Below are positions 1-64,000 of a stretch of 64,000 bases of DNA, piece after piece. Numbering within the stretch: the stretch's first letter is position 1; each line of letters opens with the position of its first letter. The stretch covers positions 47,229-111,228 of the forward strand of contig SVSB01000002.1 in the NCBI GenBank assembly GCA_015064505.1, read 5' to 3'. Under the pieces are notes generated by a model. It searched no databases. It was not told the origin of the DNA and saw nothing but the letters and a program-made list of their open reading frames with translations. Both the position numbers and the translations under genes were made by a program. Source of the DNA: Oscillospiraceae bacterium (GTDB lineage Bacteria > Bacillota > Clostridia > Oscillospirales > CAG-272).

Positions 1-24
1 GCTTTATATTTTCAGGAGGAAATT

Positions 25-1530
25 ATGAAAAAAAGCTTCAAGATATTATCGTTTGCTCTGGCTCTTCTGATGCTTATGAGCACGGTAACGCTGCTTGCTT
101 CCTGCGGCGAAAAAACGCCCGGAAACGGCACGAATACCACGGATGCTACCACCACTCCCGCGCCCGTCGTTACCGACGCACCCGTACCCGAGGTACTTCC
201 CGGCTCCATAGAAAAGGATTTTGACGATTACACCTTCAAGATCCTGCTGGTAAGCCGCTCCACCCGTTGCCCCAAGGACCTTGTTTTTGAGGATAACGGC
301 ACTATTCTCGACAAGGCGGTATACGACAGAAACGCCAAGCTTGAGGAAACCAACGGCGTCATTATTGAAGCTACCCAGCAGATCGACAGCACAAACTACG
401 CACAAAACGCTCAGGCTATCCCCCAGATGTACATAAGCAACGAGGCGCTTTACGATTATACCGTTTGCCACACCTATTCCCTGGTTCCCTTCGTTACCGC
501 AGGATACCTTTACAATATGGAATCCCTTGATTCTCTCGATCTTACCAATCCCTGGTGGGATCAGACCATCAACGATGGCGTAAGAATTGCCGATTCCATA
601 TACTTTACCTCCGGTGACATCAGCCTTCACATAAACGACTATATGTACTGCGTGATCTTCAACAAGGATCTCTACAAGGAAGAGATCACCGACGGCACCG
701 ACGTTTACAAGCTGGTTGAGGAAGGCAAGTGGACTCTTGACGAGCTCTCCCGCCTTTGCTCTCAGGTAAGCGAGGACCTTAACGCAGACGATATTCTCGA
801 CTCCAACGATAAGTACGGTCTTATGACCTGGTGCGACGAGCTTTACGCTTCCATTCAGGCGGCAGGTGAGCGCGTTGCAAAGGTAAACGAGGACGGTTAT
901 CTTGAGTTCACACTTCAGAACGAGCGCGTTTACGCCATCGTTGACAAGTTCAGCACCATTGAGCAGAGCGACTGGTGCATCAACTTCCAGACCATGACCG
1001 GCGGCGTAAGCTGGCCCAACGTATTCATAAACGGCCAGGCAATGTTCTTTATGTCCCTCTTTAACGAGGTATCCCGCTTCCGCGATATGGACGCAAACTA
1101 CGGTATCCTTCCCAACCCCAAGTATGACGAGAACCAGAAGGATTGGTACTGCACCTTCTCCGCAGGTCTTGCTAACTTCTGCGCAATGCCCTTCGTTCAG
1201 AACGATGCAGAGCGCACCGGTGCTATCCTCGACCTCCTTGGCTACTACTCCTCCTCCACCACCGTTCCCGCATACTACACCAAGACCCTTGAGGGCGAGA
1301 AGATCCGCGACGAGGAAAGTAAGTTCTGCCTCGATATCATCTTTGATAACAAGTTCGTTGACGTAGGACACTACTACACCATCGCAAAGTTCAACACCGC
1401 AATGTACTCTTACGTTAAGGATCAGCAGTTCGGCTCCTTCGCTTCCACCGTACAGACCAGACTGAGAAGCGCAGAGGTCGAGATAAAGAAGATCAACAGC
1501 GATATCGAAAAGCTTAAGGAACAGTATTAA
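25..1530 (+). CDS. Secreted lipoprotein of unknown function (501 aa), with a Pro/Thr-rich linker after the lipobox Cys and a C-terminal coiled-coil tail
   Basis: AGGAGG RBS at 13-18, followed by ATG. N-terminal signal peptide with LLASC lipobox. Low-complexity TTDATTTPAPVVTDAPVPE linker. The long ORF has an antisense partner that is clearly spurious. No family-level motif recognised by eye. Confidence 0.6.
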   Translation: MKKSFKILSFALALLMLMSTVTLLASCGEKTPGNGTNTTDATTTPAPVVTDAPVPEVLPGSIEKDFDDYTFKILLVSRSTRCPKDLVFEDNGTILDKAVYDRNAKLEETNGVIIEATQQIDSTNYAQNAQAIPQMYISNEALYDYTVCHTYSLVPFVTAGYLYNMESLDSLDLTNPWWDQTINDGVRIADSIYFTSGDISLHINDYMYCVIFNKDLYKEEITDGTDVYKLVEEGKWTLDELSRLCSQVSEDLNADDILDSNDKYGLMTWCDELYASIQAAGERVAKVNEDGYLEFTLQNERVYAIVDKFSTIEQSDWCINFQTMTGGVSWPNVFINGQAMFFMSLFNEVSRFRDMDANYGILPNPKYDENQKDWYCTFSAGLANFCAMPFVQNDAERTGAILDLLGYYSSSTTVPAYYTKTLEGEKIRDEESKFCLDIIFDNKFVDVGHYYTIAKFNTAMYSYVKDQQFGSFASTVQTRLRSAEVEIKKINSDIEKLKEQY

Positions 1531-1534
1531 ATAA

Positions 1535-1565
1535 CGAAACGGGCGTGACTTTCACGCCCGTTTCC
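1535..1565 (+). terminator. Rho-independent terminator (aacgggcgtga..tcacgcccgtt + T-run)
   Basis: Perfect GC-rich inverted repeat directly after the stop codon at 1530. Confidence 0.8.
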
Positions 1566-1581
1566 ACCCTAAGGAGATACT

Positions 1582-2835
1582 ATGAAATTGAGAAGGATAA
1601 TATGCCTGATGCTTGCGCTTCTCTCCGTTGCCGCAGTGCTCTTTTCCTGCGAGGAAAAGCCGCCCGTAACGGAAGGAACAACGGAAGCAGATACCACGGA
1701 AAAGAAGGAAGACGATAAGCCGAAGAACGACGGCTTTTACGGTCTGAAGTTTGAAAGACCCATTACCGTTGCCGCTTACGGCGGAAGCGGCAGCGCATAT
1801 TCCAGAATGTACGTTCTCAAGGACGGCAGAATAATCTGCGCGTGGCCCTCAACGGACGGCGGCAAGCGCTGTATGAAGGCTGTATTCAGCGAGGACGACG
1901 GCAAGACCTGGTCAAAGATCCGCGTGCTCTTCTACGGCGAGGATCAGACCAAGACCCTTGCAAACGTGGATATCATTCAGCTTGAAAGCGGTCAGGTGCT
2001 TATGGCGTACCGCTCCAATGACAGAGAGGCATCGGGCGGTTACTCCTCCATCCGCATCCACGCAAGCGACGATAACTGCGAGACCTTCTATCCCCACTCC
2101 ATAGTGTGCGAGCTGCAGCAAACGGGACTTAAAGACGGCGTATCATGGGGACTTTGGGAGCCTGATTTCTGCTACGTTAACGGCAAGCTCACCTGCTTCT
2201 TTGCCATCGGAAAGACCGTATACAAGGAGCCCGTTATCCCATCCACCGACATTTTCGAATGGGACGAAGCGGAAAAGAAATGGGTACAGGCGCATTACAC
2301 CTCAAACGATACGGGCAAGACCGACCGCAACGGAATGCCCATAGTTGACAAGCTGTCCACGGGCGGGTATCTTATGACGGTTGAGACCAAGCGCTTTTAC
2401 AGCGCCCGCGGAAGCACTCTGCTTCCCTACCTGCTCTATTCCGCCGACGGCGTGCATTGGAAGGGCGTTACCGGTTGCTTCTTCCCTGAGAATACCGCAA
2501 GCGGCGGCTCCCCCTACTGGGTGGAGCTTCCCGACGGACGCATAGTGGTTGCCTTCCAGACCGACGAGGACGTTGAGGGTACTATATACGACACCGGCGA
2601 CGATAAGTGCAAGGTCACGAAGATAGTGGTCAGCAATCCCGGCGTTGATATCACCAAGGCGCACTCCTGGGATTGGTCGGAAAGCTACGATCCCTTCAAC
2701 ACCTCTCTCGGCAGCTTCGGCAACTGGCCCGGTATGTTCATTCACAACGATTATCTTTACATCTACACCAGCACGAACGATCCCATTGGCTCCATTGAAC
2801 TTGTACGCGCCTACGTGGGAGATATGAAAAAGTAA
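1582..2835 (+). CDS. Asp-box (BNR) repeat, sialidase-like beta-propeller lipoprotein (417 aa); paralog of the next gene
   Basis: RBS taaggagat. Signal peptide + lipobox (FSCEEK). Asp-box SEDDGKTW, plus YTSNDTGKT and YSADGVHW repeats, typical of the BNR_2 / sialidase fold. No FRIP motif seen, so true sialidase activity is unproven. Confidence 0.7.
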   Translation: MKLRRIICLMLALLSVAAVLFSCEEKPPVTEGTTEADTTEKKEDDKPKNDGFYGLKFERPITVAAYGGSGSAYSRMYVLKDGRIICAWPSTDGGKRCMKAVFSEDDGKTWSKIRVLFYGEDQTKTLANVDIIQLESGQVLMAYRSNDREASGGYSSIRIHASDDNCETFYPHSIVCELQQTGLKDGVSWGLWEPDFCYVNGKLTCFFAIGKTVYKEPVIPSTDIFEWDEAEKKWVQAHYTSNDTGKTDRNGMPIVDKLSTGGYLMTVETKRFYSARGSTLLPYLLYSADGVHWKGVTGCFFPENTASGGSPYWVELPDGRIVVAFQTDEDVEGTIYDTGDDKCKVTKIVVSNPGVDITKAHSWDWSESYDPFNTSLGSFGNWPGMFIHNDYLYIYTSTNDPIGSIELVRAYVGDMKK

Positions 2836-2842
2836 TAATCAG

Positions 2843-2872
2843 AAAGGGGCGTGAACATCACGCCCCTTTTTG
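2843..2872 (+). terminator. Rho-independent terminator (aaaggggcgtgaacatcacgcccctttttg)
   Basis: GC-rich hairpin + T5 after the stop codon at 2835. Confidence 0.8.
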
Positions 2873-2888
2873 CAATCAGGAGATTATT

Positions 2889-4511
2889 GTGAGAATTCTA
2901 AAAATATTTCTATTGCTTACTATGATGATAGCAGTTGTTTCATGTACGTCTGACACTACGAGCAAGGAAACCTCAGAGGCAATGACAACTACAACCGAAC
3001 CTGTGACGGAGCCTGTAACGGAGCCTGTGACTGAACCCGTTACCGAGCCTGTAACGGAGCCTGTAACGGAGCCTGTAACGGAGCCTGTGACGGAGCCTGT
3101 GACTGAACCCGTTACCGAGCCTGTAACGGAGCCTGTAACGGAGCCTGTGACGGAGCCTGTGACCGAACCTGCGACGGAGCCTGTAACGGAGCCTGTTACC
3201 GAGCCTGTTACCGAGCCTGTTACCGAACCTGCGACGGAGCCTGTAACCGAGCCTGTAACCGAGCCTGTAACCGAACCTGTCACCGAGCCTGTAACCAAGC
3301 CTGTAACCGAACCCGTTACCGAGCCTGTGACCGAGCCTGTTACCGAGCCTGTTACCGAGCCTGTGACCGAACCCGTTATTATTCCCGAAGGACCGGGATT
3401 CGAGGGTCTGCACTTTGAGGAGCCCATCGTTGTTGCCAAATACAGCACAAGCTCAAACCCCGGAAGTGCATATTCCCGAATGTACGTGCTGCAGGACGGA
3501 AGAATGATCTGCGCATGGCCCTCCACAAGCGGCGGTATGCGCTGTATGAAGGCCGTTTTCAGCGAGGACGACGGAAAAACGTGGTCGCCTATACGCGTGC
3601 TCTTTTACGGCGAGGATCAGACCAAGACCCTTGCAAACGTTGATATCATTCAGCTTGAAAGCGGCAGAGTGCTTATTGCCTATCGCTCAAACGATAAAAC
3701 TGCCTCGGAGGGTTATTCTTCAATACGTATCCACGCAAGCGACGATAATTGCAAAACCTTTTACCCTCATTCCATCGTTATGGAATTACAGCAAAAAGGG
3801 CTTAAGAACGGCGTTTCCTGGGGACTTTGGGAGCCCGATTTCTGCTATATCGACGGTAAGCTGCTTTGTTTTTTTGCAGTGGGCAAAACGGTATATCCCA
3901 ACCCCACCATTCCCAGCACCGAGATATACGAATGGGTAGAAGCGGAGGGAAAATGGCAAAAATACCGCTACACCTCTGACGATACCGGGAAAACGGATCG
4001 CAACGGAATGCCCATAGTAGATAAGCTTTCCTCCGGCGGATATCTTATGACAGTGGAAACCAAGCGTTACAAGGAAATGCGCGGCAATTCTCTTCTTCCC
4101 TTCCTGATATATTCTGCGGACGGTAAGCATTGGAAGGGAATAAACGGCTGTTTCTTCCCGCTTAACAAGGCAAACGGCGGCGCGCCTTACTGGGTAGAAC
4201 TGCCCGACGGACGTATAGTGGTCGCCTTCCAGACGGAGGAGGATATAGACGGAACTGCACTTGACACGAATAAGGATAACTGCAGGCTTACGAAGATAGT
4301 TGTAAGCAAGAAAGGCGTGCCCGTGGAAAAGTTGACTGCAACCTCTTGGTCAAAGAGCTATGATCCCTTTAACACCAAGGCGGGTAAATTCGGCAACTGG
4401 CCCGGAATGCTTATCCATAAGGACTACCTGTATATTTATACGAGCACCAACGACCCCTCGGGGCAGATAGAGCTGGTGCGTGCATACGTTGGACATCTTA
4501 ATAAAGATTAA
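2889..4511 (+). CDS. Asp-box (BNR) sialidase-like lipoprotein with a long (TEPV)n linker (540 aa); GTG start
   Basis: GTG at 2889 preceded by caggaga RBS. Signal peptide + lipobox (VVSCTS). Catalytic region is highly similar to the 1582-2835 product; both share YSRMYVLxDGRxICAWPSTxGGxRCMKAVFSEDDGKTW. Confidence 0.75.
   Translation: MRILKIFLLLTMMIAVVSCTSDTTSKETSEAMTTTTEPVTEPVTEPVTEPVTEPVTEPVTEPVTEPVTEPVTEPVTEPVTEPVTEPVTEPVTEPATEPVTEPVTEPVTEPVTEPATEPVTEPVTEPVTEPVTEPVTKPVTEPVTEPVTEPVTEPVTEPVTEPVIIPEGPGFEGLHFEEPIVVAKYSTSSNPGSAYSRMYVLQDGRMICAWPSTSGGMRCMKAVFSEDDGKTWSPIRVLFYGEDQTKTLANVDIIQLESGRVLIAYRSNDKTASEGYSSIRIHASDDNCKTFYPHSIVMELQQKGLKNGVSWGLWEPDFCYIDGKLLCFFAVGKTVYPNPTIPSTEIYEWVEAEGKWQKYRYTSDDTGKTDRNGMPIVDKLSSGGYLMTVETKRYKEMRGNSLLPFLIYSADGKHWKGINGCFFPLNKANGGAPYWVELPDGRIVVAFQTEEDIDGTALDTNKDNCRLTKIVVSKKGVPVEKLTATSWSKSYDPFNTKAGKFGNWPGMLIHKDYLYIYTSTNDPSGQIELVRAYVGHLNKD
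2994..3377 (+). repeat. Tandem 12-nt repeat (acggagcctgta, ~32 copies) encoding (TEPV)n with a few TEPA/TKPV variants
   Basis: Direct reading of the sequence. In-frame in the 2889-4511 CDS. Generates two spurious antisense ORFs (2876-3526, 2973-3413). Confidence 0.95.
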
Positions 4512-4678
4512 CTACTGTTTTCAGAAAAGGCATTTTTATCTTTTTTACCCGCACGTACGAAAAAACACGTCCTTAATAAACCAAAACGTATTGCATTTAT
4601 CGGCACGTTATTGTAAAATAAACGTATATTGTTGCTACTTTATTTATATTTAAAAAACAACTTCAAAGGAGACTCCAA

Positions 4679-6412
4679 ATGAACATTCCAAGACCCGAAC
4701 ATCCCAATCCCATGAGCGTGCGCGAGCGCTGGGAAAACCTTAACGGTCAGTGGGACTTTACCGTTGACTGGTCCAAGAGCGGCAGAGCAAGAGATCTGAA
4801 GCTTGGTAACGAGGGCTACGATAAGAAGATCACCGTTCCCTTCTGCCCCGAAAGCGAGCTTTCCGGCGTTGGCATCAAGGACTTTATGCCCGCGGTATGG
4901 TACGCAAAAAAGATAGAGATCAGTGCAACCGATCTTACGGGCAGGGTACTGCTCAACATCGGTGCTTGCGATTGGTTCTGCGAGGTGTTCGTAAACGGTG
5001 AAAGCTGCGGCACCCACAAGGGCGGCTACAGCTCCTTCCGCTTTGATATAACCGCAAAACTCAAGGAAGGCGAGAATACCCTCGTTATCCTTGCAGAGGA
5101 CGATACGAGAAGCGGTCTTCAGGCAACGGGCAAGCAGAGCACCTGGTATGCAAGCCACGGTTGCTTCTACACCCGCACCACCGGTCTCTGGCAGACCGTA
5201 TGGCTTGAGTTTGTTCCCCGCGACTACATAAAAGGCTTCTACGTTACCGCTGATATTGAAAACAGCATTGCCGTAATAAACGGAACCACTGCAGGCTGCG
5301 GAAAGGTAAGCGCAGTTGCAACCTACGAGGGCAAAGAGGTTGGCTCTGCCACCGCATACTCCTGCGGAAGCTTTTCCATCACGCTTCCACTCTCCGAGCT
5401 TCATCTCTGGGAGATCGGCTGTGGCAGACTTTACGACCTGAAGCTGACCTTTAACGACGATACCGTAAAGAGCTACTTCGGTATGCGCACCGTTGGCTTT
5501 GACGGCATGAAGTTTCTTCTTAACGGCAAGTCCGTATTCCAGCGCCTTGTGCTTGACCAGGGCTTCTATCCCGACGGAATCTACACCGCACCCACCGAGG
5601 AGGCTCTTATCAAGGATATTCAGATATCCCTTGACTGCGGCTTCAACGGTGCCCGCCTCCACGAGAAGGCGTTTGAGCCCCTCTTCCTCTACCATGCAGA
5701 CAAGATGGGCTATATGGTTTGGGGCGAATACGGCAACTGGAGTCTTGACCACTCCAATCCCGCAGTTACCGATCTTATCGTGCCCGAATGGCTGGAGCTT
5801 GTAGAGCGCGACCGCAATCACCCCGCCCTTATCGGCTGGTGCCCCTTCAACGAGACCTGGGACTACGATTGCAAGCGCCAGAGAAATTCCCTTCTTGCAA
5901 CCGTATACAAGGTGACCAAGGCCGTTGACCCCACCCGCCCCTGCATTGATACCAGTGGTAACTTCCACGTTATCACCGATATTTTCGACGTACATAACTA
6001 CGAGCAGGATCCCAAGGTATTCAAGGAGACCTATCTGCCCCTTGAAAGCGAGGGTATTCTTAACGACCGCCACAGCAAGCGCCAGACCTACCGCGGAGAG
6101 CCCGTATTTATGAGCGAGTACGGCGGAATCGGACTTGCTGAGGGTTGCCCCGACGAGTACGTTGAAAGTGCATCCAAGCTTACCACCTGGAGCTACGGCA
6201 AGGCGGCTACCTGCATTGCCGAGTACGTTGACCGCTATCGCGCACTTACCGACGCAATGCTTGATAACTCCGCCATCCACGGCTTCTGCTATACTCAGCT
6301 CTATGACGTTGAGCAGGAGCAGAACGGTATTTATACCTACAGCAGAGAGCCCAAGCTTGACGTAAGCATCATTAAGGAAATTAACTGCCGCAAGGCAGCC
6401 ATTGAGGACTGA
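4679..6412 (+). CDS. Glycoside hydrolase family 2 (beta-galactosidase / beta-glucuronidase-like), cytoplasmic, 577 aa
   Basis: RBS aaaggagact. N-terminal RPEHPNPMSVRERWENLNGQWDF matches the GH2 sugar-binding-domain signature. FNETW region (acid/base Glu) and SEYGGIG (nucleophile Glu region). No signal peptide. Confidence 0.7.
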   Translation: MNIPRPEHPNPMSVRERWENLNGQWDFTVDWSKSGRARDLKLGNEGYDKKITVPFCPESELSGVGIKDFMPAVWYAKKIEISATDLTGRVLLNIGACDWFCEVFVNGESCGTHKGGYSSFRFDITAKLKEGENTLVILAEDDTRSGLQATGKQSTWYASHGCFYTRTTGLWQTVWLEFVPRDYIKGFYVTADIENSIAVINGTTAGCGKVSAVATYEGKEVGSATAYSCGSFSITLPLSELHLWEIGCGRLYDLKLTFNDDTVKSYFGMRTVGFDGMKFLLNGKSVFQRLVLDQGFYPDGIYTAPTEEALIKDIQISLDCGFNGARLHEKAFEPLFLYHADKMGYMVWGEYGNWSLDHSNPAVTDLIVPEWLELVERDRNHPALIGWCPFNETWDYDCKRQRNSLLATVYKVTKAVDPTRPCIDTSGNFHVITDIFDVHNYEQDPKVFKETYLPLESEGILNDRHSKRQTYRGEPVFMSEYGGIGLAEGCPDEYVESASKLTTWSYGKAATCIAEYVDRYRALTDAMLDNSAIHGFCYTQLYDVEQEQNGIYTYSREPKLDVSIIKEINCRKAAIED

Positions 6413-6416
6413 TATA

Positions 6417-8090
6417 ATGAAAAAAGCCGTATCAAGAGCATTCGCGCTTTTTCTCTCCCTCGTTACTCTTTTCTCCGTCTCCGCCTGCGGCGGAGGCGGG
6501 GATACCCCCGTTACCACGGATCCCGTCACCACGGAAGCTCCCGTAACGGAGCCTCCCGCTCCCACGGAGCTTATTATTGCCGAGGATAAAAAAAGCGAGT
6601 ATACCATTATTTACGCTCACGACGAGGAATACGGTAACAATGCCGCCTTTTATCTGCACCGCTTCTTCAGGGAAACGCTGAAGGTGAACGTTGATTTCGT
6701 AAGCGACGAGGAGCGCCCTGCGGAAAAGGCAGAAGCCTTTGAGATAGTGATCGGAAGAACGGACCGCGAAGCATCCAAGGACTACAGAAAAAAGATCAAA
6801 ACGGGCGAATACATCATTGCGGCAAACGGGACCTCCCTCTACATCGTTGGCAGAGACGAGGAGGAAACGCGCGCAGCCGTTGAATATTTCATCAAAAATA
6901 TGGCGGGAAGCACTCAGGGCAGCTGCTCCGTTGCCGCAGATCTGTTCTTTGATTCGGGCGAGGAAGTCACTCCCGTTCTTGAATGGGAGAAGAACCGTAT
7001 TCTTCTGAGCCCGGGCGGATACGTGCGTATGACCACCTTAAAAACGGGTGAGCTCGTTGCGGCTTATTCAAACGGAGGCATAAAGATAGCCACCAGCACC
7101 GACGACGGCAAGACCTGGAAGAATCCCGTTACCGTCACCAAGCCTGCAAAGACTCCCCTTGGGGACACTCTCACCTTCGCTAACGCAAATATTATCCAGT
7201 ACGGCGACGGCGATATTATGGTCGCTTACCGCGCCCACAGCCCCTCAAACACCAAAAAGAACTTCTATACCTCCATTCGCTATCAGATAAGCAAGGACGG
7301 AGGAAAGTCCTTTGGAGAACCCGTTATCGTAGTGGAATATCAGCGCAACGATACGGACTTCAAGGGCTTCTGGGAGCCCCATATGGTAATTCTTCCCGAC
7401 GGAAGACTTGCCATGTACTACGCAAACGACTGCATAGGTCCGCAGAATGCCGATTACCCTTACGTGCCCTCCGGCGCTTATCAGCACATTATGGTGCACG
7501 TATTCGATTACGCCACCGAGACCTTTGATAAGGGTGCTATCGCCTCCAACGGCGTTGACCACAAGAGCCGCGACGGAATGCCCGTTGTCTGCCGTTTGAG
7601 CGACGGCGGTATGGTTATGGTGATCGAAGCAAACTGGAACAAGGACTATTCCTTTATTATCCAGATGCTCTTCTCCGAGGACGGACTCAAGTGGAGCGAT
7701 CCCGTAACGGTCGTTCAGCCCACCAAGAAAGATCATTATGCGGGCGCACCCTACGTTACCCTGCTTCCCGACGGAAGACTTGCTCTTTCCTGCCAGGCAA
7801 CCCAGTACAGCGGTGCCACGATGGGTGACACCAACGTTGCCAACAGCCAGATGAACGTATATATATCAAAGGAGCCCATAACCCTTGCCAACTGCAAGGA
7901 CGTTACAACCGAAAGCTTTGATAAGGTGCTTATCAACCCCCTTACCATGGGAGTTGAGAGCCGCTCCATCTGGCCCAGCATGCACGTGCATAACGGCTAT
8001 CTTATCTGCGCCGCAGACATCGGAGGAAATATGTCGGGTGCCACCACGGGAATATATATTCGCCGTGCGGCAATAGACTCCATAAAGTAA
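6417..8090 (+). CDS. Asp-box sialidase-like lipoprotein with an extra ~200-aa N-terminal domain (557 aa from ATG 6417; the ORF also opens at TTG 6402)
   Basis: GAGGA RBS 8 nt before ATG 6417. Signal peptide + lipobox (SACGGGG). Asp-boxes STDDGKTW and SKDGGKSF. C-terminal 360 aa are paralogous to the 8102-9211 product. Confidence 0.7.
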   Translation: MKKAVSRAFALFLSLVTLFSVSACGGGGDTPVTTDPVTTEAPVTEPPAPTELIIAEDKKSEYTIIYAHDEEYGNNAAFYLHRFFRETLKVNVDFVSDEERPAEKAEAFEIVIGRTDREASKDYRKKIKTGEYIIAANGTSLYIVGRDEEETRAAVEYFIKNMAGSTQGSCSVAADLFFDSGEEVTPVLEWEKNRILLSPGGYVRMTTLKTGELVAAYSNGGIKIATSTDDGKTWKNPVTVTKPAKTPLGDTLTFANANIIQYGDGDIMVAYRAHSPSNTKKNFYTSIRYQISKDGGKSFGEPVIVVEYQRNDTDFKGFWEPHMVILPDGRLAMYYANDCIGPQNADYPYVPSGAYQHIMVHVFDYATETFDKGAIASNGVDHKSRDGMPVVCRLSDGGMVMVIEANWNKDYSFIIQMLFSEDGLKWSDPVTVVQPTKKDHYAGAPYVTLLPDGRLALSCQATQYSGATMGDTNVANSQMNVYISKEPITLANCKDVTTESFDKVLINPLTMGVESRSIWPSMHVHNGYLICAADIGGNMSGATTGIYIRRAAIDSIK

Positions 8091-8101
8091 AGGAGACAGC
8101 A

Positions 8102-9211
8102 GTGCTTACCTGGGAAAAAGAACAGATAAAGATAAATAACGGCGGCTACGGCAGACTTATAACCCTGAAAAACGGCAAGCTGCTTGCGGCTTACGATTCC
8201 GCAAACGCCGTTAATCTTTCCGAAAGCGAGGACGGTGGCAAGACCTGGCTCCACCTGGGCAAAATGACCGTTCCTCAATTCGGACCCCTCGGCGATAAGC
8301 TTTGCATCGCCAACGCAAACGTTATTGAATACGCGGAGGGCTATCTGATGATAGCTTACCGCGCCCACAGCTTCAATACCGAGGAAAAATTCTATACCTC
8401 CATCCGCTATCAGCTTAGCAAGGACGGAGGACAGAGCTGGACGGATCCCATTATTCTCTGCGAACTGCAGAGAGAGGATAACAGCTTCAGCGGCTTCTGG
8501 GAACCCCATATGGTATTTCTGCCCGACGGCAGAATGGCCGTTTATTACGCAAACGACTGCGTAGGTCCCCAAAATGCGGATTTTCCCTACGTGCCCGATC
8601 TCAAGAGCCAATACATTATGGTTCATATATTTGATTTCGGCACCGAGAGATTCGGAGAACCCATCATCGCAAGCGACGGCGTAAAGCACAAAAGCCGCGA
8701 CGGAATGCCCGTGGTATGCCCTATGCAGGGCGGCGGAATGGCAATGGTGATAGAGGCGAATTGGAACAAGGATTACCGCTTTATCACCCAGATGCTCTTC
8801 TCCGAGGATGGGATCAAATGGAGTGAGCCCGTAACCGTTTTCAAGCCTACCCAAAACGGTCTTTACGCAGGCGCGCCATACGTTACCCTGCTTCCCGACG
8901 GCAGACTTGCGGTAAGCTGTCAGGCAAACGAAAACAGCGGAGCCGTTACGGGAAAGAACGCCGTTTTCAACAGCACCATGAACGTTATCGTATCGAAAAA
9001 ACCCGTGACCCTTGAAAACTGCAAGGATATCACCGAAGCGGATTTTGATAAGATTGCGGAATTTCCCCTTCAAATGGGCAGTGAAAGCTACGCAATATGG
9101 CCCGCAATGTGGGTGCACGGCGAATATCTGCTCTGTTGCGCCCAGTGCGGAAATAACAACGGAGAGCGCCACGGTCTTTATCTGCGCCGCGCGCCTCTTG
9201 CAAGTATCTGA
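8102..9211 (+). CDS. Asp-box sialidase-like beta-propeller protein without a signal peptide (369 aa), GTG start
   Basis: aaggagacagca RBS then GTG 8102. SEDGGKTW and SKDGGQSW Asp-boxes. Colinear homology to residues ~195-562 of the upstream gene. No N-terminal hydrophobic segment. Confidence 0.65.
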   Translation: MLTWEKEQIKINNGGYGRLITLKNGKLLAAYDSANAVNLSESEDGGKTWLHLGKMTVPQFGPLGDKLCIANANVIEYAEGYLMIAYRAHSFNTEEKFYTSIRYQLSKDGGQSWTDPIILCELQREDNSFSGFWEPHMVFLPDGRMAVYYANDCVGPQNADFPYVPDLKSQYIMVHIFDFGTERFGEPIIASDGVKHKSRDGMPVVCPMQGGGMAMVIEANWNKDYRFITQMLFSEDGIKWSEPVTVFKPTQNGLYAGAPYVTLLPDGRLAVSCQANENSGAVTGKNAVFNSTMNVIVSKKPVTLENCKDITEADFDKIAEFPLQMGSESYAIWPAMWVHGEYLLCCAQCGNNNGERHGLYLRRAPLASI

Positions 9212-9217
9212 ATACAC

Positions 9218-9245
9218 AAAGGGCAGACGCAGGTCTGCCCTTTGA
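9218..9245 (+). terminator. Rho-independent terminator (aaagggcagacgcaggtctgcccttt)
   Basis: Perfect hairpin + T-run after the stop codon at 9211. Confidence 0.75.
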
Positions 9246-9262
9246 CATATACGAGGTAATTT

Positions 9263-10834
9263 ATGAAGCTTGAATCGATTTTTCAGAACGGAATAGTATT
9301 TCAAAGAAACAAGCCGATCCGTATTTTCGGCACCGGGGAGGGCGTTTGCATTGCAGAGATGTGCGGTGCACGCGCCGTATCCGAGAGAACGAAGGACGGA
9401 TGGCTCGTTACTCTGCCCCCTATGGAGGCAGCAACGGGTCTTACCGTTACCCTTGATCTCAACGGTGAGAAGCGCACCCTTGAGGACGTGGCAGTGGGCG
9501 AGGTGTTCGTCCTCTCCGGTCAGTCCAATATGGAGATGCCCCTTTTCCGCACTCAAAACGCCTTTGACGAAGCAAAAAACGCAGATGACGATCTTATTCG
9601 CTTTTTCACCGTTCCCCGCAGATATTACGAGGGATTTACGGGCAGAAACAGGCATTTTGAGATAGTGGAAGCAAAGAACGGCCCGTGGAAGAAATGCACC
9701 GAGGAAACGGCTCTTCATTTTTCCGCCATTGGTTATTACTTTGCAAAATTCCTGCGCAAGGGTCTTAACGTGCCCGTCGGTATGATCAACTGTAACTGGG
9801 GAGCAAGAGTAATACGCACCTTTATCCCTTACGAGGATTGCGAAAATGAGCCCGCGATGGCAAACGAGGTTGCGGCTTATAAAAAAGCACTTACCTCCAT
9901 GCCCGAGGAGGAATACGAAAAGGCGTTTGCGAATTTCCTCCGCGAGCTTGAAATACAGTGCGATACCACCTCGGAAACCTTTGAGATGGCAAAGAAGTTC
10001 GGTCATCTTTTCGCATACGCATACGATGCCGCCAACGCAAAGATAGCCAAGCCGGTTGCATACGGAAAATTTTCCCCCGACCGCCCCGGCGGTCTGTGGA
10101 GCACTATGGTGCGCCATATCTGCCCGCTCTCCCTTGGCGGAGTGCTGTGGTATCAGGGAGAATCCGATAACCGCACCTCAAATTACTTTGAAAAGTACCG
10201 CACTATGCTTAATTCCTGGCGCCGCGAATTTAACGATCCCGCACTTCCCTTCTTTGCGGTGGAGCTTGCGCCCTTCCGCCGCGAGGGTCGCCTTGCGGAG
10301 CAGGACGATAACGAGGGCTTCAACTCCCTGCGCGAGGCACAGCAAAGATGCGCGGACGAGCTTGAGAACAGCTATCTTGCAACCATTATCGACTGCGGGG
10401 ACGAGTTTGATATCCATCCGCAGGACAAAAAGACCCCTGCCAAAAGATTATGGCTGCTTGCGGCGAAATATCTTTACGGAATGGACGTTGTTGCCGACGC
10501 GCCCAGATACGAAAGCCACCGCTTCCTTGAGGACACGGCGGCAATAGTTAAGGTTAAAAATGCAAAGAAGCTCTATTCTTACGGCATCCGCGGATTCTGG
10601 ATGGCGGGAGAGGACGGCGTGTTCTATCCCTGCAACGCCATCCTTGCGGGAGATACGGAGATACGCATCCGCGCCCCCCGCGTTAAGGCGCCTAAGTACA
10701 TAAGATATTGCTACTACAGCTATCCCCAGACAAGCTATCTTGTAAACGAGGAGGCGCTTCCGCTTATGCCCTTCCGCACGGATAATCTGAAAAACGCCAC
10801 CCACGTAAACGATTTAACGGAGCCTGCAAAGTGA
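9263..10834 (+). CDS. Sialate O-acetylesterase (SASA / SGNH family carbohydrate esterase), 523 aa
   Basis: N-terminal beta-sandwich followed by the VLSGQSNMEMP catalytic-Ser motif typical of NanS / SASA-domain 9-O-acetylesterases. RBS gaggtaa. Confidence 0.75.
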   Translation: MKLESIFQNGIVFQRNKPIRIFGTGEGVCIAEMCGARAVSERTKDGWLVTLPPMEAATGLTVTLDLNGEKRTLEDVAVGEVFVLSGQSNMEMPLFRTQNAFDEAKNADDDLIRFFTVPRRYYEGFTGRNRHFEIVEAKNGPWKKCTEETALHFSAIGYYFAKFLRKGLNVPVGMINCNWGARVIRTFIPYEDCENEPAMANEVAAYKKALTSMPEEEYEKAFANFLRELEIQCDTTSETFEMAKKFGHLFAYAYDAANAKIAKPVAYGKFSPDRPGGLWSTMVRHICPLSLGGVLWYQGESDNRTSNYFEKYRTMLNSWRREFNDPALPFFAVELAPFRREGRLAEQDDNEGFNSLREAQQRCADELENSYLATIIDCGDEFDIHPQDKKTPAKRLWLLAAKYLYGMDVVADAPRYESHRFLEDTAAIVKVKNAKKLYSYGIRGFWMAGEDGVFYPCNAILAGDTEIRIRAPRVKAPKYIRYCYYSYPQTSYLVNEEALPLMPFRTDNLKNATHVNDLTEPAK

Positions 10835-11101
10835 ACCAACGGTTGATTGACAGGGGCAAAAAAATATGCTAAACTGATTTTGACGAACGGAGCGTACGAC
10901 CGTTTGCCTAATTCTGATGAAAGGAGGCAGTAAAATGACGAAGAAAATTAACGGATGCTTTTATCTTGCCTCACAGGTGACCCTTTCCAGGTAGAGAGCT
11001 CTTACAGCCGAATGAGCTCTCGGAAAAGCCCTATGAAGCAGATAAACTCCCGATTTTCGGGTGGGCATCCGCGCCGCGGATGCCCACTTGTCTTTTAAAA
11101 G

Positions 11102-11126
11102 AAGACTTCTGACCCAAAGTCTTTTT
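11102..11126 (+). terminator. Hairpin + T-run (aagacttctgacccaaagtctt tttt) closing a structured leader region
   Basis: Second of two consecutive hairpins (the first is 11061-11087) just upstream of the XRE gene RBS. Confidence 0.5.
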
Positions 11127-11150
11127 ACATATAAGATAAGGAGAGTTGGA

Positions 11151-11360
11151 TTGTTAGACATAGAGGCATTCGGCAAAAGGCTTGCAGAGCTAAGGCGAAA
11201 AGCGAACCTTACCCAGCGCGATATCGCCGAAATATGTAACGTTTCCGCTCAGGCCGTGTCAAAGTGGGAGAGGGGTTGTTGCTGCCCTGACCTGCTGATA
11301 CTTGACGAGGTTGCCTCGGCACTTGGAGTGGAGGTAAAGGATCTGTTCAGTTTTCTGTAA
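11151..11360 (+). CDS. XRE-family helix-turn-helix transcriptional regulator (~69 aa from TTG 11151; the ORF opens at 11061)
   Basis: HTH signature LTQRDIAEICNVSAQAVSKWERG. aaggagag RBS 5-6 nt before in-frame TTG 11151. Upstream of that the ORF overlaps terminator-like hairpins. Confidence 0.6.
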   Translation: MLDIEAFGKRLAELRRKANLTQRDIAEICNVSAQAVSKWERGCCCPDLLILDEVASALGVEVKDLFSFL

Positions 11361-11451
11361 GCTTGCCAAAAAAGCAAAAAAAGGAGGCACCCCCTCCAAA
11401 TATCGAAAAGTCCTTGGATGACCGTACATCATCCAAGGACTTTTTACTTAT

Positions 11452-12774
11452 TTAATCTTCCGTTACGGTTGCGGCTTCCGCAAAGCGCACCTCAACCTCA
11501 TGGCTACGCAGCTCATCAGCCTGCGTTACGGTAATTATCAGATTCCCGTACGTATATGAGTATCCAACCTCGGGAATGTTACCGCATTGCTCTGTAACCC
11601 ATCCGTTTACCGTAGCAGATGCGATCTTTTCATCGCGTTCAAGCTCAAAATAGTCAAAAAATTCGTCAATGGCAGTAGCGGTAAGCACCTTAAAGCTTCC
11701 GTCGGCAAGCTTCTCTATATTGTTTACCGCCTCATCCTGCTCATCCCATATCTCGCCCACGATCTGCTCAAGCACGTCCTCCATGGTAACGAGACCTGCA
11801 GTTGCACCGTATTCGTCCACAACTATAACCATATGATCGTGGTTTTTTTGCATATCCTTAAACAGCACGTCAAGGCTGACGGTCTCCGGCACGTAGGTCG
11901 GCTTGAATATAGCGTCACTTAACTCGCAGGAACCGCTTGCACGCTTAAGAAGATAGTCTCTTACGTGCAAAATACCTATAATGTTATCAACGGTCTCGCT
12001 GTACACGGGTATGCGGGAATAACCGCTGTTTTCAATAAACGAGAGCAACTGCTCCTCCGAGACGTCGTCGGGTATCATCTCTATGGAATTTCGCGGTGTC
12101 ATTACGTCCACCGCATCAAGCCTGTCAAGCTTGAAAACGTTCTTTATGTATTCAATGCCGTCCTGATTGAGAGTACCCTCCTCTGCGCCCGCATCAAGCA
12201 TAAGCACGATATCCTCCTCAGAAACCGTTTCTTCGCTTGCGTGTGGGTCAATACCGAAAAGGCGCAACACACCGTTTGTAGATACGGTAAGGAACCAAAC
12301 GATGGGCTTTAATATAACTGCAAGACCGGAGATAAAGCCGCATACCTTTTCGGCAAACTTTTCCTGATAGCGCATTGCTATGCGTTTTGGAACCAGCTCA
12401 CCGAGAACAAGGGTGAAATAAGAAAGAATGAGAGTAATAACAACGACGGAAGCACTGTCGATAGCCTCCAGATAAGCGGGAGCGATATCAAAAGTCTTTA
12501 CAAGGAAGGCGGTAAGCCTCTCCGCAAAGTTATCTGCGGCAAAAGCAGAACCGAGAAAGCCTGCCAAAGTTATTCCCACTTGAATAGTGGAAAGAAAACC
12601 GGTCGGCTCTTCTATCATTTTTAACATCTTAACCGCCTTTTTATCGCCGTCTTCAGCGCGGGCGCGCACCTTTGTGGCGTTCAGCGAAATAATGGCGATC
12701 TCCGTGGCGGCAAAAAAAGCATTCAGTAAGATCAGTACGAGCTGTAATAACAGCTGTTGTGCAATATCGGGCAT
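11452..12774 (-). CDS. CNNM / HlyC-CorC family transporter (DUF21 + CBS pair + CorC_HlyC), 440 aa
   Basis: GGAGGA RBS 6 nt before ATG 12774 (MPDIAQQ...). N-terminal DUF21 membrane domain, CBS pair, C-terminal CorC-HlyC. Confidence 0.8.
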   Translation of the reverse strand: MPDIAQQLLLQLVLILLNAFFAATEIAIISLNATKVRARAEDGDKKAVKMLKMIEEPTGFLSTIQVGITLAGFLGSAFAADNFAERLTAFLVKTFDIAPAYLEAIDSASVVVITLILSYFTLVLGELVPKRIAMRYQEKFAEKVCGFISGLAVILKPIVWFLTVSTNGVLRLFGIDPHASEETVSEEDIVLMLDAGAEEGTLNQDGIEYIKNVFKLDRLDAVDVMTPRNSIEMIPDDVSEEQLLSFIENSGYSRIPVYSETVDNIIGILHVRDYLLKRASGSCELSDAIFKPTYVPETVSLDVLFKDMQKNHDHMVIVVDEYGATAGLVTMEDVLEQIVGEIWDEQDEAVNNIEKLADGSFKVLTATAIDEFFDYFELERDEKIASATVNGWVTEQCGNIPEVGYSYTYGNLIITVTQADELRSHEVEVRFAEAATVTED

Positions 12775-13165
12775 AATATCCTCCAAAATTCAGTATGTTT
12801 TTTTCAAAGCTCAGCTCAGCGACGGAATCGAAACCGTCTGAAAAAAACATGCCTGCAAGCAAAGGGGACGTCTGCCTCGCTAACCTTCATGGGGCGCAAA
12901 GCTCCATAGCTCTTGTTTTTTATTCCATTCGCAAAAATACTTCGGGGAATACTGTCCATTAAAAAACCAACTCCTTGTAATTAAATTACTATACAATACC
13001 CCATTGTATAACGTTAATATTTTATCAAACCGTGACGGCTTTGTCAAGTGTGCGCTTAATTACCAAGCAAAATCCCCATAAAAAGAAAATCGCCCCAAAG
13101 AAGCCCGACTCACTTCCGCAAGTCGGATACTCCCGGGGCGATCAAATAATATTAAAGCGATGGGT

Positions 13166-14383
13166 TTAGAAATCAACCTCGGTATCGTAGTAGCAGCACT
13201 TAAGAAGCTTTTCCATTTCCTCTACAGAGATAGCTCTGGGGTTGGAGCCGGTGCAAGCATCCGCAACTGCGTTCTTTGCGATCTCGGGAAGTCTTTCAAG
13301 GAATACCTTCTCGGGTACGAAGCCGTTCTCGCAGGGATAGCTGTCAGCGCCGTAGTTCTTGATGCACTGAGGAATATTAAGAGCGTCGTTCATACCGCGG
13401 AGGAACTTAATAAGGCTTGCAACCTTCTCGTCGTCGTTTGCACCCTCAAGACCCATAAAGTCAGCGATCTCGCCGTAGCGCTTCTTTGCGGTCTCGTTCT
13501 TTGCGTTGAAGGCGATAACCTTGGGAAGGTACATTGCGTTAGCCGCGCCGTGGATAATGTGAGCGCCAAAGTCCTCGAAGATAGCGCCGGTCTTGTGAGC
13601 CATGGAGTGAACGATGCCGAGGAGAGCGTTGGAGAACGCCATACCTGCAAGGCACTGTGCGTTGTGCATGGAAGCACGCTTGGTCATATCGCCGTTGTAG
13701 GAGTCAACAAGGTCGTTCTGGATCATCTTTATTGCAAAGATAGCCATAGGATCGGTAAACTCGCAGTTAGCGGTGGAAACGTACGCCTCAACCGCGTGGG
13801 TCATAGCGTCCATACCCGTGTGAGCAACCAGCTTTTTGGGCATGGTTTCTGCAAGGTCGGGATCAACAATTGCAACGTCGGGAGTGATCTCGAAGTCAGC
13901 AAGAGGATACTTGATGCCCTTATCGTAGTCGGTGATAACGGAGAATGCGGTAACCTCGGTAGCAGTACCGGAGGTGGAAGGAATAGCGCAGAAGCGAGCC
14001 TTCTTACGAAGCTCGGGAATACCGAATACTACGCACATCTGCTCGAAGGTGATCTCGGGATACTCGTACTTGATCCACATTGCCTTTGCTGCGTCTATGG
14101 GAGATCCGCCGCCGATGGCAACGATCCAGTCGGGCTCGAACTTTGCCATAGCCTCTGCACCGCGCATAACGGTATCAACGGAAGGATCGGGCTCAATACC
14201 CTCAAAGAGCTCAACCTCCATGCCTGCCTCGTTCAGGTAAGCAACTACCTTATCAAGGAAGCCGAAGCGCTTCATAGAGCCGCCGCCAACGCAAACCATT
14301 GCGCGCTTGCCCTTAAGATTCTTCAGCGCCTCAAGAGCGCCCTTGCCGTGGTACAGATCGCGGGGAAGTGTAAAACGTGCCAT
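13166..14383 (-). CDS. Iron-containing (group III) alcohol dehydrogenase (FucO / butanol dehydrogenase-like), 405 aa
   Basis: GGGS / metal-binding His motifs (AIGGGSPIDAAK, HxxxH). aggaga RBS. Hairpin terminator downstream (13100-13130, minus strand). Confidence 0.8.
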   Translation of the reverse strand: MARFTLPRDLYHGKGALEALKNLKGKRAMVCVGGGSMKRFGFLDKVVAYLNEAGMEVELFEGIEPDPSVDTVMRGAEAMAKFEPDWIVAIGGGSPIDAAKAMWIKYEYPEITFEQMCVVFGIPELRKKARFCAIPSTSGTATEVTAFSVITDYDKGIKYPLADFEITPDVAIVDPDLAETMPKKLVAHTGMDAMTHAVEAYVSTANCEFTDPMAIFAIKMIQNDLVDSYNGDMTKRASMHNAQCLAGMAFSNALLGIVHSMAHKTGAIFEDFGAHIIHGAANAMYLPKVIAFNAKNETAKKRYGEIADFMGLEGANDDEKVASLIKFLRGMNDALNIPQCIKNYGADSYPCENGFVPEKVFLERLPEIAKNAVADACTGSNPRAISVEEMEKLLKCCYYDTEVDF

Positions 14384-14503
14384 TTTTCTTTTCTCCTGTT
14401 TATGTAAATATTTTAATATCTGTTTGTTAAAATATTAACATACTTCTCCGTTTATGTAAACCCCTAATCCATACACCGATTACCGATATTTAAACCTGTT
14501 ATT

Positions 14504-15820
14504 TTATACCTCTATTTTGTACTTGTTGTAAAGCTCCTTGCCAAGCTTGATCTTTCTCTCGGTCTCCTTGCCGTTTGCTTCCACAATCATGGTGTAATCT
14601 CCGTAAAAGCCCTTAAAAAGCGCAAAGCCTTCGCCGTCGGTACTTACCTCCGCTTCAGTATGCCACTCCTTTTCAAAAAGCTCCTTGAAGGTATAATAAG
14701 AAGGCTTAGGCGTCATATCAAAGCGAATGAGTCCACCGTAATAAACGTTCTCTCCCTTTTCCATATCGCCGGGCTTTGCTCCGTGAGCATAGCCGTCCAC
14801 GGGATTCCAATAGATGATCTGCTCCACGTTCGGGTGAGCAAACCATATCCTGCATACATTTCTGAGAAGCTCCGCCTGCAGCTGCTCGTTTTGCTCATCC
14901 TCCGAATATGCGGGAACGGTGACCTCCGAGATCTGCAAGGGCAGACCCAGCCTTCCGTAAAGATCCATAGTATCCCAAAGATTTTTGGGATCATAGTATT
15001 TTTCCGTTGCCTTAAGGGCGTTTTCCTCCTTGAAGAACATATGATAATGCAGACCCACGGCGTCTATCCTTGCGCCGCTTTGGATGGCACTTCTGATCAT
15101 ATCGTAATAACCGCGCCTTATCTTTTCATCCACCCAAACAACACCCCACTCGTTGATTGCAAGCTCGTTGTGGGGGAAATACTTTTCTGCGGTCTTGAAG
15201 CACCACTCAACGAAGGTGGGATCCTGATAAAACTTGAAATACCTTCTGCCCCAATACATCTCATTGGTGACCTCAATGCAGTTTATACGGTCCGCGTAAC
15301 GCTCGGCAATTTCCTTGCAGCGTTTTTCAAACTGTTTTTTTACTTCCTTTTCGGATGCGTTCTGTAGCCATTTGGGGAAAAAGTGCGGATATGCAAGTCC
15401 GTGTTCTCTCGGCTCAATACCGTTTTCCTCGCAAAACTCCATACAAAGATCAATAGCGGGACGGCGGTACATCCTTGGGGAATCCTTTGCATATCTGGTC
15501 TTTCCCTCCTCCGGCTCCGTTGCATTCCAATAGAAAGGGAGCGTCGCCATATTGGAGATCCCTTTTACGTACTCTTTGTAAAGGCCGTTCTTCTCTTCGG
15601 TCTCAAGCTCGTCCAGCATAAATAGGTTACAACCGTATTTAAATTCGTGGCTCTGCTGAGAAAGGGTTATTTTTGCATCGGGAACGGGGTTTCCCTCTCC
15701 GTCCACAACGGTGATCTCGCCCCAACCCTTGCGGTACTGCTCTATTCCGAGAGCGACCCTGTCCTCGGTATATGCTTCGTACTTTCTGAAATTCTTCAAA
15801 AAATCCTGCTCGTAATACAT
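14504..15820 (-). CDS. Glycoside hydrolase family 10 (endo-1,4-beta-xylanase-like), cytoplasmic, 438 aa
   Basis: GH10-like blocks: FYWNATEPEEGKTRY, INEWGVVW (acid/base region), QISEVTV (nucleophile region). aaggagg RBS. No signal peptide. Confidence 0.6.
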   Translation of the reverse strand: MYYEQDFLKNFRKYEAYTEDRVALGIEQYRKGWGEITVVDGEGNPVPDAKITLSQQSHEFKYGCNLFMLDELETEEKNGLYKEYVKGISNMATLPFYWNATEPEEGKTRYAKDSPRMYRRPAIDLCMEFCEENGIEPREHGLAYPHFFPKWLQNASEKEVKKQFEKRCKEIAERYADRINCIEVTNEMYWGRRYFKFYQDPTFVEWCFKTAEKYFPHNELAINEWGVVWVDEKIRRGYYDMIRSAIQSGARIDAVGLHYHMFFKEENALKATEKYYDPKNLWDTMDLYGRLGLPLQISEVTVPAYSEDEQNEQLQAELLRNVCRIWFAHPNVEQIIYWNPVDGYAHGAKPGDMEKGENVYYGGLIRFDMTPKPSYYTFKELFEKEWHTEAEVSTDGEGFALFKGFYGDYTMIVEANGKETERKIKLGKELYNKYKIEV

Positions 15821-15966
15821 TTTTCCTCCTTAGCGCCCAATGCTTCAAGGTGCTTTTTTATCAGTATATCACGTACTCCGCCGTATTCAAACCCGAAAAA
15901 CGGTACTGCAAGTTGACTTTTCGAAACAGTTTTGATATTATATCCATAATAGCGGGAGGTGATTTC

Positions 15967-16713
15967 GTGATTTTCGAAACAGACGGGCTAAACGTTGAAA
16001 TAATCAGCTTTACGGTGCTGAATCAGGAAAACGTCGTAAGGCACAACGCGGGAAGAAGCTTTGACGCGCTCTCCTTCCGTTTTCATTCCGATGCAGAGCT
16101 TGTAACCGAAAAGAGCTCCCACATCGTGAAGGACGGTCATCTGTGCTTCGTACCCGCAAGCGTAGGCTACGACAGAATAGCAAAAAAGGACGAGCTTATA
16201 GCCATAAACTGCCGCATAAAAGGCTACCAAGCACAAGATATAGAATGCTTTTTACCCACAAATGCAGATAAGGTTGGAAATCTGTTCAAAAAAGCCTTTG
16301 AATGCTGGACAAAACGGGAGCCGGGATATTATTACGGATGCATTGCGTATTTTTATCAAATTTTGGCGGAATGCCGTAAGCAGAGCTCCGTCGCACTGCC
16401 CGACGACTCAAAAATACGGGAATCCGTGCGTTATATAAGCTCCCATTTTACGGATCCGAAGCTTTCCCTTGGAAATATAGCCTCAAAATCCTTTATGAGC
16501 GAGGTCTACTTCAGAAAGCTGTTCAAAACAGAATTCGGTGTATCCCCGCAAAAGTACGTAATTAAGCTGCGCATCCAAAAAGCCATGGAGCTTATGGAAA
16601 CGGGGGATTACTCGCTGAAGGAGATCGCACTTATGACAGGCTACGGGGATTACAAGTACTTTTCTTCCGAATTCAAGCGCATAACGGGCGTCTCACCTTC
16701 CGAATACCGATAA
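15967..16713 (+). CDS. AraC-family transcriptional regulator (249 aa from GTG 15967; the ORF opens at 15850), divergent from the GH10 gene
   Basis: C-terminal double HTH (…KYVIKLRIQKAMELM…GYGDYKYFSSEFKRITGVSPSEY). gggagg RBS 7 nt before in-frame GTG 15967. Confidence 0.7.
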   Translation: MIFETDGLNVEIISFTVLNQENVVRHNAGRSFDALSFRFHSDAELVTEKSSHIVKDGHLCFVPASVGYDRIAKKDELIAINCRIKGYQAQDIECFLPTNADKVGNLFKKAFECWTKREPGYYYGCIAYFYQILAECRKQSSVALPDDSKIRESVRYISSHFTDPKLSLGNIASKSFMSEVYFRKLFKTEFGVSPQKYVIKLRIQKAMELMETGDYSLKEIALMTGYGDYKYFSSEFKRITGVSPSEYR

Positions 16714-17013
16714 AAAACTATTTACCGCTTACCGCCGTTTTTTATACCTGTCAGCAAAAAGGTATTTACTTTTTCCTTTGCTTTGATTAAACTATACGTG
16801 TAAGCAAAGAAAAGGAGAATTTACCGTGAGACCGATAAGAAACACCGCATTTGAATCGACCGAAGCGAGAACACTTCGCACAAGAGTTAAAGCAAAGGGA
16901 ACGGAAAGAACTTACCAAAACATATCGGACGAGATCAACGACCGCAAGGATAGGATTGATTATTCTTTGCGGACGCTATGAAAACGATCACACCGAAGGA
17001 AAGGAGGCAACAC

Positions 17014-17463
17014 TTGAAGCTGAGAACGGAATTTATTTCCGAGGGCGAGGAGGAAGAAATAATCCTGCGCCTTAAGGAAAAAAACGACCGCACGGACGGA
17101 ATATACCGCCGTATTTCCGAAATGCTCAACGACAGACGCCTTTGCCTTACCTTAAACGGCAACGAGCATTTCATTTCCCAAAGCGAGATACTTTTCTTTG
17201 AAACCGAAGAAAACCGCATAGCCGCTCACACCGCAAGCGGAATGTATTACACCCACAAAAAGCTCTACGAGCTTGAAAGAATGCTTCCCGCCACCTTTAT
17301 CCGCGTTTCCAAATCCTGCATACTGAACGTTTCCCGCATCGGATACGTCAACCGTAATCTGACGGGAGCAAGCGAGGTGGGCTTTGACGGCACCCGGAAA
17401 AAGGTGTTCGTATCCCGCATTTATTTTAAGATACTTAAAGACAGACTGAAAGAAATGAGGTAA
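17014..17463 (+). CDS. Stand-alone LytTR-family DNA-binding protein (149 aa from TTG 17014; the ORF opens at ATG 16978)
   Basis: LytTR signature TFIRVSKSCILNVSRIGYV. AAGGAGG at 17001-17007, 6 nt before in-frame TTG. Confidence 0.7.
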   Translation: MKLRTEFISEGEEEEIILRLKEKNDRTDGIYRRISEMLNDRRLCLTLNGNEHFISQSEILFFETEENRIAAHTASGMYYTHKKLYELERMLPATFIRVSKSCILNVSRIGYVNRNLTGASEVGFDGTRKKVFVSRIYFKILKDRLKEMR

Positions 17464-17467
17464 TAAA

Positions 17468-18160
17468 ATGAAAAGATTGAGTGCAAGCAAGCTCTTTTGG
17501 GGCGTTATACTTATTCTTGCGGCAGTAATTTTGGTGCTGGACGCCGTAGGTGCGGAGCTTGGATTCCTAAACGGCATTCCCGTATTCAGAAGCATAATCG
17601 TTCTGCTGCTTCTCAGCGCTGCCGTGGAGCAGCTCGTTAAGCGCGAATTCGGCGGATTCTTCTTTGCTCTTGCCTTTGCGTTCATAATTTACGAAAAGCA
17701 GATCGCCACCTGGCTCTCCCTTGAGGATACCAACATAATCTCCGATTGGACCGTTCTGCTGGTAGCCCTGCTGCTTTCCATCGGCTTTTCGCTTCTCTTT
17801 AAAAAAAGGACCTTCACCTTCACCTATAACGGAAACAAATCAAAGCACAAGGTTGCGGGAAGCTACGTGACCAATATAGATTGCTCGGTATTCGACGAAA
17901 TGACCGTAAACAACGAGCTTGGCTCCTGTGAGGTACATTTTTCCAACGTGGACGGCTACACGGGCAACGGCGTGCTCCACGTTAATAACGAGCTTGGCGC
18001 TATGAAGATATACGTGCCCGCCGATTGGACCGTAACGAACCGAATCGAAAACGAGCTTGGCTCCGTAAAGATCTCTGGAAGCTTTAATAGCGGCGGCAAG
18101 ACCCTTATCATCGACGGTACAAACGAGCTCGGCTCCGTGGAGATCGTTTGCGTTCAATAA
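17468..18160 (+). CDS. Membrane protein with 4 TM helices and a C-terminal repeat domain (4x NELGS motif; LiaF / DUF4097-like), 230 aa; putative LytTR partner
   Basis: gaggtaa RBS, start 4 nt after the LytTR stop. Hydrophobic N-terminal half. C-terminal half has a ~28-aa periodic NELGS/NELGA repeat. Confidence 0.65.
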   Translation: MKRLSASKLFWGVILILAAVILVLDAVGAELGFLNGIPVFRSIIVLLLLSAAVEQLVKREFGGFFFALAFAFIIYEKQIATWLSLEDTNIISDWTVLLVALLLSIGFSLLFKKRTFTFTYNGNKSKHKVAGSYVTNIDCSVFDEMTVNNELGSCEVHFSNVDGYTGNGVLHVNNELGAMKIYVPADWTVTNRIENELGSVKISGSFNSGGKTLIIDGTNELGSVEIVCVQ

Positions 18161-18162
18161 AA

Positions 18163-18204
18163 AGCTCCGTATAGCGCATTTTCCGCGCTATACGGAACTT
18201 TTTT
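18163..18204 (+). terminator. Rho-independent terminator (gctccgtatagcgc..gcgctatacggaac + T6)
   Basis: Perfect 13-bp stem after the stop codon at 18160. Confidence 0.85.
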
Positions 18205-18242
18205 ACTCTTTTTGCCGTCTAAAGGAAAAAGGAGGCAGTAAA

Positions 18243-18449
18243 ATGAAGAACGTTTTCTTAAAGCTTGCCGCGATACTGCTTATTTGTGTAATTTCGCTTT
18301 CCTTTGGTGCCTGCACCGACGGCACCAACGAAGAACAAACGGACGAGGTGACCACAGAGCAGCTTCCCGAAACCGAGTACACCCCCGGCACCGCCTACTA
18401 TCCCCCGGGCAAGGAGCCCGTTGAAAGACCGCATCCCAAGACGAATTAA
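18243..18449 (+). CDS. Small secreted lipoprotein (68 aa), acidic Thr/Glu/Pro-rich
   Basis: Very strong RBS (aaaaaggaggcagtaaa ATG). Signal peptide + lipobox (SFGACTDG). Bidirectional hairpin 18515-18560 downstream. Confidence 0.6.
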   Translation: MKNVFLKLAAILLICVISLSFGACTDGTNEEQTDEVTTEQLPETEYTPGTAYYPPGKEPVERPHPKTN

Positions 18450-18561
18450 TTCCGTTCAACGTCTATTACCTAAAAACCGTTTTTAGGTCTCACCGATAAA
18501 GCTTTGTACGGTCTGAAAACGCTCAAATGACCTGTGTTTATGCAGGTCCTTTGAGCGTTTC

Positions 18562-19857
18562 TTATATGCAGAACGCCGCATAAAGCGGTACCGTCTTTTT
18601 TCCGTTCTCAAATCCAAAATTTTTAGCAGATAGCTTTATGGCATAATCGGGTTTGTAAGCCGCCATATATATATTCAAGCTTTTTGCTCGCGTATTATCT
18701 GCAGATTTAACTTCTATCGGAATGAGTCTACCGTTTCTTTGAATTACGAAATCCACCTCCGCACCGCGATCCGACTCCCAATAGAAAGACGCGTATCCGT
18801 TTGCAACAAGTTGAATATTCACGTAATTCTCTACCATTCCACCCTTAAAATCGTTCAGTTCTTCGGACGTATAAAGCACGTCTGCCGGTATAATATCTTT
18901 TTTGGCACACAGCAGACCCATATCGGATACGTATACCTTGAATGCGTCAATATCCCTGTAGTTCTCCAACGGCTTTTTAATATCCTCGGCTTTATACACC
19001 TGCGCTACTATTCCCGAAAGCACCAACCATTCGATCGCATTTTCAAATTCCGAAGCTCTGCCTCCCTTTTTCACCAGCTTATATTGGAACCGGGTATTCT
19101 TTTTGGATAGCTGGACGGTAATATTATCATAAACTAACCGCGTTTTCTTTATCTCGTTAAGATTATTGTATTTGCTCATATCGTTGAGATAGCTTGCAAG
19201 AATATTGCTCTGAACATGACGAACGAGAATAAGATCGCGGGTATTTACGTACTGCATTACGCATTCGGGCATCCCTCCTACGACAAGATACTGTCTGTAA
19301 ATACTCATTGCCGAGCTGTGCATCGCTGCAGGCATCGGGCTGTCACTTTCAAAGCATTCCTTTATCCTTGATACAGAATCTGCTTCACCGAGAGCAAGCA
19401 TAAACTCTTCCATATCCATGGGATACATAGTTTTGATATCGACTTTCCCAACGGGAAAAGAAAAACGCTCTCTGTTGACCGCAACGCCAAGCAGACTTCC
19501 CGCAACGATCAAATGATATTCGGGGGCTTCTTCACAAAAATACTTCAGTGAAGTCAACGCCCTTTCGCACAGCTGAACCTCGTCGAAGAAAATAAGAGTT
19601 TTATCTTTAATTATCGTCTGTCCCGCCAAATGAGAAAGAACGGGAATCAAATAAGAAGGACTTATACTCTCTTCAAAAGTTTTTGCCAGCTTTGGATCGC
19701 TCTCAAAATTGAAATACGCCACGTTCTCATAATGCGTACGACCGAATTCCAAAACGGAAAAGGTCTTTCCAACCTGCCTTGCCCCCTGCAAAATAAGCGG
19801 TTTACGGCAAGGACTGTTTTTCCATTCTTCGAGATATCTTGTTATCTTTCTGTACAT
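18562..19857 (-). CDS. AAA+ ATPase of the AAA_14 / DUF4143 family (431 aa from ATG 19857)
   Basis: Walker A GARQVGKT, Walker B LIFFDEVQ. aagaggtg RBS before MYRKITRYLEEW. Confidence 0.7.
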   Translation of the reverse strand: MYRKITRYLEEWKNSPCRKPLILQGARQVGKTFSVLEFGRTHYENVAYFNFESDPKLAKTFEESISPSYLIPVLSHLAGQTIIKDKTLIFFDEVQLCERALTSLKYFCEEAPEYHLIVAGSLLGVAVNRERFSFPVGKVDIKTMYPMDMEEFMLALGEADSVSRIKECFESDSPMPAAMHSSAMSIYRQYLVVGGMPECVMQYVNTRDLILVRHVQSNILASYLNDMSKYNNLNEIKKTRLVYDNITVQLSKKNTRFQYKLVKKGGRASEFENAIEWLVLSGIVAQVYKAEDIKKPLENYRDIDAFKVYVSDMGLLCAKKDIIPADVLYTSEELNDFKGGMVENYVNIQLVANGYASFYWESDRGAEVDFVIQRNGRLIPIEVKSADNTRAKSLNIYMAAYKPDYAIKLSAKNFGFENGKKTVPLYAAFCI

Positions 19858-20036
19858 AACGCACCTCTTTATACCTTTATGTATATAAGATAACACACAT
19901 TCGTGTAAAAATCAATATATTATCACCGAATTTTCACACTAAAATGCACCATATTTTTCAAACAAATATCATTATTTGACAGATAACCAAAAAATGCGGC
20001 TGGCATACCTGCTTTTGCAGTTCGCCAACCGTATTT

Positions 20037-20741
20037 TTATTTCTTTAATCTCTTATCGCACTTAACGGTCAGCTTTGTTCCGACTGTCTGGAAGAGCTGA
20101 ACGAGAACGATAAGCAAAATTACGGCGATTATCATTATAAGGGTCTTATACCTGTAATAGCCGTAATTTATGGCGATGCTTCCAAGTCCACCGCCGCCGA
20201 TGATACCGCTCATTGCGGAATAACCGAGAATGGTGGTAACGGCAATAGTGGCGTTTGAGATAAGGGAGGGAACGCACTCGGGGATCATTACCTTAACGAT
20301 TATCTGCATAGGGGATGCGCCCATGCTCTGTGCCGCCTCGATGATATTGGGGTTAAGCTCACGGAGCGAGCTTTCCACAAGGCGCGCCACGAAGGGAAAT
20401 GCGGCAATGGTAAGAGGCACGATAAGCGCCACGGTACCAACCGTTGTTCCCACGATAAGGCGGGAGATGGGGAAAACCAAAATCATAAGTATAAGGAAGG
20501 GCACGGAGCGAAGCAGATTGATGATAACGCCGAGAGTCTGCATCAGCCACGCAGGAAGGGGCAGGACCCCGTTTTTTTCGCCCGCAACGAGCAAAACGCC
20601 CAGAGGCATACCGATAATCACCGCAAGAAGCGTTGACACCACGGTAACGTAAAAGGTCTCCCACAGCGCCATGGGGAACTCGGTGATAAATATCTCCCAA
20701 GCCTCTGTAAGCGCCTCGGAGGAAAATACGTCATTCCACAT
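20037..20741 (-). CDS. metI: Methionine ABC transporter permease
   Basis: 5-TM ABC permease with the EAA-like loop. Overlaps the metN stop. Conserved metN-metI order. Confidence 0.8.
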   Translation of the reverse strand: MWNDVFSSEALTEAWEIFITEFPMALWETFYVTVVSTLLAVIIGMPLGVLLVAGEKNGVLPLPAWLMQTLGVIINLLRSVPFLILMILVFPISRLIVGTTVGTVALIVPLTIAAFPFVARLVESSLRELNPNIIEAAQSMGASPMQIIVKVMIPECVPSLISNATIAVTTILGYSAMSGIIGGGGLGSIAINYGYYRYKTLIMIIAVILLIVLVQLFQTVGTKLTVKCDKRLKK

Positions 20742-21747
20742 CCGCGGTCACCTCCTCCGTAATAACGTCGCCCACGCTCTCAAGATATTTTACGGCACGG
20801 GCAAGCTCGTCGCTGCCGCCGGGAATACCCAGAAGCATATTTCCGAAAACCTTCTCTCCGATGGTACGGGTGGACGCGGAGAGAATATTGGGGGTGATGT
20901 TGATATCAAGCGCCATTTTGGTTATAAGGGGAGCGCTTGCCGCCTCGGAGCCGTGGAATACCACGCGAAGCAGCTTTTCTCCGCTTTTCGGTGCCGAGAT
21001 AATGGCATCCGCCCCGTCGGGGAACACAAGGCGCTTTGCCGCCTTGCTCTTGGGGGTGGAGAACACCGTTGCAACGTCTCCCTGCTCCACAACAACGCCG
21101 TTATCAAGAATGGCAACTCTGTTGCATATCTCCTCAACGACGCTCATCTGGTGAGTGATGATTATAACGGTGATACCAAGCTTACGGTTGATATCACGGA
21201 TAAGCTCAAGGATGGAATGGGTGGTCTTGGGGTCAAGGGCACTGGTTGCCTCGTCGCACAACAGAACCTCGGGGTCCGTTGCAAGAGCTCTTGCAATGGC
21301 AATTCTCTGCTGCTGACCGCCCGAAAGCTGTGCGGGGTAAGCCTCTGCCTTATCGGGCAGACCTACCACCTCCAGAAGCTCCAGCGCACGGGCTTTGGCT
21401 TCCGCCTTTTTGACACCCGCAAGCTCCAGGGGGAACATAATATTTTTCAGGCAGGTGCGCTGCATAAGCAGATTGAAGCCCTGAAATATCATGGTCACCT
21501 TGCGGCGAACCTTGCGAAGCTCCTTTTCGGAAAGGGCGCCCATATCGGTACCGTCTATAAGCACGGTGCCCTCCGTGGGGCGCTCCAGCATATTGATGCA
21601 ACGTACAAGGGTGCTCTTTCCCGCACCGCTCATACCTATTATGCCGTAAATATCACCGTTTTCAACGGTGAGATCCACGTTTTTAAGCGCTTCAAAGGAG
21701 CCGTCGGCTCCTTTGAAGGCTTTCGTAAGGTGTTTAATTTCGATCAT
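20731..21747 (-). CDS. metN: Methionine ABC transporter ATP-binding protein with C-terminal NIL domain
   Basis: Walker A GMSGAGKST, LSGGQQQR signature, Walker B LLCDEATSALD. C-terminal ~100 aa NIL / ACT-like domain. Confidence 0.85.
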   Translation of the reverse strand: MIEIKHLTKAFKGADGSFEALKNVDLTVENGDIYGIIGMSGAGKSTLVRCINMLERPTEGTVLIDGTDMGALSEKELRKVRRKVTMIFQGFNLLMQRTCLKNIMFPLELAGVKKAEAKARALELLEVVGLPDKAEAYPAQLSGGQQQRIAIARALATDPEVLLCDEATSALDPKTTHSILELIRDINRKLGITVIIITHQMSVVEEICNRVAILDNGVVVEQGDVATVFSTPKSKAAKRLVFPDGADAIISAPKSGEKLLRVVFHGSEAASAPLITKMALDINITPNILSASTRTIGEKVFGNMLLGIPGGSDELARAVKYLESVGDVITEEVTADVE

Positions 21748-22598
21748 TTGGTCTTGATGGCGTCAAGAGTGGTCTGCTTGCCGCCGTAGATGCCCAGAGG
21801 CTCTACGTGGATAGCACCTGCAGAAACCAGCTTGGTGCCGTTTTCCTTGTTAAAGTCCTCAAGATAGGGGAGATGCTGGAAGTAGTTTGCGTCGATCTCG
21901 CCGTCGTTTACAACGTTATTGGGGATAACGTAATCGGAAAATTCCTTAATTTCAAGGGTGATGCCCTTCTCCGCAAGGATCTCCTTTGCAACCGCAAGGA
22001 TCTCTGCGTGAGGCGCGGGAGAAGCGGCAACGCTGATCTTGGTGCCGTTCAGAGCCGCGTAATCAACGGTAGCGTCAAAGCCGTCACCGGGATTCTCGAT
22101 AACGGAAACAACTGCTCCGCCGTATTTCTGTGCGATAAAATCAGCAACCTTCTTGGAGGAAAGAGCGGCAACGAGAGCCTTGGTCTTGGGGCTGTTCTCG
22201 TTTCCTTCCTTTACCGCAACGATGTTGGAGTACGCAGAAGCGGCACCCTCGGAGGCGAGAGACTTCTCAACGGGGTTAATACCTGCGGCAATGGCGTAAT
22301 TGGAGTTTATAACGGCGTAGTCAACGTCCTGAAGAACGCGGGGAAGCTGTGCTGCCTCCGTTTCCTTGAAGGTGACGTTGTAGGGGTTCTCTACGATATC
22401 GCGGATGGTTGCGGCAATGCCTGCGCCTTCCTTCAGCTTGATTATGCCGTTTGCCTCAAGAAGGAGAAGTGCACGTGCCTCGTTAGTGGTATCGTTGGGG
22501 ATCGCGATGGTGATACCCTTATTTCCGCAAGCGGAAAGGGTAAGAACTGCGGCGAACACGAAGAGAGCCGCAAGAAAGACAGACACGATTCTTTTCAT
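21744..22598 (-). CDS. metQ: Methionine-binding lipoprotein (NlpA / MetQ family)
   Basis: Signal peptide + lipobox (LSACGNK). NlpA-family sequence. aaggagaaacgaa RBS. Confidence 0.85.
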   Translation of the reverse strand: MKRIVSVFLAALFVFAAVLTLSACGNKGITIAIPNDTTNEARALLLLEANGIIKLKEGAGIAATIRDIVENPYNVTFKETEAAQLPRVLQDVDYAVINSNYAIAAGINPVEKSLASEGAASAYSNIVAVKEGNENSPKTKALVAALSSKKVADFIAQKYGGAVVSVIENPGDGFDATVDYAALNGTKISVAASPAPHAEILAVAKEILAEKGITLEIKEFSDYVIPNNVVNDGEIDANYFQHLPYLEDFNKENGTKLVSAGAIHVEPLGIYGGKQTTLDAIKTK

Positions 22599-22635
22599 TT
22601 CGTTTCTCCTTTGGTTTTTTATTTTTAGTAATTAT

Positions 22636-23808
22636 TTATATTCTTGCAACGCCGGTCTTGCGGGCGGTGTCCATAACTGCCTCTGCAACTACCTTTGCAA
22701 CGCGCTTGTCAAGAGCGGTGGGAATGATGTTCTCCTCGTTAAGCTCATCCTCGGAGATAAGGGAAGCGAGAGCATAGGAGGTTGCAACCTTCATTTCCTC
22801 GTTGATGCAGCTTGCGCGGCAATCAAGAGCACCGCGGAAGATGCCGGGGAATGCAAGTACGTTGTTGATCTGGTTGGGGAAGTCGCTTCTTCCGGTACCA
22901 ACAACTCTTGCGCCTGCCTTCTTTGCAAGGTCGGGCATAATTTCGGGAACGGGGTTTGCCATGGGGAATACGATGGCGTCGTCTGCCATACTCTTTACCA
23001 TATCCTCGGTTACGATGCCGGGAGCGGAAACGCCGATAAATACGTCTGCGCCCTTCATTGCATCGGCAAGAGTGCCGCGAAGCATACCGCGGTTGGTGAT
23101 CTTTGCCATTTCTGCCTGTGCGGGGTTCATTTCCTCAACGCCCTCGCAAAGAGTGCCGAACTTATCGCACATAATGATATTCTTGAAGCCAACGTTGAGA
23201 AGATGCTTTGCAATAGCGATACCTGCAGAGCCTGCGCCGCTCATTGCGATCTTAACGTCCTCGTTCTTCTTGCCAACTACCTTAACGGCGTTGAGAAGAG
23301 CGGCGGCAACTACGATGGCAGTACCGTGCTGGTCATCGTGGAATATCGGAATATCGCACTCCTCCTTCAGTCTGCGCTCGATCTCGAAGCAGCGGGGAGC
23401 GCTGATATCCTCAAGATTGATTCCGCCGAAGCTGCCGGAAATAAGGGAAACGGTGCGAACGATCTCGTCAACGTCCTTGGACTTAACGCAGATGGGGAAT
23501 GCGTCAACGTCTGCAAAAGCCTTGAAGAGAGCGCACTTACCCTCCATAACGGGCATACCTGCCTCGGGTCCGATATCACCAAGACCGAGAACTGCGGTAC
23601 CGTCGGTAATAACCGCAACCAGGTTGCTGCGGCGGGTAAGCTCGTAGGACTTGTTTACGTCGCCGTTGATAACCATGCAAGCCTCTGCAACGCCGGGGGT
23701 GTAGCAAAGGGAAAGATCCTCACGGGTCTCGGCAGGGCAACGGGTGATGACCTCTATCTTGCCCTTCCATTCGTAATGCTTTTTGAGAGATTCCTGTCTG
23801 ATATCCAT
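22636..23808 (-). CDS. NAD(P)-dependent malic enzyme (short form), 390 aa
   Basis: Malic-enzyme motifs CYTPGVAEAC, ITDGTAVLGLGDIG, SGAGSAGIAIA. RBS caaggag. Confidence 0.85.
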   Translation of the reverse strand: MDIRQESLKKHYEWKGKIEVITRCPAETREDLSLCYTPGVAEACMVINGDVNKSYELTRRSNLVAVITDGTAVLGLGDIGPEAGMPVMEGKCALFKAFADVDAFPICVKSKDVDEIVRTVSLISGSFGGINLEDISAPRCFEIERRLKEECDIPIFHDDQHGTAIVVAAALLNAVKVVGKKNEDVKIAMSGAGSAGIAIAKHLLNVGFKNIIMCDKFGTLCEGVEEMNPAQAEMAKITNRGMLRGTLADAMKGADVFIGVSAPGIVTEDMVKSMADDAIVFPMANPVPEIMPDLAKKAGARVVGTGRSDFPNQINNVLAFPGIFRGALDCRASCINEEMKVATSYALASLISEDELNEENIIPTALDKRVAKVVAEAVMDTARKTGVARI

Positions 23809-23843
23809 GATAATAACTCCTTGTGCGCTTTGCGCTGAAAAAT

Positions 23844-24392
23844 TTATACTTTGTTTTTCTTGAAATAAAATCTGTACCAGGAAAGGGCAACGGAAAACAT
23901 ATTGAATATCTCCGTAACGATTCCCGCTATAGCAAAATTGAATACGTTATACGTAAGCCACATGGGGCAGCATATAAAGAAGTTGAGCTTGCGGATAAAT
24001 TTTGCATCCGCATTCCAGATCGCGTACGTGAATATGATCATCGCAACGCTTGGGATAAGCTCGACCGGGTCTCCGCCAAAGGTAACGGCACCCACGACGG
24101 CAAACGCCGCGCAAAATGCCCAGAACCAAACGGAAGCAAAGGGAGTGCTTCCCTTTTTTTCACCGGGCAGGCCGCCGTTTTTGTCCCGGAAATATACCGC
24201 TATTCTCAAAAACATACCGAGAACGTTGCAAGCAAGCCCTGCATAGGCGTTAAGGAACAAAAACTGCAACGCAAACAGAACGCTTGATACTGTCTGCATA
24301 ATAAGAAGCTTGCGCACGTCCTTGAACTGGAAGGACGCAATGATTATGCAGGCGGCAACGGTGCCGAATATCTGGGAAAGCACAAAAGTCAT
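23844..24392 (-). CDS. YgjV-family inner-membrane protein (182 aa)
   Basis: Six hydrophobic helices with a YgjV-like (PF10688) pattern. Confidence 0.5.
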   Translation of the reverse strand: MTFVLSQIFGTVAACIIIASFQFKDVRKLLIMQTVSSVLFALQFLFLNAYAGLACNVLGMFLRIAVYFRDKNGGLPGEKKGSTPFASVWFWAFCAAFAVVGAVTFGGDPVELIPSVAMIIFTYAIWNADAKFIRKLNFFICCPMWLTYNVFNFAIAGIVTEIFNMFSVALSWYRFYFKKNKV

Positions 24393-24394
24393 TT

Positions 24395-25669
24395 TTATTC
24401 TTCCTCTTCTTCCCCTTCGTCGGGTCTTACCATAACGGTAAGCTTCATAACGCGCATATCCGCCATTTCGGATATGACGATGAACAGATTCTTATACTCA
24501 AAGCTGTCGCCCTCGTGAGGGTCGCCTTCAAGCATCTCGATCGCCCAACCGCCAACGGAGGTATAGTCGGACTCAAAATCTCTTGCGTTGATCTCAAGAG
24601 CCTCGAAGAAATCGTAGATGCCCATATCTCCGGAAACCTCGTAGGAGCTTTCCGCAGTCTTGACAAGCTCGGTCTTTATCTCGTCGCTCTCGTCCCAGAT
24701 CTCGCCCACTATTTCCTCAACGATATCCTCAATGGTAACCAGGCCGAGAGTTCCGCCGTACTCATCCGTAACGATGGCAAGATGGAGCTGACGCAGGCGC
24801 ATCTGGCGGAGAGCGGCGGGAAGCTTCATTGCCTTATGGAAGAAGCACCCGTCCACAAGCATATTCTCAAGATCCACGTTCTCAACGCCAACCTCGGAGA
24901 CCTTTTTAAAATAGTGATTAAGGTAGAGAACGCCGATGATATTGTCGATGCTGTCTCTGTACACGGGAATACGGGAGAAGGTGGAGGACATTGCTATCTC
25001 AAGTATCTCGTGGCACTCGTCGTCTATATCTATTGCAAGCATATCACGGCGGGGGGTAAGTATCTCGCGGAGAGTAGTTTCGCCAAACTCGATGGCAGAC
25101 TGCATCATCTCGCTGCTGCCCTCGTCGATAACGCCCTCCTCCTCGCTCTTTTCAATTATGCTCACCAGCTCCTCCTCCGTTACGGTCGGCTCTGCGGGGC
25201 CTTTATTGCCAACGGCCTTGGAGATAAGCTTAACCACGGAAAGAGAAAGGTAAATAAGGGGAGAAAAAACGAGCAGGATAACGCGCAGGGGAACGCAAAC
25301 GAACTTTGCAAAGCTTTCGGGAGAATTGTTTGCCACAAGCTTGGGAACTATCTCGCCGAAAATAAGTATTATAACCGTCATAATAACGGTGGACATGGTT
25401 GCGGCAAGTCCCTCGTCCTTGAAGATCTCAAGGAAGATAAGAGTTGCGATGGACGAACAAAGGATGTTTACCAGATTGTTACCGATAAGCACGCCCGAGA
25501 GCATAAAATCGTACTTGGAGCTTATCTTGAGGGCAAGCGCGGCGCGCTTGTCGCCCTCTTCCGCAAGCTTCTGAAGGCGCAGCTTGTTTACCGCAGTCAT
25601 AGAAAGCTCGGAGCCTGAAAAGAACGCGGACATACAGATGGTAAACAGCATAATAATATACTTTATCAT
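24395..25669 (-). CDS. CNNM / HlyC-CorC family transporter, paralog 2 (424 aa)
   Basis: DUF21-CBS-CorC architecture. Start ATG overlaps the upstream gene's stop (ATGA). Confidence 0.8.
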   Translation of the reverse strand: MIKYIIMLFTICMSAFFSGSELSMTAVNKLRLQKLAEEGDKRAALALKISSKYDFMLSGVLIGNNLVNILCSSIATLIFLEIFKDEGLAATMSTVIMTVIILIFGEIVPKLVANNSPESFAKFVCVPLRVILLVFSPLIYLSLSVVKLISKAVGNKGPAEPTVTEEELVSIIEKSEEEGVIDEGSSEMMQSAIEFGETTLREILTPRRDMLAIDIDDECHEILEIAMSSTFSRIPVYRDSIDNIIGVLYLNHYFKKVSEVGVENVDLENMLVDGCFFHKAMKLPAALRQMRLRQLHLAIVTDEYGGTLGLVTIEDIVEEIVGEIWDESDEIKTELVKTAESSYEVSGDMGIYDFFEALEINARDFESDYTSVGGWAIEMLEGDPHEGDSFEYKNLFIVISEMADMRVMKLTVMVRPDEGEEEEE

Positions 25670-26988
25670 TTGCTTACCTCCTCAGCCTGCTCTGCCGCAT
25701 CGGTCGCGTCCTCCGCTTCGTCCTCGTCGCGGATGCTTACGGTAATACGGATAACTCTGCCGTCGTCGTCAACGTCGGTAGCCTCAAAGGTAAGATCGCC
25801 GTACTCAAAGCACTCGTCCTCCTCTGGCACGTGACCCAGATTTTCTATCATCCAGGTGTTAAGGGTCTTGGAGCGGATGCGGGTATCAACGACAGTTCTG
25901 CCCAAACGGGAAAAGGTGTCTCCCACCGTAAGACGGGCGTTGACGTCGTAATTATATCCGCCAAGCTTGATGAAGTTCTTATCGACCACGTCGTCCTCGT
26001 CCCATATCTCGCCCACTATCTCCTCAACGAAGTCCTCGATGGTGGCGATTCCCTTGAATTCGCCCTCCTCGTCCTTTACGACTGCCATGTATACCTTTGA
26101 ATTACGCATGGTATCGAAAAGCTCGTGCACGGGGGTGGTGGGAAGCACCACGAGAGGCTGATACATAAGGGAGCGCAGATTTGTGGTCTCCTTATTTATG
26201 TATTTTTTCAAAAAAGGTCTGATGGGTAAAACGCCAACGATATTATCCGCACTTCCCTCGTACAGGGGAAGTCTGGAGTGGCGGGTGTTGCGGACTATGT
26301 TAAGCATTTCGTTTTCCGATAAGGTAATATCGATAAGCTCAACGTCCTCCCTTACGGTCATAACCTCGCTTACCGTAGTCTCGGAAAACTCCATTGCGGA
26401 CTGAAGAAGCTCACTGCTCTCCTCGTCAAGCACGCCCTCTTCCTCACCCGTTTCGATAATGGTCACCAGCTCCTCCTCCGTGTATGTCGGCTCCTCGTTC
26501 TTCGGGAACAGACGAACGAGCAGGCTGGAAATGCCGGAAAATAACCAGACGAAGGGGGTAAGCACCGTCATCATAACGCGAAGAGACGGAGCAAAGGCGC
26601 AAGCGACCTTTTCGCTGTTTGCCTTTGCAAGGCACTTGGGAACAAGCTCACTTGCAAAATAAACGACGATGGTGGTCACCACGGTAGCAATGGTGGTTGC
26701 GGTTCCCTGACCGTATATCTCGCCCCAAAGGTCAAGGCCGATAACGGTGGAAAGAGATGCACATCCGATATGCATAACGTTGGTACCGATAAGAAGCGCG
26801 GTAATGGCCTTGTCGAAATCTTCGGAGATTCCCATGGCTTTTTTTGCCTTACGGTCTCCATCCTCCGCAAGATTCTTAACGCGGATCTTATTCATGCCGG
26901 AAAATGCGCTTTCGGCGGCGGCACAGTATGCAGCACCGAAAAGGAAGCAGATGTAGATAGCTAGCTTCACCCAACTGTCACTGTCCAT
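25666..26988 (-). CDS. CNNM / HlyC-CorC family transporter, paralog 3 (440 aa)
   Basis: Same architecture. Translationally coupled to paralog 2. Confidence 0.8.
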   Translation of the reverse strand: MDSDSWVKLAIYICFLFGAAYCAAAESAFSGMNKIRVKNLAEDGDRKAKKAMGISEDFDKAITALLIGTNVMHIGCASLSTVIGLDLWGEIYGQGTATTIATVVTTIVVYFASELVPKCLAKANSEKVACAFAPSLRVMMTVLTPFVWLFSGISSLLVRLFPKNEEPTYTEEELVTIIETGEEEGVLDEESSELLQSAMEFSETTVSEVMTVREDVELIDITLSENEMLNIVRNTRHSRLPLYEGSADNIVGVLPIRPFLKKYINKETTNLRSLMYQPLVVLPTTPVHELFDTMRNSKVYMAVVKDEEGEFKGIATIEDFVEEIVGEIWDEDDVVDKNFIKLGGYNYDVNARLTVGDTFSRLGRTVVDTRIRSKTLNTWMIENLGHVPEEDECFEYGDLTFEATDVDDDGRVIRITVSIRDEDEAEDATDAAEQAEEVSK

Positions 26989-27077
26989 TTAAGTCGTTTT
27001 TCATCCTTTCATTAAATACAAAATTGTCAAAAGGGCATACCTCACCCATTTAACATATTAACTTATATTATATAATG

Positions 27078-27947
27078 TCACCCTTTGTTTGTCAACCCTA
27101 AAATGAACTCGAAAACAAGGTCGTAAAGCTCTCTGCTCCACACTCCCGTACCGTCGTGTGCCGCACCCTCAACGTTAACGTAGCAGCATTCACAGCCCGC
27201 ATCCTCAAGGAGCTTATACATACTTTCCGACTCAAGGGGAAGCACTATTTTATCCTCACTTCCGTGGACGATCATGGTTGGCTGCATTATGCGTTTTTCC
27301 TTAAATATCCGCTCGGGGCTCATTGCCTCCATAATGGCGATGCGCTCTTCAAGATTTGCGTCCTTGCCGCAGAAGGAGGTGCAGAAATCGTTCTTCATCC
27401 AGTCGTCGGTTCCTCTTATATGAGCCGCAAAGCGCAAAAGATCCGTAGGTCCGCACACTGCAACGACACCGCTGACAGCGTCGCTCTCCTTTGCGTATTC
27501 CTCCGTCTTGTAGCGGGGATCGTCGCCCGTCTGACCCATAAGGAGCGCGGTGTTACCGCCCGAGGACGAACCGCCGAAGTATACTCTTTCCTTGTCTATG
27601 CAATATTTATCCGCATTTGCACGCAGAAAACGCACCGCTGTCTTTGAATCCTCAAGAAACGCAGGAGCGGGATAGCCCTTATTGCGGTCGCGGTGGGTTA
27701 TCATCGCAACGCCGATACCTCTTTCCGCAAAGTCCATAAACATAGCCATCTTGGGATATACGTTGGGGTAGGTCCAGCCGCTTCCCTGCAAAAAAACGAA
27801 AAGAGGATGCTTGACGTCCGTTTCACGGGGCAAAAGGAGCTGCATCTTCAGCTCAACTCCCGTTGCGGTGGAAAAAACCACGTCGGGATAATAGGTGCTC
27901 ATATTTCTGTATTTTCTGTTTTCCTTAAGGGTAGTATATTTCTCCAT
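27078..27947 (-). CDS. Alpha/beta-hydrolase fold esterase / lipase (290 aa from ATG 27947)
   Basis: Nucleophile elbow GGSSSGG (GxSxG). HGSEDKIV His region. aaaaggagatctt RBS before MEKYTTLKEN. Confidence 0.7.
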   Translation of the reverse strand: MEKYTTLKENRKYRNMSTYYPDVVFSTATGVELKMQLLLPRETDVKHPLFVFLQGSGWTYPNVYPKMAMFMDFAERGIGVAMITHRDRNKGYPAPAFLEDSKTAVRFLRANADKYCIDKERVYFGGSSSGGNTALLMGQTGDDPRYKTEEYAKESDAVSGVVAVCGPTDLLRFAAHIRGTDDWMKNDFCTSFCGKDANLEERIAIMEAMSPERIFKEKRIMQPTMIVHGSEDKIVLPLESESMYKLLEDAGCECCYVNVEGAAHDGTGVWSRELYDLVFEFILGLTNKG

Positions 27948-28078
27948 AAGATCTCCTTTTGGGAAATTGTATTTTTTTATTATTTTAACACATCCGATAT
28001 TGCACTTCAATAGCACGGCTTGACTTTTACCCGTTTTTTACTGTATACTGAAGCTATATTAAAGAAAGGTATAAGTCT

Positions 28079-29875
28079 ATGAGATACGCGAAGACAGTTG
28101 CCCTGCTTTTATCCCTGCTTACCCTTGCGTCCTGCGCAAGTACCCCACCGACGGAAACTACCGCCGATAACGTAACTGAAGGAAGTGATCCCGTGACAGA
28201 ACCCGTTAAGCTCCCAGAGCCGAAGCTTACAAGTATATACGAGCTTAATCCCAAGCACGAGGAGGGCAGCCACACCGATATGACCTCCACCTCTTTTCTT
28301 GAGGCGGATTACCGCTCCCGCAACGAAATATCGGAGGATATCGCCAAAGCGACCGTTCCTTATTACACCAGATTAAAGCAGCTGCCCGACGGAAGCTACA
28401 TACTGCTTTATAATGACGAGCATAACGGCAAGGGCGTGCGTATGCTCAGAAGCGAGGACGGAGTAAACTGGGGAGAATACTCCACCGTTTTCGCTCAATA
28501 CTCGGACAAGGTATACGCAAACCCCGATGCCCTCGTGCTTCAGAACGGCGATATACTCTGCTGTGCCGCCTGGCGCCACACGGGCTCCTATTACAGAAAC
28601 CCCTCCAAGGGCGGCATCTCCATCAAGCGCTCCACTGATAACGGAAAGACCTGGGGCAAGGAGCAGGTTATATTTATCGGCATAAACTGGGAGCCCTATA
28701 TGCTCCAGCTCCGCTCGGGCGAGATACAGATATACTGGACGAACACCACCTGCTACGTGCTTCCCTCCTGCAACAACACCTCCACGGGAACGGCTATACT
28801 CCGCTCCTACGATAACGGCTATACCTGGACGGGAGACCTCTCCAAGGTATATTCAGGTCAGGTGGTTGCAAAGCAGGCAACGGAGCTGATCGACGGCGTA
28901 CAGTTTTACACGGATCAGATGCCCGTTGCCGTTGAATTGCAGAACGGCACCATTGCCCTTGCTCTGGAAAGCCGCCTTAACCGCAACAACACCTACCGCA
29001 TCACCATGGCGTATTCAAGCGATAACTGGGCGGAAAGCATCCCCCTTGACGGAGAGGGTCCCGCAGACAAGCTGACTAACCACTTCGTAGGTACCGCGCC
29101 CTATATCGCACAGTTCCCCTCGGGAGAGGTTATTTTGCGCTACAGCCGTCTTAACACCTCCACCCTTCATCTGGCAGACCCCACGGGACATAATTTTACC
29201 ACCAAGACCGTAAAGCTTGACAATATGAAGTATTGGGGATGCATAGAGCTTGTGGACAACAAGCACACCGCCGTGGTGTGCAGCACCACCAGATATAACG
29301 AGGGTAAGGAAAACGAGCTGTTCAGGCTCACCACCCAAAAGGTAAATCTTAACCACACTCTGTTTATCAAGGACGTTGATATTACCGTTGACGGCAACAG
29401 CGCGGAATGGGGCACGGATCACGACGCCTTGTTCGTGGGAAGCGAGAGCCAGGCGCAGATGAGCGTGCGCTTTGCAAGAAGTGAAAAGGGACTGGGCATA
29501 CTTATCGACCGTCTTGATTACGATCTTACTTCAAAGGATTCATCCACGGTGCGCATTGCAATGCCACAGAACAAATTGAGCTATATTGAAGTGACCGTAA
29601 ACCCCGACGGAAGCTACACGGCAAAGAAGCTGGTTGACGGCATACACACGGATATTGCCGTAGAATGCGCCGTTACCGTATTCGGAACCGTTGATAACGG
29701 AGACGACACGGACGAGGGCTATCTTGCGGAGATTCTTATCCCCGCAGAGCATCTGCCCGAGGAGCTTGCGGTATACGCAATGCTCTACAACAAGGACACC
29801 AAGGGCGCGGGCGCTTACGACAGCCCCGATATGATGAACGAGAATAACAATGTTGAATGGATAAAACTCAAGTAA
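28079..29875 (+). CDS. Lipoprotein: Asp-box sialidase-like beta-propeller + C-terminal CBM9-like domain (598 aa)
   Basis: Signal peptide + lipobox (LASCAST). Asp-boxes STDNGKTW and SYDNGYTW. C-terminal ~190 aa with DGNSAEWGTD…LFVG resembles carbohydrate-binding module family 9. Confidence 0.7.
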   Translation: MRYAKTVALLLSLLTLASCASTPPTETTADNVTEGSDPVTEPVKLPEPKLTSIYELNPKHEEGSHTDMTSTSFLEADYRSRNEISEDIAKATVPYYTRLKQLPDGSYILLYNDEHNGKGVRMLRSEDGVNWGEYSTVFAQYSDKVYANPDALVLQNGDILCCAAWRHTGSYYRNPSKGGISIKRSTDNGKTWGKEQVIFIGINWEPYMLQLRSGEIQIYWTNTTCYVLPSCNNTSTGTAILRSYDNGYTWTGDLSKVYSGQVVAKQATELIDGVQFYTDQMPVAVELQNGTIALALESRLNRNNTYRITMAYSSDNWAESIPLDGEGPADKLTNHFVGTAPYIAQFPSGEVILRYSRLNTSTLHLADPTGHNFTTKTVKLDNMKYWGCIELVDNKHTAVVCSTTRYNEGKENELFRLTTQKVNLNHTLFIKDVDITVDGNSAEWGTDHDALFVGSESQAQMSVRFARSEKGLGILIDRLDYDLTSKDSSTVRIAMPQNKLSYIEVTVNPDGSYTAKKLVDGIHTDIAVECAVTVFGTVDNGDDTDEGYLAEILIPAEHLPEELAVYAMLYNKDTKGAGAYDSPDMMNENNNVEWIKLK

Positions 29876-29878
29876 ACT

Positions 29879-29903
29879 AAAAGGGCGGTACGTACCGCCC
29901 TTT
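29879..29903 (+). terminator. Rho-independent terminator (aaagggcggtacgtaccgcccttt)
   Basis: Perfect palindromic hairpin after the stop codon at 29875. Confidence 0.8.
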
Positions 29904-29911
29904 CAGTTTAC

Positions 29912-29941
29912 TTGACATTTACTTTATTTTTGCTGTATACT
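29912..29941 (+). promoter_or_regulatory. Sigma-A-like promoter: TTGACA, 18 nt spacer, TATACT
   Basis: Consensus -35 and near-consensus -10, 30 nt upstream of the 29970 start. Confidence 0.5.
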
Positions 29942-29969
29942 TAAATCATCAAAACACAAGGGGAAAAAG

Positions 29970-31763
29970 ATGAAGATCAGACGCTTGGCAATACTGCTTG
30001 CATTACTCGCGCTTTGTTCCTGCAACGGAAAAGCACCCCAAACCACGGATACTCCAACGACCTCCGAGGAAATAACGGAGCAGCTTCACGACGGTTTTGT
30101 AGAGCCTCCGTACCTTTCTTCCTTTTACGATATAATAAAGAATAACGCGGAGGGCAGCCACACGGAGCTGTATATCCTCTCCACCCTTGAAGCGGACTTC
30201 CGCTCCCACCAAAATATCGACAGCTCCGTTACCGCATCCGTCGCCCCCTACTATATACGCATAAAGGAGCTTTCCGACGGCAGCTTTATTATGGTATATA
30301 ACGAAGTGAAAAACGGCGATGGCGTAAGGATGCTTACAAGTGCCGACGGCGTTAATTGGGGCGGCTACGCCACCGTATTCCAGCCGACGGAAACGAAAAA
30401 GTACGCAAACCCCGAGGTAATAGTTCTTGCAAACGGGGATCTGCTTTGCTGTGCCGCCTGGCGCATAACCCCCGATTATCTTACCAATAACTCAAAGGGC
30501 GGCATCGAGATAAAGCGCTCCACGGATAACGGAAAGACCTGGAGCGAGGCGCAGAACGTTTCCACGGGTCTTGCCTGGGAGCCATATTTTCTGCAGCTGC
30601 GCTCGGGAGAGGTTCAGCTTTACTGGACCAATACCACCCGCTACAATCTTCCCGGCGGAAACAACACCTCCACGGGCACGGCGCTGCTCCGCTCCTACGA
30701 TAACGGCGTTACCTGGACGGGCAACCCAAAGATCCCCTATTCGGGACAGGTGGTTGCAAAGCAGGCAACGGAATATTACGATCACGTGCAGTTCTATACG
30801 GATCAGATGCCCGTTGCGGTTGAGCTTCAAAACGGCACGATCGCCCTTGCCCTTGAAAGCCGCCTTGACAGAGACGGCAACTGCTACGTTACTATGGCGT
30901 ACTCCCCCGATAATTGGTCGGTTAATATTCCGAAGAACGGAGAGGGCCCCGCTGACAAGCAGGAAAATATGAACCGCGGCGGCGGACCTTACCTTGCACA
31001 GTTCCCCTCGGGCGAGACGGTACTGAAATATTCATACAGCACTATCTTCAATCTGAAGTTGGGTGACCCGGAGGCAAGAGTTTTCACCAAGAATGCACTT
31101 AAATTCGACGATATGAAGAATTTTTCTTCCTTTGAGCTCCTCTCAAACGGTCATACGGTCATCTGCTCCGGCGGAGCTCCCTATACGGACGAAAAGGGCG
31201 CGGAGTGCTTCACCGTATGCACCCAAAGAGTAAATCTGAATCACGCACTGTTTTTAGCGGAGCAGGAGGTGACAGTTGACGGTAACGGCGCCGAATGGAA
31301 GAATAACGGAGAGGCGCTCTTCGTGGGCAGTAAAAGTCAGGCGCAGATGAGCGTGCGCTTTGCAAGAAGCGGTGAGGGACTGGGCGTACTTATAGACCGC
31401 CTTGATTACGATATTACAAGCGAGGATTCCTCCACCGTGCGCATCGCACTGCCCCACAACAAATTAAGCTATATAGAGATAACGGTAAAGGGCGACGGAA
31501 GCCACAAGGCTTTTATGATTGCGGACGGAGAGCATAGGGATATTACCGTGCAGTGCGCCGTTACCAATTTCGGAAAGCCCGATAACGTTGAGGATACGGA
31601 CGAAGGTATGCTTATTGAGCTTCTTATTCCCTCGGAATACCTGCCCGAAAGCATTTCCGTATGCCCCGCCCTCTACAACAAGGATACGGGCAAGGCGGGC
31701 ACCTACGATCAACCCGAATGGAATTACGAAACCGTCAACACCACTTGGTATCCGCTTAAATAA
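29970..31763 (+). CDS. Lipoprotein: Asp-box sialidase-like beta-propeller + CBM9-like domain (597 aa), tandem paralog
   Basis: Signal peptide + lipobox (ALCSCNG). STDNGKTW, SYDNGVTW. Colinear with the 28079 product. Confidence 0.7.
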   Translation: MKIRRLAILLALLALCSCNGKAPQTTDTPTTSEEITEQLHDGFVEPPYLSSFYDIIKNNAEGSHTELYILSTLEADFRSHQNIDSSVTASVAPYYIRIKELSDGSFIMVYNEVKNGDGVRMLTSADGVNWGGYATVFQPTETKKYANPEVIVLANGDLLCCAAWRITPDYLTNNSKGGIEIKRSTDNGKTWSEAQNVSTGLAWEPYFLQLRSGEVQLYWTNTTRYNLPGGNNTSTGTALLRSYDNGVTWTGNPKIPYSGQVVAKQATEYYDHVQFYTDQMPVAVELQNGTIALALESRLDRDGNCYVTMAYSPDNWSVNIPKNGEGPADKQENMNRGGGPYLAQFPSGETVLKYSYSTIFNLKLGDPEARVFTKNALKFDDMKNFSSFELLSNGHTVICSGGAPYTDEKGAECFTVCTQRVNLNHALFLAEQEVTVDGNGAEWKNNGEALFVGSKSQAQMSVRFARSGEGLGVLIDRLDYDITSEDSSTVRIALPHNKLSYIEITVKGDGSHKAFMIADGEHRDITVQCAVTNFGKPDNVEDTDEGMLIELLIPSEYLPESISVCPALYNKDTGKAGTYDQPEWNYETVNTTWYPLK

Positions 31764-31805
31764 AAAATATCCGCAGCACCAAACGGTACTGCGGATATTT
31801 TTATT
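31763..31805. terminator. Bidirectional hairpin terminator (atatccgcag..ctgcggatat) flanked by A-run and T-run
   Basis: Sits between the convergent 29970 gene (+) and rtcB (-). Confidence 0.8.
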
Positions 31806-33009
31806 CTGCCGCCTTGAAGTTGTAAATGGGCTTTATTATTTTGATTATTTCTGCGGTGGGCTCGATATTTTCAACGATCTCGTCCATGCTCTTATAAGCC
31901 ATGGGCGATTCGTCAAGAGTGTCGGGGACCACGCAGGTGGAGTATATACCCGCCATCTCCGCCTCGTATTCCGCCATGGTAAGCTGCTCAAATGCCTTGG
32001 AGCGGGACATAAGGCGCCCCGCACCGTGAGGCGCGGAAAAATTCCAATCCTCATTGCCCTTGCCAATGCAGATAAGGGAGCCGTCGCGCATATTGATGGG
32101 GATGAGAAGCTTCTCCCCCGCCTTTGCGGATACCGCGCCCTTGCGGACTATCATCTCGTTCACGTCCACGTAATTATGTATGGTCTGAAAGGTCTCCACC
32201 GCGGTCCACCCAAGACGCTCAAGTATGATCTCCGCCATTCTTTCGCGGTTTCTTTCCGCAAATTGCTGGCAGATATCCACGTCGTAGAGATAATCCTCCA
32301 TGAAAGAGCCGTAAAGGAAGCAAAGATCGCGGGGGAGAGTAGGCTCCTTTGCCTCCCATTCCCTTGCCATTTTCTTTAAGGTTGGCTGTATCTCCGCACG
32401 TCTTCCCTGCTCCTTATAGGTGCGGATTATCTCCTCGCGCCGCTTGAAATAATCCTCCTTGCCCATATTGAGGTCAACGGCGATCTGCTGGTAAAACTCC
32501 GCCACCTGCGTGCCGAGATTGCGCGAGCCCGAGTGGATAACGAGATACTTGCCGCCATCCCCGTCCTCGTCTATCTCAATAAAGTGGTTGCCGCCGCCGA
32601 GGGTGCCGAGGGATCGCTCAAGACGTCTGGTGTCCCTCAGATATCTGTAGCAGCGAAGGCGCGTAAGATCAAAGCGCTCCGTTCTGCCCTCCCAGACGTT
32701 TCTGCCGCAGGGGATGAAATGTGCCGCCTCGTCCACCTTTTCAAAGTCTATATCTATATTACCGAGGTACACGGTGTACATTCCGCAACCGATATCAACT
32801 CCCACCATGGAGGGAACCACCTTGTCGGTCACGGTCATGGTGGTGCCGATGGTGCAGCCCTTGCCCGCGTGAACGTCGGGCATTATTCTTATCTTTGAGG
32901 AGGCAAACGCCTCCGTATCGCACACCGCCTTGATCTGCTCCCGTGCACCGTCCTCAAGGGTAGACGCAAAGCATATTGCAGTGTTGAAATTTCCTGTTAT
33001 TTCTATCAT
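31801..33009 (-). CDS. rtcB: RtcB RNA 3'-phosphate / 2',3'-cyclic phosphate-5'-OH ligase (402 aa)
   Basis: Hallmark motifs DVHAGKGCTIG, GGGNHFIE, LIPINMRDGSLI, SAPHGAGR (His nucleophile). aaaggatag RBS. Confidence 0.85.
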   Translation of the reverse strand: MIEITGNFNTAICFASTLEDGAREQIKAVCDTEAFASSKIRIMPDVHAGKGCTIGTTMTVTDKVVPSMVGVDIGCGMYTVYLGNIDIDFEKVDEAAHFIPCGRNVWEGRTERFDLTRLRCYRYLRDTRRLERSLGTLGGGNHFIEIDEDGDGGKYLVIHSGSRNLGTQVAEFYQQIAVDLNMGKEDYFKRREEIIRTYKEQGRRAEIQPTLKKMAREWEAKEPTLPRDLCFLYGSFMEDYLYDVDICQQFAERNRERMAEIILERLGWTAVETFQTIHNYVDVNEMIVRKGAVSAKAGEKLLIPINMRDGSLICIGKGNEDWNFSAPHGAGRLMSRSKAFEQLTMAEYEAEMAGIYSTCVVPDTLDESPMAYKSMDEIVENIEPTAEIIKIIKPIYNFKAAE

Positions 33010-33014
33010 AATAT

Positions 33015-34133
33015 CTATCCTTTCATAGCGCCGACCGTTTCTCCGTTCAATATCGCCGTAAGCTGAGAGAGCATATTTCCGTTGCCGTTAAGTGAAATAT
33101 TGCCAACGTTCTCACAAATGCGCTCAACGTACTCAAGCTCCTTTAATTTATAAAGGGTCTTGTTTTCGTCCATCAGCTTTGCCGTGTTTAAAAGCGAACG
33201 GGTGGAGGCGACCTCCTCGCGGCGGGTAATTACGTTTGCCTGTGCGCGCTTTTCTGCCACCAGCACCGTGTTCATTATCTCGCGGATCTCACCGGGGAGA
33301 ATAATATCCTTAACGCCCGCATCCCTGAATTCAACGAAGAGCTCCGTTTCCTTTGCCTTCAGCCTTTCAAAAACGAATTCCGACATTTCCGCCTTTTTCT
33401 CAAGTATCTCGTCAAGCTTGTATTGCCCCACGTAATCGCGCAGAGCAAGCTGTGCGGCAACGTGGATCTGCTCCTCAAAATCGTCTACCTCCGTTATCAT
33501 TTTGACGATATCGGCAACGCGGTAGTTGCAAACGAAATTGATGCGGAGCGATACCTTATCTGCGGTAAGCATCTCCTGCCCCGTGATCTTCAGCTGTGTA
33601 AGACGTGTATCAACGTAATGCACGCCGACAGCGGTGGAAGTATTCCAAAAATAGTACGTTCCTGCATCCAAAACCCGAACAAGCTTATTGCCGAAGTACA
33701 GCAAAGCCTTCTGGAACTCCGCAACCTCTATCCTGGTATACAGGGTATTGGGTATTTTTTGGAATATATACTCGGGAACGGACCCATCCACCGTAGGCTC
33801 GGAGATATCCACCGTTTTGAATTCGTGGCGATCCGTGACAGCCCAGAAGGCGTGCTTGCCCTCGGTGAGCACGGAGGAAAATCTGCCGTTTACGTAGTGG
33901 AGGGCAAGCTCCTCGTCGCCAACCTCAACAACGGCCACCTTATCCGCAACCTCTTTATCCGCGAGCAGGGTTTCAAGGGAGCATTTCTTGCAGGATATGG
34001 GTTGACCGAGCTCCGAGAGCTCAACCGAATCCGATCCGAACAGCATATACCTTCCCGCGCCAAGCGTCTTTATGTACTTTCCGTTTTTAAAGAGAAATCC
34101 CCTCATATTTTCGTTTATGATTATCTTTTTCAT
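33015..34133 (-). CDS. Cytoplasmic SPFH / band-7 (stomatin-prohibitin-like) domain protein (372 aa from ATG 34133)
   Basis: Stomatin-like blocks LRDYVGQYKLDEILEKKAEMSEFV and EIREIMNTVLVAEKRAQANVI. No TM helix. 5-nt gap to rtcB. Confidence 0.6.
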   Translation of the reverse strand: MKKIIINENMRGFLFKNGKYIKTLGAGRYMLFGSDSVELSELGQPISCKKCSLETLLADKEVADKVAVVEVGDEELALHYVNGRFSSVLTEGKHAFWAVTDRHEFKTVDISEPTVDGSVPEYIFQKIPNTLYTRIEVAEFQKALLYFGNKLVRVLDAGTYYFWNTSTAVGVHYVDTRLTQLKITGQEMLTADKVSLRINFVCNYRVADIVKMITEVDDFEEQIHVAAQLALRDYVGQYKLDEILEKKAEMSEFVFERLKAKETELFVEFRDAGVKDIILPGEIREIMNTVLVAEKRAQANVITRREEVASTRSLLNTAKLMDENKTLYKLKELEYVERICENVGNISLNGNGNMLSQLTAILNGETVGAMKG

Positions 34134-34148
34134 AATATGCATCCTTTC

Positions 34149-34769
34149 TTATCTTTCTATCCGTTTTTGTCCTGTTTTACCGTAACCGAAGCAATCGCGG
34201 TAAAGCTTTTTGCCCACGTAATCTTTGTATTTGTAGCAATCGTATCTGCAGTTTTCGTTCCAATAGCTTATCATACGTGCGTGGGCAAGCTTAATATAAT
34301 CAAAATTAAGCTCACAAAGCTCCTTATATTCTTCACAGCCTCTATCCGAAAGCCTTTGATATACCGACTCAAGTATTTCCGTTACGTATTCGTCGCAGAC
34401 CTTTACCACGTACGGAAGAGCCCCGTCAAAAAGCTCTGAATCAAGAAGTGCTTCAATATGCTTTTGGCGTACGTATCCGTCGTAGCTTCTTGAAAAAATG
34501 CACCGATATACGGCTCTTTGACGCGGGGTAAGCTTGTTTCCTTGATCTTCCTCTTCCCTTACGTAAATTCGGTAAGGAATATCCACCGTCTCCCCCGTGG
34601 GCAAGCGCCATTTGGTGCTTGCCTCGCTGTACAGCGAACCGTCGTACGCCTCGCTTTTTATCTTCAAAGTATCGCAAACGGCTTCAACGTCCGCCGAATA
34701 TTCAGACGGAAACGCCTTCAAAAGCCGCGAAACGAAACGTTTTCTTTTTGTTCTGAAAAACAACAGCAT
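34149..34769 (-). CDS. Hypothetical protein (207 aa from ATG 34769), first gene of the rtcB operon; Cys-rich C-terminus
   Basis: GGGGAGGAAG RBS 6 nt before ATG (MLLFFRTKRKRF…). 6-nt gap to the SPFH gene. No recognisable motif. Confidence 0.5.
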   Translation of the reverse strand: MLLFFRTKRKRFVSRLLKAFPSEYSADVEAVCDTLKIKSEAYDGSLYSEASTKWRLPTGETVDIPYRIYVREEEDQGNKLTPRQRAVYRCIFSRSYDGYVRQKHIEALLDSELFDGALPYVVKVCDEYVTEILESVYQRLSDRGCEEYKELCELNFDYIKLAHARMISYWNENCRYDCYKYKDYVGKKLYRDCFGYGKTGQKRIER

Positions 34770-35036
34770 CTTAACTTCCTCCCCAAAGCTTACTTTACAG
34801 CGCCGAGTGCAAAAGCGGCGGCTGAAGGCTTGAGCGCCTCCGTTACGAAGCGGAAAGAATTCTTTTGGCTCCGTTCGGGATAACGCGGTATCCGTCCTCA
34901 GGCATGGCGCGCTTTTGCATTGCATGGATATCCGTGGTCTGCTTTTATCCTTGCTGATCGACTGCTGCCGCTCGGTTCCCACAAGCGACTGTAAACTTCA
35001 AATAGTTTTTTAATAAATAATCCTATCCACAGGCGA

Positions 35037-35082
35037 TACGTTTTTAACGCACGGCGGGATTCGAACCCGCGAAAAAGAGCTT
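35037..35082 (-). other. 3' half of a tRNA-Asn(GUU)-like sequence with no 5' half; candidate integration-site (att) scar or tRNA-mimic element
   Basis: Minus-strand RNA GGAGCCUGUUAAGCUCU UUUUC GCGGGUUCGAAUCCCGC CGUGCGU. That is a 5-bp anticodon stem with a 7-nt loop CU-GUU-AA, a 5-nt variable loop, a T-arm with TUCGAAU, and a 7-nt acceptor 3' strand. No D-arm or complementary 5' acceptor strand upstream. Confidence 0.55.
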
Positions 35083-35204
35083 AACAGGCTCCCGCAAGCC
35101 TTTTTGGGCATACACCTTGGAATATCCTCGTGCACCGCGGTGAAAACTATCCAAACACCGCAACCGGCCTTGCAAGCATATTTTACCATCGGTATACTCC
35201 CGCT

Positions 35205-35250
35205 TTCACGGAAAAAAAGCTGCGAACTCTCATCTGAGTCCGCAGCTTTT
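35205..35250. terminator. Hairpin (agctgcgaactc..gagtccgcagct) with T-runs on both sides, at the 3' end of the WYL gene pair
   Basis: Overlaps the stop codon at 35230-35232. Followed on the minus strand by TTTTTTTCC. Confidence 0.7.
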
Positions 35251-36141
35251 CTGTTTTTTCAGCTTTTCTTTTACCAATTCACGGAACTGCATAGGCTCCG
35301 TTACCTCCGCAAGAGGGCCGAAGGACAGTATCCTTATAAGCATTTCCGTTTCGTCGTCACGCACGTATTTTATCCTTACAGAATAGGTATTCTTCACCGT
35401 TTTCTCCGCCTGCTTCTCAAAATGGGCAAAATGGAGCATAAAGCGCTCAAGGGCGTTGCGCTCGTCCGTTATCTTCACGGTAACGGTATCGTATACTTTT
35501 TCCCGCTCCTCCCCTTCAAGCATTCTTTCGCCCGAATAACGCACGCAGGAGCGTATCTTTGCAAGATTGACCGTTGAAACGGATCTCCAGCCTGCAGTTA
35601 CCAGCCTGAACTTATCGTCCTTTACCGAATACTCAAGTCTTACGGGGTGGCAACGTATAAACATAGTCTTGCCGTTTCGGCTTGTCATCTCAAATCTTAT
35701 CTGATCGCCGTTGCGTATTGCGCGCAGTATAACGCGGAATTGGCGTATATATTCCTTATCCTCAAAGGGATCCCCATCGCAGTACTGATCGTAAATGCGG
35801 TAATCCTCCACGGTAAACAGAGGCTCCACACCCTCAAGCTCGGGCATTTTCACGTCAAAGAGCTTAACGCGTGGGTCCATGGCCACCGCCTTCAGCCATT
35901 GCTTCTGCAGAGTCGTCAGGGGCATATGGGGCTTATGCTCAATGGGTGTTGTCATATCCCTGCGGAGAAGCTGCCATTTTCCACCCTTAAGGGCAGGCAT
36001 TACGGAAAGCACGCTTTCCCCGAAGGCGCGCTCGCTTACTATCCTTTGCAGCTCCTTTTCCGAGCTTTCACCCTCCAGAATGCTGGATATTATGGCGGCA
36101 ACCGTGTTGTAATAGGCGGAATAAAGCTCGCTGAAGATCAT
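35230..36141 (-). CDS. WYL-WCX domain transcriptional regulator (PafC / BrxR-like), 303 aa
   Basis: WYL-like core FIRCHPVRLEYSVKDDKFRLVTAGWRS…VNLAKIRS. WCX-like C-terminus ETEMLIRILSFGPLAEVTEPMQFRELV. ATGA overlap with the upstream paralog. Confidence 0.65.
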   Translation of the reverse strand: MIFSELYSAYYNTVAAIISSILEGESSEKELQRIVSERAFGESVLSVMPALKGGKWQLLRRDMTTPIEHKPHMPLTTLQKQWLKAVAMDPRVKLFDVKMPELEGVEPLFTVEDYRIYDQYCDGDPFEDKEYIRQFRVILRAIRNGDQIRFEMTSRNGKTMFIRCHPVRLEYSVKDDKFRLVTAGWRSVSTVNLAKIRSCVRYSGERMLEGEEREKVYDTVTVKITDERNALERFMLHFAHFEKQAEKTVKNTYSVRIKYVRDDETEMLIRILSFGPLAEVTEPMQFRELVKEKLKKQKSCGLR

Positions 36142-37394
36142 TCTTCCACCTCCTCTATTCCGTACGTGCGGTACATTTCTCTCACGTCTTCCTTGAATTT
36201 GTTCTCCACCGTGCGGTTTGAAAAATTCATTTGCGTTATACGGCAGATAAAGGTCCTTATCCAGGGCACCATCTCGCTTGAATCGTAAACGTCGGCGGTA
36301 AAGCGGTAATTATGCTCGTCGATCCGTTCCACCTTTCCAACGCGCTTTTCTCGCTGAAGCCGCTTGACGATATAATCCTCCCCGTCCTCCACCCTTACGG
36401 TAAACTCCACGTGCTCCATATGCTCGGCACCCAGCTTGTTGCGCTTGATGCTGACGCCCCACATCTTTTTTTGCATTCTGTCAAGCTCTGCGCGAAGCTC
36501 GTCAAATCGGGGAGTAACGTCCTCAAGCTTTATATTGGAAAGATAATCCACGCGGTAGGACTGAAAATGATTATAATCGGGCAAGTACGCAAGCAGGTGC
36601 TGCCTGCCGTTTTGCGCGCTTATAAAAACGCGCAGGGGTACTATGCGGTTGCGGCGGGGCAGATCTCTGCGGCGGCTGAGATTGGAAACGGTGCACACGC
36701 GCTTTTCCCTCATTGCCGTGAAAAGCGAGGCAAGCACGCCGCTGTCAAGGGTTCCCGTTATGTAATGATGCTTAAAGGAGAAGGGCTCGTTTTTCACTTC
36801 AAACTTATCAAGGAGAAAAGAGCCGATAACACCGCAGGGCGCAACCTCCGAATAATAATGAAGCACCTCGTCGATACCCGAAATATCGGGACTTTCCGTT
36901 CTGTGATAATATACCTTTTTTCCCTCTTTTACGCGGTCGATAACGCCGATATCACAGTATTCCTTCAGTTTTTTGCGCACGGTGGACTCGTCGAACTCCA
37001 TGGGTTCTTCAAATCCGCACAGATACTTTCCGTCTATAAGCTCTATTATCTCCGTGAGCGTGTACCTGTCCTCAACGGAATGGAGTATATCAAAAAGGAT
37101 GAAGTGCAGAGTTATATCCCCATCGGTAAAGCTTTTTGCCTTCCACGCCTTAAAGAAGGGGTTATGCCTTATGGAGCGGCTGTCTATGGAGATAAAAACG
37201 TTTTTACCCTCCCGGGTACGCACGAAGCTCATATGATCCCCAAGCCAGCTTTCTATGCGGCGGCGCTCGTCGTCGTAAGAGCGGGAGCTTTTGGTTTGAT
37301 ATTCGCCGCGGTTCTTAAAGCCGTATACGTAAAACTCACGCATATACGCACGGGTCTTTTCAAAGCTTTTTATAAGCTCGCTGTATGACGACAT
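36138..37394 (-). CDS. WYL-WCX domain transcriptional regulator (PafB / BrxR-like), 419 aa from ATG 37394
   Basis: WYL core RQHLLAYLPDYNHFQSYRVDYLSNIKL. WCX-like C-terminus SEMVPWIRTFICRITQMNF…EDVREM. GGAAGGAGAAGG RBS before MSSYSELIK. Confidence 0.65.
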   Translation of the reverse strand: MSSYSELIKSFEKTRAYMREFYVYGFKNRGEYQTKSSRSYDDERRRIESWLGDHMSFVRTREGKNVFISIDSRSIRHNPFFKAWKAKSFTDGDITLHFILFDILHSVEDRYTLTEIIELIDGKYLCGFEEPMEFDESTVRKKLKEYCDIGVIDRVKEGKKVYYHRTESPDISGIDEVLHYYSEVAPCGVIGSFLLDKFEVKNEPFSFKHHYITGTLDSGVLASLFTAMREKRVCTVSNLSRRRDLPRRNRIVPLRVFISAQNGRQHLLAYLPDYNHFQSYRVDYLSNIKLEDVTPRFDELRAELDRMQKKMWGVSIKRNKLGAEHMEHVEFTVRVEDGEDYIVKRLQREKRVGKVERIDEHNYRFTADVYDSSEMVPWIRTFICRITQMNFSNRTVENKFKEDVREMYRTYGIEEVEE

Positions 37395-37511
37395 ACCTTC
37401 TCCTTCCAAGCCCACAGGCTTTCGTTTCCTGTCTCAATATTACACTATTTACGGCTCTTTGTCAATCTTACTAATTTTTTGCGATAATGAATAACGCAAG
37501 TCAACACAAAC

Positions 37512-37547
37512 AAAAAACCGTTGATGCCGAGGCATCAACGGTTTTTT
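37512..37547. terminator. Bidirectional terminator (aaaaaaccgttgatgcc gag gcatcaacggtttttt)
   Basis: Perfect 11-bp stem with A6 and T6 flanks, between the WYL operon start region and the opp operon end. Confidence 0.85.
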
Positions 37548-37554
37548 ATTGCTG

Positions 37555-37956
37555 TTAAATTGCTAAATAGATTATCAGGAAAACGAGTGCTATTGTAAGG
37601 CAGACGGTGCCGACGAGAAGCATATCGATTCTCCAGCCGCTGCGTTTTTCGGCTTTTTCGCGGGAGTAATCGCAATAGCTTACGTTATCCATATTAACGG
37701 ATGTGAAGGGCAACATACCCCAGAGCATCTTAACTCCGTATCCGAAAATATCGTAAGCGCCCTTGCTTGAAGCCCAACTGAGAGCACCAACGCAAACGAG
37801 CACGACACCGGGAGCGGTAAACGCGTCGCACAGATGGTGCATTGCCTCCTTGGCGTTCTCGGACTTAAAAAGTCCGCTTGTAGCCATGCTGAAGGCAAGC
37901 AGCACCGCGGCAACGATAAGGGATGCAATAAGATCCGTGGTTTTGATCTTCTTCAT
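37555..37956 (-). CDS. Small integral membrane protein (133 aa from ATG 37956), last gene of the opp operon
   Basis: Three hydrophobic helices. Start 2 nt after the oppF stop. Alternative upstream ATG at 38004 would overlap oppF. Confidence 0.5.
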   Translation of the reverse strand: MKKIKTTDLIASLIVAAVLLAFSMATSGLFKSENAKEAMHHLCDAFTAPGVVLVCVGALSWASSKGAYDIFGYGVKMLWGMLPFTSVNMDNVSYCDYSREKAEKRSGWRIDMLLVGTVCLTIALVFLIIYLAI

Positions 37957-37958
37957 GC

Positions 37959-39134
37959 TTACTTGATCATTTCCTGATACTTGGCGAACTCCGCATCGTT
38001 GCACTGCACGAAATGTCCGGGAGCTACCTCGCGGAAGGAAGGCTTATCCACCGTATAATCGTGCTCCTCGAGAGGATTGTAGCGGATTCTCTTTCTCTGC
38101 TTTTCGTAATGGGGGTCGGGCAGAGGAATTGCAGAGAGAAGCGCACGGGTATAGGGATGGAGAGGATTGCGGAACAGCTCGTCGGAGCTTGCAAGCTCAA
38201 CCATCTTACCGAAGTACATAACTCCGATACGGTCGGAGAAATACTTTACTACGGAAAGGTCGTGTGCAATAAAGAGAATAGTAAGACCAAGCTTTTGGCG
38301 AAGATCGTTCAGCAGGTTGATTACCTGTGCCTGAATGGACACGTCAAGTGCGGAAACGGGCTCGTCTGCGATGATAAGACTGGGCTCCATAACGATGGAA
38401 CGGGCAACGCCGATTCTCTGGCGCTGACCGCCTGAGAACTCGTGAGGATAACGGCTTGCGTGCTCGGGAACGAGTCCAACGAGCTCAAGCATCTCGTATA
38501 CCTTCTTATCAATGACCTTTCTATCTCTCTCGCCCTGGATCTGCAGACCCTCGGAGATTATCTCACGAACGGTCATACGGGGGTCAAGGGATGCGATAGG
38601 ATCCTGGAAGATCATCTGAATTTGAGTTACAAGACGAGTGTGCTTTGCCTTGTGGAGCTCGTTTTTATACTCAAGCTTGAGGGCGTCCTTCTCCGCGCCG
38701 TTTGCGGCGGCAATAAGGGGAAGATACTTTTCCTTGCATTCCGCAACAAGCTTTTTGCTGTATTCCTTATCGCAGTTGTTCTGATCGTACTTTGCCTCTG
38801 CGATCTTCTTGTTGTTCTCGGCAACGATGGCATCTCTCTGCGCGCGGTCTATTTTGCCCGCCTTCAGATCCTCGTTTGCCTGATTGATGGCAAGCTGATA
38901 GGAACGGATGCCCGCACCGATGCGTATACCCTTGAAGTAGATATCGCCGCTTGTGATGTTATAAAGCTTGATAATGGAGCGGCCGGTGGTGGTCTTACCG
39001 CATCCGGACTCGCCAACGAGACCGAATGCCTCGCCCTTCATTATCTCAAAGCTAACGTCGTCAACAGCCTTATTGCTTTTGAAATACTGGCAAAGGTGCT
39101 CAACTTTAAGCAGAACTTCATTTTCGTTATGCAT
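37959..39134 (-). CDS. oppF: Oligopeptide / dipeptide ABC transporter ATP-binding protein (OppF-like) with a ~100-aa insertion, 391 aa
   Basis: Walker A GESGCGKTT, Q-loop, FSGGQRQR, LIIADEPVSALD, C-terminal oligopeptide-transporter OppD/F tail. Lys/Ala-rich insertion after the Q-loop. Confidence 0.8.
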   Translation of the reverse strand: MHNENEVLLKVEHLCQYFKSNKAVDDVSFEIMKGEAFGLVGESGCGKTTTGRSIIKLYNITSGDIYFKGIRIGAGIRSYQLAINQANEDLKAGKIDRAQRDAIVAENNKKIAEAKYDQNNCDKEYSKKLVAECKEKYLPLIAAANGAEKDALKLEYKNELHKAKHTRLVTQIQMIFQDPIASLDPRMTVREIISEGLQIQGERDRKVIDKKVYEMLELVGLVPEHASRYPHEFSGGQRQRIGVARSIVMEPSLIIADEPVSALDVSIQAQVINLLNDLRQKLGLTILFIAHDLSVVKYFSDRIGVMYFGKMVELASSDELFRNPLHPYTRALLSAIPLPDPHYEKQRKRIRYNPLEEHDYTVDKPSFREVAPGHFVQCNDAEFAKYQEMIK

Positions 39135-41292
39135 TATCGTTTCCTACCTTTCCCTGCATTCTTGCAATTCTGTCGGTAACTATCTTGGGAGGTGCCACCT
39201 TGGGTGCATCGGGATGCAGAAGCCAGGTAGCTGCATAGTGGGTATCGCTGATCTTGAACATGGGAGGCTGCTCCTCAAAATCAATAACCATTGCGTACTT
39301 ATTACGTGCCGCAAAGGCGTCTCCCTTGGGAGGATAGATCATATTGGGAGGAGTGCCGGGGATGGCGTCCAGCTTCTCTGCAGTGTCAAGGTCGGGCATT
39401 GAAGAGAGCAGTGCCCAGGTATAGGGATGGGCAGAGTTATAGAAGATATCGTCTGCAGTACCGTACTCAACGATCTTGCCCGCGTACATAACGGCGATTC
39501 TGTCCGCCATATTGGCAACTACGCCGAGGTCGTGGGTAATGAAGATAATGGAAAGCTGACGCTGCTCCTTAATTTCGTTGATAAGCTCAAGTATCTGGGA
39601 CTGAATGGTAACGTCAAGAGCAGTGGTGGGCTCGTCGCAGATAAGGATATCGGGGTCAGCCGCAAGAGCGATAGCAATAACGATACGCTGGCGCATACCG
39701 CCGGAGAACTCGAAAGGATACTGATTGTATTTCTTTCTGGGCTCCTTGATACCAACCTCCTCCATCAGCTTGATGGCGCGGTGCTTTGCCATATCCTGAG
39801 TTACCTTATGAACAACGCCGGAGGCGTTCTCCTTCAGGTAATCGATCATAGCAACTGTTTCCTTATCAAAATCACGGTTTGCCTTGTTCTCCAAAGCGCG
39901 CTCGTAATGTGCGATAAGGCGGTCGATCTGGTTGAGAATATTCTTCTTTACCTGCTCAAGGCTTGTAATGGCGGCAGGCTTAACCTTCCAATCGGGAGCC
40001 TTGCCTGCGGCAACCATACGGTCGTACTTTGCCTGCTCTCTTGCGTAGCGGGCTTCTTCCTTGGCATTCTTGCCGATGGAAACGAAGTACTTCTCGATAT
40101 CGGCCTTGACGCCAAGCTCAAAGGTATATGCAAAGCTGTCCTTGATAAGCTCAAGACGGTCAATGGAAGCGTTTACAGCCTCACTCATCTTCTTATGAGC
40201 CTCAAGCCATACCTTCTTATCGGGGTTTTCTACGGTAAATACGTCTCTGTTTGCGTTCAGAACGGCAATAGCCTCGATCTTTGCGGCGTATGCATTCTCG
40301 GCGCTGTACATAAGACCCTGCTTGGCGTCTGCAATAAAGCCAAGCATAAAGTTATCGTCAAGATACTTGCGGAGGAACACGTTAAGCTCCTCAACGGACA
40401 TATCGGGCAGCTTAGCACCGCCGCCGAAGGTGTAGAAATAACCGAGAGCAAAGAAATTGGGTGCGGGGAAAGCAACAGCCTCGGAGGCTATCTCGCTGAT
40501 AGTGGAAAGGAGAGCCGCAACGGGAGCAAGATCTCCGGACTTCTTGCAGGAGGCAAGAGTGGGAAGTAGCGCGTTTGCGGCAGCTGTGATCTCGGCCTTT
40601 CTTGCGTCTACAACGTAGGTGTGTACGCAGTCAAGAGCATCCTTCTTGATCCGGCCAAGACGGTACTTAACGTCGCTTGCCGCGTGCTTCTCGATCTCGA
40701 ATATAAGGTTGTCGGCCTCGGCGGAAACCTCGATTGCCGCCTCATGAGCGATATTCCATGCGGACTCAAGCTCGATGTGCTTATATTCGAACTTATCAAA
40801 GTTCTTGCACTTCTCTTCAAGCTCCTTTGCCTTTGCGGCATCGCCCTTTGCAATAGCGGCAGACATTGCCTGATTGAGCTTTGCGAGAGTGGTGTTGAAG
40901 TTTATCTTGCTTTCCTTCTGGCGTGCCTTACCCTTAAGGAGCATCGCCTCGGTAAGCTGACGGCCTATCTTTACGATGGGGTTAAGGCTGGACAAAGGGT
41001 CCTGGAAGATCATGGCGATCTTATCGCCGCGGATACTGTGGAAGTCCTCCTCGGAGATCTTAAGGAGGTCCTTACCGTCGTAGATTATCTCGCCGCCCTC
41101 GATAATGGAGTTACCGGCAAGAATACCAAGGATAGCCTTGGAGGTTACGGACTTGCCGGAGCCGGACTCACCGACTATGGCAAGAGTTTCACCCTTATTA
41201 AGATCAAAATCAATTCCTCTTACCGCCTGAACCTTACCGTTTGTGGTACGGAAGGAGATAGTAAGATCTTTTACTGATAATTTCTTTTCCAT
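39127..41292 (-). CDS. oppD: Oligopeptide ABC transporter ATP-binding protein (OppD-like) with a ~380-aa helical insertion, 721 aa from ATG 41292
   Basis: GESGSGKS Walker A, IFQDP Q-loop, then ~380 aa of Ala/Lys/Glu-rich sequence, then [25 protein letters not shown]. ggaggactaaa RBS. Confidence 0.8.
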
Positions 41293-41293
41293 T

Positions 41294-42859
41294 TTAGTCC
41301 TCCACTCCTCTCGTTGACGGGTTGAACGCATCTCTCAGACCGTTACCGAACAGGTTGAAGGAAATAAGCAGGAGAGATACGAAGAGTGACGGGAACAGCA
41401 TTGCGTGAGGAGAGCCTGTCATAGCGGTCTGACCGAGGGACATAAGCTCACCGATACTGGTACCCGCAAAGGTTGAAAGGTTGATAATACCGAGGTAGGT
41501 AAGAGAGGTCTCGGAGCTGATAACGCCGGGAATTACAAGCACGCAGCTTGTGATGATGGTACCCAAGGAATTAGGGAAAATGTGCTTGAACATAAGACGC
41601 TTGTCGCTTGCGCCAAGGGTCTTTGCCGCAAGAACATACTCCTGGCTCTTGAAGCGGTAGAACTGCTTTCTCGTAAGAGCCGCCATGCTGATCCATCCCG
41701 TCATAACGAAGGCAAACAGGAACGCGGGAACGATACCCACCTTCTTTGCCAGATGGAGCTGGAACAGCACCGCAACGACGGTGAAGGGTACGCCGCTGAG
41801 GATATCGGAGATACGGTCAAGGATCATATCCACCATTCCGCCGTAGTAACCCTGAATGGAGCCGTAGATGGCACCGATGGTAAGGTTGATGGCGGAAACG
41901 AGAACTGCGAAAACAAGGGAGAAGCGGGCACCTGTTCCGATAGCGCCGAAGAGGTCGCGACCGTACTCGTCGGTTCCGAAGAGATAATTGGGCTCCATGC
42001 CCTTAAGATACTGATAGTAGTTGTAGTAGCAAACGCGAACCTCCGCAGAGCCGGACTTTGCGGTACAGTAGGAATAGCTGCCGTCATCGCCCTTTATGCG
42101 AAGAGAATTGTATGCGTATGCGGGATCGGTGCTTGCAGTACCCGTAGCGTAAGCGGGAATGAAGTTACCGTTTGCATCGTAAGCGGGGGTGTTCTTGGTA
42201 TCGGCACACTGATACCAGATGTTGGAGTTCTTTGCAATAAGACGAAGCTCGTTGGTTTCAACTCCGGGATATACCTTGGCAATATCGATAACGGGGTAAA
42301 GAAGCTGAATGCCCGTTTCGTTCTGCCACTGCTGCATCTTCTGGAATTCGTCGGTAGAAACTACCAGATTACGAACGCCCTGCTCAAAATACCTGTTTAC
42401 CTTTACCTTGTAGGAAAGAGTAACTCTCTCCTGTCCGCGGTAAATGGACTTGGTCTCTGTGGTTCCAACGGTCTTGATATAGGGGCTCATACCCGTCTCA
42501 ATGCCGATAGCCTTGAGAGCGGCGATCTTGGTTTCGTTAACGGAGGTATAGGTAACGGAACCGTCAAGGATTCCGATTCCCATTTCCGCAACGGTGGGAT
42601 TATAGGGGGGGAAGTTTGTATATACGTTATCCTTATCGGTGATCTTATAGGGGGTAACGATGGGGGCAACGATTGCAAAGATCACAAGGAAGAGAATGAT
42701 ATAAGCCGCAACGACGGAGGACTTATTCTTTTTGAAACGGATAAGAGCGTCCGCAAAATAGCTGCGAGCCTTGGTATCAAACTTTGTATCGTGTAAAACG
42801 GCATCCTTCTGGGCAAAAGCGAACTTTTCCTGAGGAATATGCGCGTATTTGTTTTCCAT
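41294..42859 (-). CDS. oppC: Oligopeptide ABC transporter permease (OppC-like) with a large extracytoplasmic loop, 521 aa
   Basis: N-terminal TM, ~250-aa loop, then canonical BPD_transp_1 core with the EAA motif region. aaaggagtcaatt RBS. Confidence 0.8.
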   Translation of the reverse strand: MENKYAHIPQEKFAFAQKDAVLHDTKFDTKARSYFADALIRFKKNKSSVVAAYIILFLVIFAIVAPIVTPYKITDKDNVYTNFPPYNPTVAEMGIGILDGSVTYTSVNETKIAALKAIGIETGMSPYIKTVGTTETKSIYRGQERVTLSYKVKVNRYFEQGVRNLVVSTDEFQKMQQWQNETGIQLLYPVIDIAKVYPGVETNELRLIAKNSNIWYQCADTKNTPAYDANGNFIPAYATGTASTDPAYAYNSLRIKGDDGSYSYCTAKSGSAEVRVCYYNYYQYLKGMEPNYLFGTDEYGRDLFGAIGTGARFSLVFAVLVSAINLTIGAIYGSIQGYYGGMVDMILDRISDILSGVPFTVVAVLFQLHLAKKVGIVPAFLFAFVMTGWISMAALTRKQFYRFKSQEYVLAAKTLGASDKRLMFKHIFPNSLGTIITSCVLVIPGVISSETSLTYLGIINLSTFAGTSIGELMSLGQTAMTGSPHAMLFPSLFVSLLLISFNLFGNGLRDAFNPSTRGVED

Positions 42860-42892
42860 TTTAATTGACTCCTTTCGTAAACTGCGCTCGGC

Positions 42893-43849
42893 TTACTTCT
42901 TCGAGCCCATACGGATACGGGGATCGATAAAGCCGTAGCTGATGTCAACCACTATACCTGCGGCAAGGCCGATGGCAGTGTAGAAGACCGTAAGCAGAAT
43001 AAACAGCGGGTAGTCAAGAGCGTTGATGGAGTAGAGGTAAAGCTCACCTACTCCGGGGATGGAGAAGATCTTCTCAATAATAAGGGATCCGGAAAGGATT
43101 CCGATAAAGTTACCGAAAATTGCGGGAAGCACGACTACCATACAGTTCTTCATTGCGTGACGAACGGTAGCCTGGCGCTTGGTAAGACCCTTGGTACGGG
43201 CAAGGAGCATGAACTCACTTGTAAGCACCTCGGTAAGCTCCGCACGGGTGGTACGGGTAAATCCGGCAATGGTACCGAATGAGAGAGAAAGCACGGGGGG
43301 CATCATGGAAACGAACATAGGCCACGAGAACCAGTCCGTTCCGCCCTTCATAACAAGCGGGAACAAATTAAGCTTGAAGCACAGCAGATACTGAATAAGG
43401 AAAGCGTAAACGAACGAAGGCACGGAGATACATACCATAACGAGAGTAGAAATGGTATGGTCGATCCAGGTGTTCTTCTTAAGCGCGGCAAAAATACCGA
43501 GAGCAATTCCTATCGGTATACTGAAGATTATGGAATACAGATTTACTATCATGGATGCGGGAAGCTTGGACGTGAAAAGCTGCGCAACGTCCTTTCCGTA
43601 GTACTTTGCGCTGTCACATATACCCCAATCCCATTTCGTGAATACGTCGCGAAGGAATATTCCGAACTGAACGAGATAGGGTTTATTATATCCCAGAGCC
43701 TCACGGCGTGCCTCTATAACGGGGGTGTGAGGGTCGCCGATGGGAAGAGGCGGCAGGGGAAGCATCCTGATAAGAACGAAGCACATGAGGGTGATGATGA
43801 ACAAGGTGAACAGCATCAGTGCGGTTCTTTGTAAAGCGTATTTTACCAT
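42893..43849 (-). CDS. oppB: Oligopeptide ABC transporter permease (OppB-like), 318 aa
   Basis: 6-TM BPD_transp_1 permease. ggaggt RBS. Confidence 0.8.
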   Translation of the reverse strand: MVKYALQRTALMLFTLFIITLMCFVLIRMLPLPPLPIGDPHTPVIEARREALGYNKPYLVQFGIFLRDVFTKWDWGICDSAKYYGKDVAQLFTSKLPASMIVNLYSIIFSIPIGIALGIFAALKKNTWIDHTISTLVMVCISVPSFVYAFLIQYLLCFKLNLFPLVMKGGTDWFSWPMFVSMMPPVLSLSFGTIAGFTRTTRAELTEVLTSEFMLLARTKGLTKRQATVRHAMKNCMVVVLPAIFGNFIGILSGSLIIEKIFSIPGVGELYLYSINALDYPLFILLTVFYTAIGLAAGIVVDISYGFIDPRIRMGSKK

Positions 43850-43996
43850 AATTAACCTCCGGATTTAAGCGGCGCCATCAGAAAGGACGCGGCTTAAACA
43901 GTGACGCGAAACGGTGAAAAGTGCACCGAACGTGTAATATTTTGCGCATTTTTTGTATTTTAACGCGCGATTTTAAACTCTTTTAATACGCACTTT

Positions 43997-44029
43997 CCCG
44001 CAAGGGGACCCAAAGGACCCCCTTGCGGG
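43997..44029 (-). other. Stable intercistronic hairpin (cccgcaagggg…ccccttgcggg) between oppA and oppB
   Basis: 11-bp GC-rich inverted repeat ~55 nt downstream of the oppA stop. No U-tract on the minus strand. Confidence 0.6.
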
Positions 44030-44081
44030 ATAATGAATATACCTTAAACTAAATATTAAGCTTCAGCGATCTCGCCGTAGA

Positions 44082-46625
44082 TTAATACTTGAGCTCGTAG
44101 TTATTCTCTGCGCAGAATGCTGCCCAAGCAGTATCGTCGTAGTTATACTTCATGTAGCGGATGCCGCCACGACCCATGATGGGATTGTACTCTTCTACAA
44201 CGTAGTATACCTGCTGAGAAAGGAGAGCCATGCTACCGTCCTGAAGCATAGGAATGTAGTCGTAGGTCATAAGAACCTTGGTCTCAACTGCAGCGAGAAT
44301 GTCAAGACGGGTGTCAACGTCAGCGATACCGTCGCCGAAGCAGTACTCGGTGCCGTCATCAAGCTTAACGGTGGTGCCGTTAAGAGCGTCGGACCACTGC
44401 TTGAGGTTCATGGTAACGGTCTTAACGTTCTTCTCCTCGCCGATCTTAGCAACGTTAACGTCGAGAGTAAGATCTACGGTAGAAGCGTTGAACCACTTAG
44501 CATCGTACTGATAAGAAGGATTGGTGTAAAGATCGGTGAGACCGAAGGGATCGAGAGCGGAACCGGACCAACCACCAAGAACGGTGTCAGCGTTACCTGC
44601 CTTGATCTCATTGGACCACTCGTTGCCGAGAGGAGCAGACTCAACGAACTTGATCTTGCCTTCAAAAGGAGTACCTGCAACAACCTCATTCATCTTCTCA
44701 TTGAGGTAATCAAGAGTCTTGGTGATGAATGCGGAGGAAGCGGAAGAAGCGTAAACGATCTCGATAGCCTGGTCAGACTTGCCGTCCTTATCGGTATCGG
44801 TGATGAAGCCCTTCTCGATTGCCTCGTTGTAAGCCTCGGTGTAGAGAGCCTTAGCAGCTACGGGGTCGTAACCGGTGATGGAATCTACAGCAGCGTCGAG
44901 AGACTCGAACTTGGAAACGTCTACAGAGTAGAAGTCGCAGAGAGCCTTCTTAGCCTGATCGGTGTCGCGGTACTGAGCACCGGACTCGGGATCGTAGATG
45001 TAGTTGGTACCGATAAGACCGTAACCGCCGGAACGAGCGGGAGATACTGCAGTGCAGAGTGCTTCCTTATCGTAAGTAACTGCAACAGCCTTACGGAAGG
45101 AGGTAAGAGTAAGAGTTTCGATATCGAACTTAGCCTTATCGAAGCCGTCAGCTGCCTCTCTCTTCTGGATTGCCTCAAGGTAACCGTTGAAGATGAAGAA
45201 GAAGATGGTCTCGGAAGGAGTTACGTAGCAGAACTCGGAATCACGGTACTCAGCGTAGTCGTCAGACTGGAGACCGTAGCCCATGAGCTCGCCCTTAAGG
45301 AACATAAGCTTTCTGGTATCAGCCTCAGCAACAACCTGGCAGTTGATAGCGGTGGTCTGGTACATGGGGTAAGTCTTACCGTCAGTAGGATCGGTATAGA
45401 TGTGCTTGCCGTCGGTATAGCCGAACCAGTTCTCGTTCTTAACGAACTTCATGGACTTATCCTGCTGATACTCAACGAGCTTGTAAGGACCGTAGGACAT
45501 GGTGGTCTCAACGGAAGAGTTGTAAGAGTTGGTCCAAGCCTCGGTATCGCCAACCTGCTTCTTACCTGCTTCGTAGTAGGGCTCGTAAACGATCCAGTTA
45601 CCGGAGAGGTTGTAGAGAAGGTTGAAGCCTGCAAGAGACTTGCCGAGAACGATGGTGATCTCGTAATCGCCGGTCTTCATGATACCAACGTTAGCGAAAT
45701 CGTAGTTATCTACGTAGTTGAAGCCCTCTGCAAAGTAGTTGAATGCATCAGCTTCGCTCTCACCCCAAGCGGAGGTGGAGATAACGGATACGAGATAACC
45801 GTAGGACTCATCGGTAAGGGGAGCAACGCCGTTTGCATCAGCAAGAGCGAGGAGAGCGTCCCACTTCTCGAGGTTGAAGTACTGAGCGCCGTAATTGTCA
45901 ACGTACGCCTTAAGGCTGTTACCGCCGAGCCACTCCTGAAGAGCGAAGTCAACGGCGATACCCATGGGGTTACCGTCAGCATCGGTGTAAACGCCGTCAG
46001 CGCCCTTCTTCAGATCAGCGAACTTGAACTTGTTCTGAAGCATGGACTCGGTGTAAGCGATGGTACCCTGATGGTAGTAGTTCTTTGCATTTGCGATGCA
46101 GAAGCTACCGTCGAAGTAGTCGGTAGCACGGTAGTTGTCCATCTTGGGGTCAAGGAGTGCCTTCATGGAGTAGACGTAAGTATCAGCGTTGATCTTTTCG
46201 CCGTTCTGCCAGGTAGCGTCCTTGTTCAGCTTGATAACGTAAGCGTAGCCGGAGGTAGCAGACTCGGGAATGTTGAATTCGGGATGCTCTGCCTTGATCT
46301 TCTCGGTTACGTCAACGGGCATTTCAGCTGCCATTTCGGGGCGGATAACGTATCCCTTGTAGGGATCCTTACCCTCAACGGGGTTGAGCTCATCGTTGTA
46401 GATGAAGCTATAAAGACCGGAGGTGAGGAAATCGATAGGATAGCTCTCATCAGTGGTCTGGTAGGTGTGGGGGTTCCAGTTGGAGGACATGGTTACAACG
46501 GAATCGTTGTAGGTGTACTCACCAACGAACTCCTCAACCTTTACCTTGCTACCACAGGATGCCATGGGAAGAACCATGCATACAACGAGCAGCAAAGCAA
46601 CAATAGAGGCGATTCTCTTTTTCAT
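44082..46625 (-). CDS. oppA: Family-5 extracellular solute-binding lipoprotein (OppA-like), unusually large (847 aa)
   Basis: Signal peptide + lipobox (MASCGSK). SBP_bac_5 core with extra domains. aaggagaaaaca RBS. Confidence 0.75.
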   Translation of the reverse strand: MKKRIASIVALLLVVCMVLPMASCGSKVKVEEFVGEYTYNDSVVTMSSNWNPHTYQTTDESYPIDFLTSGLYSFIYNDELNPVEGKDPYKGYVIRPEMAAEMPVDVTEKIKAEHPEFNIPESATSGYAYVIKLNKDATWQNGEKINADTYVYSMKALLDPKMDNYRATDYFDGSFCIANAKNYYHQGTIAYTESMLQNKFKFADLKKGADGVYTDADGNPMGIAVDFALQEWLGGNSLKAYVDNYGAQYFNLEKWDALLALADANGVAPLTDESYGYLVSVISTSAWGESEADAFNYFAEGFNYVDNYDFANVGIMKTGDYEITIVLGKSLAGFNLLYNLSGNWIVYEPYYEAGKKQVGDTEAWTNSYNSSVETTMSYGPYKLVEYQQDKSMKFVKNENWFGYTDGKHIYTDPTDGKTYPMYQTTAINCQVVAEADTRKLMFLKGELMGYGLQSDDYAEYRDSEFCYVTPSETIFFFIFNGYLEAIQKREAADGFDKAKFDIETLTLTSFRKAVAVTYDKEALCTAVSPARSGGYGLIGTNYIYDPESGAQYRDTDQAKKALCDFYSVDVSKFESLDAAVDSITGYDPVAAKALYTEAYNEAIEKGFITDTDKDGKSDQAIEIVYASSASSAFITKTLDYLNEKMNEVVAGTPFEGKIKFVESAPLGNEWSNEIKAGNADTVLGGWSGSALDPFGLTDLYTNPSYQYDAKWFNASTVDLTLDVNVAKIGEEKNVKTVTMNLKQWSDALNGTTVKLDDGTEYCFGDGIADVDTRLDILAAVETKVLMTYDYIPMLQDGSMALLSQQVYYVVEEYNPIMGRGGIRYMKYNYDDTAWAAFCAENNYELKY

Positions 46626-46787
46626 TGTTTTCTCCTTATTATTTAATTACATATCCCGCACAAGCGTATCCTTGCAACCGACTATGCAAAAATAAGCGCA
46701 GTGCACGAGAATATGTTTTAGGATACTAAAGATTTTACCACCAAAACTTGCGGTAGTCAATAGTAAATTCACATTTTAGTCACAAAT

Positions 46788-48479
46788 TCAAAGTTTTTTG
46801 CCTTTTTCAACAAGTATTTCGTTTATCTTTGTGGCAATATGCTCCATACATTTGGGAGCGTAAGGAAGGGTGAGCCCGGACTTTTCCACAAGCTCCTCAA
46901 AGGTGCAGGTGCCGCCCATATCAACGAACGCAAGGTATTTTTTCCACGCCTTTTCCTTGTTTTCCAGCATTTCAAGCCAGAATTGGAAGGCAACGGTCTG
47001 CGCCATACAGTAATCTATATAATAAAGGGGACTTTCATAGATATGAAGCTGGCGCTGCCATCCCGCGCCTCTGCCGTAGAAGGGCATTCCCTCGCGGCTT
47101 ATAAGGGGGCGGTACTTATTTTCAAGCTCTTCCCAGACCTTGTTGCGCTCCTCGGGGGTCAGATCCTCGTTTTCATACATTATATGCTGGAATTCGTCGA
47201 CCATACAGCCGTAAGGCAGGAAGGAAAGAGCGGATGCTACGTGCATATACTCGTATCTCGCGGTATCATCACCGAAGAACTTGCTGTGATACTCTCCGGT
47301 AAGAAACTCCATACTCATGGAATGGACCTCGCAGGCCTCGATAGTGGGGCTCTGATAGGAGGAGATATAGTTCTTCTTGAACGCGCGGTAAGCGGCAAAG
47401 GCGTGACCTGCCTCGTGAGTCAGCACGTCAACGTCACCGGAGGTGCCGTTAAAGTTGGAGAAGATGAAGGGCGCGCCGTACAGGGGAATATCCGCGCAAT
47501 AGCCGCCTGGTGCCTTGCCGTCCTTTGAAAGCACGTCAAGAAGCTCGTTATCGTACATAAAGTCGATAAACTCCGCAGTTTCGGGTGAAAGGGCGTGATA
47601 CATTTCCCTTCCCGCGGCAAGTATATCGTCGGCACTGCCGTGGGGCTTGGGGTTTCCGTCCTTGAAAATAAGGGTATCGTACATGCAGAGCTTATCAACG
47701 CCGATGCGCTTTCTCTGCTCCTCGCGCAGATTGTTTACCACGGGCACCACGTCCTCCGCGATCTGGCGGCGGAATTCCTTTATATCCTCGTAGCCGTAGC
47801 AGTTTCTGCCCAGGCGGTCGTAGGCAAGCTGAATAAAGTTCTTATGTCCCAGTGCGCGTGCCATTTTGTTGCGCACCTTAACGAGATCCGTGTAAAGGCG
47901 GTCGAATTCCTCGCGATGCTCGTCAAAGAACTGCCCCTCCTTCTCGTAAGCAAGGCGGCGAATCTCTCTGTCAGTGCTTTCTTTATAGGGCCCCAACAAA
48001 GGCAGGGGGAGAGTCTTACCCTCCCATTCAACGGCGGCGCTTGCGTAAAGCTTCTGATACTCGGAGGAGAGCTTGTTCTCCTGCTGTATAAGCTCTATTA
48101 TGTCGGGGCTGAAGGTGCGAACGGCTATCTCAAGATTCTTAAAGTACAGAGTTCCAAGCTCCTTTTCAAGCTCCGCTCTGAAGGGGGATGCGAGCATTGC
48201 AAGGCTGACCTTCTGAGCCGCCTCTCCGTAAAGAGGCTCCACCTCGTCTATATATTCCCTCTCCGCCGCGTAGAACTCGTCCTTGGTATTTATGGTGTTG
48301 CGGATATAAACGAGAGTGCCGAGGGTGTTGATCTTCTTTCCAAGCTCCTCCGTCTCGCGGAAGGCTTCAAGCTGCTCTGCGGCACTTTTGGCGTTCTTCA
48401 GCTTTTCCTCGATGGCGCCAAGGGCGCTTTTGATCTCCTCCACGTTCGGTCTTGTGTAGGGCATTTGGGAAAATTTCAT
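46788..48479 (-). CDS. pepF: Oligoendopeptidase F, M3B family (563 aa)
   Basis: Zinc motif HEAGHAF (HExxH) in an M3-like context. ggaggt RBS. Confidence 0.75.
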   Translation of the reverse strand: MKFSQMPYTRPNVEEIKSALGAIEEKLKNAKSAAEQLEAFRETEELGKKINTLGTLVYIRNTINTKDEFYAAEREYIDEVEPLYGEAAQKVSLAMLASPFRAELEKELGTLYFKNLEIAVRTFSPDIIELIQQENKLSSEYQKLYASAAVEWEGKTLPLPLLGPYKESTDREIRRLAYEKEGQFFDEHREEFDRLYTDLVKVRNKMARALGHKNFIQLAYDRLGRNCYGYEDIKEFRRQIAEDVVPVVNNLREEQRKRIGVDKLCMYDTLIFKDGNPKPHGSADDILAAGREMYHALSPETAEFIDFMYDNELLDVLSKDGKAPGGYCADIPLYGAPFIFSNFNGTSGDVDVLTHEAGHAFAAYRAFKKNYISSYQSPTIEACEVHSMSMEFLTGEYHSKFFGDDTARYEYMHVASALSFLPYGCMVDEFQHIMYENEDLTPEERNKVWEELENKYRPLISREGMPFYGRGAGWQRQLHIYESPLYYIDYCMAQTVAFQFWLEMLENKEKAWKKYLAFVDMGGTCTFEELVEKSGLTLPYAPKCMEHIATKINEILVEKGKKL

Positions 48480-48602
48480 TGTGTACCTCCACGGTATTGC
48501 GTTTTTTCTTTATTGTATCACGGCGCAAACGTTTTTACAACATTTTTTCACCCACAGGGGAGAAAACGCGTATGCTGTAACAGAACGGTATCGGAGATAA
48601 AT

Positions 48603-49430
48603 ATGAAAAAGCTTAACACAGCCGTTATAGGCGGCGATAAAAGAATGAGGCGGCTTTACGAATTACTGAAGGAAAACGGCGAGTGCGTTATCGCACTTAA
48701 CGGCGGAACGGACGATATCAAAGCCGCCGCAAGAAACAGAGATGCGGTGATACTGCCCGTTCCCTGCTCTCTTGACGGAGTTTTTCTTAATTGCCCGCCG
48801 GATTACGCGGCACCGAGGCTTGCGGAGGTTGCGGAGCTTATTGAAGGCGGTACCGTTCTCTTCGGCGGCGGCCTTACGGAGGAGATAAAGGAGCTCTGCA
48901 CCCGCCAAGGAGTCACTTGCCGCGATCTGCTGGAGGACGAGGCTCTGCTTATAAAAAACGCACAGCTCACGGCAGAGGGCGCCCTTGAATACACGTTCAG
49001 GGAACTCGACCGTGCGGTTCTTGGGGCAAATATGCTCGTTATCGGCTTCGGCAGAGTGGGGCAGGCTACTGCGCGTATACTTACGGCAGTGGGAGCAAAG
49101 GTATGGGTAAGTGCAAGAAGCTCCGCCCAGCTTGCCCTTGCACAAGCTACGGGTTGTTCCGTTATCCCTCTTGCGGAGCTGAAAAACGCGGTGGGAAACC
49201 GATGGGATATGATATACAACACCGTTCCCGCAAACATACTTGCGGATATACTTCCCTCCTTTAAAGCGGGAACTCCCCTTATGGAGCTTGCCTCGGGAAA
49301 TATTTACGAAGAAGCCGCAAAAAAAGCGGAACTGCCCTATATAATCGCCCGTGCTCTGCCGGGAAAGACCGCCCCGGAGACCGCCGCACTTATAATATAC
49401 GAAAGAATAATTCAACTTTTGCAGAGGTAA
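48603..49430 (+). CDS. spoVFA: Dipicolinate synthase subunit A (275 aa)
   Basis: N-terminal AVIGGDKR, Rossmann motif VIGFGRVGQATAR. Overall colinear with B. subtilis SpoVFA. The ORF track extends upstream in-frame (47595) as antisense to pepF, which is discarded. Confidence 0.75.
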   Translation: MKKLNTAVIGGDKRMRRLYELLKENGECVIALNGGTDDIKAAARNRDAVILPVPCSLDGVFLNCPPDYAAPRLAEVAELIEGGTVLFGGGLTEEIKELCTRQGVTCRDLLEDEALLIKNAQLTAEGALEYTFRELDRAVLGANMLVIGFGRVGQATARILTAVGAKVWVSARSSAQLALAQATGCSVIPLAELKNAVGNRWDMIYNTVPANILADILPSFKAGTPLMELASGNIYEEAAKKAELPYIIARALPGKTAPETAALIIYERIIQLLQR

Positions 49431-49431
49431 T

Positions 49432-49992
49432 ATGACCGGATTTGCATTTTGCGGCTCCCACTGCACTCTCAATGCCGCCCTTGAAGCGGCAAAAAGGCTG
49501 ATAGAAGCAGGCGAGGAGCTTTTACCCATTTTTTCTTTTTCCGTTTCCGGCACGGATACGAGGTTCTTTAAGGCAAGGGATTTTTGCCGGAGGGCAGAGG
49601 AGCTATGCGGCACCAGAGGAATATATTCAATAGTGGAAGCTGAGCCGCTTGGCCCCTCGCGTCCCCTTGACTACCTTATTATATGCCCCTGCACGGGCAA
49701 CACCCTTGCCCGCCTTGCAAACGGAATATGCGATACACCCGTAACCATGGCGGCAAAGGCCCATCTGCGTAACGGCAGAAGGATACTCCTCTGCCCCGCC
49801 TCCAACGACGCCCTCGGTGCGGGGCTGAAAAATATAGCGGCGCTGACCGTAAGAAAGGGCATCTTCTTTACTCCTATGAAGCAGGATGACCCCCTGAACA
49901 AGCCTTTTTCTTTGGTAACGGATTTTAATAAGGTGCCCGAAGCCTTTGAAGCGATGAAAAGGGATACACAGCTGCGCCCGCTGTTTCTTTGA
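49432..49992 (+). CDS. spoVFB: Dipicolinate synthase subunit B (flavoprotein), 186 aa
   Basis: FAFCGSHCT, VEAEPLGPSRPLDYLIICPCTGNTLARLANG, and PMKQDDPLNKP match the SpoVFB consensus. 1-nt gap to spoVFA. Confidence 0.8.
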   Translation: MTGFAFCGSHCTLNAALEAAKRLIEAGEELLPIFSFSVSGTDTRFFKARDFCRRAEELCGTRGIYSIVEAEPLGPSRPLDYLIICPCTGNTLARLANGICDTPVTMAAKAHLRNGRRILLCPASNDALGAGLKNIAALTVRKGIFFTPMKQDDPLNKPFSLVTDFNKVPEAFEAMKRDTQLRPLFL

Positions 49993-50082
49993 TTGACAAA
50001 AGCTCCGCCCGCGTGATAAGATAATAACCGTAGGGGACGGCGCCTCGACGTCCCGCCGTACTATCACGCCAAAGGAGCAAAC

Positions 50083-50907
50083 ATGAATCACCGCGCAATA
50101 TACTGCGGCAGATACGCCGCCGAGCTTATAAATGAATATAAAACCGCCGACGTGCTCGGCGTTTACAGCGCGGGTACCTATCTGCTTTTCGGCGATAGCG
50201 TCCTGCTTATATGCGACGCATCCAAAAAAAGCGTGCCCTTCGGAATAAGCGTTGACGGATATGAAAGCTTCCGCGATAGCATTAACGGCGCGGAGCACGC
50301 CACCGTAACGGAAGATCTGCTTACGGTCGGTGACGCCGTTATAAAGCTTTGCGCAGCGGAGAAAAGAAGCTGCCGTATTCCCGCACCCCCCTCAAAAGAA
50401 GCTCTTGATAATGCAATACAGCTGCTTTTAAGCAAGAAGCGGGAGGGCTTTGCGCCGATACTGGGGGAAGGGGAAATAACCGATCCCTACGCAAAAAAGG
50501 CAAGGGAGCTTGCAGCGGAGCTTTTCGGTGCTCTGAATAAGGGCGATACGGAAGAGCTTGCCAAAAAAGCAGCGCTGCTTACGGGGCTCGGCAAGGGACT
50601 TACTCCCTCGGGAGACGATCTGCTTTGCGGCGCCCTTTACGCGCTTCACTACTGCCAAAGCACGAAAAACGAAGCTTTTCTTCTGGCCGATGCGGTAATC
50701 AAAGCGAAAAAGAACACCAATATTATCAGCCGCAGATATCTTGAATGCGCGGCGGCGGGAGAATACTTCGGACTTACGGCGGAGCTGTGCGAGGATCTAT
50801 GTAACGAAGAAGATACAGAAGCCGCCCTTGACGGGCTTCTCACCGTGGGAAGCTCTTCGGGAGGCGACATTGCAACGGGAATGCTGCTTGCCTTCCTTTC
50901 TATATAA
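50083..50907 (+). CDS. Hypothetical protein (274 aa); weak resemblance to DUF2877 / AllH-like proteins (GLGKGLTPSGDDLLCG motif)
   Basis: aaaggagcaaac RBS. No signal peptide. Family assignment is a guess from one motif. Confidence 0.4.
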   Translation: MNHRAIYCGRYAAELINEYKTADVLGVYSAGTYLLFGDSVLLICDASKKSVPFGISVDGYESFRDSINGAEHATVTEDLLTVGDAVIKLCAAEKRSCRIPAPPSKEALDNAIQLLLSKKREGFAPILGEGEITDPYAKKARELAAELFGALNKGDTEELAKKAALLTGLGKGLTPSGDDLLCGALYALHYCQSTKNEAFLLADAVIKAKKNTNIISRRYLECAAAGEYFGLTAELCEDLCNEEDTEAALDGLLTVGSSSGGDIATGMLLAFLSI

Positions 50908-50914
50908 ATATTTG

Positions 50915-50953
50915 GGTGTGTAAAGAAACGGAAATTTCTTTACACACCTTTTT
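50915..50953 (+). terminator. Rho-independent terminator (ggtgtgtaaagaaa…tttctttacacacc ttttt)
   Basis: 14-bp stem directly after the stop codon at 50907. Confidence 0.8.
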
Positions 50954-51058
50954 GCATTACCAAATTTGCGCAAAAACGGCTAAATCCGCGCAAAACGCGC
51001 AAGCAGTTTCCGGATGTGTTAAAATTCTGACAAACCAACAAACGACCCGGAGGTTGTT

Positions 51059-54000
51059 ATGAAAAAATTATTACTTAAGTCTTTAAGCCTGTTCCTTGCC
51101 GTGCTTATGATAGTACCCGCAATGGCAACGGGCGCCTACGCCATCACCGCGGAATCACCCTCAAGCTACCGTTTTTCAGACGTTAGCAAGAGCGACTGGT
51201 TCTACGAGCACGTGGCATACACCAATGCAAACGGCATATTCAAGGGGGTTTCCGATACGGAATTCGATCCCCACGGAGTGCTTACCCGCGCCATGTTCGT
51301 TACCCTGCTGGGAAGAATAGCGGAAGCAGACACCTCCGATTATAAGAATACTTCCTTCAGCGACGTTGAATTCGGAACGTGGTACGGTCCCTACGTTGCC
51401 TGGGCAGAGGAGAACAGGATCACCACGGGCACGGAAAGCGGCCTCTTTGAGCCCGACGCTCCCGTAACCCGCGAGCAGATAGCCACCTTCCTGCATCGCT
51501 TCCTGCGCGTTTTCAGCGTCGGCGCCATGGGCGTATACGATCTTAAGTATGAGGACGCATCCGAAATATCCGATTACGCCGTAAGCGCAGTCAGAGTCTG
51601 CTACGAGATGGGACTGATGAAGGGCGATACGGATAACAGATTCCGTCCCGCAGATACCGCCACCCGCGCAGAAGCCGCAGCGGTTTGCGAAAGACTGCAT
51701 AAGCACGTTGTAAGCAGCCCTTCCATCCCTCAGCTTCCCACCGCAGGGGATGATTTTGATACCGTAGACAGCGTTACCTTCCACAGCGTAACCGTTGGAT
51801 ATCCCGCAAGCTGGAGCGAGGCCGATAAGAAAAACACCGTGATGCCCACGGAGCGCCTCGTGGTTGCGGGAGATCTGGTCTACTCCGTGCCCACGCCCTA
51901 CCGCGAGGGATATATCTTTGCGGGCTGGTATTACGACGCGGCCCTTGCAACGGTAGTGAGTGTTGAGGATACGGTTACCCGAAATATGACCATATATCCC
52001 CGCCTCGTACCCTCAACGGACAGCTCCGTTATCGGTGACGGGTCGCTGAACTACGTTGCCGCTATCGACGTTGATACCTCGTTCCGCGTTACCGTCAAGG
52101 CACCCAATGCGGAAGCGGTCAGAAACGGATTGTCATTTACAGGAATATCCGACGGAAACGTTGATATGCCCTTTACCGTCACCGATAACGGCGACGGCAC
52201 CTATACGGTAGAACCCACCGAGGGCATGGAGGCGGGCAAGACCTATCAGCTTATCGCCCGCGACCGCGAAACCCTTGCAACGGCGGCTAACCCCGTTCCC
52301 GCCGACAACGAATACATACTCTTCCTCCACGAGGGGGAGGTACAGCGCAAGGAAGTGCGCTACTACAATATCTTCACCTACCGTGAGGAGGTATATAATC
52401 TCCGCATTGACGACGACGTAATATTCATCGACTTCAGCACCGTTTCCGGCTTTGAGATGGAGGACGCCGCAGGTCTTTACACTGCCCGTCTTTCCGATAA
52501 CGGCGGCGTGTCTCTCGTTGATAACGATGCGGAAGGCACCTTTACCTACACGGGCACCCCTGCTCTGAAGGTGGGCGACGTGGTTGCCATCCACAGCGGT
52601 GAGGCAAACGACGAGGAGCGCACCTTTGCGGAGGATGCAGAGGTCGCCTATATAGAGATAACGAAAGTGGAAGGTACCACCTACACCTACGTTTCCGCAA
52701 AAGCAACCGACGTTATGTTCCTGCCCGAGGTATTCCCCATTCCCTACGGCGCGGATCTTGACGGAGATCGCACCAACAACGTTATCGTGGTTGATACCGA
52801 GCAGCTTGACTTCACCCTTTTTGAGGATCAGGAGGTGCTTAACGCCGATACCGTGGTCGGAATCGACGATTTCGTAGTTCTATACGACGGCGTGCTTGCA
52901 GAGGGTACCAACGTTACCTACGGCAAGATCGTTTCCGTGGTAAGAGGCACCGATACCGTTACCCTGACTGTAGAAGCGGCTACGATAGAGGATATTGAAA
53001 CCGCCATCGACACCTATACCGTTAACGCCGTTGACGTAAACATCCCCGAATCCGAGATCAAGGATCTTGAAAACAAGCTTGTTTCCCAAGCGGTTGAAAG
53101 CGGCTTTGCGGAAGAGGCGGCAGCCTTCTATCTTGCGGAAAGATTCGGCATAGAGGATGCTACCGTCGGCACAAAGTACACCCTTACAAGCGAGCAGTTC
53201 TCCCGCACGGGTATAGAGGTGGACGGCGGAAACCTGATGTACCAGATTGAGATCGGCCGCCCCAACGTCAGCGCCGAGATAACCAAGCATCTCCAAAAGA
53301 TCACCCAGATAAACAACGCAACGGGTCTTCGCGTTGCCTTCGGAGTTACCATCCCCGTTGGACTTGAGGTAGTTGAAAACGGCTGGCACGTGGTTGAAAG
53401 CCTTACCTTTGACCTTTACGTTACCTTTGAGCAGGAGGTTGCGTTCAACGCCAAGTTCTCCGCAGATACCAAGTGGAAATGGTACTTCATCATTCCCGTA
53501 CTTAAGGAAGTTACCGCAGACGCCCGCTTTGAATTCGGCACCTACACGGGCGTTGGCGCCATTACCACAGCTTCCACCGAGAAGTACTACAAAAAGACCT
53601 ATCTCTGGACGGAGCTGGTTGAAAAAGAGGACGGCACCAAGCTGTTCAGCTCCGCTTCAAGCATCGCCACCAAGCTCAACGAATACCTGAAGAACGGCGA
53701 TCTCTCCTTCTTCGGTGACGTTGGCGAGGAGACCGAGCTCGTTGACAAGTATGCGGATATGCTTCAGCGCGAGATAGATTACTTTGACATTTTCGCACTG
53801 CCCATATTCCACAAGAAGGGTTATTTCGACCCCAAAACACACATCGTTAACTACGTTCTTGATATTGAGCTTATCTTTGCCGCAAAGCTGAACGTTACCA
53901 TGGGTATATCCTTTGAAAACCTTAACGTAAAGGAATACTCCTTCCACTTTGAGCTTTTCAAGGGCAAGAAGAGCTACAACGTCGTCGATAAGCAGACCCC

Positions 54001-57000
54001 GTACACAAACTTCAATTTCTTCCTCTTCGGCAATCTTGGTGTGCGCGCAGGCATCGGACTTACCTTCAGCGTAGGTCTTATAAGCGTTAAGCTTGACAAT
54101 ATCGGCGTGCACGTGGAGGTAGGACCGTATCTTGAGCTTTACGGATTCTACTATTATCACTACGATAAGATAGGAAACGCAAGCCCCAACATCAGATCGG
54201 GCGGCGCCATATACGTGGAGATAGGCATTTACATGGCCCTTGACTTCTTTGCGGGCGCGTTCCTTGACCTGCTCTCCGTTGAGGTGCATCTGGTTGACGA
54301 AAGCTGGAAGCTGTTCGGTGCGGGAACGGAATGGTACACGGTTGCTCCGGAAATCCGCTCAAGCAACGTTACCGTCCACAGCGGCGATACCTTCACCATC
54401 TCTGATCGCTACTTCAACGTTCTTGAGTTCAACATTCTTACGGGAGAGCGGAGAAAAAGGAGCGTATCCATAATCGATTATACCGTTGCTCCCGATACCT
54501 ACTCCCGCCTTGCCTCCGGAGATACGGACAAGATAAAATACAACGAAAGCACCGGAAAATTCGAGGTCACCCCCGAGCTTACGGATCTGGAGCTTTCCGC
54601 CTCCATCGACTTCGTATACAAGCACGGCAATCCCCTCCTCGGACCCGTAACCAAGACCGTTAACATCAAGTGGGTAAAGACCGACCCCAAATTCGCCGTG
54701 CAGTATTACACGGGACACACGGTCTACCGTTCCCCCAATCTCTACGATCCTCAGCCCGACGTGGACGATACAAGGACTCAGGTATTCATTGCAGGCGTCC
54801 GTCTCCCCGCCCTTCCCGACCACGATCTGACACGGCCCGGATACGATTTCCATGGTTGGATGATAGACTGCCCCTCCTGCCCCGATATTCACGGCAAGAT
54901 GCTTGATGACGTGAATTTCCTTGAGGGCTATATAATGCCCGAGGCAAACATCGGACTTGACCCCGTTCACACCACCCGCAACGATACCCCCTACACCGTC
55001 CGCCACTTGCTTGAATCCGCTGATAAGCCCGGCGAATACGATCTTATTCTGGAGGAAGAGTTCACGGGAACCACCGGCTCCTCCATAAGCTCCTTCAACT
55101 TCGTTTCCGAGCCCGGTATAAGTCTTGATTTTGACAAATACCCCTACGAAGAGCTCTTCAGCTACGAATACCAGGGTCAAAAACGCAACTACATATTCTG
55201 GCATAGGATCATGGGCGACGGAAGCACCGTTGTAAACGTCTATTACAACCGTGATACCTACAAGGTGGGCGTTCATATGAACAACCGCGCCTTTGAATCC
55301 GACACCGATATGCAGCAGGTGTATTACCACACCCTTAAGATGGGCGCGACTATACCCGACCCCGGCTACAGCGAGATCGAAAGCCCCTATTACACCTTCC
55401 TTGGATGGTCCACAAGTCCTGACGGGCCCGTGGAATTCACCGAGCTCCCCGAGACCGTTCCCGTACTTGACGGCAGCGGAATAGATTACTACGCAATATG
55501 GGATTTTGAGGACGTGGACGTAACCATAAACTATTTCGTTTACGATCCTATGGCAAAGGATTATCCCTCTACCCCCGCACATACCGAGAACCGTGTTCTC
55601 CCCATCGGCACAAAGATCACCTCAAGCGCATTGTACCCCGAGGATGAGACCTTTGATGCAGGCAGACTTGACAAGTACGTTGCACATCACGCAGGCGACG
55701 CCGGCTGGGTGATCAAGGAAGACTATATCAGCACCCACGGCCACCCCAACGGCATAGTGATCAACGTATATTACAACTACACCTTCTATCAGTTCTTCTT
55801 TAACCACAAGCTGCAGTACGTCCGCGAAGGCGACGTGATCAACCTCCCCGAAGGTCCCGAAAAGGACGGCTACGTATTCCTCGGCTGGAGAACCTCCTAC
55901 GTTGGCGAGGAAGAGCTGCTTTACGAGGCGGGCGAAAAGTACACCGCAGTACGCGGCGAGTACTTCATCCCCGTTTACAAGGCGGCAGACGACACCGCCT
56001 ACACCGTAAATCATTATTACGAGACGGAGACCAGCCGCGAATACGGTGATCCCGTAACCGAGACTCTTTACGGCACCACGGGCACCAAGGTAACCCCTGC
56101 CGTTAAAGACAAAACCGGCTACGAATCCCCCACTGCAAGAGAGATAACCATTCTTGCCGACGGCAGTGCGGAGATAAGTTACTACTACCCGCGCAAGGAA
56201 TACAGCGTTAAGGTCGAGCTTGGCGGCGGAAGACTCGTTGGCAATTACCCCGGCTTCTATCGCTACGGCGTTGCGTTCCCGCTCTTTGCGGACGGCTACC
56301 TTGCAACCAAGGACGCTTACGTCTGCCTTGGCTGGTATATCCTTGGCGACGAGACCGAGACCCTTGTAAACCCCGAGTGGATAAACGGCGATATCCTTAC
56401 CTCCGACGGAGATATCACCTTCGTTGCAAAATGGGAAAAGGCTCCCATTACCTACAAGGTGGAGCATTACCTTGAAGGTCTTGACGGCGTCTTTGCTCTT
56501 CAGCAGACCGATACGCCCGCAGGCTATATCGACGAGGACGTAGAGGCGGCTCCCGCAGCATTCGTGGGCTTTACCTGCGATACGTCCATTGAAGGCACCG
56601 TTACAAGCGGACATATTTCCAACACGAGCGAAACCGTTGTTCTTAAGCTCTACTACTCAAGAAACAGCTATACCGCAACCTGGGTAGATTACGACGGCAC
56701 CACCGAGCTTGGCTCCGCTACCTTCAGATACGGCGAAGAGATCGTATTGCCCGATACAGTTACCGATCCCGTGCGCGATTCCTACAGATTTGACGGCTGG
56801 AATGAGTTCGGCACCATGCCCGCCCGTAACGCAACCTTCTCTGCGGCGGAATACGGCAACTGGACCTCCCTTGCAGGCCCCTACGATCTGGTGCTTGACC
56901 TTGGCGGCGACAGCATGAAGTATTATGACTTCATAGAGATCCAAACCTACGATACGGATAACGTTACCGCATCCGTTGGTCTGGGAGAATCCCTTGCGCA

Positions 57001-57712
57001 GTATTTTGAGAATGCGGCGATCACGGAATTCCTCGGCCAAACCTATCCCGGCTACACCTTTGACGGCTGGTACGACGGTGAAGGCAATCTCTACGACGGC
57101 GACGAGACCATGCCCGCAGGCAACCTGACGCTTACGGCAAAGTGGACGCCCATCACCGTAACCGTAGTATTCCATAACGATACGGCAGACAGCGAGGGTG
57201 CTATCAGAAAGACCTACGCATACGGCGATACCGTACAGATACCCACCGACCACGGCTTTACCTCGGAGGGACAGTTTATATCCGGCTGGAAATACGGCTC
57301 CTTCGCATTCCCCGGCGGTCAGGGCTGTATGATAAGCACTGAGCTGGTGCTTATCGACGGCTTCCACAGCTACGACCAGATCAGCGTGACCGAAGGAAAC
57401 GGCGACGTTCCTCCGGGCGAGGTACAGCTCTTCCCCAACTGGGTATCCGAATCCTACAAATGCACTGTGACCTTTGCGGGCAACGGCGGCATCGGAACCA
57501 TGGCAACCCAGGATATCGACGGCAGCGGCTACAACTTCACCGCCCTTGCACCCAACAGATTCGTGCGTGAAGGCTACCGCTTCATCGGTTGGACCACCGC
57601 TCCCGAGTACGATCCCGAGAACGATTCCCTTATCTCTGACAGAGAGGGATACATTCCCCAGGATAGACCAACTGCTCTTACCCTCTACGCACAGTGGGAA
57701 GCAATCGAATAA
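51059..57712 (+). CDS. Giant cell-surface protein (2217 aa): signal peptide, three N-terminal SLH domains, then many Listeria-Bacteroides (Flg_new) repeats and beta-rich modules
   Basis: cggaggtt RBS. Signal peptide ending AMATGAYA. SLH motifs (FSDVSKSDWFYEHVAY…, FSDVEFGTWYGPYVAW…, YEDASEISDYAVSAV…). At least 9 repeats of the x-GY-x-F-x-GW type. Confidence 0.8.
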   Translation: MKKLLLKSLSLFLAVLMIVPAMATGAYAITAESPSSYRFSDVSKSDWFYEHVAYTNANGIFKGVSDTEFDPHGVLTRAMFVTLLGRIAEADTSDYKNTSFSDVEFGTWYGPYVAWAEENRITTGTESGLFEPDAPVTREQIATFLHRFLRVFSVGAMGVYDLKYEDASEISDYAVSAVRVCYEMGLMKGDTDNRFRPADTATRAEAAAVCERLHKHVVSSPSIPQLPTAGDDFDTVDSVTFHSVTVGYPASWSEADKKNTVMPTERLVVAGDLVYSVPTPYREGYIFAGWYYDAALATVVSVEDTVTRNMTIYPRLVPSTDSSVIGDGSLNYVAAIDVDTSFRVTVKAPNAEAVRNGLSFTGISDGNVDMPFTVTDNGDGTYTVEPTEGMEAGKTYQLIARDRETLATAANPVPADNEYILFLHEGEVQRKEVRYYNIFTYREEVYNLRIDDDVIFIDFSTVSGFEMEDAAGLYTARLSDNGGVSLVDNDAEGTFTYTGTPALKVGDVVAIHSGEANDEERTFAEDAEVAYIEITKVEGTTYTYVSAKATDVMFLPEVFPIPYGADLDGDRTNNVIVVDTEQLDFTLFEDQEVLNADTVVGIDDFVVLYDGVLAEGTNVTYGKIVSVVRGTDTVTLTVEAATIEDIETAIDTYTVNAVDVNIPESEIKDLENKLVSQAVESGFAEEAAAFYLAERFGIEDATVGTKYTLTSEQFSRTGIEVDGGNLMYQIEIGRPNVSAEITKHLQKITQINNATGLRVAFGVTIPVGLEVVENGWHVVESLTFDLYVTFEQEVAFNAKFSADTKWKWYFIIPVLKEVTADARFEFGTYTGVGAITTASTEKYYKKTYLWTELVEKEDGTKLFSSASSIATKLNEYLKNGDLSFFGDVGEETELVDKYADMLQREIDYFDIFALPIFHKKGYFDPKTHIVNYVLDIELIFAAKLNVTMGISFENLNVKEYSFHFELFKGKKSYNVVDKQTPYTNFNFFLFGNLGVRAGIGLTFSVGLISVKLDNIGVHVEVGPYLELYGFYYYHYDKIGNASPNIRSGGAIYVEIGIYMALDFFAGAFLDLLSVEVHLVDESWKLFGAGTEWYTVAPEIRSSNVTVHSGDTFTISDRYFNVLEFNILTGERRKRSVSIIDYTVAPDTYSRLASGDTDKIKYNESTGKFEVTPELTDLELSASIDFVYKHGNPLLGPVTKTVNIKWVKTDPKFAVQYYTGHTVYRSPNLYDPQPDVDDTRTQVFIAGVRLPALPDHDLTRPGYDFHGWMIDCPSCPDIHGKMLDDVNFLEGYIMPEANIGLDPVHTTRNDTPYTVRHLLESADKPGEYDLILEEEFTGTTGSSISSFNFVSEPGISLDFDKYPYEELFSYEYQGQKRNYIFWHRIMGDGSTVVNVYYNRDTYKVGVHMNNRAFESDTDMQQVYYHTLKMGATIPDPGYSEIESPYYTFLGWSTSPDGPVEFTELPETVPVLDGSGIDYYAIWDFEDVDVTINYFVYDPMAKDYPSTPAHTENRVLPIGTKITSSALYPEDETFDAGRLDKYVAHHAGDAGWVIKEDYISTHGHPNGIVINVYYNYTFYQFFFNHKLQYVREGDVINLPEGPEKDGYVFLGWRTSYVGEEELLYEAGEKYTAVRGEYFIPVYKAADDTAYTVNHYYETETSREYGDPVTETLYGTTGTKVTPAVKDKTGYESPTAREITILADGSAEISYYYPRKEYSVKVELGGGRLVGNYPGFYRYGVAFPLFADGYLATKDAYVCLGWYILGDETETLVNPEWINGDILTSDGDITFVAKWEKAPITYKVEHYLEGLDGVFALQQTDTPAGYIDEDVEAAPAAFVGFTCDTSIEGTVTSGHISNTSETVVLKLYYSRNSYTATWVDYDGTTELGSATFRYGEEIVLPDTVTDPVRDSYRFDGWNEFGTMPARNATFSAAEYGNWTSLAGPYDLVLDLGGDSMKYYDFIEIQTYDTDNVTASVGLGESLAQYFENAAITEFLGQTYPGYTFDGWYDGEGNLYDGDETMPAGNLTLTAKWTPITVTVVFHNDTADSEGAIRKTYAYGDTVQIPTDHGFTSEGQFISGWKYGSFAFPGGQGCMISTELVLIDGFHSYDQISVTEGNGDVPPGEVQLFPNWVSESYKCTVTFAGNGGIGTMATQDIDGSGYNFTALAPNRFVREGYRFIGWTTAPEYDPENDSLISDREGYIPQDRPTALTLYAQWEAIE

Positions 57713-57729
57713 CCTAAATAAAAAATGCA

Positions 57730-57770
57730 GACGAGCCGAGGCTCGTCTGCATTTTTTATTTCAAACCCTT
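57730..57770. terminator. Bidirectional terminator (gcagacgagcc gag gctcgtctgc) with A6 / T6 flanks
   Basis: Sits between convergent genes 51059-57712 (+) and 57756-58532 (-). Confidence 0.85.
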
Positions 57771-58532
57771 TCGGTATTTTCCAGGAGTCTGCCCCGCGTA
57801 TCGGGAAAACTGACTTATAAACTGCACGTCGCACGGATACCCAAGCCGGTCCGATATCTGCTTTACGGAATAATCGGTATACCCCAATAAATATTCCGCG
57901 TATTCCATTCGGCTTTTCACAAGATCCGCAATGGGGCTTATGCCGAAGTGCTCCTTGTAAATATGCTGAAAATACGATGGGCTCACGTTTATGGACGCCG
58001 CAAGTCCGTCCACCGTTCTTTTTCTGATGGGATCGGAATATATGTCCGTGCGCAAAGCCTCCAGCTTATCCGTATAGCGCTTTTTCGGTGCTTCCGTTTT
58101 TTCTATTCCGTCCGAAAGCCGCAACAAAAGCACCTTAAGATACAGCGCCGTAATATCCACGGAGCTTTTATGCGCGGAGTATTTCTCGTACTGCAAAGTC
58201 CTTATAAGCTCGGAAAGGGTATGAACGTTATCGGGGTACAATACCGTATCAAAGCGTATCCCGCGGGAAAGAGCTTCATTTCTCTCCTCGGGCGTAAGAT
58301 CAAAGGTGACCCAATCGTGCAAAAAGGGCTCTCCGTACGCGCCGAAGTTGTGCGGAGTTGTTTTATCAAATATCATAACGGCGCCCTTTTCGGCAATTAT
58401 CTTTTCCTCACCGAAAACGAAGAACGTGCGCGAACGCAAAACGAGCATAACGTATTCAATTAGCCTCGGCGGGCGCGAGAGCGCAAAATTTTCGTTGTGT
58501 CCGCGGTTGTATCCGATACATCTCAATTTCAT
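57756..58532 (-). CDS. AraC-family transcriptional regulator (258 aa from ATG 58532; the ORF opens at TTG 58544)
   Basis: C-terminal AraC HTH pair (…SPSYFQHIYKEHFGISP… / YTDYSVKQISDRLGYPCDVQFISQFSRYAGQTPGKYR). Confidence 0.7.
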   Translation of the reverse strand: MKLRCIGYNRGHNENFALSRPPRLIEYVMLVLRSRTFFVFGEEKIIAEKGAVMIFDKTTPHNFGAYGEPFLHDWVTFDLTPEERNEALSRGIRFDTVLYPDNVHTLSELIRTLQYEKYSAHKSSVDITALYLKVLLLRLSDGIEKTEAPKKRYTDKLEALRTDIYSDPIRKRTVDGLAASINVSPSYFQHIYKEHFGISPIADLVKSRMEYAEYLLGYTDYSVKQISDRLGYPCDVQFISQFSRYAGQTPGKYRKGLK

Positions 58533-58634
58533 TACGATCACCAAAAAAGCAGGATATATTAGTTTTATAACAGTATATCACATTGTTTGCAAAAAGTAAA
58601 TATGATAAAATTGTAAGAAGAAGGAGGTATGGCT

Positions 58635-59921
58635 ATGGCAACTGTTAAAATATATCCGAATACCCCTATCGGAGAAATAAAGCCGTTACACGGAACGGTG
58701 AACGGTCCCGTTGCAAACCACGACGGAAGCGGCGGAACCGTAGACGCCTTCAAAAAAATGGGCGTGCCCCTTGTCAGACTTCACGATTCCTCGTTTTTCG
58801 TCAATTACGGCGGTGAGCATACCGTGGATATAAGCGGCATATTCCCCGATTTTGAAAAGGATGCGGAGGATAAAGACGCATACGACTTTTTCTACACCGA
58901 TTCCTATATAAAACGGTGCCTGATGACGGGAGCGAAGATTCTTTACCGTCTCGGGCAGCGCATTGAGCCCCACCCGAAAAAATACCACGTGCACCCGCCG
59001 AAGGACTTTTATAAATGGGCGCAGATCTGCGAGCATATCGTAAGGCACGTAAACGAGGGCTGGAACGATGGAACCGAATGCGGCGTTGAATACTGGGAGA
59101 TATGGAACGAGCCCGATAACGTTCCCGCCTGCTGGACGGGTACTATGGAGCAGTTTTACGACCTTTTCGAGATCACGGCAAAGCATTTAAAGAGCTGTTT
59201 CCCGCATCTGAAGATCGGCGGTCCCGCCTTTGCGGAGTGGTCGGTGGATAACGGACGGGTAGAGCATTTTCTTAAAGAGATGAAGCGCAGAGAAGTACCC
59301 CTGGACTTCCTTTCATGGCACACCTATTCAAGAGTGCTTGAGGATTTTACGCGGCGCTCCGGGAAGGTACGAGGTCTGCTTGACGAGAACGGCTATCCCG
59401 AGGCGGAAAGCATTGTAGACGAATGGAACTACCTGATAAACTGGAAAGACGGATTGCAGGAATCCCGCGTTAAGCTGATGACCATGGAGGGGGCGGCAAT
59501 GGCAAGCGCACTGCTGTGCGCCGCACAGGATCTCCCCATCGACAAAATGACCTATTACGACGCGCGCCCCTGCGGCTTCTGCGGACTTTTCAAGCCGTTT
59601 ACCTACGAAAAATACAAGACCTGCCACGCCTTTGAGCTCTTTAACAGGGTATACGGCGAAAAGAACCGTATAAATGTGGAATGCGACGACGGCGACGTAT
59701 ACGTGCTTGCCGCCAAGGGAGAAAAGTGCGCAGGCATCGTAACCTATTACACCTACGACGAAAACGCCGCGGAGAAAGAGATCACCCTTGATATTGGAAA
59801 TGCGGCAAAGCTCTATCGGCTTGATTCGGAGCGCGACGCGGTCTTCATGGGAGAATACCCCGCCGTCGGCAGGATAACGCTCAAGCCAAACTCAGTTCTG
59901 TATTTTGAAAGTGAGGAGTAA
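58635..59921 (+). CDS. Glycoside hydrolase family 39-like (beta-xylosidase / alpha-L-iduronidase clan GH-A), 428 aa from ATG 58635
   Basis: VEYWEIWNEPDN (acid/base Glu) and LKIGGPAFAEW match the GH39 XynB pattern. AGGAGG 7 nt before the second ATG. No signal peptide. Confidence 0.6.
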   Translation: MATVKIYPNTPIGEIKPLHGTVNGPVANHDGSGGTVDAFKKMGVPLVRLHDSSFFVNYGGEHTVDISGIFPDFEKDAEDKDAYDFFYTDSYIKRCLMTGAKILYRLGQRIEPHPKKYHVHPPKDFYKWAQICEHIVRHVNEGWNDGTECGVEYWEIWNEPDNVPACWTGTMEQFYDLFEITAKHLKSCFPHLKIGGPAFAEWSVDNGRVEHFLKEMKRREVPLDFLSWHTYSRVLEDFTRRSGKVRGLLDENGYPEAESIVDEWNYLINWKDGLQESRVKLMTMEGAAMASALLCAAQDLPIDKMTYYDARPCGFCGLFKPFTYEKYKTCHAFELFNRVYGEKNRINVECDDGDVYVLAAKGEKCAGIVTYYTYDENAAEKEITLDIGNAAKLYRLDSERDAVFMGEYPAVGRITLKPNSVLYFESEE

Positions 59922-59924
59922 ACC

Positions 59925-61766
59925 GTGAAAAAGATTTATATTATCATTGCCGCGGTAGTCATTCTTGCCGCGTTGATATGCATTATTATTTTTGGGAGTA
60001 AAGCTATGAAAAACAACGATTCCACCGAAACCACCGCACCCGTAACAGAGGCACCCATCCCCGGTGCAGAGCTTATCGGCTCACCCGAATATACGGGAGA
60101 GCAGATATTCACCAACCCCGTAGCACCCGGAGCAGACCCCTTCGTATTCAAGGACGATGACGGAACCTACTATCTTTACGCCACAAGCGGCGACGAGTAC
60201 GGTTACCGTTGCTATTCCTCAAAAAATCTTGTGGAATGGAAGTCCGAAGGCTACTGCCTTCTTAAGGACGACGTATATACCGACCCCAATTCCGATTTTA
60301 ACAAATACGCCTTCTGGGCGCCCGAGGTAATGAAGTACGAGGGAAAATATTACCTGGTCTACACGGCACAGCACCGCATCGGAGTTGCGGTATCCGATAG
60401 TCCCACGGGCCCCTTTACCAATAACGCAAGGCGCTACCTCATAAACTCCGCAAACGTAATAGACGGCAATTTCTTCGTTGACGACGACGGAACGGTATAC
60501 CTTTACTTCGTTACTCAGCGTAAGGCGGAATTCAACGGCGTGAAGGTAGAGGCCGGTAACAACATCTGGGGCTGTGTTTTCGATATGGAGGAGCTGAAGA
60601 TCGATCTTAAGAGCATCAGGCTCCTGGTACAGTGGGATGCGGAGATAGAGACCCTTGCCCTTAGCGGCGGCGACTGCGTTGAGGGACCGTTCATGATCAA
60701 GAATAACGGCACCTATTATATGACCTTCTCCTCAAACAGATATCAGAACACCAAATACTCCGTCCACTACGCAACCAGTGATAAGCCCCTTGGCACCTTT
60801 AAGCGCGACAAAAATAATATCACTCTTATGTGCGATGATCTTGATTATAAGGATAACAAAAACCCACACCTTTACGGCACGGGTCACCACTGCTTCGTTG
60901 AAGCCCCCAACGGCAAGGATCTGCTTATAGTTTACCACGCACACAGAACGGGAAGATCCTCCGCGGGACTTACGGGAGCATCTCTCGTATCCCCCAGAAG
61001 CGCGTGCATAGACCTTGCGTGGTTCACGGATGACGGCAAGCTCCTTGCGGGCACCAAGGAAAATCCCACCGTACCTACGGCAGTATCACAGCCCATGCTT
61101 GAGGGAACCAAGCTTGAGCGCGGCGTGCTTCTTGAGGGAAAGTTTGAAAAGTTAAGCGAGCTTCCCGTAGTTTACGTTGCACAGACCGACGGACTTGACA
61201 CCAACGCAGGCACCAAGGACGCTCCCGTAAAGACCCTTGAAAAGGCTTTTGATAAAATAATGCGCGGCGGTACCATCGTGCTGCTTCAGAGCTACGATGC
61301 TGGCGCACTCCTTGAAATACCCAAGCGCACCGCTCCCGTAATGATAACCGCAGAGCATAATAACATACTTCTTACATACAAATTCATAAGGATAAACTGC
61401 CCCCTTTATCTTGACAACGTGATCCTCACTCCCGAAACAGCAAACGGCATATCCGTTATCGAATGCAATTTCAACACCGTGGTGATGGGTATGGGCGTAA
61501 GCTGTCTTAACCGTCCCTTCGGAGAAAACGATTACCCCTGCCTTGTGGGCGGAAAGTGGAAATACACGGGCGACGATACCGCCAAGGTATACGACAGCTT
61601 CAAGGCAAGCGACGGGGAAATGATATCCGATAAGGAATACACGCTTACGGTCCTCGGCGGCACCTGGCAGATGATAGCAAAGGGAAGCGTAGTACAGAGC
61701 GAGGAGCTTGCCGACAGCGCCGTAAACGGAATTCTGCGCCTTGGCGAGGATGCAGAGATCAAATAG
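59925..61766 (+). CDS. Membrane-anchored glycoside hydrolase family 43 (beta-xylosidase / arabinofuranosidase-like) with C-terminal beta-rich domain, 613 aa, GTG start
   Basis: gaggag RBS + GTG. N-terminal signal anchor + Thr/Pro linker. GH43 blocks ADPFVFKDDDGTYYLYAT and WAPEVMKYEGKYYLVYTA. Confidence 0.7.
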   Translation: MKKIYIIIAAVVILAALICIIIFGSKAMKNNDSTETTAPVTEAPIPGAELIGSPEYTGEQIFTNPVAPGADPFVFKDDDGTYYLYATSGDEYGYRCYSSKNLVEWKSEGYCLLKDDVYTDPNSDFNKYAFWAPEVMKYEGKYYLVYTAQHRIGVAVSDSPTGPFTNNARRYLINSANVIDGNFFVDDDGTVYLYFVTQRKAEFNGVKVEAGNNIWGCVFDMEELKIDLKSIRLLVQWDAEIETLALSGGDCVEGPFMIKNNGTYYMTFSSNRYQNTKYSVHYATSDKPLGTFKRDKNNITLMCDDLDYKDNKNPHLYGTGHHCFVEAPNGKDLLIVYHAHRTGRSSAGLTGASLVSPRSACIDLAWFTDDGKLLAGTKENPTVPTAVSQPMLEGTKLERGVLLEGKFEKLSELPVVYVAQTDGLDTNAGTKDAPVKTLEKAFDKIMRGGTIVLLQSYDAGALLEIPKRTAPVMITAEHNNILLTYKFIRINCPLYLDNVILTPETANGISVIECNFNTVVMGMGVSCLNRPFGENDYPCLVGGKWKYTGDDTAKVYDSFKASDGEMISDKEYTLTVLGGTWQMIAKGSVVQSEELADSAVNGILRLGEDAEIK

Positions 61767-61770
61767 AGTG

Positions 61771-61799
61771 TTGACGAAACGGGCACGCAGGAGTATAAT
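61771..61799 (+). promoter_or_regulatory. Sigma-A consensus promoter: TTGACG, 17 nt spacer, TATAAT
   Basis: Exact -10 hexamer and near-consensus -35, 31 nt upstream of the MATE start. Confidence 0.6.
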
Positions 61800-61829
61800 T
61801 AAAAAAACTCTGCTCTTATACGGTGAAAA

Positions 61830-63179
61830 ATGAAAACCGAAACTAACGCGCTTTTTTCACGCAAGGACATTTCAAAAATACTTTTCCCCCTGCTCGTGGA
61901 GCAGATACTTGCCGTTGCACTGGGAATGTTTGACTCCATGATGGTTTCAAGCGTCGGGGAGGCGGCGGTATCGGGCGTTTCCCTCGTTGACTCCATAAAC
62001 ATATTGCTCATAAATATCTTTTCTGCCCTTGCCACGGGCGGAGCGGTGGTATGCTCGCAGTTTTTGGGGCACAAGGATAAAGAAAACGCCTGCAACTCCG
62101 CAAAGCAGCTCTATTACGCGGTCTTTGCCGTATCATCCGCACTTGCCGTCGTTGCACTGTGCTTTTCGGGCGGGATACTCCGCTTCGTTTTCGGCAAGGT
62201 GGACGCGGACGTTATGGAATACGCCAAGGTGTATTTCGTGATAACCGCCCTGTCCTTCCCCTTCCTTGGCATTTATAACGGCGGAGCGGCGCTTTTCCGC
62301 GCAATGGGCAACTCAAGGATATCCCTTTACGTTTCCCTTGTGATGAACGTTTTTAACGTGGGCGGCAACGCACTGCTTATTTACGGCTTTAAGCTGGGCG
62401 TTACGGGTGCGGCTTTATCCACCCTTGCGGCGCGCATTCTTGGCGCCGTGGTAATGCTCGTTCTTTCCCACAACAGAAATAATATTATCTTCGTGGATAA
62501 CGTTTTCCGCTTCCGCCCCTCCTTCCCCATCATCGGCAAAATTTTGCGCATAGGTATTCCCGGCGGAATGGAGAACGGAATGTTTCAGATAGGTAAGCTC
62601 ATTACCCAAAGCCTCGTTTCAGGCTTCTCCACCCCCATGATAGCCGCAAACGCCGTTGCAAACACCCTCTCCTCCTTTGAATACGCGGCAGGAGGCGCCG
62701 TGGGTCTTACCCTTATCACCGTTATCGGAAGATGCACGGGCGCGGGAGAAACGGAGCAGGCAAAGCAATACGCAAAGAAACTGCTTTTGACCGCTTACAA
62801 GATAATGATAATAACCTCCGTGCTGCTGACGGTGTTTGCAAAGCCCATTATCGGACTTTTTGATCTCTCTCCCGAGGGAGCAAAGGCGGCACTTCACCTT
62901 GTTTTGATGCACAACGCGGCAACCTCACTTGTATGGCCCCTTGCCTTTACTCTTCCCAATTGCTTCCGCGCCGCAAGCGACGTTTTCTTCCCCATGACCG
63001 TTTCCATTATATCCATGTGGGCGTTCCGCGTTATCGGAAGCTACGTGTTTGCTCTTTATTTCGAGCTTGGTATCTACGGCGTGTGGATCGCTATGTTCTG
63101 CGATTGGCTGTTCCGCGGCTCGCTGTTCTTTATCCGTCTTATAAACGGCAAATGGCTTTTGAAATACAACAAAACGTAA
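61830..63179 (+). CDS. MATE-family multidrug / oligosaccharidyl-lipid efflux transporter (449 aa)
   Basis: 12 TM helices with a duplicated 6-TM pattern. NorM-like N-terminus LFPLLVEQILAVALGMFDSMMVSSVGEAAVSGVS. Confidence 0.8.
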   Translation: MKTETNALFSRKDISKILFPLLVEQILAVALGMFDSMMVSSVGEAAVSGVSLVDSINILLINIFSALATGGAVVCSQFLGHKDKENACNSAKQLYYAVFAVSSALAVVALCFSGGILRFVFGKVDADVMEYAKVYFVITALSFPFLGIYNGGAALFRAMGNSRISLYVSLVMNVFNVGGNALLIYGFKLGVTGAALSTLAARILGAVVMLVLSHNRNNIIFVDNVFRFRPSFPIIGKILRIGIPGGMENGMFQIGKLITQSLVSGFSTPMIAANAVANTLSSFEYAAGGAVGLTLITVIGRCTGAGETEQAKQYAKKLLLTAYKIMIITSVLLTVFAKPIIGLFDLSPEGAKAALHLVLMHNAATSLVWPLAFTLPNCFRAASDVFFPMTVSIISMWAFRVIGSYVFALYFELGIYGVWIAMFCDWLFRGSLFFIRLINGKWLLKYNKT

Positions 63180-63189
63180 GGAGAAAGAT

Positions 63190-63837
63190 ATGAAGATAAT
63201 ATTTTTCGGCGACAGCATTACCGACGCAGGCAGAAACCGCGACGATCTCAGCAAGCAATCCGCCCTCGGCTACGGCTACGTGCGCGTAATCGGCGACAGA
63301 CTGCTTGGCCCCGCACCCGATAAGCACACCGTATTCAATATGGGCATCAGCGGCAACCGCATCGTTGATCTCTACGCCCGCATCAAGGCCCACGTCTGGA
63401 ACCGCGAGCCCGAGCTTATCAGCATACTTATAGGTATTAACGATATCTGGCACGAGATCTCCCACGGAAACGGCGTTGACCTTGAGCGCTTTGAAAAGGT
63501 CTACCGTATGATAATTGAGGACACCCGAAAAAAACTTCCGAACGTACGCTTTATCCTGTGCGAGCCCTTCGTGCTTGAAGGAACGGCGACCTGCGCCACA
63601 CCCGAAATGCCCGACCGCTACGAGCGTTTCAAGGAAGTATACGAATACGCAAAGGTCGTAAAGAGTCTTGCAGATGAATACGGTATTCCCTTCCTTCCCC
63701 TGCAGGAAAAATTCAGTGAAGCCGCAGAAAAGCTTGGCGTGGACTACTACGCACCCGACGGAGTGCACCCCAATATCGGCGGTTCTTCTCTTATAGCAAC
63801 CGAATGGATGAAGCTGTTTAACGAAAAATTTGCCTAA
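63190..63837 (+). CDS. SGNH / GDSL-family hydrolase (lipase / acylesterase), 215 aa
   Basis: Block I IIFFGDSITD (catalytic Ser), block III GINDIW, block V DGVHPN (Asp-x-x-His). Confidence 0.8.
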   Translation: MKIIFFGDSITDAGRNRDDLSKQSALGYGYVRVIGDRLLGPAPDKHTVFNMGISGNRIVDLYARIKAHVWNREPELISILIGINDIWHEISHGNGVDLERFEKVYRMIIEDTRKKLPNVRFILCEPFVLEGTATCATPEMPDRYERFKEVYEYAKVVKSLADEYGIPFLPLQEKFSEAAEKLGVDYYAPDGVHPNIGGSSLIATEWMKLFNEKFA

Positions 63838-64000
63838 TAATAAAAGCACCGCAGAGAAGAAATTCTCTGCGGTGCTCAGTCTGTCGAAAAAGTCACTCTA
63901 CGGGGTGGCTTTTTTGCGTTAGATATGGTATAATAGAAGCAAGAAAAGACAGGCGGTGAAAGAATGTTAAGCAGAGGACAAAACGGAAGAGATATAATGC

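What the first reader, a model, noticed from the sequence alone, without database searches (positions are those of the whole stretch)
31801..37394. WYL-WYL regulator pair upstream of an orphan-SPFH-RtcB operon: candidate RNA-damage or phage-stress response module
- The sequence shows a three-gene minus-strand operon with 5-6-nt intergenic gaps: a 207-aa orphan ORF, a cytoplasmic SPFH/band-7 protein, then RtcB with all its catalytic motifs.
- That operon is preceded by a promoter region, and then by two translationally coupled WYL-WCX proteins (ATGA overlap). This is the PafB/PafC arrangement.
- Established background:
  - RtcB reseals 2',3'-cyclic-phosphate / 5'-OH RNA breaks made by ribotoxins.
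  - WYL-domain regulators (PafBC, BrxR/CapW) sense nucleic-acid signals and gate stress or defence operons.
  - Classical rtcB loci use RtcR/RtcA/archease/Ro60, none of which is present here.
- An SPFH protein and an orphan co-transcribed with rtcB under putative WYL control is not a described Rtc architecture as far as I know.
- It could be a new repair or defence-associated module, or a regulated RNA-repair response.
Basis: partly seen in the sequence, partly recalled or inferred. Interest (0 to 1): 0.75.

Follow-up and report, generated by a model that had tools for sequence, protein, structure and literature searches.

The report
WYL-controlled RtcB repair operon with tRNA-like RNA

Summary

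- The WYL pair and a 22-nt promoter/operator motif travel with RtcB operons in about 34 of 41 informative loci.
- The link survives changes of cargo and of gene orientation.

1. **SPFH with RtcB is a described architecture.** Burroughs & Aravind (2016) predicted RtcB + Band-7 + a "band-7-associated tRNA". I found RtcR | tRNA-like RNA | slipin | RtcB orthologous loci in Photobacterium and Burkholderia.
2. **The 460-nt "promoter region" is mostly RNA.** It holds a terminator, a promoter, and a leader of about 400 nt with two domains:
   - D1 is a rearranged tRNA mimic with a T-arm, a closed acceptor-like stem, a D-like arm and an anticodon-like loop.
   - D2 is a 176-nt domain in which 48 of 54 pairs show compensatory changes. 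It has no Rfam match.

The RNA is present in every locus that has SPFH and absent from every locus that lacks it. The "orphan" is an optional accessory gene.

Verdict: a new variant of a known, untested kind of system. What appears new is the WYL control and the D2 domain.

The parts
37436..37465 (-). Own promoter of the WYL pair (TTGACA, 15-nt spacer, TGTAATATT extended -10)
   Evidence: Read directly from the sequence. It follows the terminator hairpin of the upstream gene, which lies within the 37482-37567 hairpin-type matches.
36138..37394 (-). WYL-A, 418 aa: weak wHTH (residues 129-173), then a WYL domain (227-296) and a C-terminal extension
   Evidence: Pfam WYL 1e-6 (29.1 bits against a cutoff of 21.8) and PADLOC WYL 2.1e-12. 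Orthologs at 40-75% identity lie next to WYL-B in related loci.
35230..36141 (-). WYL-B, 303 aa: second WYL-family regulator, translationally coupled to WYL-A by an ATGA overlap
   Evidence: PADLOC WYL 2.8e-10 and Pfam WCX 6.6e-4, below threshold. Foldseek on the AF2 model returns 32 of 32 significant hits to WYL regulators (PafBC, DriD, CapW, BrxR), but the model is low confidence. The family has 5807 clusters, which NCBI names 'WYL domain-containing protein'.
35212..35247 (-). Intrinsic terminator hairpin of the WYL operon (AGCTGCGGACTC...GAGTTCGCAGC followed by a T-run). It overlaps the end of WYL-B and the operator.
   Evidence: Read from the sequence. Rfam hairpin-type chance matches fall on it. 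Other loci carry a separate terminator upstream of the same motif.
35180..35226 (-). Conserved promoter/operator: TTCGCAG-N8-CCGTGAA (imperfect inverted repeat) overlapping a weak -35 (GTGAAA), an 18-nt spacer, and an extended -10 (TGGTAAAAT)
   Evidence: Unique in the window at up to 3 mismatches, with 0 expected by chance. Promoter scan. The motif is kept in 29 distinct promoters, including AT-rich L081 and the cargo-swapped L203, L211 and L212.
34770..35173 (-). Structured leader RNA of about 400 nt, from the predicted transcription start to the orphan start codon
   Evidence: Alignment of 14 leaders: 45 of 67 RNAalifold pairs show compensatory changes. Many G-U pairs fix the strand.
35018..35147 (-). 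RNA domain D1, a rearranged tRNA mimic. Elements: P1 hairpin 35107-35136; anticodon-like arm 35076-35092 (loop CU-GUU-AA); T-arm 35054-35070 (GCGGG-UUCGAAU-CCCGC); acceptor-like stem closed by a loop 35036-35052; D-like arm 35022-35033 (GG in the loop).
   Evidence: Model R2 scores 132 bits here. On 33 distinct sequences 97.7% of cells pair, 17 of 26 pairs show compensatory changes, and slid controls give 21-64%. Rfam matches only the T-arm (as tmRNA) plus a weak YrlA hit, E 0.78. ARAGORN calls no tRNA. A relative lies upstream of the Photobacterium slipin gene, E 6e-10.
34793..34967 (-). RNA domain D2: three-way junction closed by a 10-bp stem, carrying a long irregular hairpin with the invariant internal loop GGAUACC
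   Evidence: Model R1 scores 147.6 bits here. On 23 distinct sequences 90.8% of cells pair, 48 of 54 pairs show compensatory changes, and slid controls give 35-44%. No Rfam family matches even at E up to 10.
34149..34769 (-). 'Orphan', 206 aa: conserved alpha-helical-repeat protein, an optional accessory gene
33015..34142 (-). SPFH/Band-7 (slipin) protein with an N-terminal extra domain of about 130 aa and no evident membrane segment
   Evidence: Band_7 1.3e-26 and stomatin PDB hits. Full-length orthologs at 32-35% identity sit next to rtcR in Proteobacteria.
31801..33009 (-). RtcB RNA ligase, 402 aa (short form)
   Evidence: Pfam RtcB 6.9e-57. Catalytic motifs align to PH1602. phrog_1075 'tRNA splicing ligase' 1e-127.

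Best explanation
The locus is an inducible RNA-repair cassette of the RtcB / SPFH (Band-7) / tRNA-like-RNA type.

Shown by the analysis:
- A WYL-A/WYL-B pair is transcribed from its own promoter and ends at a terminator.
- Directly after it lies a strongly conserved promoter. Its weak -35 is embedded in an imperfect inverted repeat, TTCGCAG-N8-CCGTGAA.
- This promoter drives one transcript. It begins with a structured RNA of about 400 nt (D1, a tRNA mimic, and D2) and then encodes the orphan, SPFH and RtcB.
- The RNA and the SPFH gene are gained and lost together.
- The WYL pair and the promoter are shared by RtcB operons that carry other cofactor modules.

Inferred, not shown:
- The WYL heterodimer binds the repeat and switches the promoter when its WYL domains bind a nucleic-acid damage signal. 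The likely signal is broken RNA or tRNA fragments, by analogy with RtcR sensing tRNA fragments that end in 2',3'-cyclic phosphate.
- I favour activation (about 55:45 over repression). The reasons are the weak -35, the extended -10, and the resemblance to PafBC and DriD.
- The leader RNA, possibly after processing, assembles with the oligomeric cytoplasmic SPFH protein into an RNP. This RNP would serve RtcB as scaffold or cofactor, or would act as a tRNA-shaped decoy for anticodon nucleases, in the way Ro60-Y RNA is proposed to work in rsr-yrlA-rtcB operons.
- RtcB then reseals 2',3'-cyclic-phosphate/5'-OH breaks in tRNA or rRNA.
- The orphan is an accessory factor of unknown role.
For: Domains.

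RNA structure:
- D1: 97.7% of cells paired and 17 of 26 pairs compensatory.
- D2: 90.8% of cells paired and 48 of 54 pairs compensatory.
- Slid controls fall to 21-64%.

RNA-SPFH coupling:
- All 15 loci that have SPFH and readable upstream sequence carry the RNA.
- All 8 SPFH-less RtcB operons lack it. L020 keeps a truncated remnant.
- A DNA-only metagenome scan recovered 26 D2 copies. Every copy with readable downstream sequence (25 of the 26) lies directly upstream of SPFH or of orphan-SPFH; L096 ends too soon to tell.

WYL coupling:
- The pair is adjacent in about 34 of 41 informative loci.
- The motif is conserved in 29 distinct promoters.
- The same pair and motif drive other cargoes: AAA + tRNA-like + DUF2828/DUF7788 in L203; tRNA-like + DUF2828 + RtcB + RlaP + a CCA-type NTase, in divergent orientation, in L211; tRNA-like leaders + RtcB + DUF2828 in L212.

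Kinship to the known system:
- Photobacterium and Burkholderia have RtcR | aberrant tRNA-like RNAs | slipin | RtcB.
- The D1 model hits the Photobacterium RNA at E 6e-10.

Literature: RtcB + Band-7 + b7a-tRNA is quoted in bioRxiv 10.1101/312249. RtcR activation by tRNA fragments is in PMC7790460.
Against: - There are no expression, binding or processing data. Every mechanistic step is inference.
- WYL-B's domain calls rest on a sub-threshold Pfam hit, a PADLOC profile and a low-confidence model.
- At least 6 informative loci lack an adjacent WYL pair: L022, L117, L151/L096, L192, L083 (IS66 insertion), and L002/L004 (a DUF2828 module lies upstream and the contig then ends).
- D2 sits 25-35 nt from the first start codon, which fits a cis-regulatory leader as well as it fits a trans-acting RNP RNA.
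- No terminator or obvious processing site separates the RNA from the ORFs.
- The tRNA-like domain is not recognised by ARAGORN or by the Rfam tRNA model.
Confidence: 0.6

Rival explanations
1. The 400-nt RNA is purely a cis-acting regulatory leader, in the manner of a riboswitch or T-box. It would sense a ligand, or intact versus broken or uncharged tRNA, through its T-loop and tRNA-like surfaces. It would then gate translation or read-through of SPFH-RtcB and would not form a stable RNP.
For: - The RNA always lies in the 5' UTR, and D2 ends 25-35 nt before the first start codon.
- There is no internal terminator, so it is co-transcribed.
- D2 has the look of an aptamer: a three-way junction closed by a P1-like stem, with invariant internal loops.
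Against: - The RNA follows the SPFH gene, not RtcB. Operons that lose SPFH lose the RNA but keep the promoter, the orphan and RtcB.
- No conserved alternative pairing with the ribosome-binding site or with a terminator was seen.
- Sibling operons carry free-standing tRNA-like genes next to TROVE-like DUF2828 proteins, which points to RNA-protein partnerships.
Confidence: 0.2
2. The cassette is primarily an anti-phage or anti-toxin defence module. The tRNA mimic would be a decoy or tripwire for phage or competitor anticodon nucleases, and the WYL pair would keep it repressed until infection, as BrxR and CapW do.
For: - Among the solved structures hit by the WYL-B model, BrxR and CapW are named there as regulators of BREX and CBASS defence systems.
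- In one subgroup the anticodon-like loop keeps C32, U33, A37 and A38 while the triplet varies: GUC, GUU, UUC, UAC, UUU, GAC. These are anticodons of the kinds that, from my own recollection of the literature, colicin E5-, PrrC- and zymocin-type nucleases target.
- The RtcB belongs to a phage-rich clade (phrog_1075, 1e-127).
- Two relatives lie on IMG/VR contigs.
- PMC7790460 raises a decoy role for YrlA.
Against: - PADLOC gives no system-level hit.
- The window flanks are ordinary genes: an ABC transporter, BNR lipoproteins and an esterase.
- Many relatives replace the anticodon-like loop with other hairpins.
- There are no toxin or effector genes.
Confidence: 0.15
3. The WYL pair is an unrelated neighbour, for example a DNA-damage regulator, and its adjacency to the rtcB operon has no regulatory meaning.
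For: - The pair has its own promoter and terminator.
- A few RtcB/SPFH loci lack it.
Against: - Adjacency holds in about 34 of 41 informative loci, down to 40-50% protein identity.
- It persists when the cargo and the orientation change.
- The conserved 22-nt motif always lies between the pair and the cargo, and L203 has a second copy in front of the second cargo unit.
Confidence: 0.05

Closest known systems
RtcB - Band-7/SPFH - 'b7a-tRNA' RNA-repair system (Burroughs & Aravind, NAR 2016; quoted in bioRxiv 10.1101/312249). Examples found here: RtcR | tRNA-like RNAs | slipin | RtcB in Photobacterium and Burkholderia.
   Same: - The core is the same: a cytoplasmic slipin (32-35% identity over its full length), RtcB, and a tRNA-like RNA directly upstream of the slipin gene.
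- Related loci carry the same accessory genes, RlaP and TROVE-like proteins.
- The D1 model detects the Photobacterium RNA at E 6e-10.
   Different: - The regulator is a WYL-WYL pair acting at a sigma-70-type promoter, not the divergent RtcR (CARF + sigma-54 activator).
- The RNA is not an authentic-looking tRNA. It is a rearranged mimic (anticodon-like arm, T-arm, closed acceptor stem, D-like arm) embedded in a leader of about 400 nt.
- The leader has a second domain, D2, found only in Clostridia.
- An extra orphan gene is present.
- I could not read the 2016 paper itself.
rsr-yrlBA-rtcBA operon: Ro60 and the YrlA Y RNA (Chen 2014, PMC4201824; Hughes 2020, PMC7790460)
   Same: - An RtcB operon that carries an RNA-binding scaffold protein and a tRNA-mimicking ncRNA.
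- The order of elements matches: T-arm, then a closed acceptor-like hairpin, then a D-arm.
- A damage-sensing regulator is present.
   Different: - The window has no Ro60/TROVE gene.
- The Rfam YrlA match scores only 17 bits against a gathering score of 69.
- There is no Ro-binding stem.
- An SPFH protein takes the place of Ro60.
PafBC, DriD, BrxR and CapW: WYL-domain transcription factors
   Same: - Predicted HTH-WYL-WCX build.
- Two adjacent, translationally coupled genes, as in pafB/pafC.
- A binding-site-like motif overlaps the -35 region of a stress operon.
   Different: - No sequence-level similarity to any solved WYL protein at E up to 1.
- WYL-A and WYL-B are not detectably similar to each other.
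- The target is an RNA-repair operon, not a DNA-repair regulon or a defence system.
- The ligand is unknown.

Membership tests
RtcB/Band-7/b7a-tRNA RNA-repair system | RtcB-family ligase with intact catalytic motifs | tested here: met
   Pfam RtcB 6.9e-57. The motifs align to P. horikoshii RtcB.
RtcB/Band-7/b7a-tRNA RNA-repair system | A Band-7/SPFH gene in the same operon, orthologous to slipins linked to rtc loci | tested here: met
   Band_7 1.3e-26. The gap to rtcB is 5 nt. The protein is 32-35% identical over 94-98% of its length to slipins next to rtcR in Citrobacter, E. coli, Photobacterium and Burkholderia.
RtcB/Band-7/b7a-tRNA RNA-repair system | A tRNA-like ncRNA encoded next to the Band-7 gene | tested here: met
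   D1 has a T-arm, an acceptor-like stem, a D-like arm and an anticodon-like arm, with covariation. It co-occurs with SPFH in 15 of 15 loci and is absent in 8 of 8 without it. The D1 model hits the Photobacterium Band-7-linked RNA at E 6e-10. Caveat: it does not 'strongly resemble an authentic tRNA', because ARAGORN and the Rfam tRNA model are negative.
RtcB/Band-7/b7a-tRNA RNA-repair system | The RNA is expressed and acts together with the Band-7 protein and RtcB | not testable with these tools
   This needs RNA-seq, co-purification and genetics. According to 10.1101/312249 it has never been validated for any member.
Classical Rtc locus (RtcR/RtcA/RtcB) | An RtcR (CARF + sigma-54 activator) regulator and the RtcA cyclase | tested here: not met
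   No RtcR or RtcA lies among the operon genes or the immediate flanks. RtcR is present in the proteobacterial relatives.
PafBC-type WYL heterodimer | Two adjacent, translationally coupled genes, each HTH-WYL-WCX | tested here: inconclusive
   The ATGA overlap is confirmed. WYL-A has WYL above its cutoff, only a weak HTH, and no WCX call. WYL-B has WCX and WYL below threshold, PADLOC WYL at 2.8e-10, and a Foldseek top hit to PafBC, but on a model with pLDDT 61.
PafBC-type WYL heterodimer | Sequence orthology to PafB/PafC | tested here: not met
   Neither protein has a PDB sequence hit at E up to 1. The two are not similar to each other by BLASTP.
YrlA / bacterial Y RNA (Rfam RF02553) | Reaches the Rfam gathering score and lies next to Ro60 (Rsr) | tested here: not met
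   17.2 bits against a gathering score of 69, E 0.78. The window has no TROVE gene. Only the order T-arm, hairpin, D-arm is shared.
Canonical tRNA or tmRNA gene | Cloverleaf recognised by ARAGORN or by Rfam tRNA/tmRNA | tested here: not met
   ARAGORN finds 0 genes in the window. Rfam matches only the 18-nt T-arm of tmRNA.
Known anti-phage defence systems (PADLOC) | Hits to system-specific protein models | tested here: not met
   Only the generic WYL profile and weak noise hits were found.
Any Rfam 15 family (for domain D2) | A covariance-model match | tested here: not met
   Nothing overlaps 34793-34967 even at E up to 10 on a 521-nt search.

The most novel reading that the evidence does not exclude
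The 400-nt leader would be a new class of large structured bacterial RNA. Its tRNA-mimic domain (D1) and its Clostridia-specific domain (D2) would assemble with a cytoplasmic SPFH oligomer into a Ro/Y-RNA-like or vault-like RNP. This RNP would capture or mimic broken tRNAs for RtcB. The whole unit would be switched on by a WYL heterodimer that senses damaged RNA. That would make it a second, independent solution to the RtcR/CARF damage sensor, and the first assigned function for a soluble bacterial SPFH protein.
Probability: 0.3. Interest if true: 0.85.

Novelty: new variant of a known kind. Interest (0 to 1): 0.6.

Why it matters
- **RtcB's bacterial role is unclear.** RtcB is universal, but its bacterial substrates and cofactors are still poorly defined. 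The Band-7 + tRNA-like RNA branch of RNA repair has been a purely computational prediction since 2016.
- **This locus is a compact test case.** It is abundant in gut and rumen samples, with thousands of protein clusters. It offers a defined sigma-70-type promoter/operator, a candidate two-protein sensor, and an RNA whose structure is already well constrained by covariation.
- **Possible pay-offs.** It could show what soluble SPFH proteins do. It could show whether WYL domains sense damaged RNA as CARF does in RtcR. It could add a new large structured RNA, D2, to the catalogue.
- **Annotation.** Genome annotation currently misses the RNA altogether.

Tried and rejected
1. **A conventional acceptor stem for the tRNA-like element.** I first read GUGCACG pairing with CGUGCGU. 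Divergent sequences keep the two local hairpins (P1 and the post-T-arm hairpin) but not the long-range pairing.
2. **The orphan as an immunity protein of polymorphic-toxin loci.** Distant homologs (L025-L080) sit among small same-strand genes. The large upstream proteins were mostly housekeeping; only one had a TPS/CdiA-like domain. No Pfam family was enriched among 80 neighbours. No conclusion.
4. **An intrinsic terminator between D1 and D2.** The scan did not support one, and the hairpins concerned are missing from the window's own copy.
5. **A D1-D2 kissing interaction** (GCGGUG with the GGAUACC loop). Inspection by eye showed no consistent covariation, so I did not pursue it.
6. **Reading Burroughs & Aravind 2016.** The paper is not held, so the comparison with b7a-tRNA rests on a secondary quotation and on proteobacterial loci I retrieved myself.
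7. **The metagenome pattern scan.** 94 of the 120 hits were chance matches and were removed with the covariance model.
8. **WYL-A against WYL-B by BLASTP.** No similarity was found.

Full report
**1. Observation**

All five minus-strand ORFs are present at the stated coordinates.
- RtcB (31801-33009) scores Pfam RtcB 6.9e-57. It aligns to P. horikoshii RtcB across the MPDvHxG, DIgCG, GNHF, HSGSRnLG and HGAGR motifs.
- The SPFH protein (33015-34142) scores Band_7 1.3e-26 and matches stomatins in the PDB.
- WYL-A (36138-37394) passes the Pfam WYL cutoff, with PADLOC WYL at 2e-12.
- WYL-B (35230-36141) is weaker. Pfam WCX and WYL are below threshold and PADLOC WYL is 2.8e-10. Its AF2 model is low confidence (pLDDT 61), yet all 32 significant PDB hits are WYL regulators: PafBC, DriD, CapW and BrxR.
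- The ATGA overlap and the short intergenic gaps are real. SPFH probably starts at the second ATG, 34133.
- The orphan (34149-34769) has a GGGAGG ribosome-binding site.

**2. What the "promoter region" contains**

Reading 34770-35229 on the minus strand showed a perfect tRNA T-arm, GCGGGUUCGAAUCCCGC. Rfam matched only this arm, as a tmRNA fragment, plus a weak YrlA hit at E 0.78. ARAGORN found no tRNA.

I fetched 80 loci encoding orphan homologs. The same intergenic region is conserved in the close clade. In order it contains:
- a terminator for the WYL operon;
- a promoter with the invariant motif TTCGCAGCTTTTTTTCCGTGAAA, then about 14 nt, then TGGTAAAAT;
- a leader of about 400 nt.

RNAalifold on 14 leaders gave 45 of 67 pairs with compensatory changes. 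I split the leader into two domains and drew the structures by hand.

*D1 (window 35018-35147).* Its elements, in order:
- a P1 hairpin;
- an anticodon-like arm with a 7-nt loop, CU-NNN-AA;
- a variable loop of about 5 nt;
- the T-arm;
- an acceptor-like stem of 6-7 bp closed by a loop;
- a 3-bp D-like arm with GG in its loop.

In effect it is a tRNA whose acceptor end is closed and whose chain is opened between the D arm and the anticodon stem. This is the same idea as YrlA.

On 33 distinct sequences 97.7% of cells pair, and 17 of 26 pairs change on both sides. Slid controls give 21-64%.

*D2 (window 34793-34967).* It is a three-way junction. It carries a long irregular hairpin with an invariant GGAUACC internal loop.

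On 23 distinct sequences 90.8% of cells pair, and 48 of 54 pairs are compensatory. Slid controls give 35-44%. These alignments are fitted to the models, so the percentage paired leans upward. The MAFFT-only alignments gave the same picture. D2 has no Rfam match.

**3. Gene-neighbourhood survey**

*Orphan-anchored loci.*
- The close clade (rumen and gut Clostridia, Oscillospiraceae, Acutalibacteraceae) keeps the order WYL-A, WYL-B, promoter, (RNA), orphan, (SPFH), RtcB.
- SPFH is absent from L010-L012 and L018-L021/L024. Wherever the upstream sequence can be read, the RNA is absent too, and the promoter runs straight into the ribosome-binding site. L020 keeps a truncated remnant.

*SPFH-anchored loci.* These show WYL pair, RNA, SPFH, RtcB with no orphan.

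*RNA-anchored loci.*
- I scanned metagenomes with a DNA-only pattern and filtered the hits with the D2 model. This gave 26 copies.
- Every copy with readable downstream sequence (25 of the 26; L096 ends too soon) lies directly upstream of SPFH, or of orphan then SPFH. RtcB follows, and the WYL pair lies upstream wherever the contig allows.

*Overall.*
- The RNA and SPFH co-occur in 15 of 15 loci and are co-absent in 8 of 8.
- The WYL pair is adjacent in about 34 of 41 informative loci.
- The exceptions are an IS66 insertion (L083), contigs that end after an interposed DUF2828 module (L002, L004), and a few that truly lack the pair (L022, L117, L151/L096, L192).

**4. The WYL pair and promoter as a portable regulatory cassette**

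- In L203 the same pair (74% identity) and the identical motif, present twice, drive an AAA ATPase, a tRNA-Phe-like gene and a DUF2828/DUF7788 protein. I recall DUF2828/DUF7788 being related to the TROVE/vWA build of Ro60, but I did not test this. There is no SPFH or RtcB in L203.
- Two IMG/VR contigs were found through the motif alone.
  - L211 has the pair divergent from motif, tRNA-Met-like gene, DUF2828, RtcB, RlaP and a CCA-type NTase.
  - L212 has pair, motif, tRNA-like leaders, RtcB, DUF2828.
- The motif is an imperfect inverted repeat, TTCGCAG-N8-CCGTGAA. It overlaps a weak -35 in front of an extended -10. This suits a heterodimeric factor.
- The motif occurs once in the window.

**5. 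Comparison with what is known**

- The YrlA structure preprint (10.1101/312249) quotes Burroughs & Aravind 2016. [quoted passage not shown] This RNA is occasionally swapped with Rsr/YrlA and has never been validated.
- PMC13086221 notes an SPFH gene inside the P. aeruginosa rtc locus.
- I retrieved proteobacterial orthologs of the SPFH protein, 32-35% identical over the full length.
  - Photobacterium and Burkholderia have RtcR (Pfam RtcR 1e-77 in Photobacterium), then aberrant tRNA-like RNAs, then slipin, then RtcB.
  - The tRNA-like RNAs score 54 and 46 bits with the Rfam tRNA model. ARAGORN reports "tRNA-???" with 2-nt anticodons.
  - Citrobacter and E. coli have rtcR, RNA, slipin, RlaP.
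- The D1 model hits the Photobacterium RNA (30 bits, E 6e-10), including the P1 hairpin. It gives weak hits in E. coli and Burkholderia.
- The D2 model finds nothing outside Clostridia.
- So the core (tRNA-like RNA, SPFH, RtcB) is the known, predicted system. The WYL pair in place of RtcR, the rearranged tRNA mimic and D2 are the variant features.
- I found no paper linking WYL regulators to RtcB operons. However, I could not read the 2016 paper. [quoted passage not shown] The link may therefore already be noted there.

**6. The orphan and other accessory genes**

- The orphan is a real family: 134 clusters with strong motifs.
- It has a confident alpha-solenoid model and no informative structural neighbour.
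- It is optional in this cassette.
- Outside this clade it sits in unrelated, variable contexts in Bacilli, Clostridia and Deferribacteraceae.
- Some homologs are fused to DUF4275. DUF4275 also occurs as a separate small gene in variant operons, alongside an unannotated protein of about 155 aa, a weak DUF2691-like protein, and RlaP.
- Its function remains unknown.

**7. Mechanism**

*Shown:* the operon anatomy, the RNA structure, the RNA-SPFH coupling, the coupling of the WYL pair and promoter to RtcB operons, and homology to RtcR-controlled Band-7 systems.

*Inferred:*
- WYL-A/B binds the repeat and switches the promoter in response to a nucleic-acid damage signal. By analogy with RtcR, which is activated by tRNA fragments (PMC7790460), the signal is probably broken RNA.
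- The leader RNA and the SPFH oligomer form an RNP that assists RtcB or decoys tRNA-directed nucleases.
- RtcB reseals the breaks.

*Main rival:* the RNA is only a cis-regulatory leader. The SPFH-specific co-loss argues against this but does not exclude it.

A defence-decoy reading rests on two points. The anticodon-like triplet is variable, and the RtcB belongs to a phage-rich clade. There is no system-level defence signature, and the window flanks are ordinary.

**8. Verdict**

The claimed novelty of SPFH + RtcB does not hold, and the most distinctive element, the RNA, was overlooked.

Novelty: a new variant of a known, still untested kind of system. Interest: 0.6.

Noticed in passing
L203 11384-11455; L002 912-987 and 1215-1287; L004 471-543; L211 5792-5864 (-): Every DUF2828/DUF7788 gene seen here is preceded, within about 30-190 nt, by a tRNA or tRNA-like gene (Phe-GAA-like, Leu-UAA, Met-CAU). 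From memory these proteins resemble the TROVE/vWA build of Ro60; I did not test this. The pattern suggests a second protein + tRNA-like RNA module that swaps with SPFH + leader RNA under the same WYL promoter.
   Followed up: partly
L203 8926 and 10184: There are two copies of the TTCGCAGCTTTTTTTCCGTGAAAA...TGGTAAAAT promoter/operator in one locus. One lies after the WYL pair and one before the tRNA-like + DUF2828 unit. This hints at a small regulon.
   Followed up: no
L081 7001-8917: A 638-aa SPFH protein in which the N-terminal domain of about 130 aa, seen once in the window protein, is repeated three times. In this AT-rich relative RtcB is followed by RlaP.
   Followed up: no
L212 9900-10000 and 10200-10245: An SPFH-less, WYL-controlled RtcB operon still has a leader with one nearly complete tRNA-like fold (acceptor GGCACCA/UGGUGCC, D-arm, CAU anticodon loop, T-arm) and a second T-arm. 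tRNA-like leaders may therefore be general to these operons.
   Followed up: partly
L083 344-2768: A three-gene transposase set that I read by eye as IS66-family (546, 118 and 141 aa; not profile-tested) is inserted immediately upstream of the leader RNA. It displaces the WYL pair and the promoter.
   Followed up: no
window 28079-29875 and 29970-31763 (+): Two tandem paralogous lipoproteins of about 598 aa with BNR/sialidase-like repeats lie just downstream of rtcB on the opposite strand. Their Pfam BNR_2 scores are just below the cutoff.
   Followed up: no
window 39127-41331 (-): An OppD-like ABC ATPase of 734 aa whose two ABC halves are split by an insertion of roughly 400 aa that looks alanine- and lysine-rich and probably helical by eye. 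An OppF-like ATPase (37959-39134) has a smaller insertion.
   Followed up: no
window 35230-35247 (-): The last six codons of WYL-B (KSCGLR) are encoded by the 5' arm of its own terminator. Its 3' arm is part of the conserved operator. The same few bases therefore carry protein-coding, terminator and operator functions.
   Followed up: no
L206 4700-4870; L208 3740-3861: The rtcR-slipin intergenic regions of Citrobacter and E. coli contain a sigma-54-type promoter followed by T-loop-like hairpins (GGGGUUAAACCCC and GGGUUCGAUUCCC). Neither ARAGORN nor Rfam calls them, and the RNA is unannotated in these records.
   Followed up: partly

What the first reader, a model, noticed from the sequence alone, without database searches (positions are those of the whole stretch)
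35037..35082. Isolated 3' half of a tRNA-Asn(GUU)-like sequence between the WYL pair and the rtcB operon
- Read on the minus strand, the sequence folds exactly as the distal half of a class-I tRNA:
  - a 5-bp anticodon stem with the loop CU-GUU-AA (U33, anticodon GUU, A37),
  - a 5-nt variable loop,
  - a canonical T-arm (GCGGG-UUCGAAU-CCCGC),
  - a 7-nt acceptor 3' strand.
- There is no D-arm or complementary 5' acceptor strand upstream, and no intact tRNA elsewhere in the intergenic regions of this window.
- Such partial tRNA 3' halves are the classic footprint (attR/attL duplication) of integrase-mediated insertion into a tRNA gene. If so, one of the two flanking modules (WYL pair or rtcB operon) is on horizontally acquired DNA.
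- Alternative: given that RtcR-type regulators sense tRNA fragments, a tRNA-mimic RNA (Y-RNA-like) next to rtcB would also be interesting.
Basis: seen in the sequence. Interest (0 to 1): 0.6.

Follow-up and report, generated by a model that had tools for sequence, protein, structure and literature searches.

The report
Rearranged tRNA look-alike beside RNA-repair genes
The "half tRNA" is the middle of a complete tRNA-shaped fold whose arms are encoded in rotated order, inside a conserved ~400-base structured RNA. That RNA is transcribed ahead of an RNA-repair operon and occurs only where the operon also encodes a Band-7 protein, so it is a working RNA and not a scar of DNA insertion.

Summary
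The "missing" acceptor 5' strand and D arm lie immediately downstream. The order is anticodon-like hairpin, variable loop, T arm, acceptor stem closed by a loop, D arm (35093..35022). Rotating the sequence at the acceptor loop makes ARAGORN call a 70-nt tRNA-Asn(GUU); in native order it calls nothing.

The element sits in a ~400-nt leader (about 35173..34770) between a promoter next to the WYL genes and a DUF-Band-7-RtcB operon. 25 loci from other Clostridia carry the same RNA at the same place, with strong covariation. A model built without the window scores it 81.9 bits (E 4e-20).

The RNA is present in 24 of 24 fully covered operons with a Band-7 gene and in 0 of 6 sister operons without one. 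Proteobacterial RtcR-Band-7-RtcB loci carry normal-order tRNA-like genes at the same position, and one shares the leader's 5' hairpin motif.

This fits the predicted, never validated "Band-7-associated tRNA" (Burroughs and Aravind 2016), here with the closed-acceptor topology of YrlA Y-RNA. The attachment-site reading is refuted. The Y-RNA-like alternative is supported. Function is inferred, most likely an RNA partner of Band-7 that presents a tRNA mimic.

The parts
35219..35246 (-). Inverted repeat GCUGCGGACU-N8-AGUUCGCAGC, followed by U7 (35218-35212) and CCGUGAAA. It is the terminator of the WYL gene pair and a candidate WYL operator. Its left arm lies in the last codons of the WYL-B gene (stop codon 35232-35230).
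   Evidence: Read. The sequence itself, not only the pairing, is conserved in all WYL-type loci, including those without the RNA. The operator role is inferred.
35180..35209 (-). Promoter of the leader and operon: GTGAAA, 18-nt spacer, TG-n-TAAAAT (extended -10). The transcript start is predicted near 35173.
   Evidence: Promoter scan. TGGTAAAAT is conserved in nearly all loci, and in RNA-less loci it sits 31-89 nt before the first gene.
34770..35173 (-). Whole structured leader RNA of about 400 nt, co-transcribed with the DUF-Band-7-RtcB operon. No terminator-like site on the minus strand between it and the ATG at 34769.
   Evidence: On a plain MAFFT alignment of 19 leaders, 76 pairs in 11 helices are 91.6% paired and 53 pairs change on both sides. 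Covariation is 0.345 against 0.169 shuffled (0 of 500); slid controls give 37-44% paired. Terminator scan.
35094..35173 (-). 5' domain closed by helix P1: GCAAG at 35173-35169 pairs with CUUGC at 35098-35094.
   Evidence: P1 covaries by eye: GUAAG/CUUAC in L015 and L016, GCAAA/UUUGC in L008. It was not counted with a tool because MAFFT splits these columns.
35107..35136 (-). Conserved 5' hairpin GGUGCAC-[GAGGAUAUUCCAAG]-GUGUAUGCC with an inner GGA-UAU-UCC hairpin. It is the signature motif of the family.
   Evidence: Helices 1 and 2 are 100% and 98% paired, with A-U/G-C swaps. The regex GGTRCRY-N10-20-RYGYATRCC hits only RNA-bearing loci and the Photobacterium Band-7 locus in 1.16 Mb.
35075..35093 (-). 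Anticodon-arm mimic with a 7-nt loop CU-GUU-AA (triplet at 35085-35083).
   Evidence: Helix 1 is 94% paired and 3 of 4 pairs change on both sides. Loop positions 32, 33, 37 and 38 never vary in the 15 distinct sequences analysed, while the triplet does.
35054..35070 (-). T arm GCGGG-UUCGAAU-CCCGC, preceded by an invariant C (35071) that could form a Levitt-type pair with the invariant first G of the D loop (35030).
   Evidence: 100% paired with 2 covarying pairs. It matches the tRNA/tmRNA T arm in Rfam. Invariant columns are listed. The Levitt pair is inferred.
35034..35053 (-). Acceptor stem closed by a loop: CGUGCGU(U)-AAA-(A)ACGUAU(C)G, 7-8 bp stacked on the T stem.
   Evidence: Helix 3 has 4 of 6 pairs changed on both sides. 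Examples are GUAUGC/GCAUAU, GCACGC/GCGUGC and AGAAUCC/GGAUUCU. MFE folding of the full leader also forms it.
35022..35033 (-). D-arm mimic CCU-GUGGAU-AGG (3-bp stem; loop with the invariant GG).
   Evidence: Helix 4: the third pair occurs as A-U, G-C, U-A and G.U. The GG is invariant.
34798..34964 (-). 3' domain: nested helices around the invariant GGAUACCG, UUUCCGC, ACUCAAG and CAGCCGC blocks. It ends about 14 nt before the ribosome-binding site GGGGAGGA (34784-34777).
   Evidence: Helices 7-11 are 87-94% paired and 34 of 47 pairs change on both sides. Coordinates were mapped.
34149..34769 (-). First operon gene: a 206-aa protein of unknown function with no Pfam or NCBIfam match.
   Evidence: AlphaFold2 model with pLDDT 88.9 and no significant PDB fold match.
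33015..34142 (-). Band-7/SPFH (slipin-type) protein of 375 aa. No hydrophobic membrane-type stretch is apparent by eye in its N-terminal half. It is the proposed protein partner of the RNA.
   Evidence: Pfam PF01145, E 1.3e-26. Sequence. Presence matches presence of the RNA exactly.
31801..33009 (-). RtcB RNA ligase.
   Evidence: Pfam PF01139, E 6.9e-57.
35230..37415 (-). Two overlapping genes for WYL/WCX-domain regulators: 37415-36138 and 36141-35230.
   Evidence: Pfam WYL E 1e-06 for the first. WCX 20.4 bits for the second, just below its cut-off. The pair is conserved upstream of the operon in relatives.

Best explanation
The sequence is the core of a circularly permuted tRNA-like domain. 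The arm order is anticodon arm, variable loop, T arm, loop-closed acceptor stem, D arm. The domain is embedded in a ~400-nt multi-helix RNA that is transcribed from the promoter next to the WYL genes as the 5' leader of the DUF-Band-7-RtcB operon.

It belongs to the Band-7-associated tRNA-like RNAs of RtcB repair operons, the 'b7a-tRNA' idea of Burroughs and Aravind. Here it has the T-arm, closed-acceptor, D-arm topology known from YrlA Y-RNAs.

Shown: the fold, its conservation, its position in the transcription unit, and its strict co-occurrence with the Band-7 gene.

Inferred: the RNA, as leader or after processing, is the RNA partner of the Band-7 protein, as Y RNA is of Ro60/Rsr. It would display an L-shaped tRNA mimic, with elbow, 12-bp acceptor/T minihelix and anticodon loop all exposed, to tRNA-recognising factors. 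Candidates are RtcB, tRNA-cleaving toxins and RNase P, so the RNA could act as scaffold, guide or competitive decoy during tRNA damage and repair. The 7-8-bp acceptor stem also makes RNase P cleavage in the acceptor loop plausible. That cut would separate the upstream RNA from the mRNA.
For: Fold and permuted order
- Helices with compensatory changes.
- A model built without the window scores it 81.9 bits.
- After rotation at the acceptor loop, ARAGORN calls the window element tRNA-Asn(GUU) and 5 of the 23 orthologues tRNAs. In native order it of 24.

Leader status
- The same TGnTAAAAT promoter precedes the RNA, and in RNA-less relatives it precedes the first gene directly.
- No minus-strand terminator lies between the RNA and the ATG.

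Link to Band-7
- The RNA is present in 24 of 24 operons with a Band-7 gene (counting only loci that cover both regions) and absent from 6 of 6 WYL-DUF-RtcB operons without one. Fisher exact p is about 2e-6, not corrected for phylogeny.
- The RNA and the Band-7 gene are separated by the DUF gene, so joint absence needs two deletions.
- L020 keeps a remnant of the 5' hairpin (by eye).

Family link
- Burkholderia and Photobacterium loci read RtcR | sigma-54-like promoter (seen by eye in Photobacterium) | RNA | Band-7 | RtcB. They carry tRNA-like genes just upstream of Band-7: ARAGORN 'tRNA-???' and Rfam tRNA at 54 and 46 bits.
- Photobacterium shares the 5' hairpin motif.
- In the E. coli slipin locus, upstream of the slipin gene, the model finds a T arm followed by a closed 7-bp hairpin.

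Literature
- b7a-tRNA was predicted next to Band-7 and RtcB and had not been validated (bioRxiv 10.1101/312249).
- YrlA has T, closed acceptor and D stem-loops. The M. smegmatis YrlA with a 7-bp acceptor stem is cut by RNase P and receives CCA (PMC4201824).
- The YrlA tRNA-like domain was proposed as a competitive inhibitor of an anticodon nuclease (PMC7790460).
Against: - There is no expression, processing or binding data. The Band-7 partnership rests on co-occurrence only, and the loci are phylogenetically related.
- The RNA lies upstream of the DUF gene, not directly before Band-7 as in Proteobacteria.
- Three orthologues (L004, L022, L023) lack the anticodon-like hairpin, so that arm cannot be essential everywhere.
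- The Burroughs and Aravind paper and its alignment could not be read. Membership in their family is argued from context and from my own Proteobacterial comparison.
- Rfam YrlA scores only 17.2 bits against a threshold of 69.
- Single-sequence folding energies are unremarkable.
Confidence: 0.6

Rival explanations
1. Cis-acting sensor or bait in the leader. A tRNA-targeting nuclease, such as an anticodon nuclease, cuts the anticodon-like loop. RtcB reseals the cut. Leader integrity, or the cyclic-phosphate fragment released, tunes expression of the operon.
For: - The RNA is in the 5' leader.
- The anticodon-loop shape is conserved (C32, U33, A37, A38 never vary) while the triplet varies.
- RtcB joins exactly the ends that such nucleases leave, and related operons are induced by cleaved tRNAs (PMC7790460).
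Against: - The WYL regulators, operator and promoter are intact in the six operons that lack the RNA, so regulation does not require it.
- The RNA tracks Band-7, not the regulator.
- L004, L022 and L023 have no anticodon-like hairpin.
- The triplet is less variable than other loops, so there is no sign of an arms race.
Confidence: 0.2
2. Processing signal. The tRNA-shaped domain mainly recruits RNase P, and possibly 3' trimming and CCA addition, to cut the leader at the acceptor loop. That would release a stable upstream RNA and give the mRNA a defined 5' end.
For: - The acceptor stem is 7-8 bp and stacked on a canonical T arm.
- M. smegmatis YrlA with a 7-bp stem is cut by RNase P and receives CCA.
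Against: - A bare processing signal would not need about 300 nt of additional conserved helices, an anticodon arm, or linkage to Band-7.
- This reading is compatible with the main explanation rather than exclusive of it.
Confidence: 0.1
3. A genuine permuted pre-tRNA. Flanks are removed, RtcB joins the D-arm 3' end to the anticodon-stem 5' end, and RNase P with CCA addition opens the acceptor loop to give a usable tRNA, as in the permuted tRNA genes of the red alga Cyanidioschyzon.
For: - The un-permuted sequence passes ARAGORN as tRNA-Asn(GUU).
- An RtcB ligase is encoded in the same operon.
Against: - Only 6 of 24 un-permuted sequences pass.
- The D stem has only 3 bp, and the 8-9 linker is reduced to one base or absent in some.
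- Anticodon identity changes between orthologues with near-identical acceptor stems.
- Three orthologues lack the anticodon arm.
- No known bacterial endonuclease would make the required cuts (my knowledge).
Confidence: 0.04
4. One reading: a duplicated 3' half of tRNA-Asn left by integrase-mediated insertion (attL/attR), marking an island boundary.
For: The anticodon arm, T arm and acceptor 3' strand in tRNA order look like a tRNA 3' half when read alone.
Against: - The element is conserved with covariation at the same operon position in 25 loci.
- The partner strand and D arm lie downstream.
- The triplet varies between orthologues.
- No integrase among the 10 flanking ORFs examined, no repeat in the window, flat GC.
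Confidence: 0.02

Closest known systems
[quoted passage not shown] Known to me through Wang et al., bioRxiv 10.1101/312249, and my recollection of the abstract.
   Same: - A non-coding tRNA-like RNA encoded next to a Band-7/SPFH protein and RtcB, and here strictly co-occurring with Band-7.
- Proteobacterial RtcR-Band-7-RtcB loci that I examined have tRNA-like genes at the equivalent position. One shares the 5' hairpin motif GGUGCGC-N14-GCGUAUACC and a CUUCAAGCCUUCA block with the window's leader (the second block by eye).
   Different: - The Proteobacterial examples are in normal tRNA order and are found by tRNA finders. The window's version is rotated: the acceptor is closed by a loop, the chain ends lie at the D/anticodon junction, and ARAGORN and Rfam do not see it.
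- It sits in a ~400-nt leader.
- It is controlled by a WYL pair instead of RtcR and sigma-54.
- An extra 206-aa gene lies between the RNA and Band-7.
- I could not check whether the 2016 study already included such forms.
YrlA Y RNA-like (Rfam RF02553; Chen et al. 2014, PMC4201824)
   Same: - A tRNA-like module encoded as T stem-loop, closed acceptor stem-loop, D stem-loop, with an optional stem-loop 5' of T.
- Encoded in RtcB repair operons.
- The T loop and the D-loop GG are conserved.
   Different: - No Ro60/Rsr (TROVE) gene among the 10 ORFs examined by Pfam around the locus, and no recognisable Ro-binding helix.
- The 5' and 3' flanks do not pair to replace the anticodon stem. Instead there is a local anticodon-like hairpin with a 7-nt loop.
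- Rfam score is 17.2 bits against a gathering score of 69, with no hits in other loci.
Circularly permuted tRNA genes (Cyanidioschyzon merolae) and permuted two-piece tmRNA genes (my knowledge, not tested)
   Same: The 3' part (anticodon arm, T arm, acceptor 3' strand) is encoded upstream of the 5' part (acceptor 5' strand, D arm). Rotation restores a cloverleaf.
   Different: - No evidence of circularisation or of a mature tRNA, and no encoded CCA.
- The break lies at the D/anticodon junction with large structured flanks.
- ARAGORN finds no tmRNA in the window.
tRNA-gene attachment sites of integrative elements
   Same: Superficially a partial tRNA 3' end in an intergenic region.
   Different: It is conserved, it covaries, it is operon-linked, and it lacks integrase, a repeat partner and a composition change.

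Membership tests
tRNA-derived attachment-site remnant | Sequence identical to the 3' end of an intact tRNA gene elsewhere in the same genome (direct repeat) | not testable with these tools
   Only the 64-kb window is available. Within it there is no second copy and no tRNA.
tRNA-derived attachment-site remnant | Adjacent integrase or mobile-element genes and a compositional boundary | tested here: not met
   Pfam on 10 flanking ORFs shows WYL, Band-7, RtcB, BNR and ABC-transporter domains and no integrase. GC is 0.46-0.55 with no step.
tRNA-derived attachment-site remnant | A neutral relic: no selection on structure, and variable presence unrelated to neighbouring gene function | tested here: not met
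   92% of cells paired and 11 of 18 pairs changed on both sides. Presence tracks the Band-7 gene exactly.
Genuine tRNA gene | Cloverleaf in 5'-acceptor, D, anticodon, T, 3'-acceptor order, detected by tRNA finders | tested here: not met
   ARAGORN 0 and Rfam tRNA below threshold in native order. It is called tRNA-Asn only after in-silico rotation.
Genuine tRNA gene | Free acceptor end able to carry CCA | tested here: not met
   The acceptor strands are joined by a 3-7-nt A-rich loop, and no CCA is encoded. Processing by RNase P is not testable here.
YrlA (Rfam RF02553) | Score at or above the family gathering threshold | tested here: not met
   17.2 bits against 69. No YrlA hit in five other loci.
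YrlA (Rfam RF02553) | T stem-loop, closed acceptor stem-loop and D stem-loop in that order | tested here: met
   Definition from PMC4201824.
YrlA (Rfam RF02553) | Ro60-binding helix and a neighbouring rsr (TROVE) gene | tested here: not met
   No TROVE protein among the 10 ORFs examined by Pfam. The flanks form P1 with the 5' end and a separate 3' domain, not a Ro-type stem.
Band-7-associated tRNA-like RNA (b7a-tRNA) | Encoded beside a Band-7/SPFH gene in an RtcB operon | tested here: met
   Co-occurrence is 24 of 24 against 0 of 6.
Band-7-associated tRNA-like RNA (b7a-tRNA) | tRNA-like secondary structure with a canonical T arm and D-loop GG | tested here: met
Band-7-associated tRNA-like RNA (b7a-tRNA) | Sequence homology to the originally described members | tested here: inconclusive
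Against Proteobacterial Band-7 loci I fetched myself, the 5' hairpin motif is shared with Photobacterium. The tRNA-like module aligns only through the T arm: 14-20 bits for Burkholderia and Photobacterium, 14-17 bits full-length in E. coli.
Permuted tRNA gene (Cyanidioschyzon type) | 3' half encoded upstream of 5' half | tested here: met
Permuted tRNA gene (Cyanidioschyzon type) | Circular intermediate and a mature aminoacylatable tRNA | not testable with these tools
   This needs RNA-seq or northern data. Arguments against are given in the rival explanations.

The most novel reading that the evidence does not exclude
The operon encodes its own rotated pre-tRNA. After the flanks are removed, RtcB joins the D-arm end to the anticodon-stem end, and RNase P with CCA addition opens the acceptor loop. 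The product would be a functional or decoy tRNA made only when the repair operon is on. This would be the first permuted tRNA gene in bacteria and a physiological substrate for bacterial RtcB.
Probability: 0.04. Interest if true: 0.95.

Novelty: new variant of a known kind. Interest (0 to 1): 0.6.

Why it matters
Bacterial RtcB operons are widespread, but their physiological substrates and the roles of their companion RNAs (Y RNAs, b7a-tRNA) remain open. The b7a-tRNA had not been shown to exist as of the 2018 preprint I could read.

This locus gives a well-defined example supported by covariation:
- a ~400-nt RNA absent from Rfam;
- a complete tRNA mimic in rotated order;
- a clean presence/absence link to the Band-7 protein;
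- a different sensor module (a WYL pair) in place of RtcR.

It offers concrete constructs and cultured carriers, such as Subdoligranulum variabile, and a related unannotated element upstream of the slipin gene in about 30% of complete E. coli genomes. With these one could test whether tRNA mimics act as scaffolds, decoys or substrates in RNA repair.

It also warns annotators that a 'tRNA fragment' next to repair genes need not be an integration scar.

Tried and rejected
- **Rfam.** Gathering threshold on the window gave nothing. E-value scans gave only T-arm hits to the tmRNA/tRNA clan and a 17-bit YrlA alignment.
- **ARAGORN on the native sequence.** Nothing.
- **Folding-energy z-scores.** Not significant.
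- **Repeat of the element in the window.** None.
- **Viral contigs.** A pattern for T arm plus acceptor found 0. The phage collection has no homologue of this Band-7 protein.
- **T-box-like pairing.** A test for a cis 'codon' complementary to the variable triplet found no covarying site, best 5 of 16.
- **'Hypervariable anticodon' idea.** The triplet varies while its neighbours never do, but other loops are more variable, so I dropped the arms-race claim.
- **The 206-aa protein.** The AlphaFold model is confident, but there is no significant PDB fold match and no Pfam or NCBIfam hit, so it gives no mechanistic clue.
- **Distant homologues of the 206-aa protein.** Those below 46% identity are not linked to WYL, Band-7 or RtcB at tblastn E 1e-6. 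They lack the RNA; the only hits there are weak ones (E about 0.01-0.3) at or opposite other features.
- **Band-7 homologue search.** It returned only close relatives and did not widen the sample.
- **The Burroughs and Aravind 2016 paper.** Not held in the library.
- **An alternative partner for the 5' GCAAGG** (CCUUGC in the 3' domain). Rejected because L004, L001 and L008 mismatch there but fit the site just 5' of the anticodon hairpin.
Full report
**What is at the coordinates**

Read on the minus strand, the region contains, in this order:
- an anticodon-like hairpin, GGGAGC-CUGUUAA-GCUCUU (35093-35075);
- four to five unpaired bases;
- a canonical T arm, GCGGG-UUCGAAU-CCCGC (35070-35054);
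- CGUGCGU (35053-35047).

ARAGORN finds no tRNA in the 64-kb window. Rfam finds nothing at gathering thresholds.

The bases after a short A-rich loop, ACGUAU(C)G at 35041-35034, pair back onto the 'acceptor 3' strand'. They are followed by CCU-GUGGAU-AGG (35033-35022), a D arm with the characteristic GG. All four arms of a tRNA are therefore present, but the order is anticodon arm, T arm, acceptor (closed by a loop), D arm. It is a circular permutation.

I tested this directly. Rotating the sequence at the acceptor loop makes ARAGORN, at default settings, call a 70-nt tRNA-Asn(GUU) with a 7-bp acceptor stem. The same operation turns 5 of the 23 orthologues into tRNA calls. In native order 0 of 24 are called.

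**Is it more than chance?**

The 206-aa protein encoded downstream has about 134 homologues with no known domain. I used an alignment of them to fetch 159 loci from genomes and metagenomes.

In every locus of the closest clade that covers the region and has a Band-7 gene, the T-arm motif lies about 250-350 nt upstream of that gene, as in the window. These loci are Clostridia and Oscillospiraceae assemblies whose DUF protein is 46-64% identical.

A covariance model of the four helices finds the window and 24 loci at 48-96 bits. One more, in Subdoligranulum variabile, was fetched later. In the distant loci it finds only weak hits: T arms and 3' halves of real tRNAs, plus two hits of 17-18 bits on the opposite strand in L125 and L127.

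On the model-based alignment:
- 92.3% of cells are paired;
- 11 of 18 pairs show changes on both sides;
- the covariation score is 0.359 against 0.173 in shuffles (0 of 500);
- sliding the partners by 1-3 columns drops pairing to 27-50%.

Each of the four helices has compensatory changes. The closed acceptor stem, for example, appears as GUGCG/CGUAU, GUAUGC/GCAUAU, GCACGC/GCGUGC and AGAAUCC/GGAUUCU.

A second model built without the window still scores it 81.9 bits, E 4e-20, with no non-standard pair. Thermodynamic z-scores are not significant, as is common for tRNA-like folds.

**The larger object**

The tRNA-like domain is part of a much larger conserved RNA. The parts upstream of and within it are:
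- The WYL gene pair ends in a conserved inverted repeat plus U-run (35246-35212).
- A promoter follows: GTGAAA, 18 nt, TG-n-TAAAAT.
- From about 35173 to the ribosome-binding site at 34784, 19 aligned leaders share a multi-domain architecture.
- A 5' domain is closed by helix P1. It contains a signature hairpin, GGUGCAC...GUGUAUGCC.
- The tRNA-like domain comes next.
- One or two variable hairpins follow. The window has lost the UUCG hairpin that most relatives have.
- A large 3' domain built around the invariant blocks GGAUACCG, UUUCCGC, ACUCAAG and CAGCCGC closes the leader.

RNAalifold predicts 62 pairs, 41 of them with compensatory changes. With two further long-range helices added, the plain MAFFT alignment gives:
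- 76 pairs in 11 helices;
- 91.6% paired;
- 53 pairs with changes on both sides;
- slid controls at 37-44% paired.

No Rfam family matches any part of this RNA in the window or in five other loci. No terminator-like site lies between the RNA and the first gene on the minus strand. In relatives that lack the RNA, the same promoter sits 31-89 nt before the gene. The RNA is therefore made as the operon's 5' leader. Whether it is then cut out is unknown.

**What it goes with**

tblastn of the window's five proteins against all loci shows the operon WYL-WYL | RNA | DUF | Band-7 | RtcB. It also shows a sister form, WYL-WYL | DUF | (small ORF) | RtcB.

- The RNA is present in all 24 operons that have the Band-7 gene, counting only loci that cover both regions.
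- It is absent from all six operons without Band-7 (L010, L011, L012, L018, L019, L020).
- Fisher's exact p is about 2e-6. The loci are not phylogenetically independent. By DUF identity, however, the two forms interleave.
- The RNA and the Band-7 gene are separated by the DUF gene, so joint absence needs two deletions.
- By eye, L020 retains a miniaturised 5' hairpin as a scar.

Regulators, operator and promoter are intact in the RNA-less operons. The RNA is therefore a partner of Band-7, not a requirement of the WYL switch.

**Relation to what is known**

Wang et al. [quoted passage not shown] It lies next to RtcB and a Band-7 protein, 'strongly resembles an authentic tRNA', and was unvalidated. 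I could not read the 2016 paper, so I looked for such loci myself.

*Proteobacterial loci.* Band-7 homologues of 33-35% identity in Burkholderia cenocepacia and Photobacterium sp. lie in RtcR | RNA | Band-7 | RtcB operons; a sigma-54-type promoter is visible by eye in the Photobacterium locus. Just upstream of Band-7:
- ARAGORN finds odd tRNAs in normal order. In Burkholderia it is a 'tRNA-???' whose anticodon stem is capped by GAAA. In Photobacterium there are two in tandem.
- The two Photobacterium elements pass Rfam's tRNA threshold at 54.1 and 46.4 bits.
- The Photobacterium leader also carries the Firmicute 5' hairpin motif (GGUGCGC-N14-GCGUAUACC). The regex for this motif hits nothing else in 1.16 Mb except RNA-bearing loci.
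- By eye, it also has a CUUCAAGCCUUCA block like the window's CUCAAGCCUUCAGCC.

*E. coli.* A slipin-nucleotidyltransferase island in 1632 of 5426 complete genomes has an unannotated upstream region. There the model finds a T arm followed by a closed 7-bp hairpin.

The window's RNA is therefore best placed in this Band-7-associated family, as a variant in which the cloverleaf is rotated.

*YrlA.* The rotated order T arm, closed acceptor, D arm is the one described for YrlA Y RNAs (PMC4201824). The window's element nevertheless fails YrlA membership:
- 17.2 bits against a threshold of 69;
- no Rsr among the 10 ORFs examined by Pfam;
- no Ro-binding stem;
- its own anticodon-like hairpin.

**How it probably works**

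Shown:
- a conserved L-shape-compatible tRNA mimic, with a 12-bp acceptor/T stack, a canonical T loop, a D-loop GG, and an invariant C before the T stem and G opening the D loop that could form a Levitt-type pair;
- a 7-nt anticodon-like loop whose positions 32, 33, 37 and 38 never vary in the 15 distinct sequences analysed, while the triplet changes (GUU, GUC, UUC, UAC, UUU, GAC);
- co-transcription with, and dependence on, a Band-7-RtcB module.

Inferred:
- By analogy with Ro60-Y RNA in rsr-yrlA-rtcB operons, the RNA is the ligand of the Band-7 protein. No hydrophobic membrane-type stretch is apparent by eye in that protein's N-terminal half.
- The RNA presents a tRNA-shaped surface to RtcB, to tRNA-cleaving toxins, or to RNase P.
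- Hughes et al. suggested that YrlA's tRNA-like domain might competitively inhibit an anticodon nuclease. An RNA that also has an anticodon loop is an even better decoy or bait.
- The 7-8-bp acceptor stem meets the condition under which M. smegmatis YrlA is cut by RNase P and receives CCA. A cut in the acceptor loop that frees the upstream RNA from the mRNA is therefore plausible.

I rank the explanations as follows:
- RNP, scaffold or decoy: 0.6
- purely cis-regulatory bait: 0.2
- processing signal alone: 0.1
- true permuted pre-tRNA matured by RtcB: 0.04
- integration scar: 0.02

**Against the attachment-site reading**

- Synteny is conserved and the structure covaries.
- The partner strands lie downstream.
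- The triplet differs between orthologues.
- No integrase was found among the 10 flanking ORFs examined.
- There is no repeat in the window, and GC is flat at 0.46-0.55 across 22 kb.
- A genome-wide search for a matching tRNA-Asn could not be done.

**Verdict**

The feature is real and functional. The listed elements are there, but 'isolated half' is wrong. The main interpretation is refuted and the stated alternative is supported.

It is a new, rotated-topology, WYL-controlled variant of a predicted but unvalidated class of tRNA mimics in RNA-repair operons. It is embedded in a ~400-nt structured RNA that is not in Rfam.

Noticed in passing
window 35201-35246 (minus strand): The inverted repeat GCTGCGGACT-N8-AGTTCGCAGC plus T7 plus CCGTGAAA overlaps the last codons of the second WYL gene. 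It is conserved at the sequence level in all WYL-type loci, with or without the RNA. It probably serves both as terminator and as the WYL operator just upstream of the extended -10 box.
   Followed up: partly
window 35107-35136 compared with 35032-35054 (minus strand): The 5' hairpin GGUGCAC..GUGUAUGCC resembles the closed acceptor CCGUGCG..CGUAUCGCC, including the positions of the G.U pairs. This suggests an internal duplication or a protein-recognition helix used twice.
   Followed up: no
L160 4680-5000 and L162 5001-5321 (E. coli): 1632 of 5426 complete E. coli genomes carry a slipin (Band-7) plus nucleotidyltransferase island, with a zeta-toxin gene, between yjbD and lysC. The ~530-nt stretch upstream of the slipin gene is unannotated. 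It has a sigma-54-like promoter, a T arm (UGGG-UUCGAUU-CCCA) and a closed 7-bp hairpin. No RtcB gene is present there.
   Followed up: partly
L020 about 4910-5000: An operon without Band-7 keeps only a miniaturised 5' hairpin (GGTGCGC-GAAA-GCGTG) after the promoter. This looks like a deletion scar of the leader RNA.
   Followed up: no
L003, L089, L004, L022, L023, L161 (for example L003 4629-4700): Some orthologues have a second T-arm-like hairpin (GGGGUUCAACUCCCC) with an adjoining stem 5' of the main T arm. In L004, L022 and L023 it replaces the anticodon-like hairpin. L005, L008, L088 and L015 have an extra hairpin at the position of a class-II long variable arm. The Proteobacterial loci also have two T arms, so the rotated form may derive from a tandem pair of tRNA-like units.
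   Followed up: partly
L050 4783-4857: A normal-looking tRNA-Asn(GTT), with its own promoter and terminator, lies about 100-150 nt upstream of a distant stand-alone homologue of the 206-aa protein (Rfam tRNA 66.5 bits). This is probably coincidental, but it has the same anticodon as the window's mimic.
   Followed up: no
window 34149-34769 (minus strand): The 206-aa protein family has no Pfam or NCBIfam match. Its confident AlphaFold model (pLDDT 88.9) has no significant PDB fold match. Most homologues are stand-alone in Bacilli and Clostridia, and a few are fused to or next to DUF4275.
   Followed up: partly
P0121, P0122, P0162: Some close homologues of the Band-7 protein are about 638 aa, roughly twice the length of the window's protein. 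They may be tandem duplications or fusions.
   Followed up: no
L002 1215-1287 and L004 471-543: An identical 73-nt 'tRNA-Leu(TAA)' of class-I length lies about 2 kb upstream of the DUF gene in two loci (Rfam tRNA 41 bits in L004). This is an unusual form for a leucine tRNA. Neither locus gave a tblastn hit to the WYL proteins.
   Followed up: no
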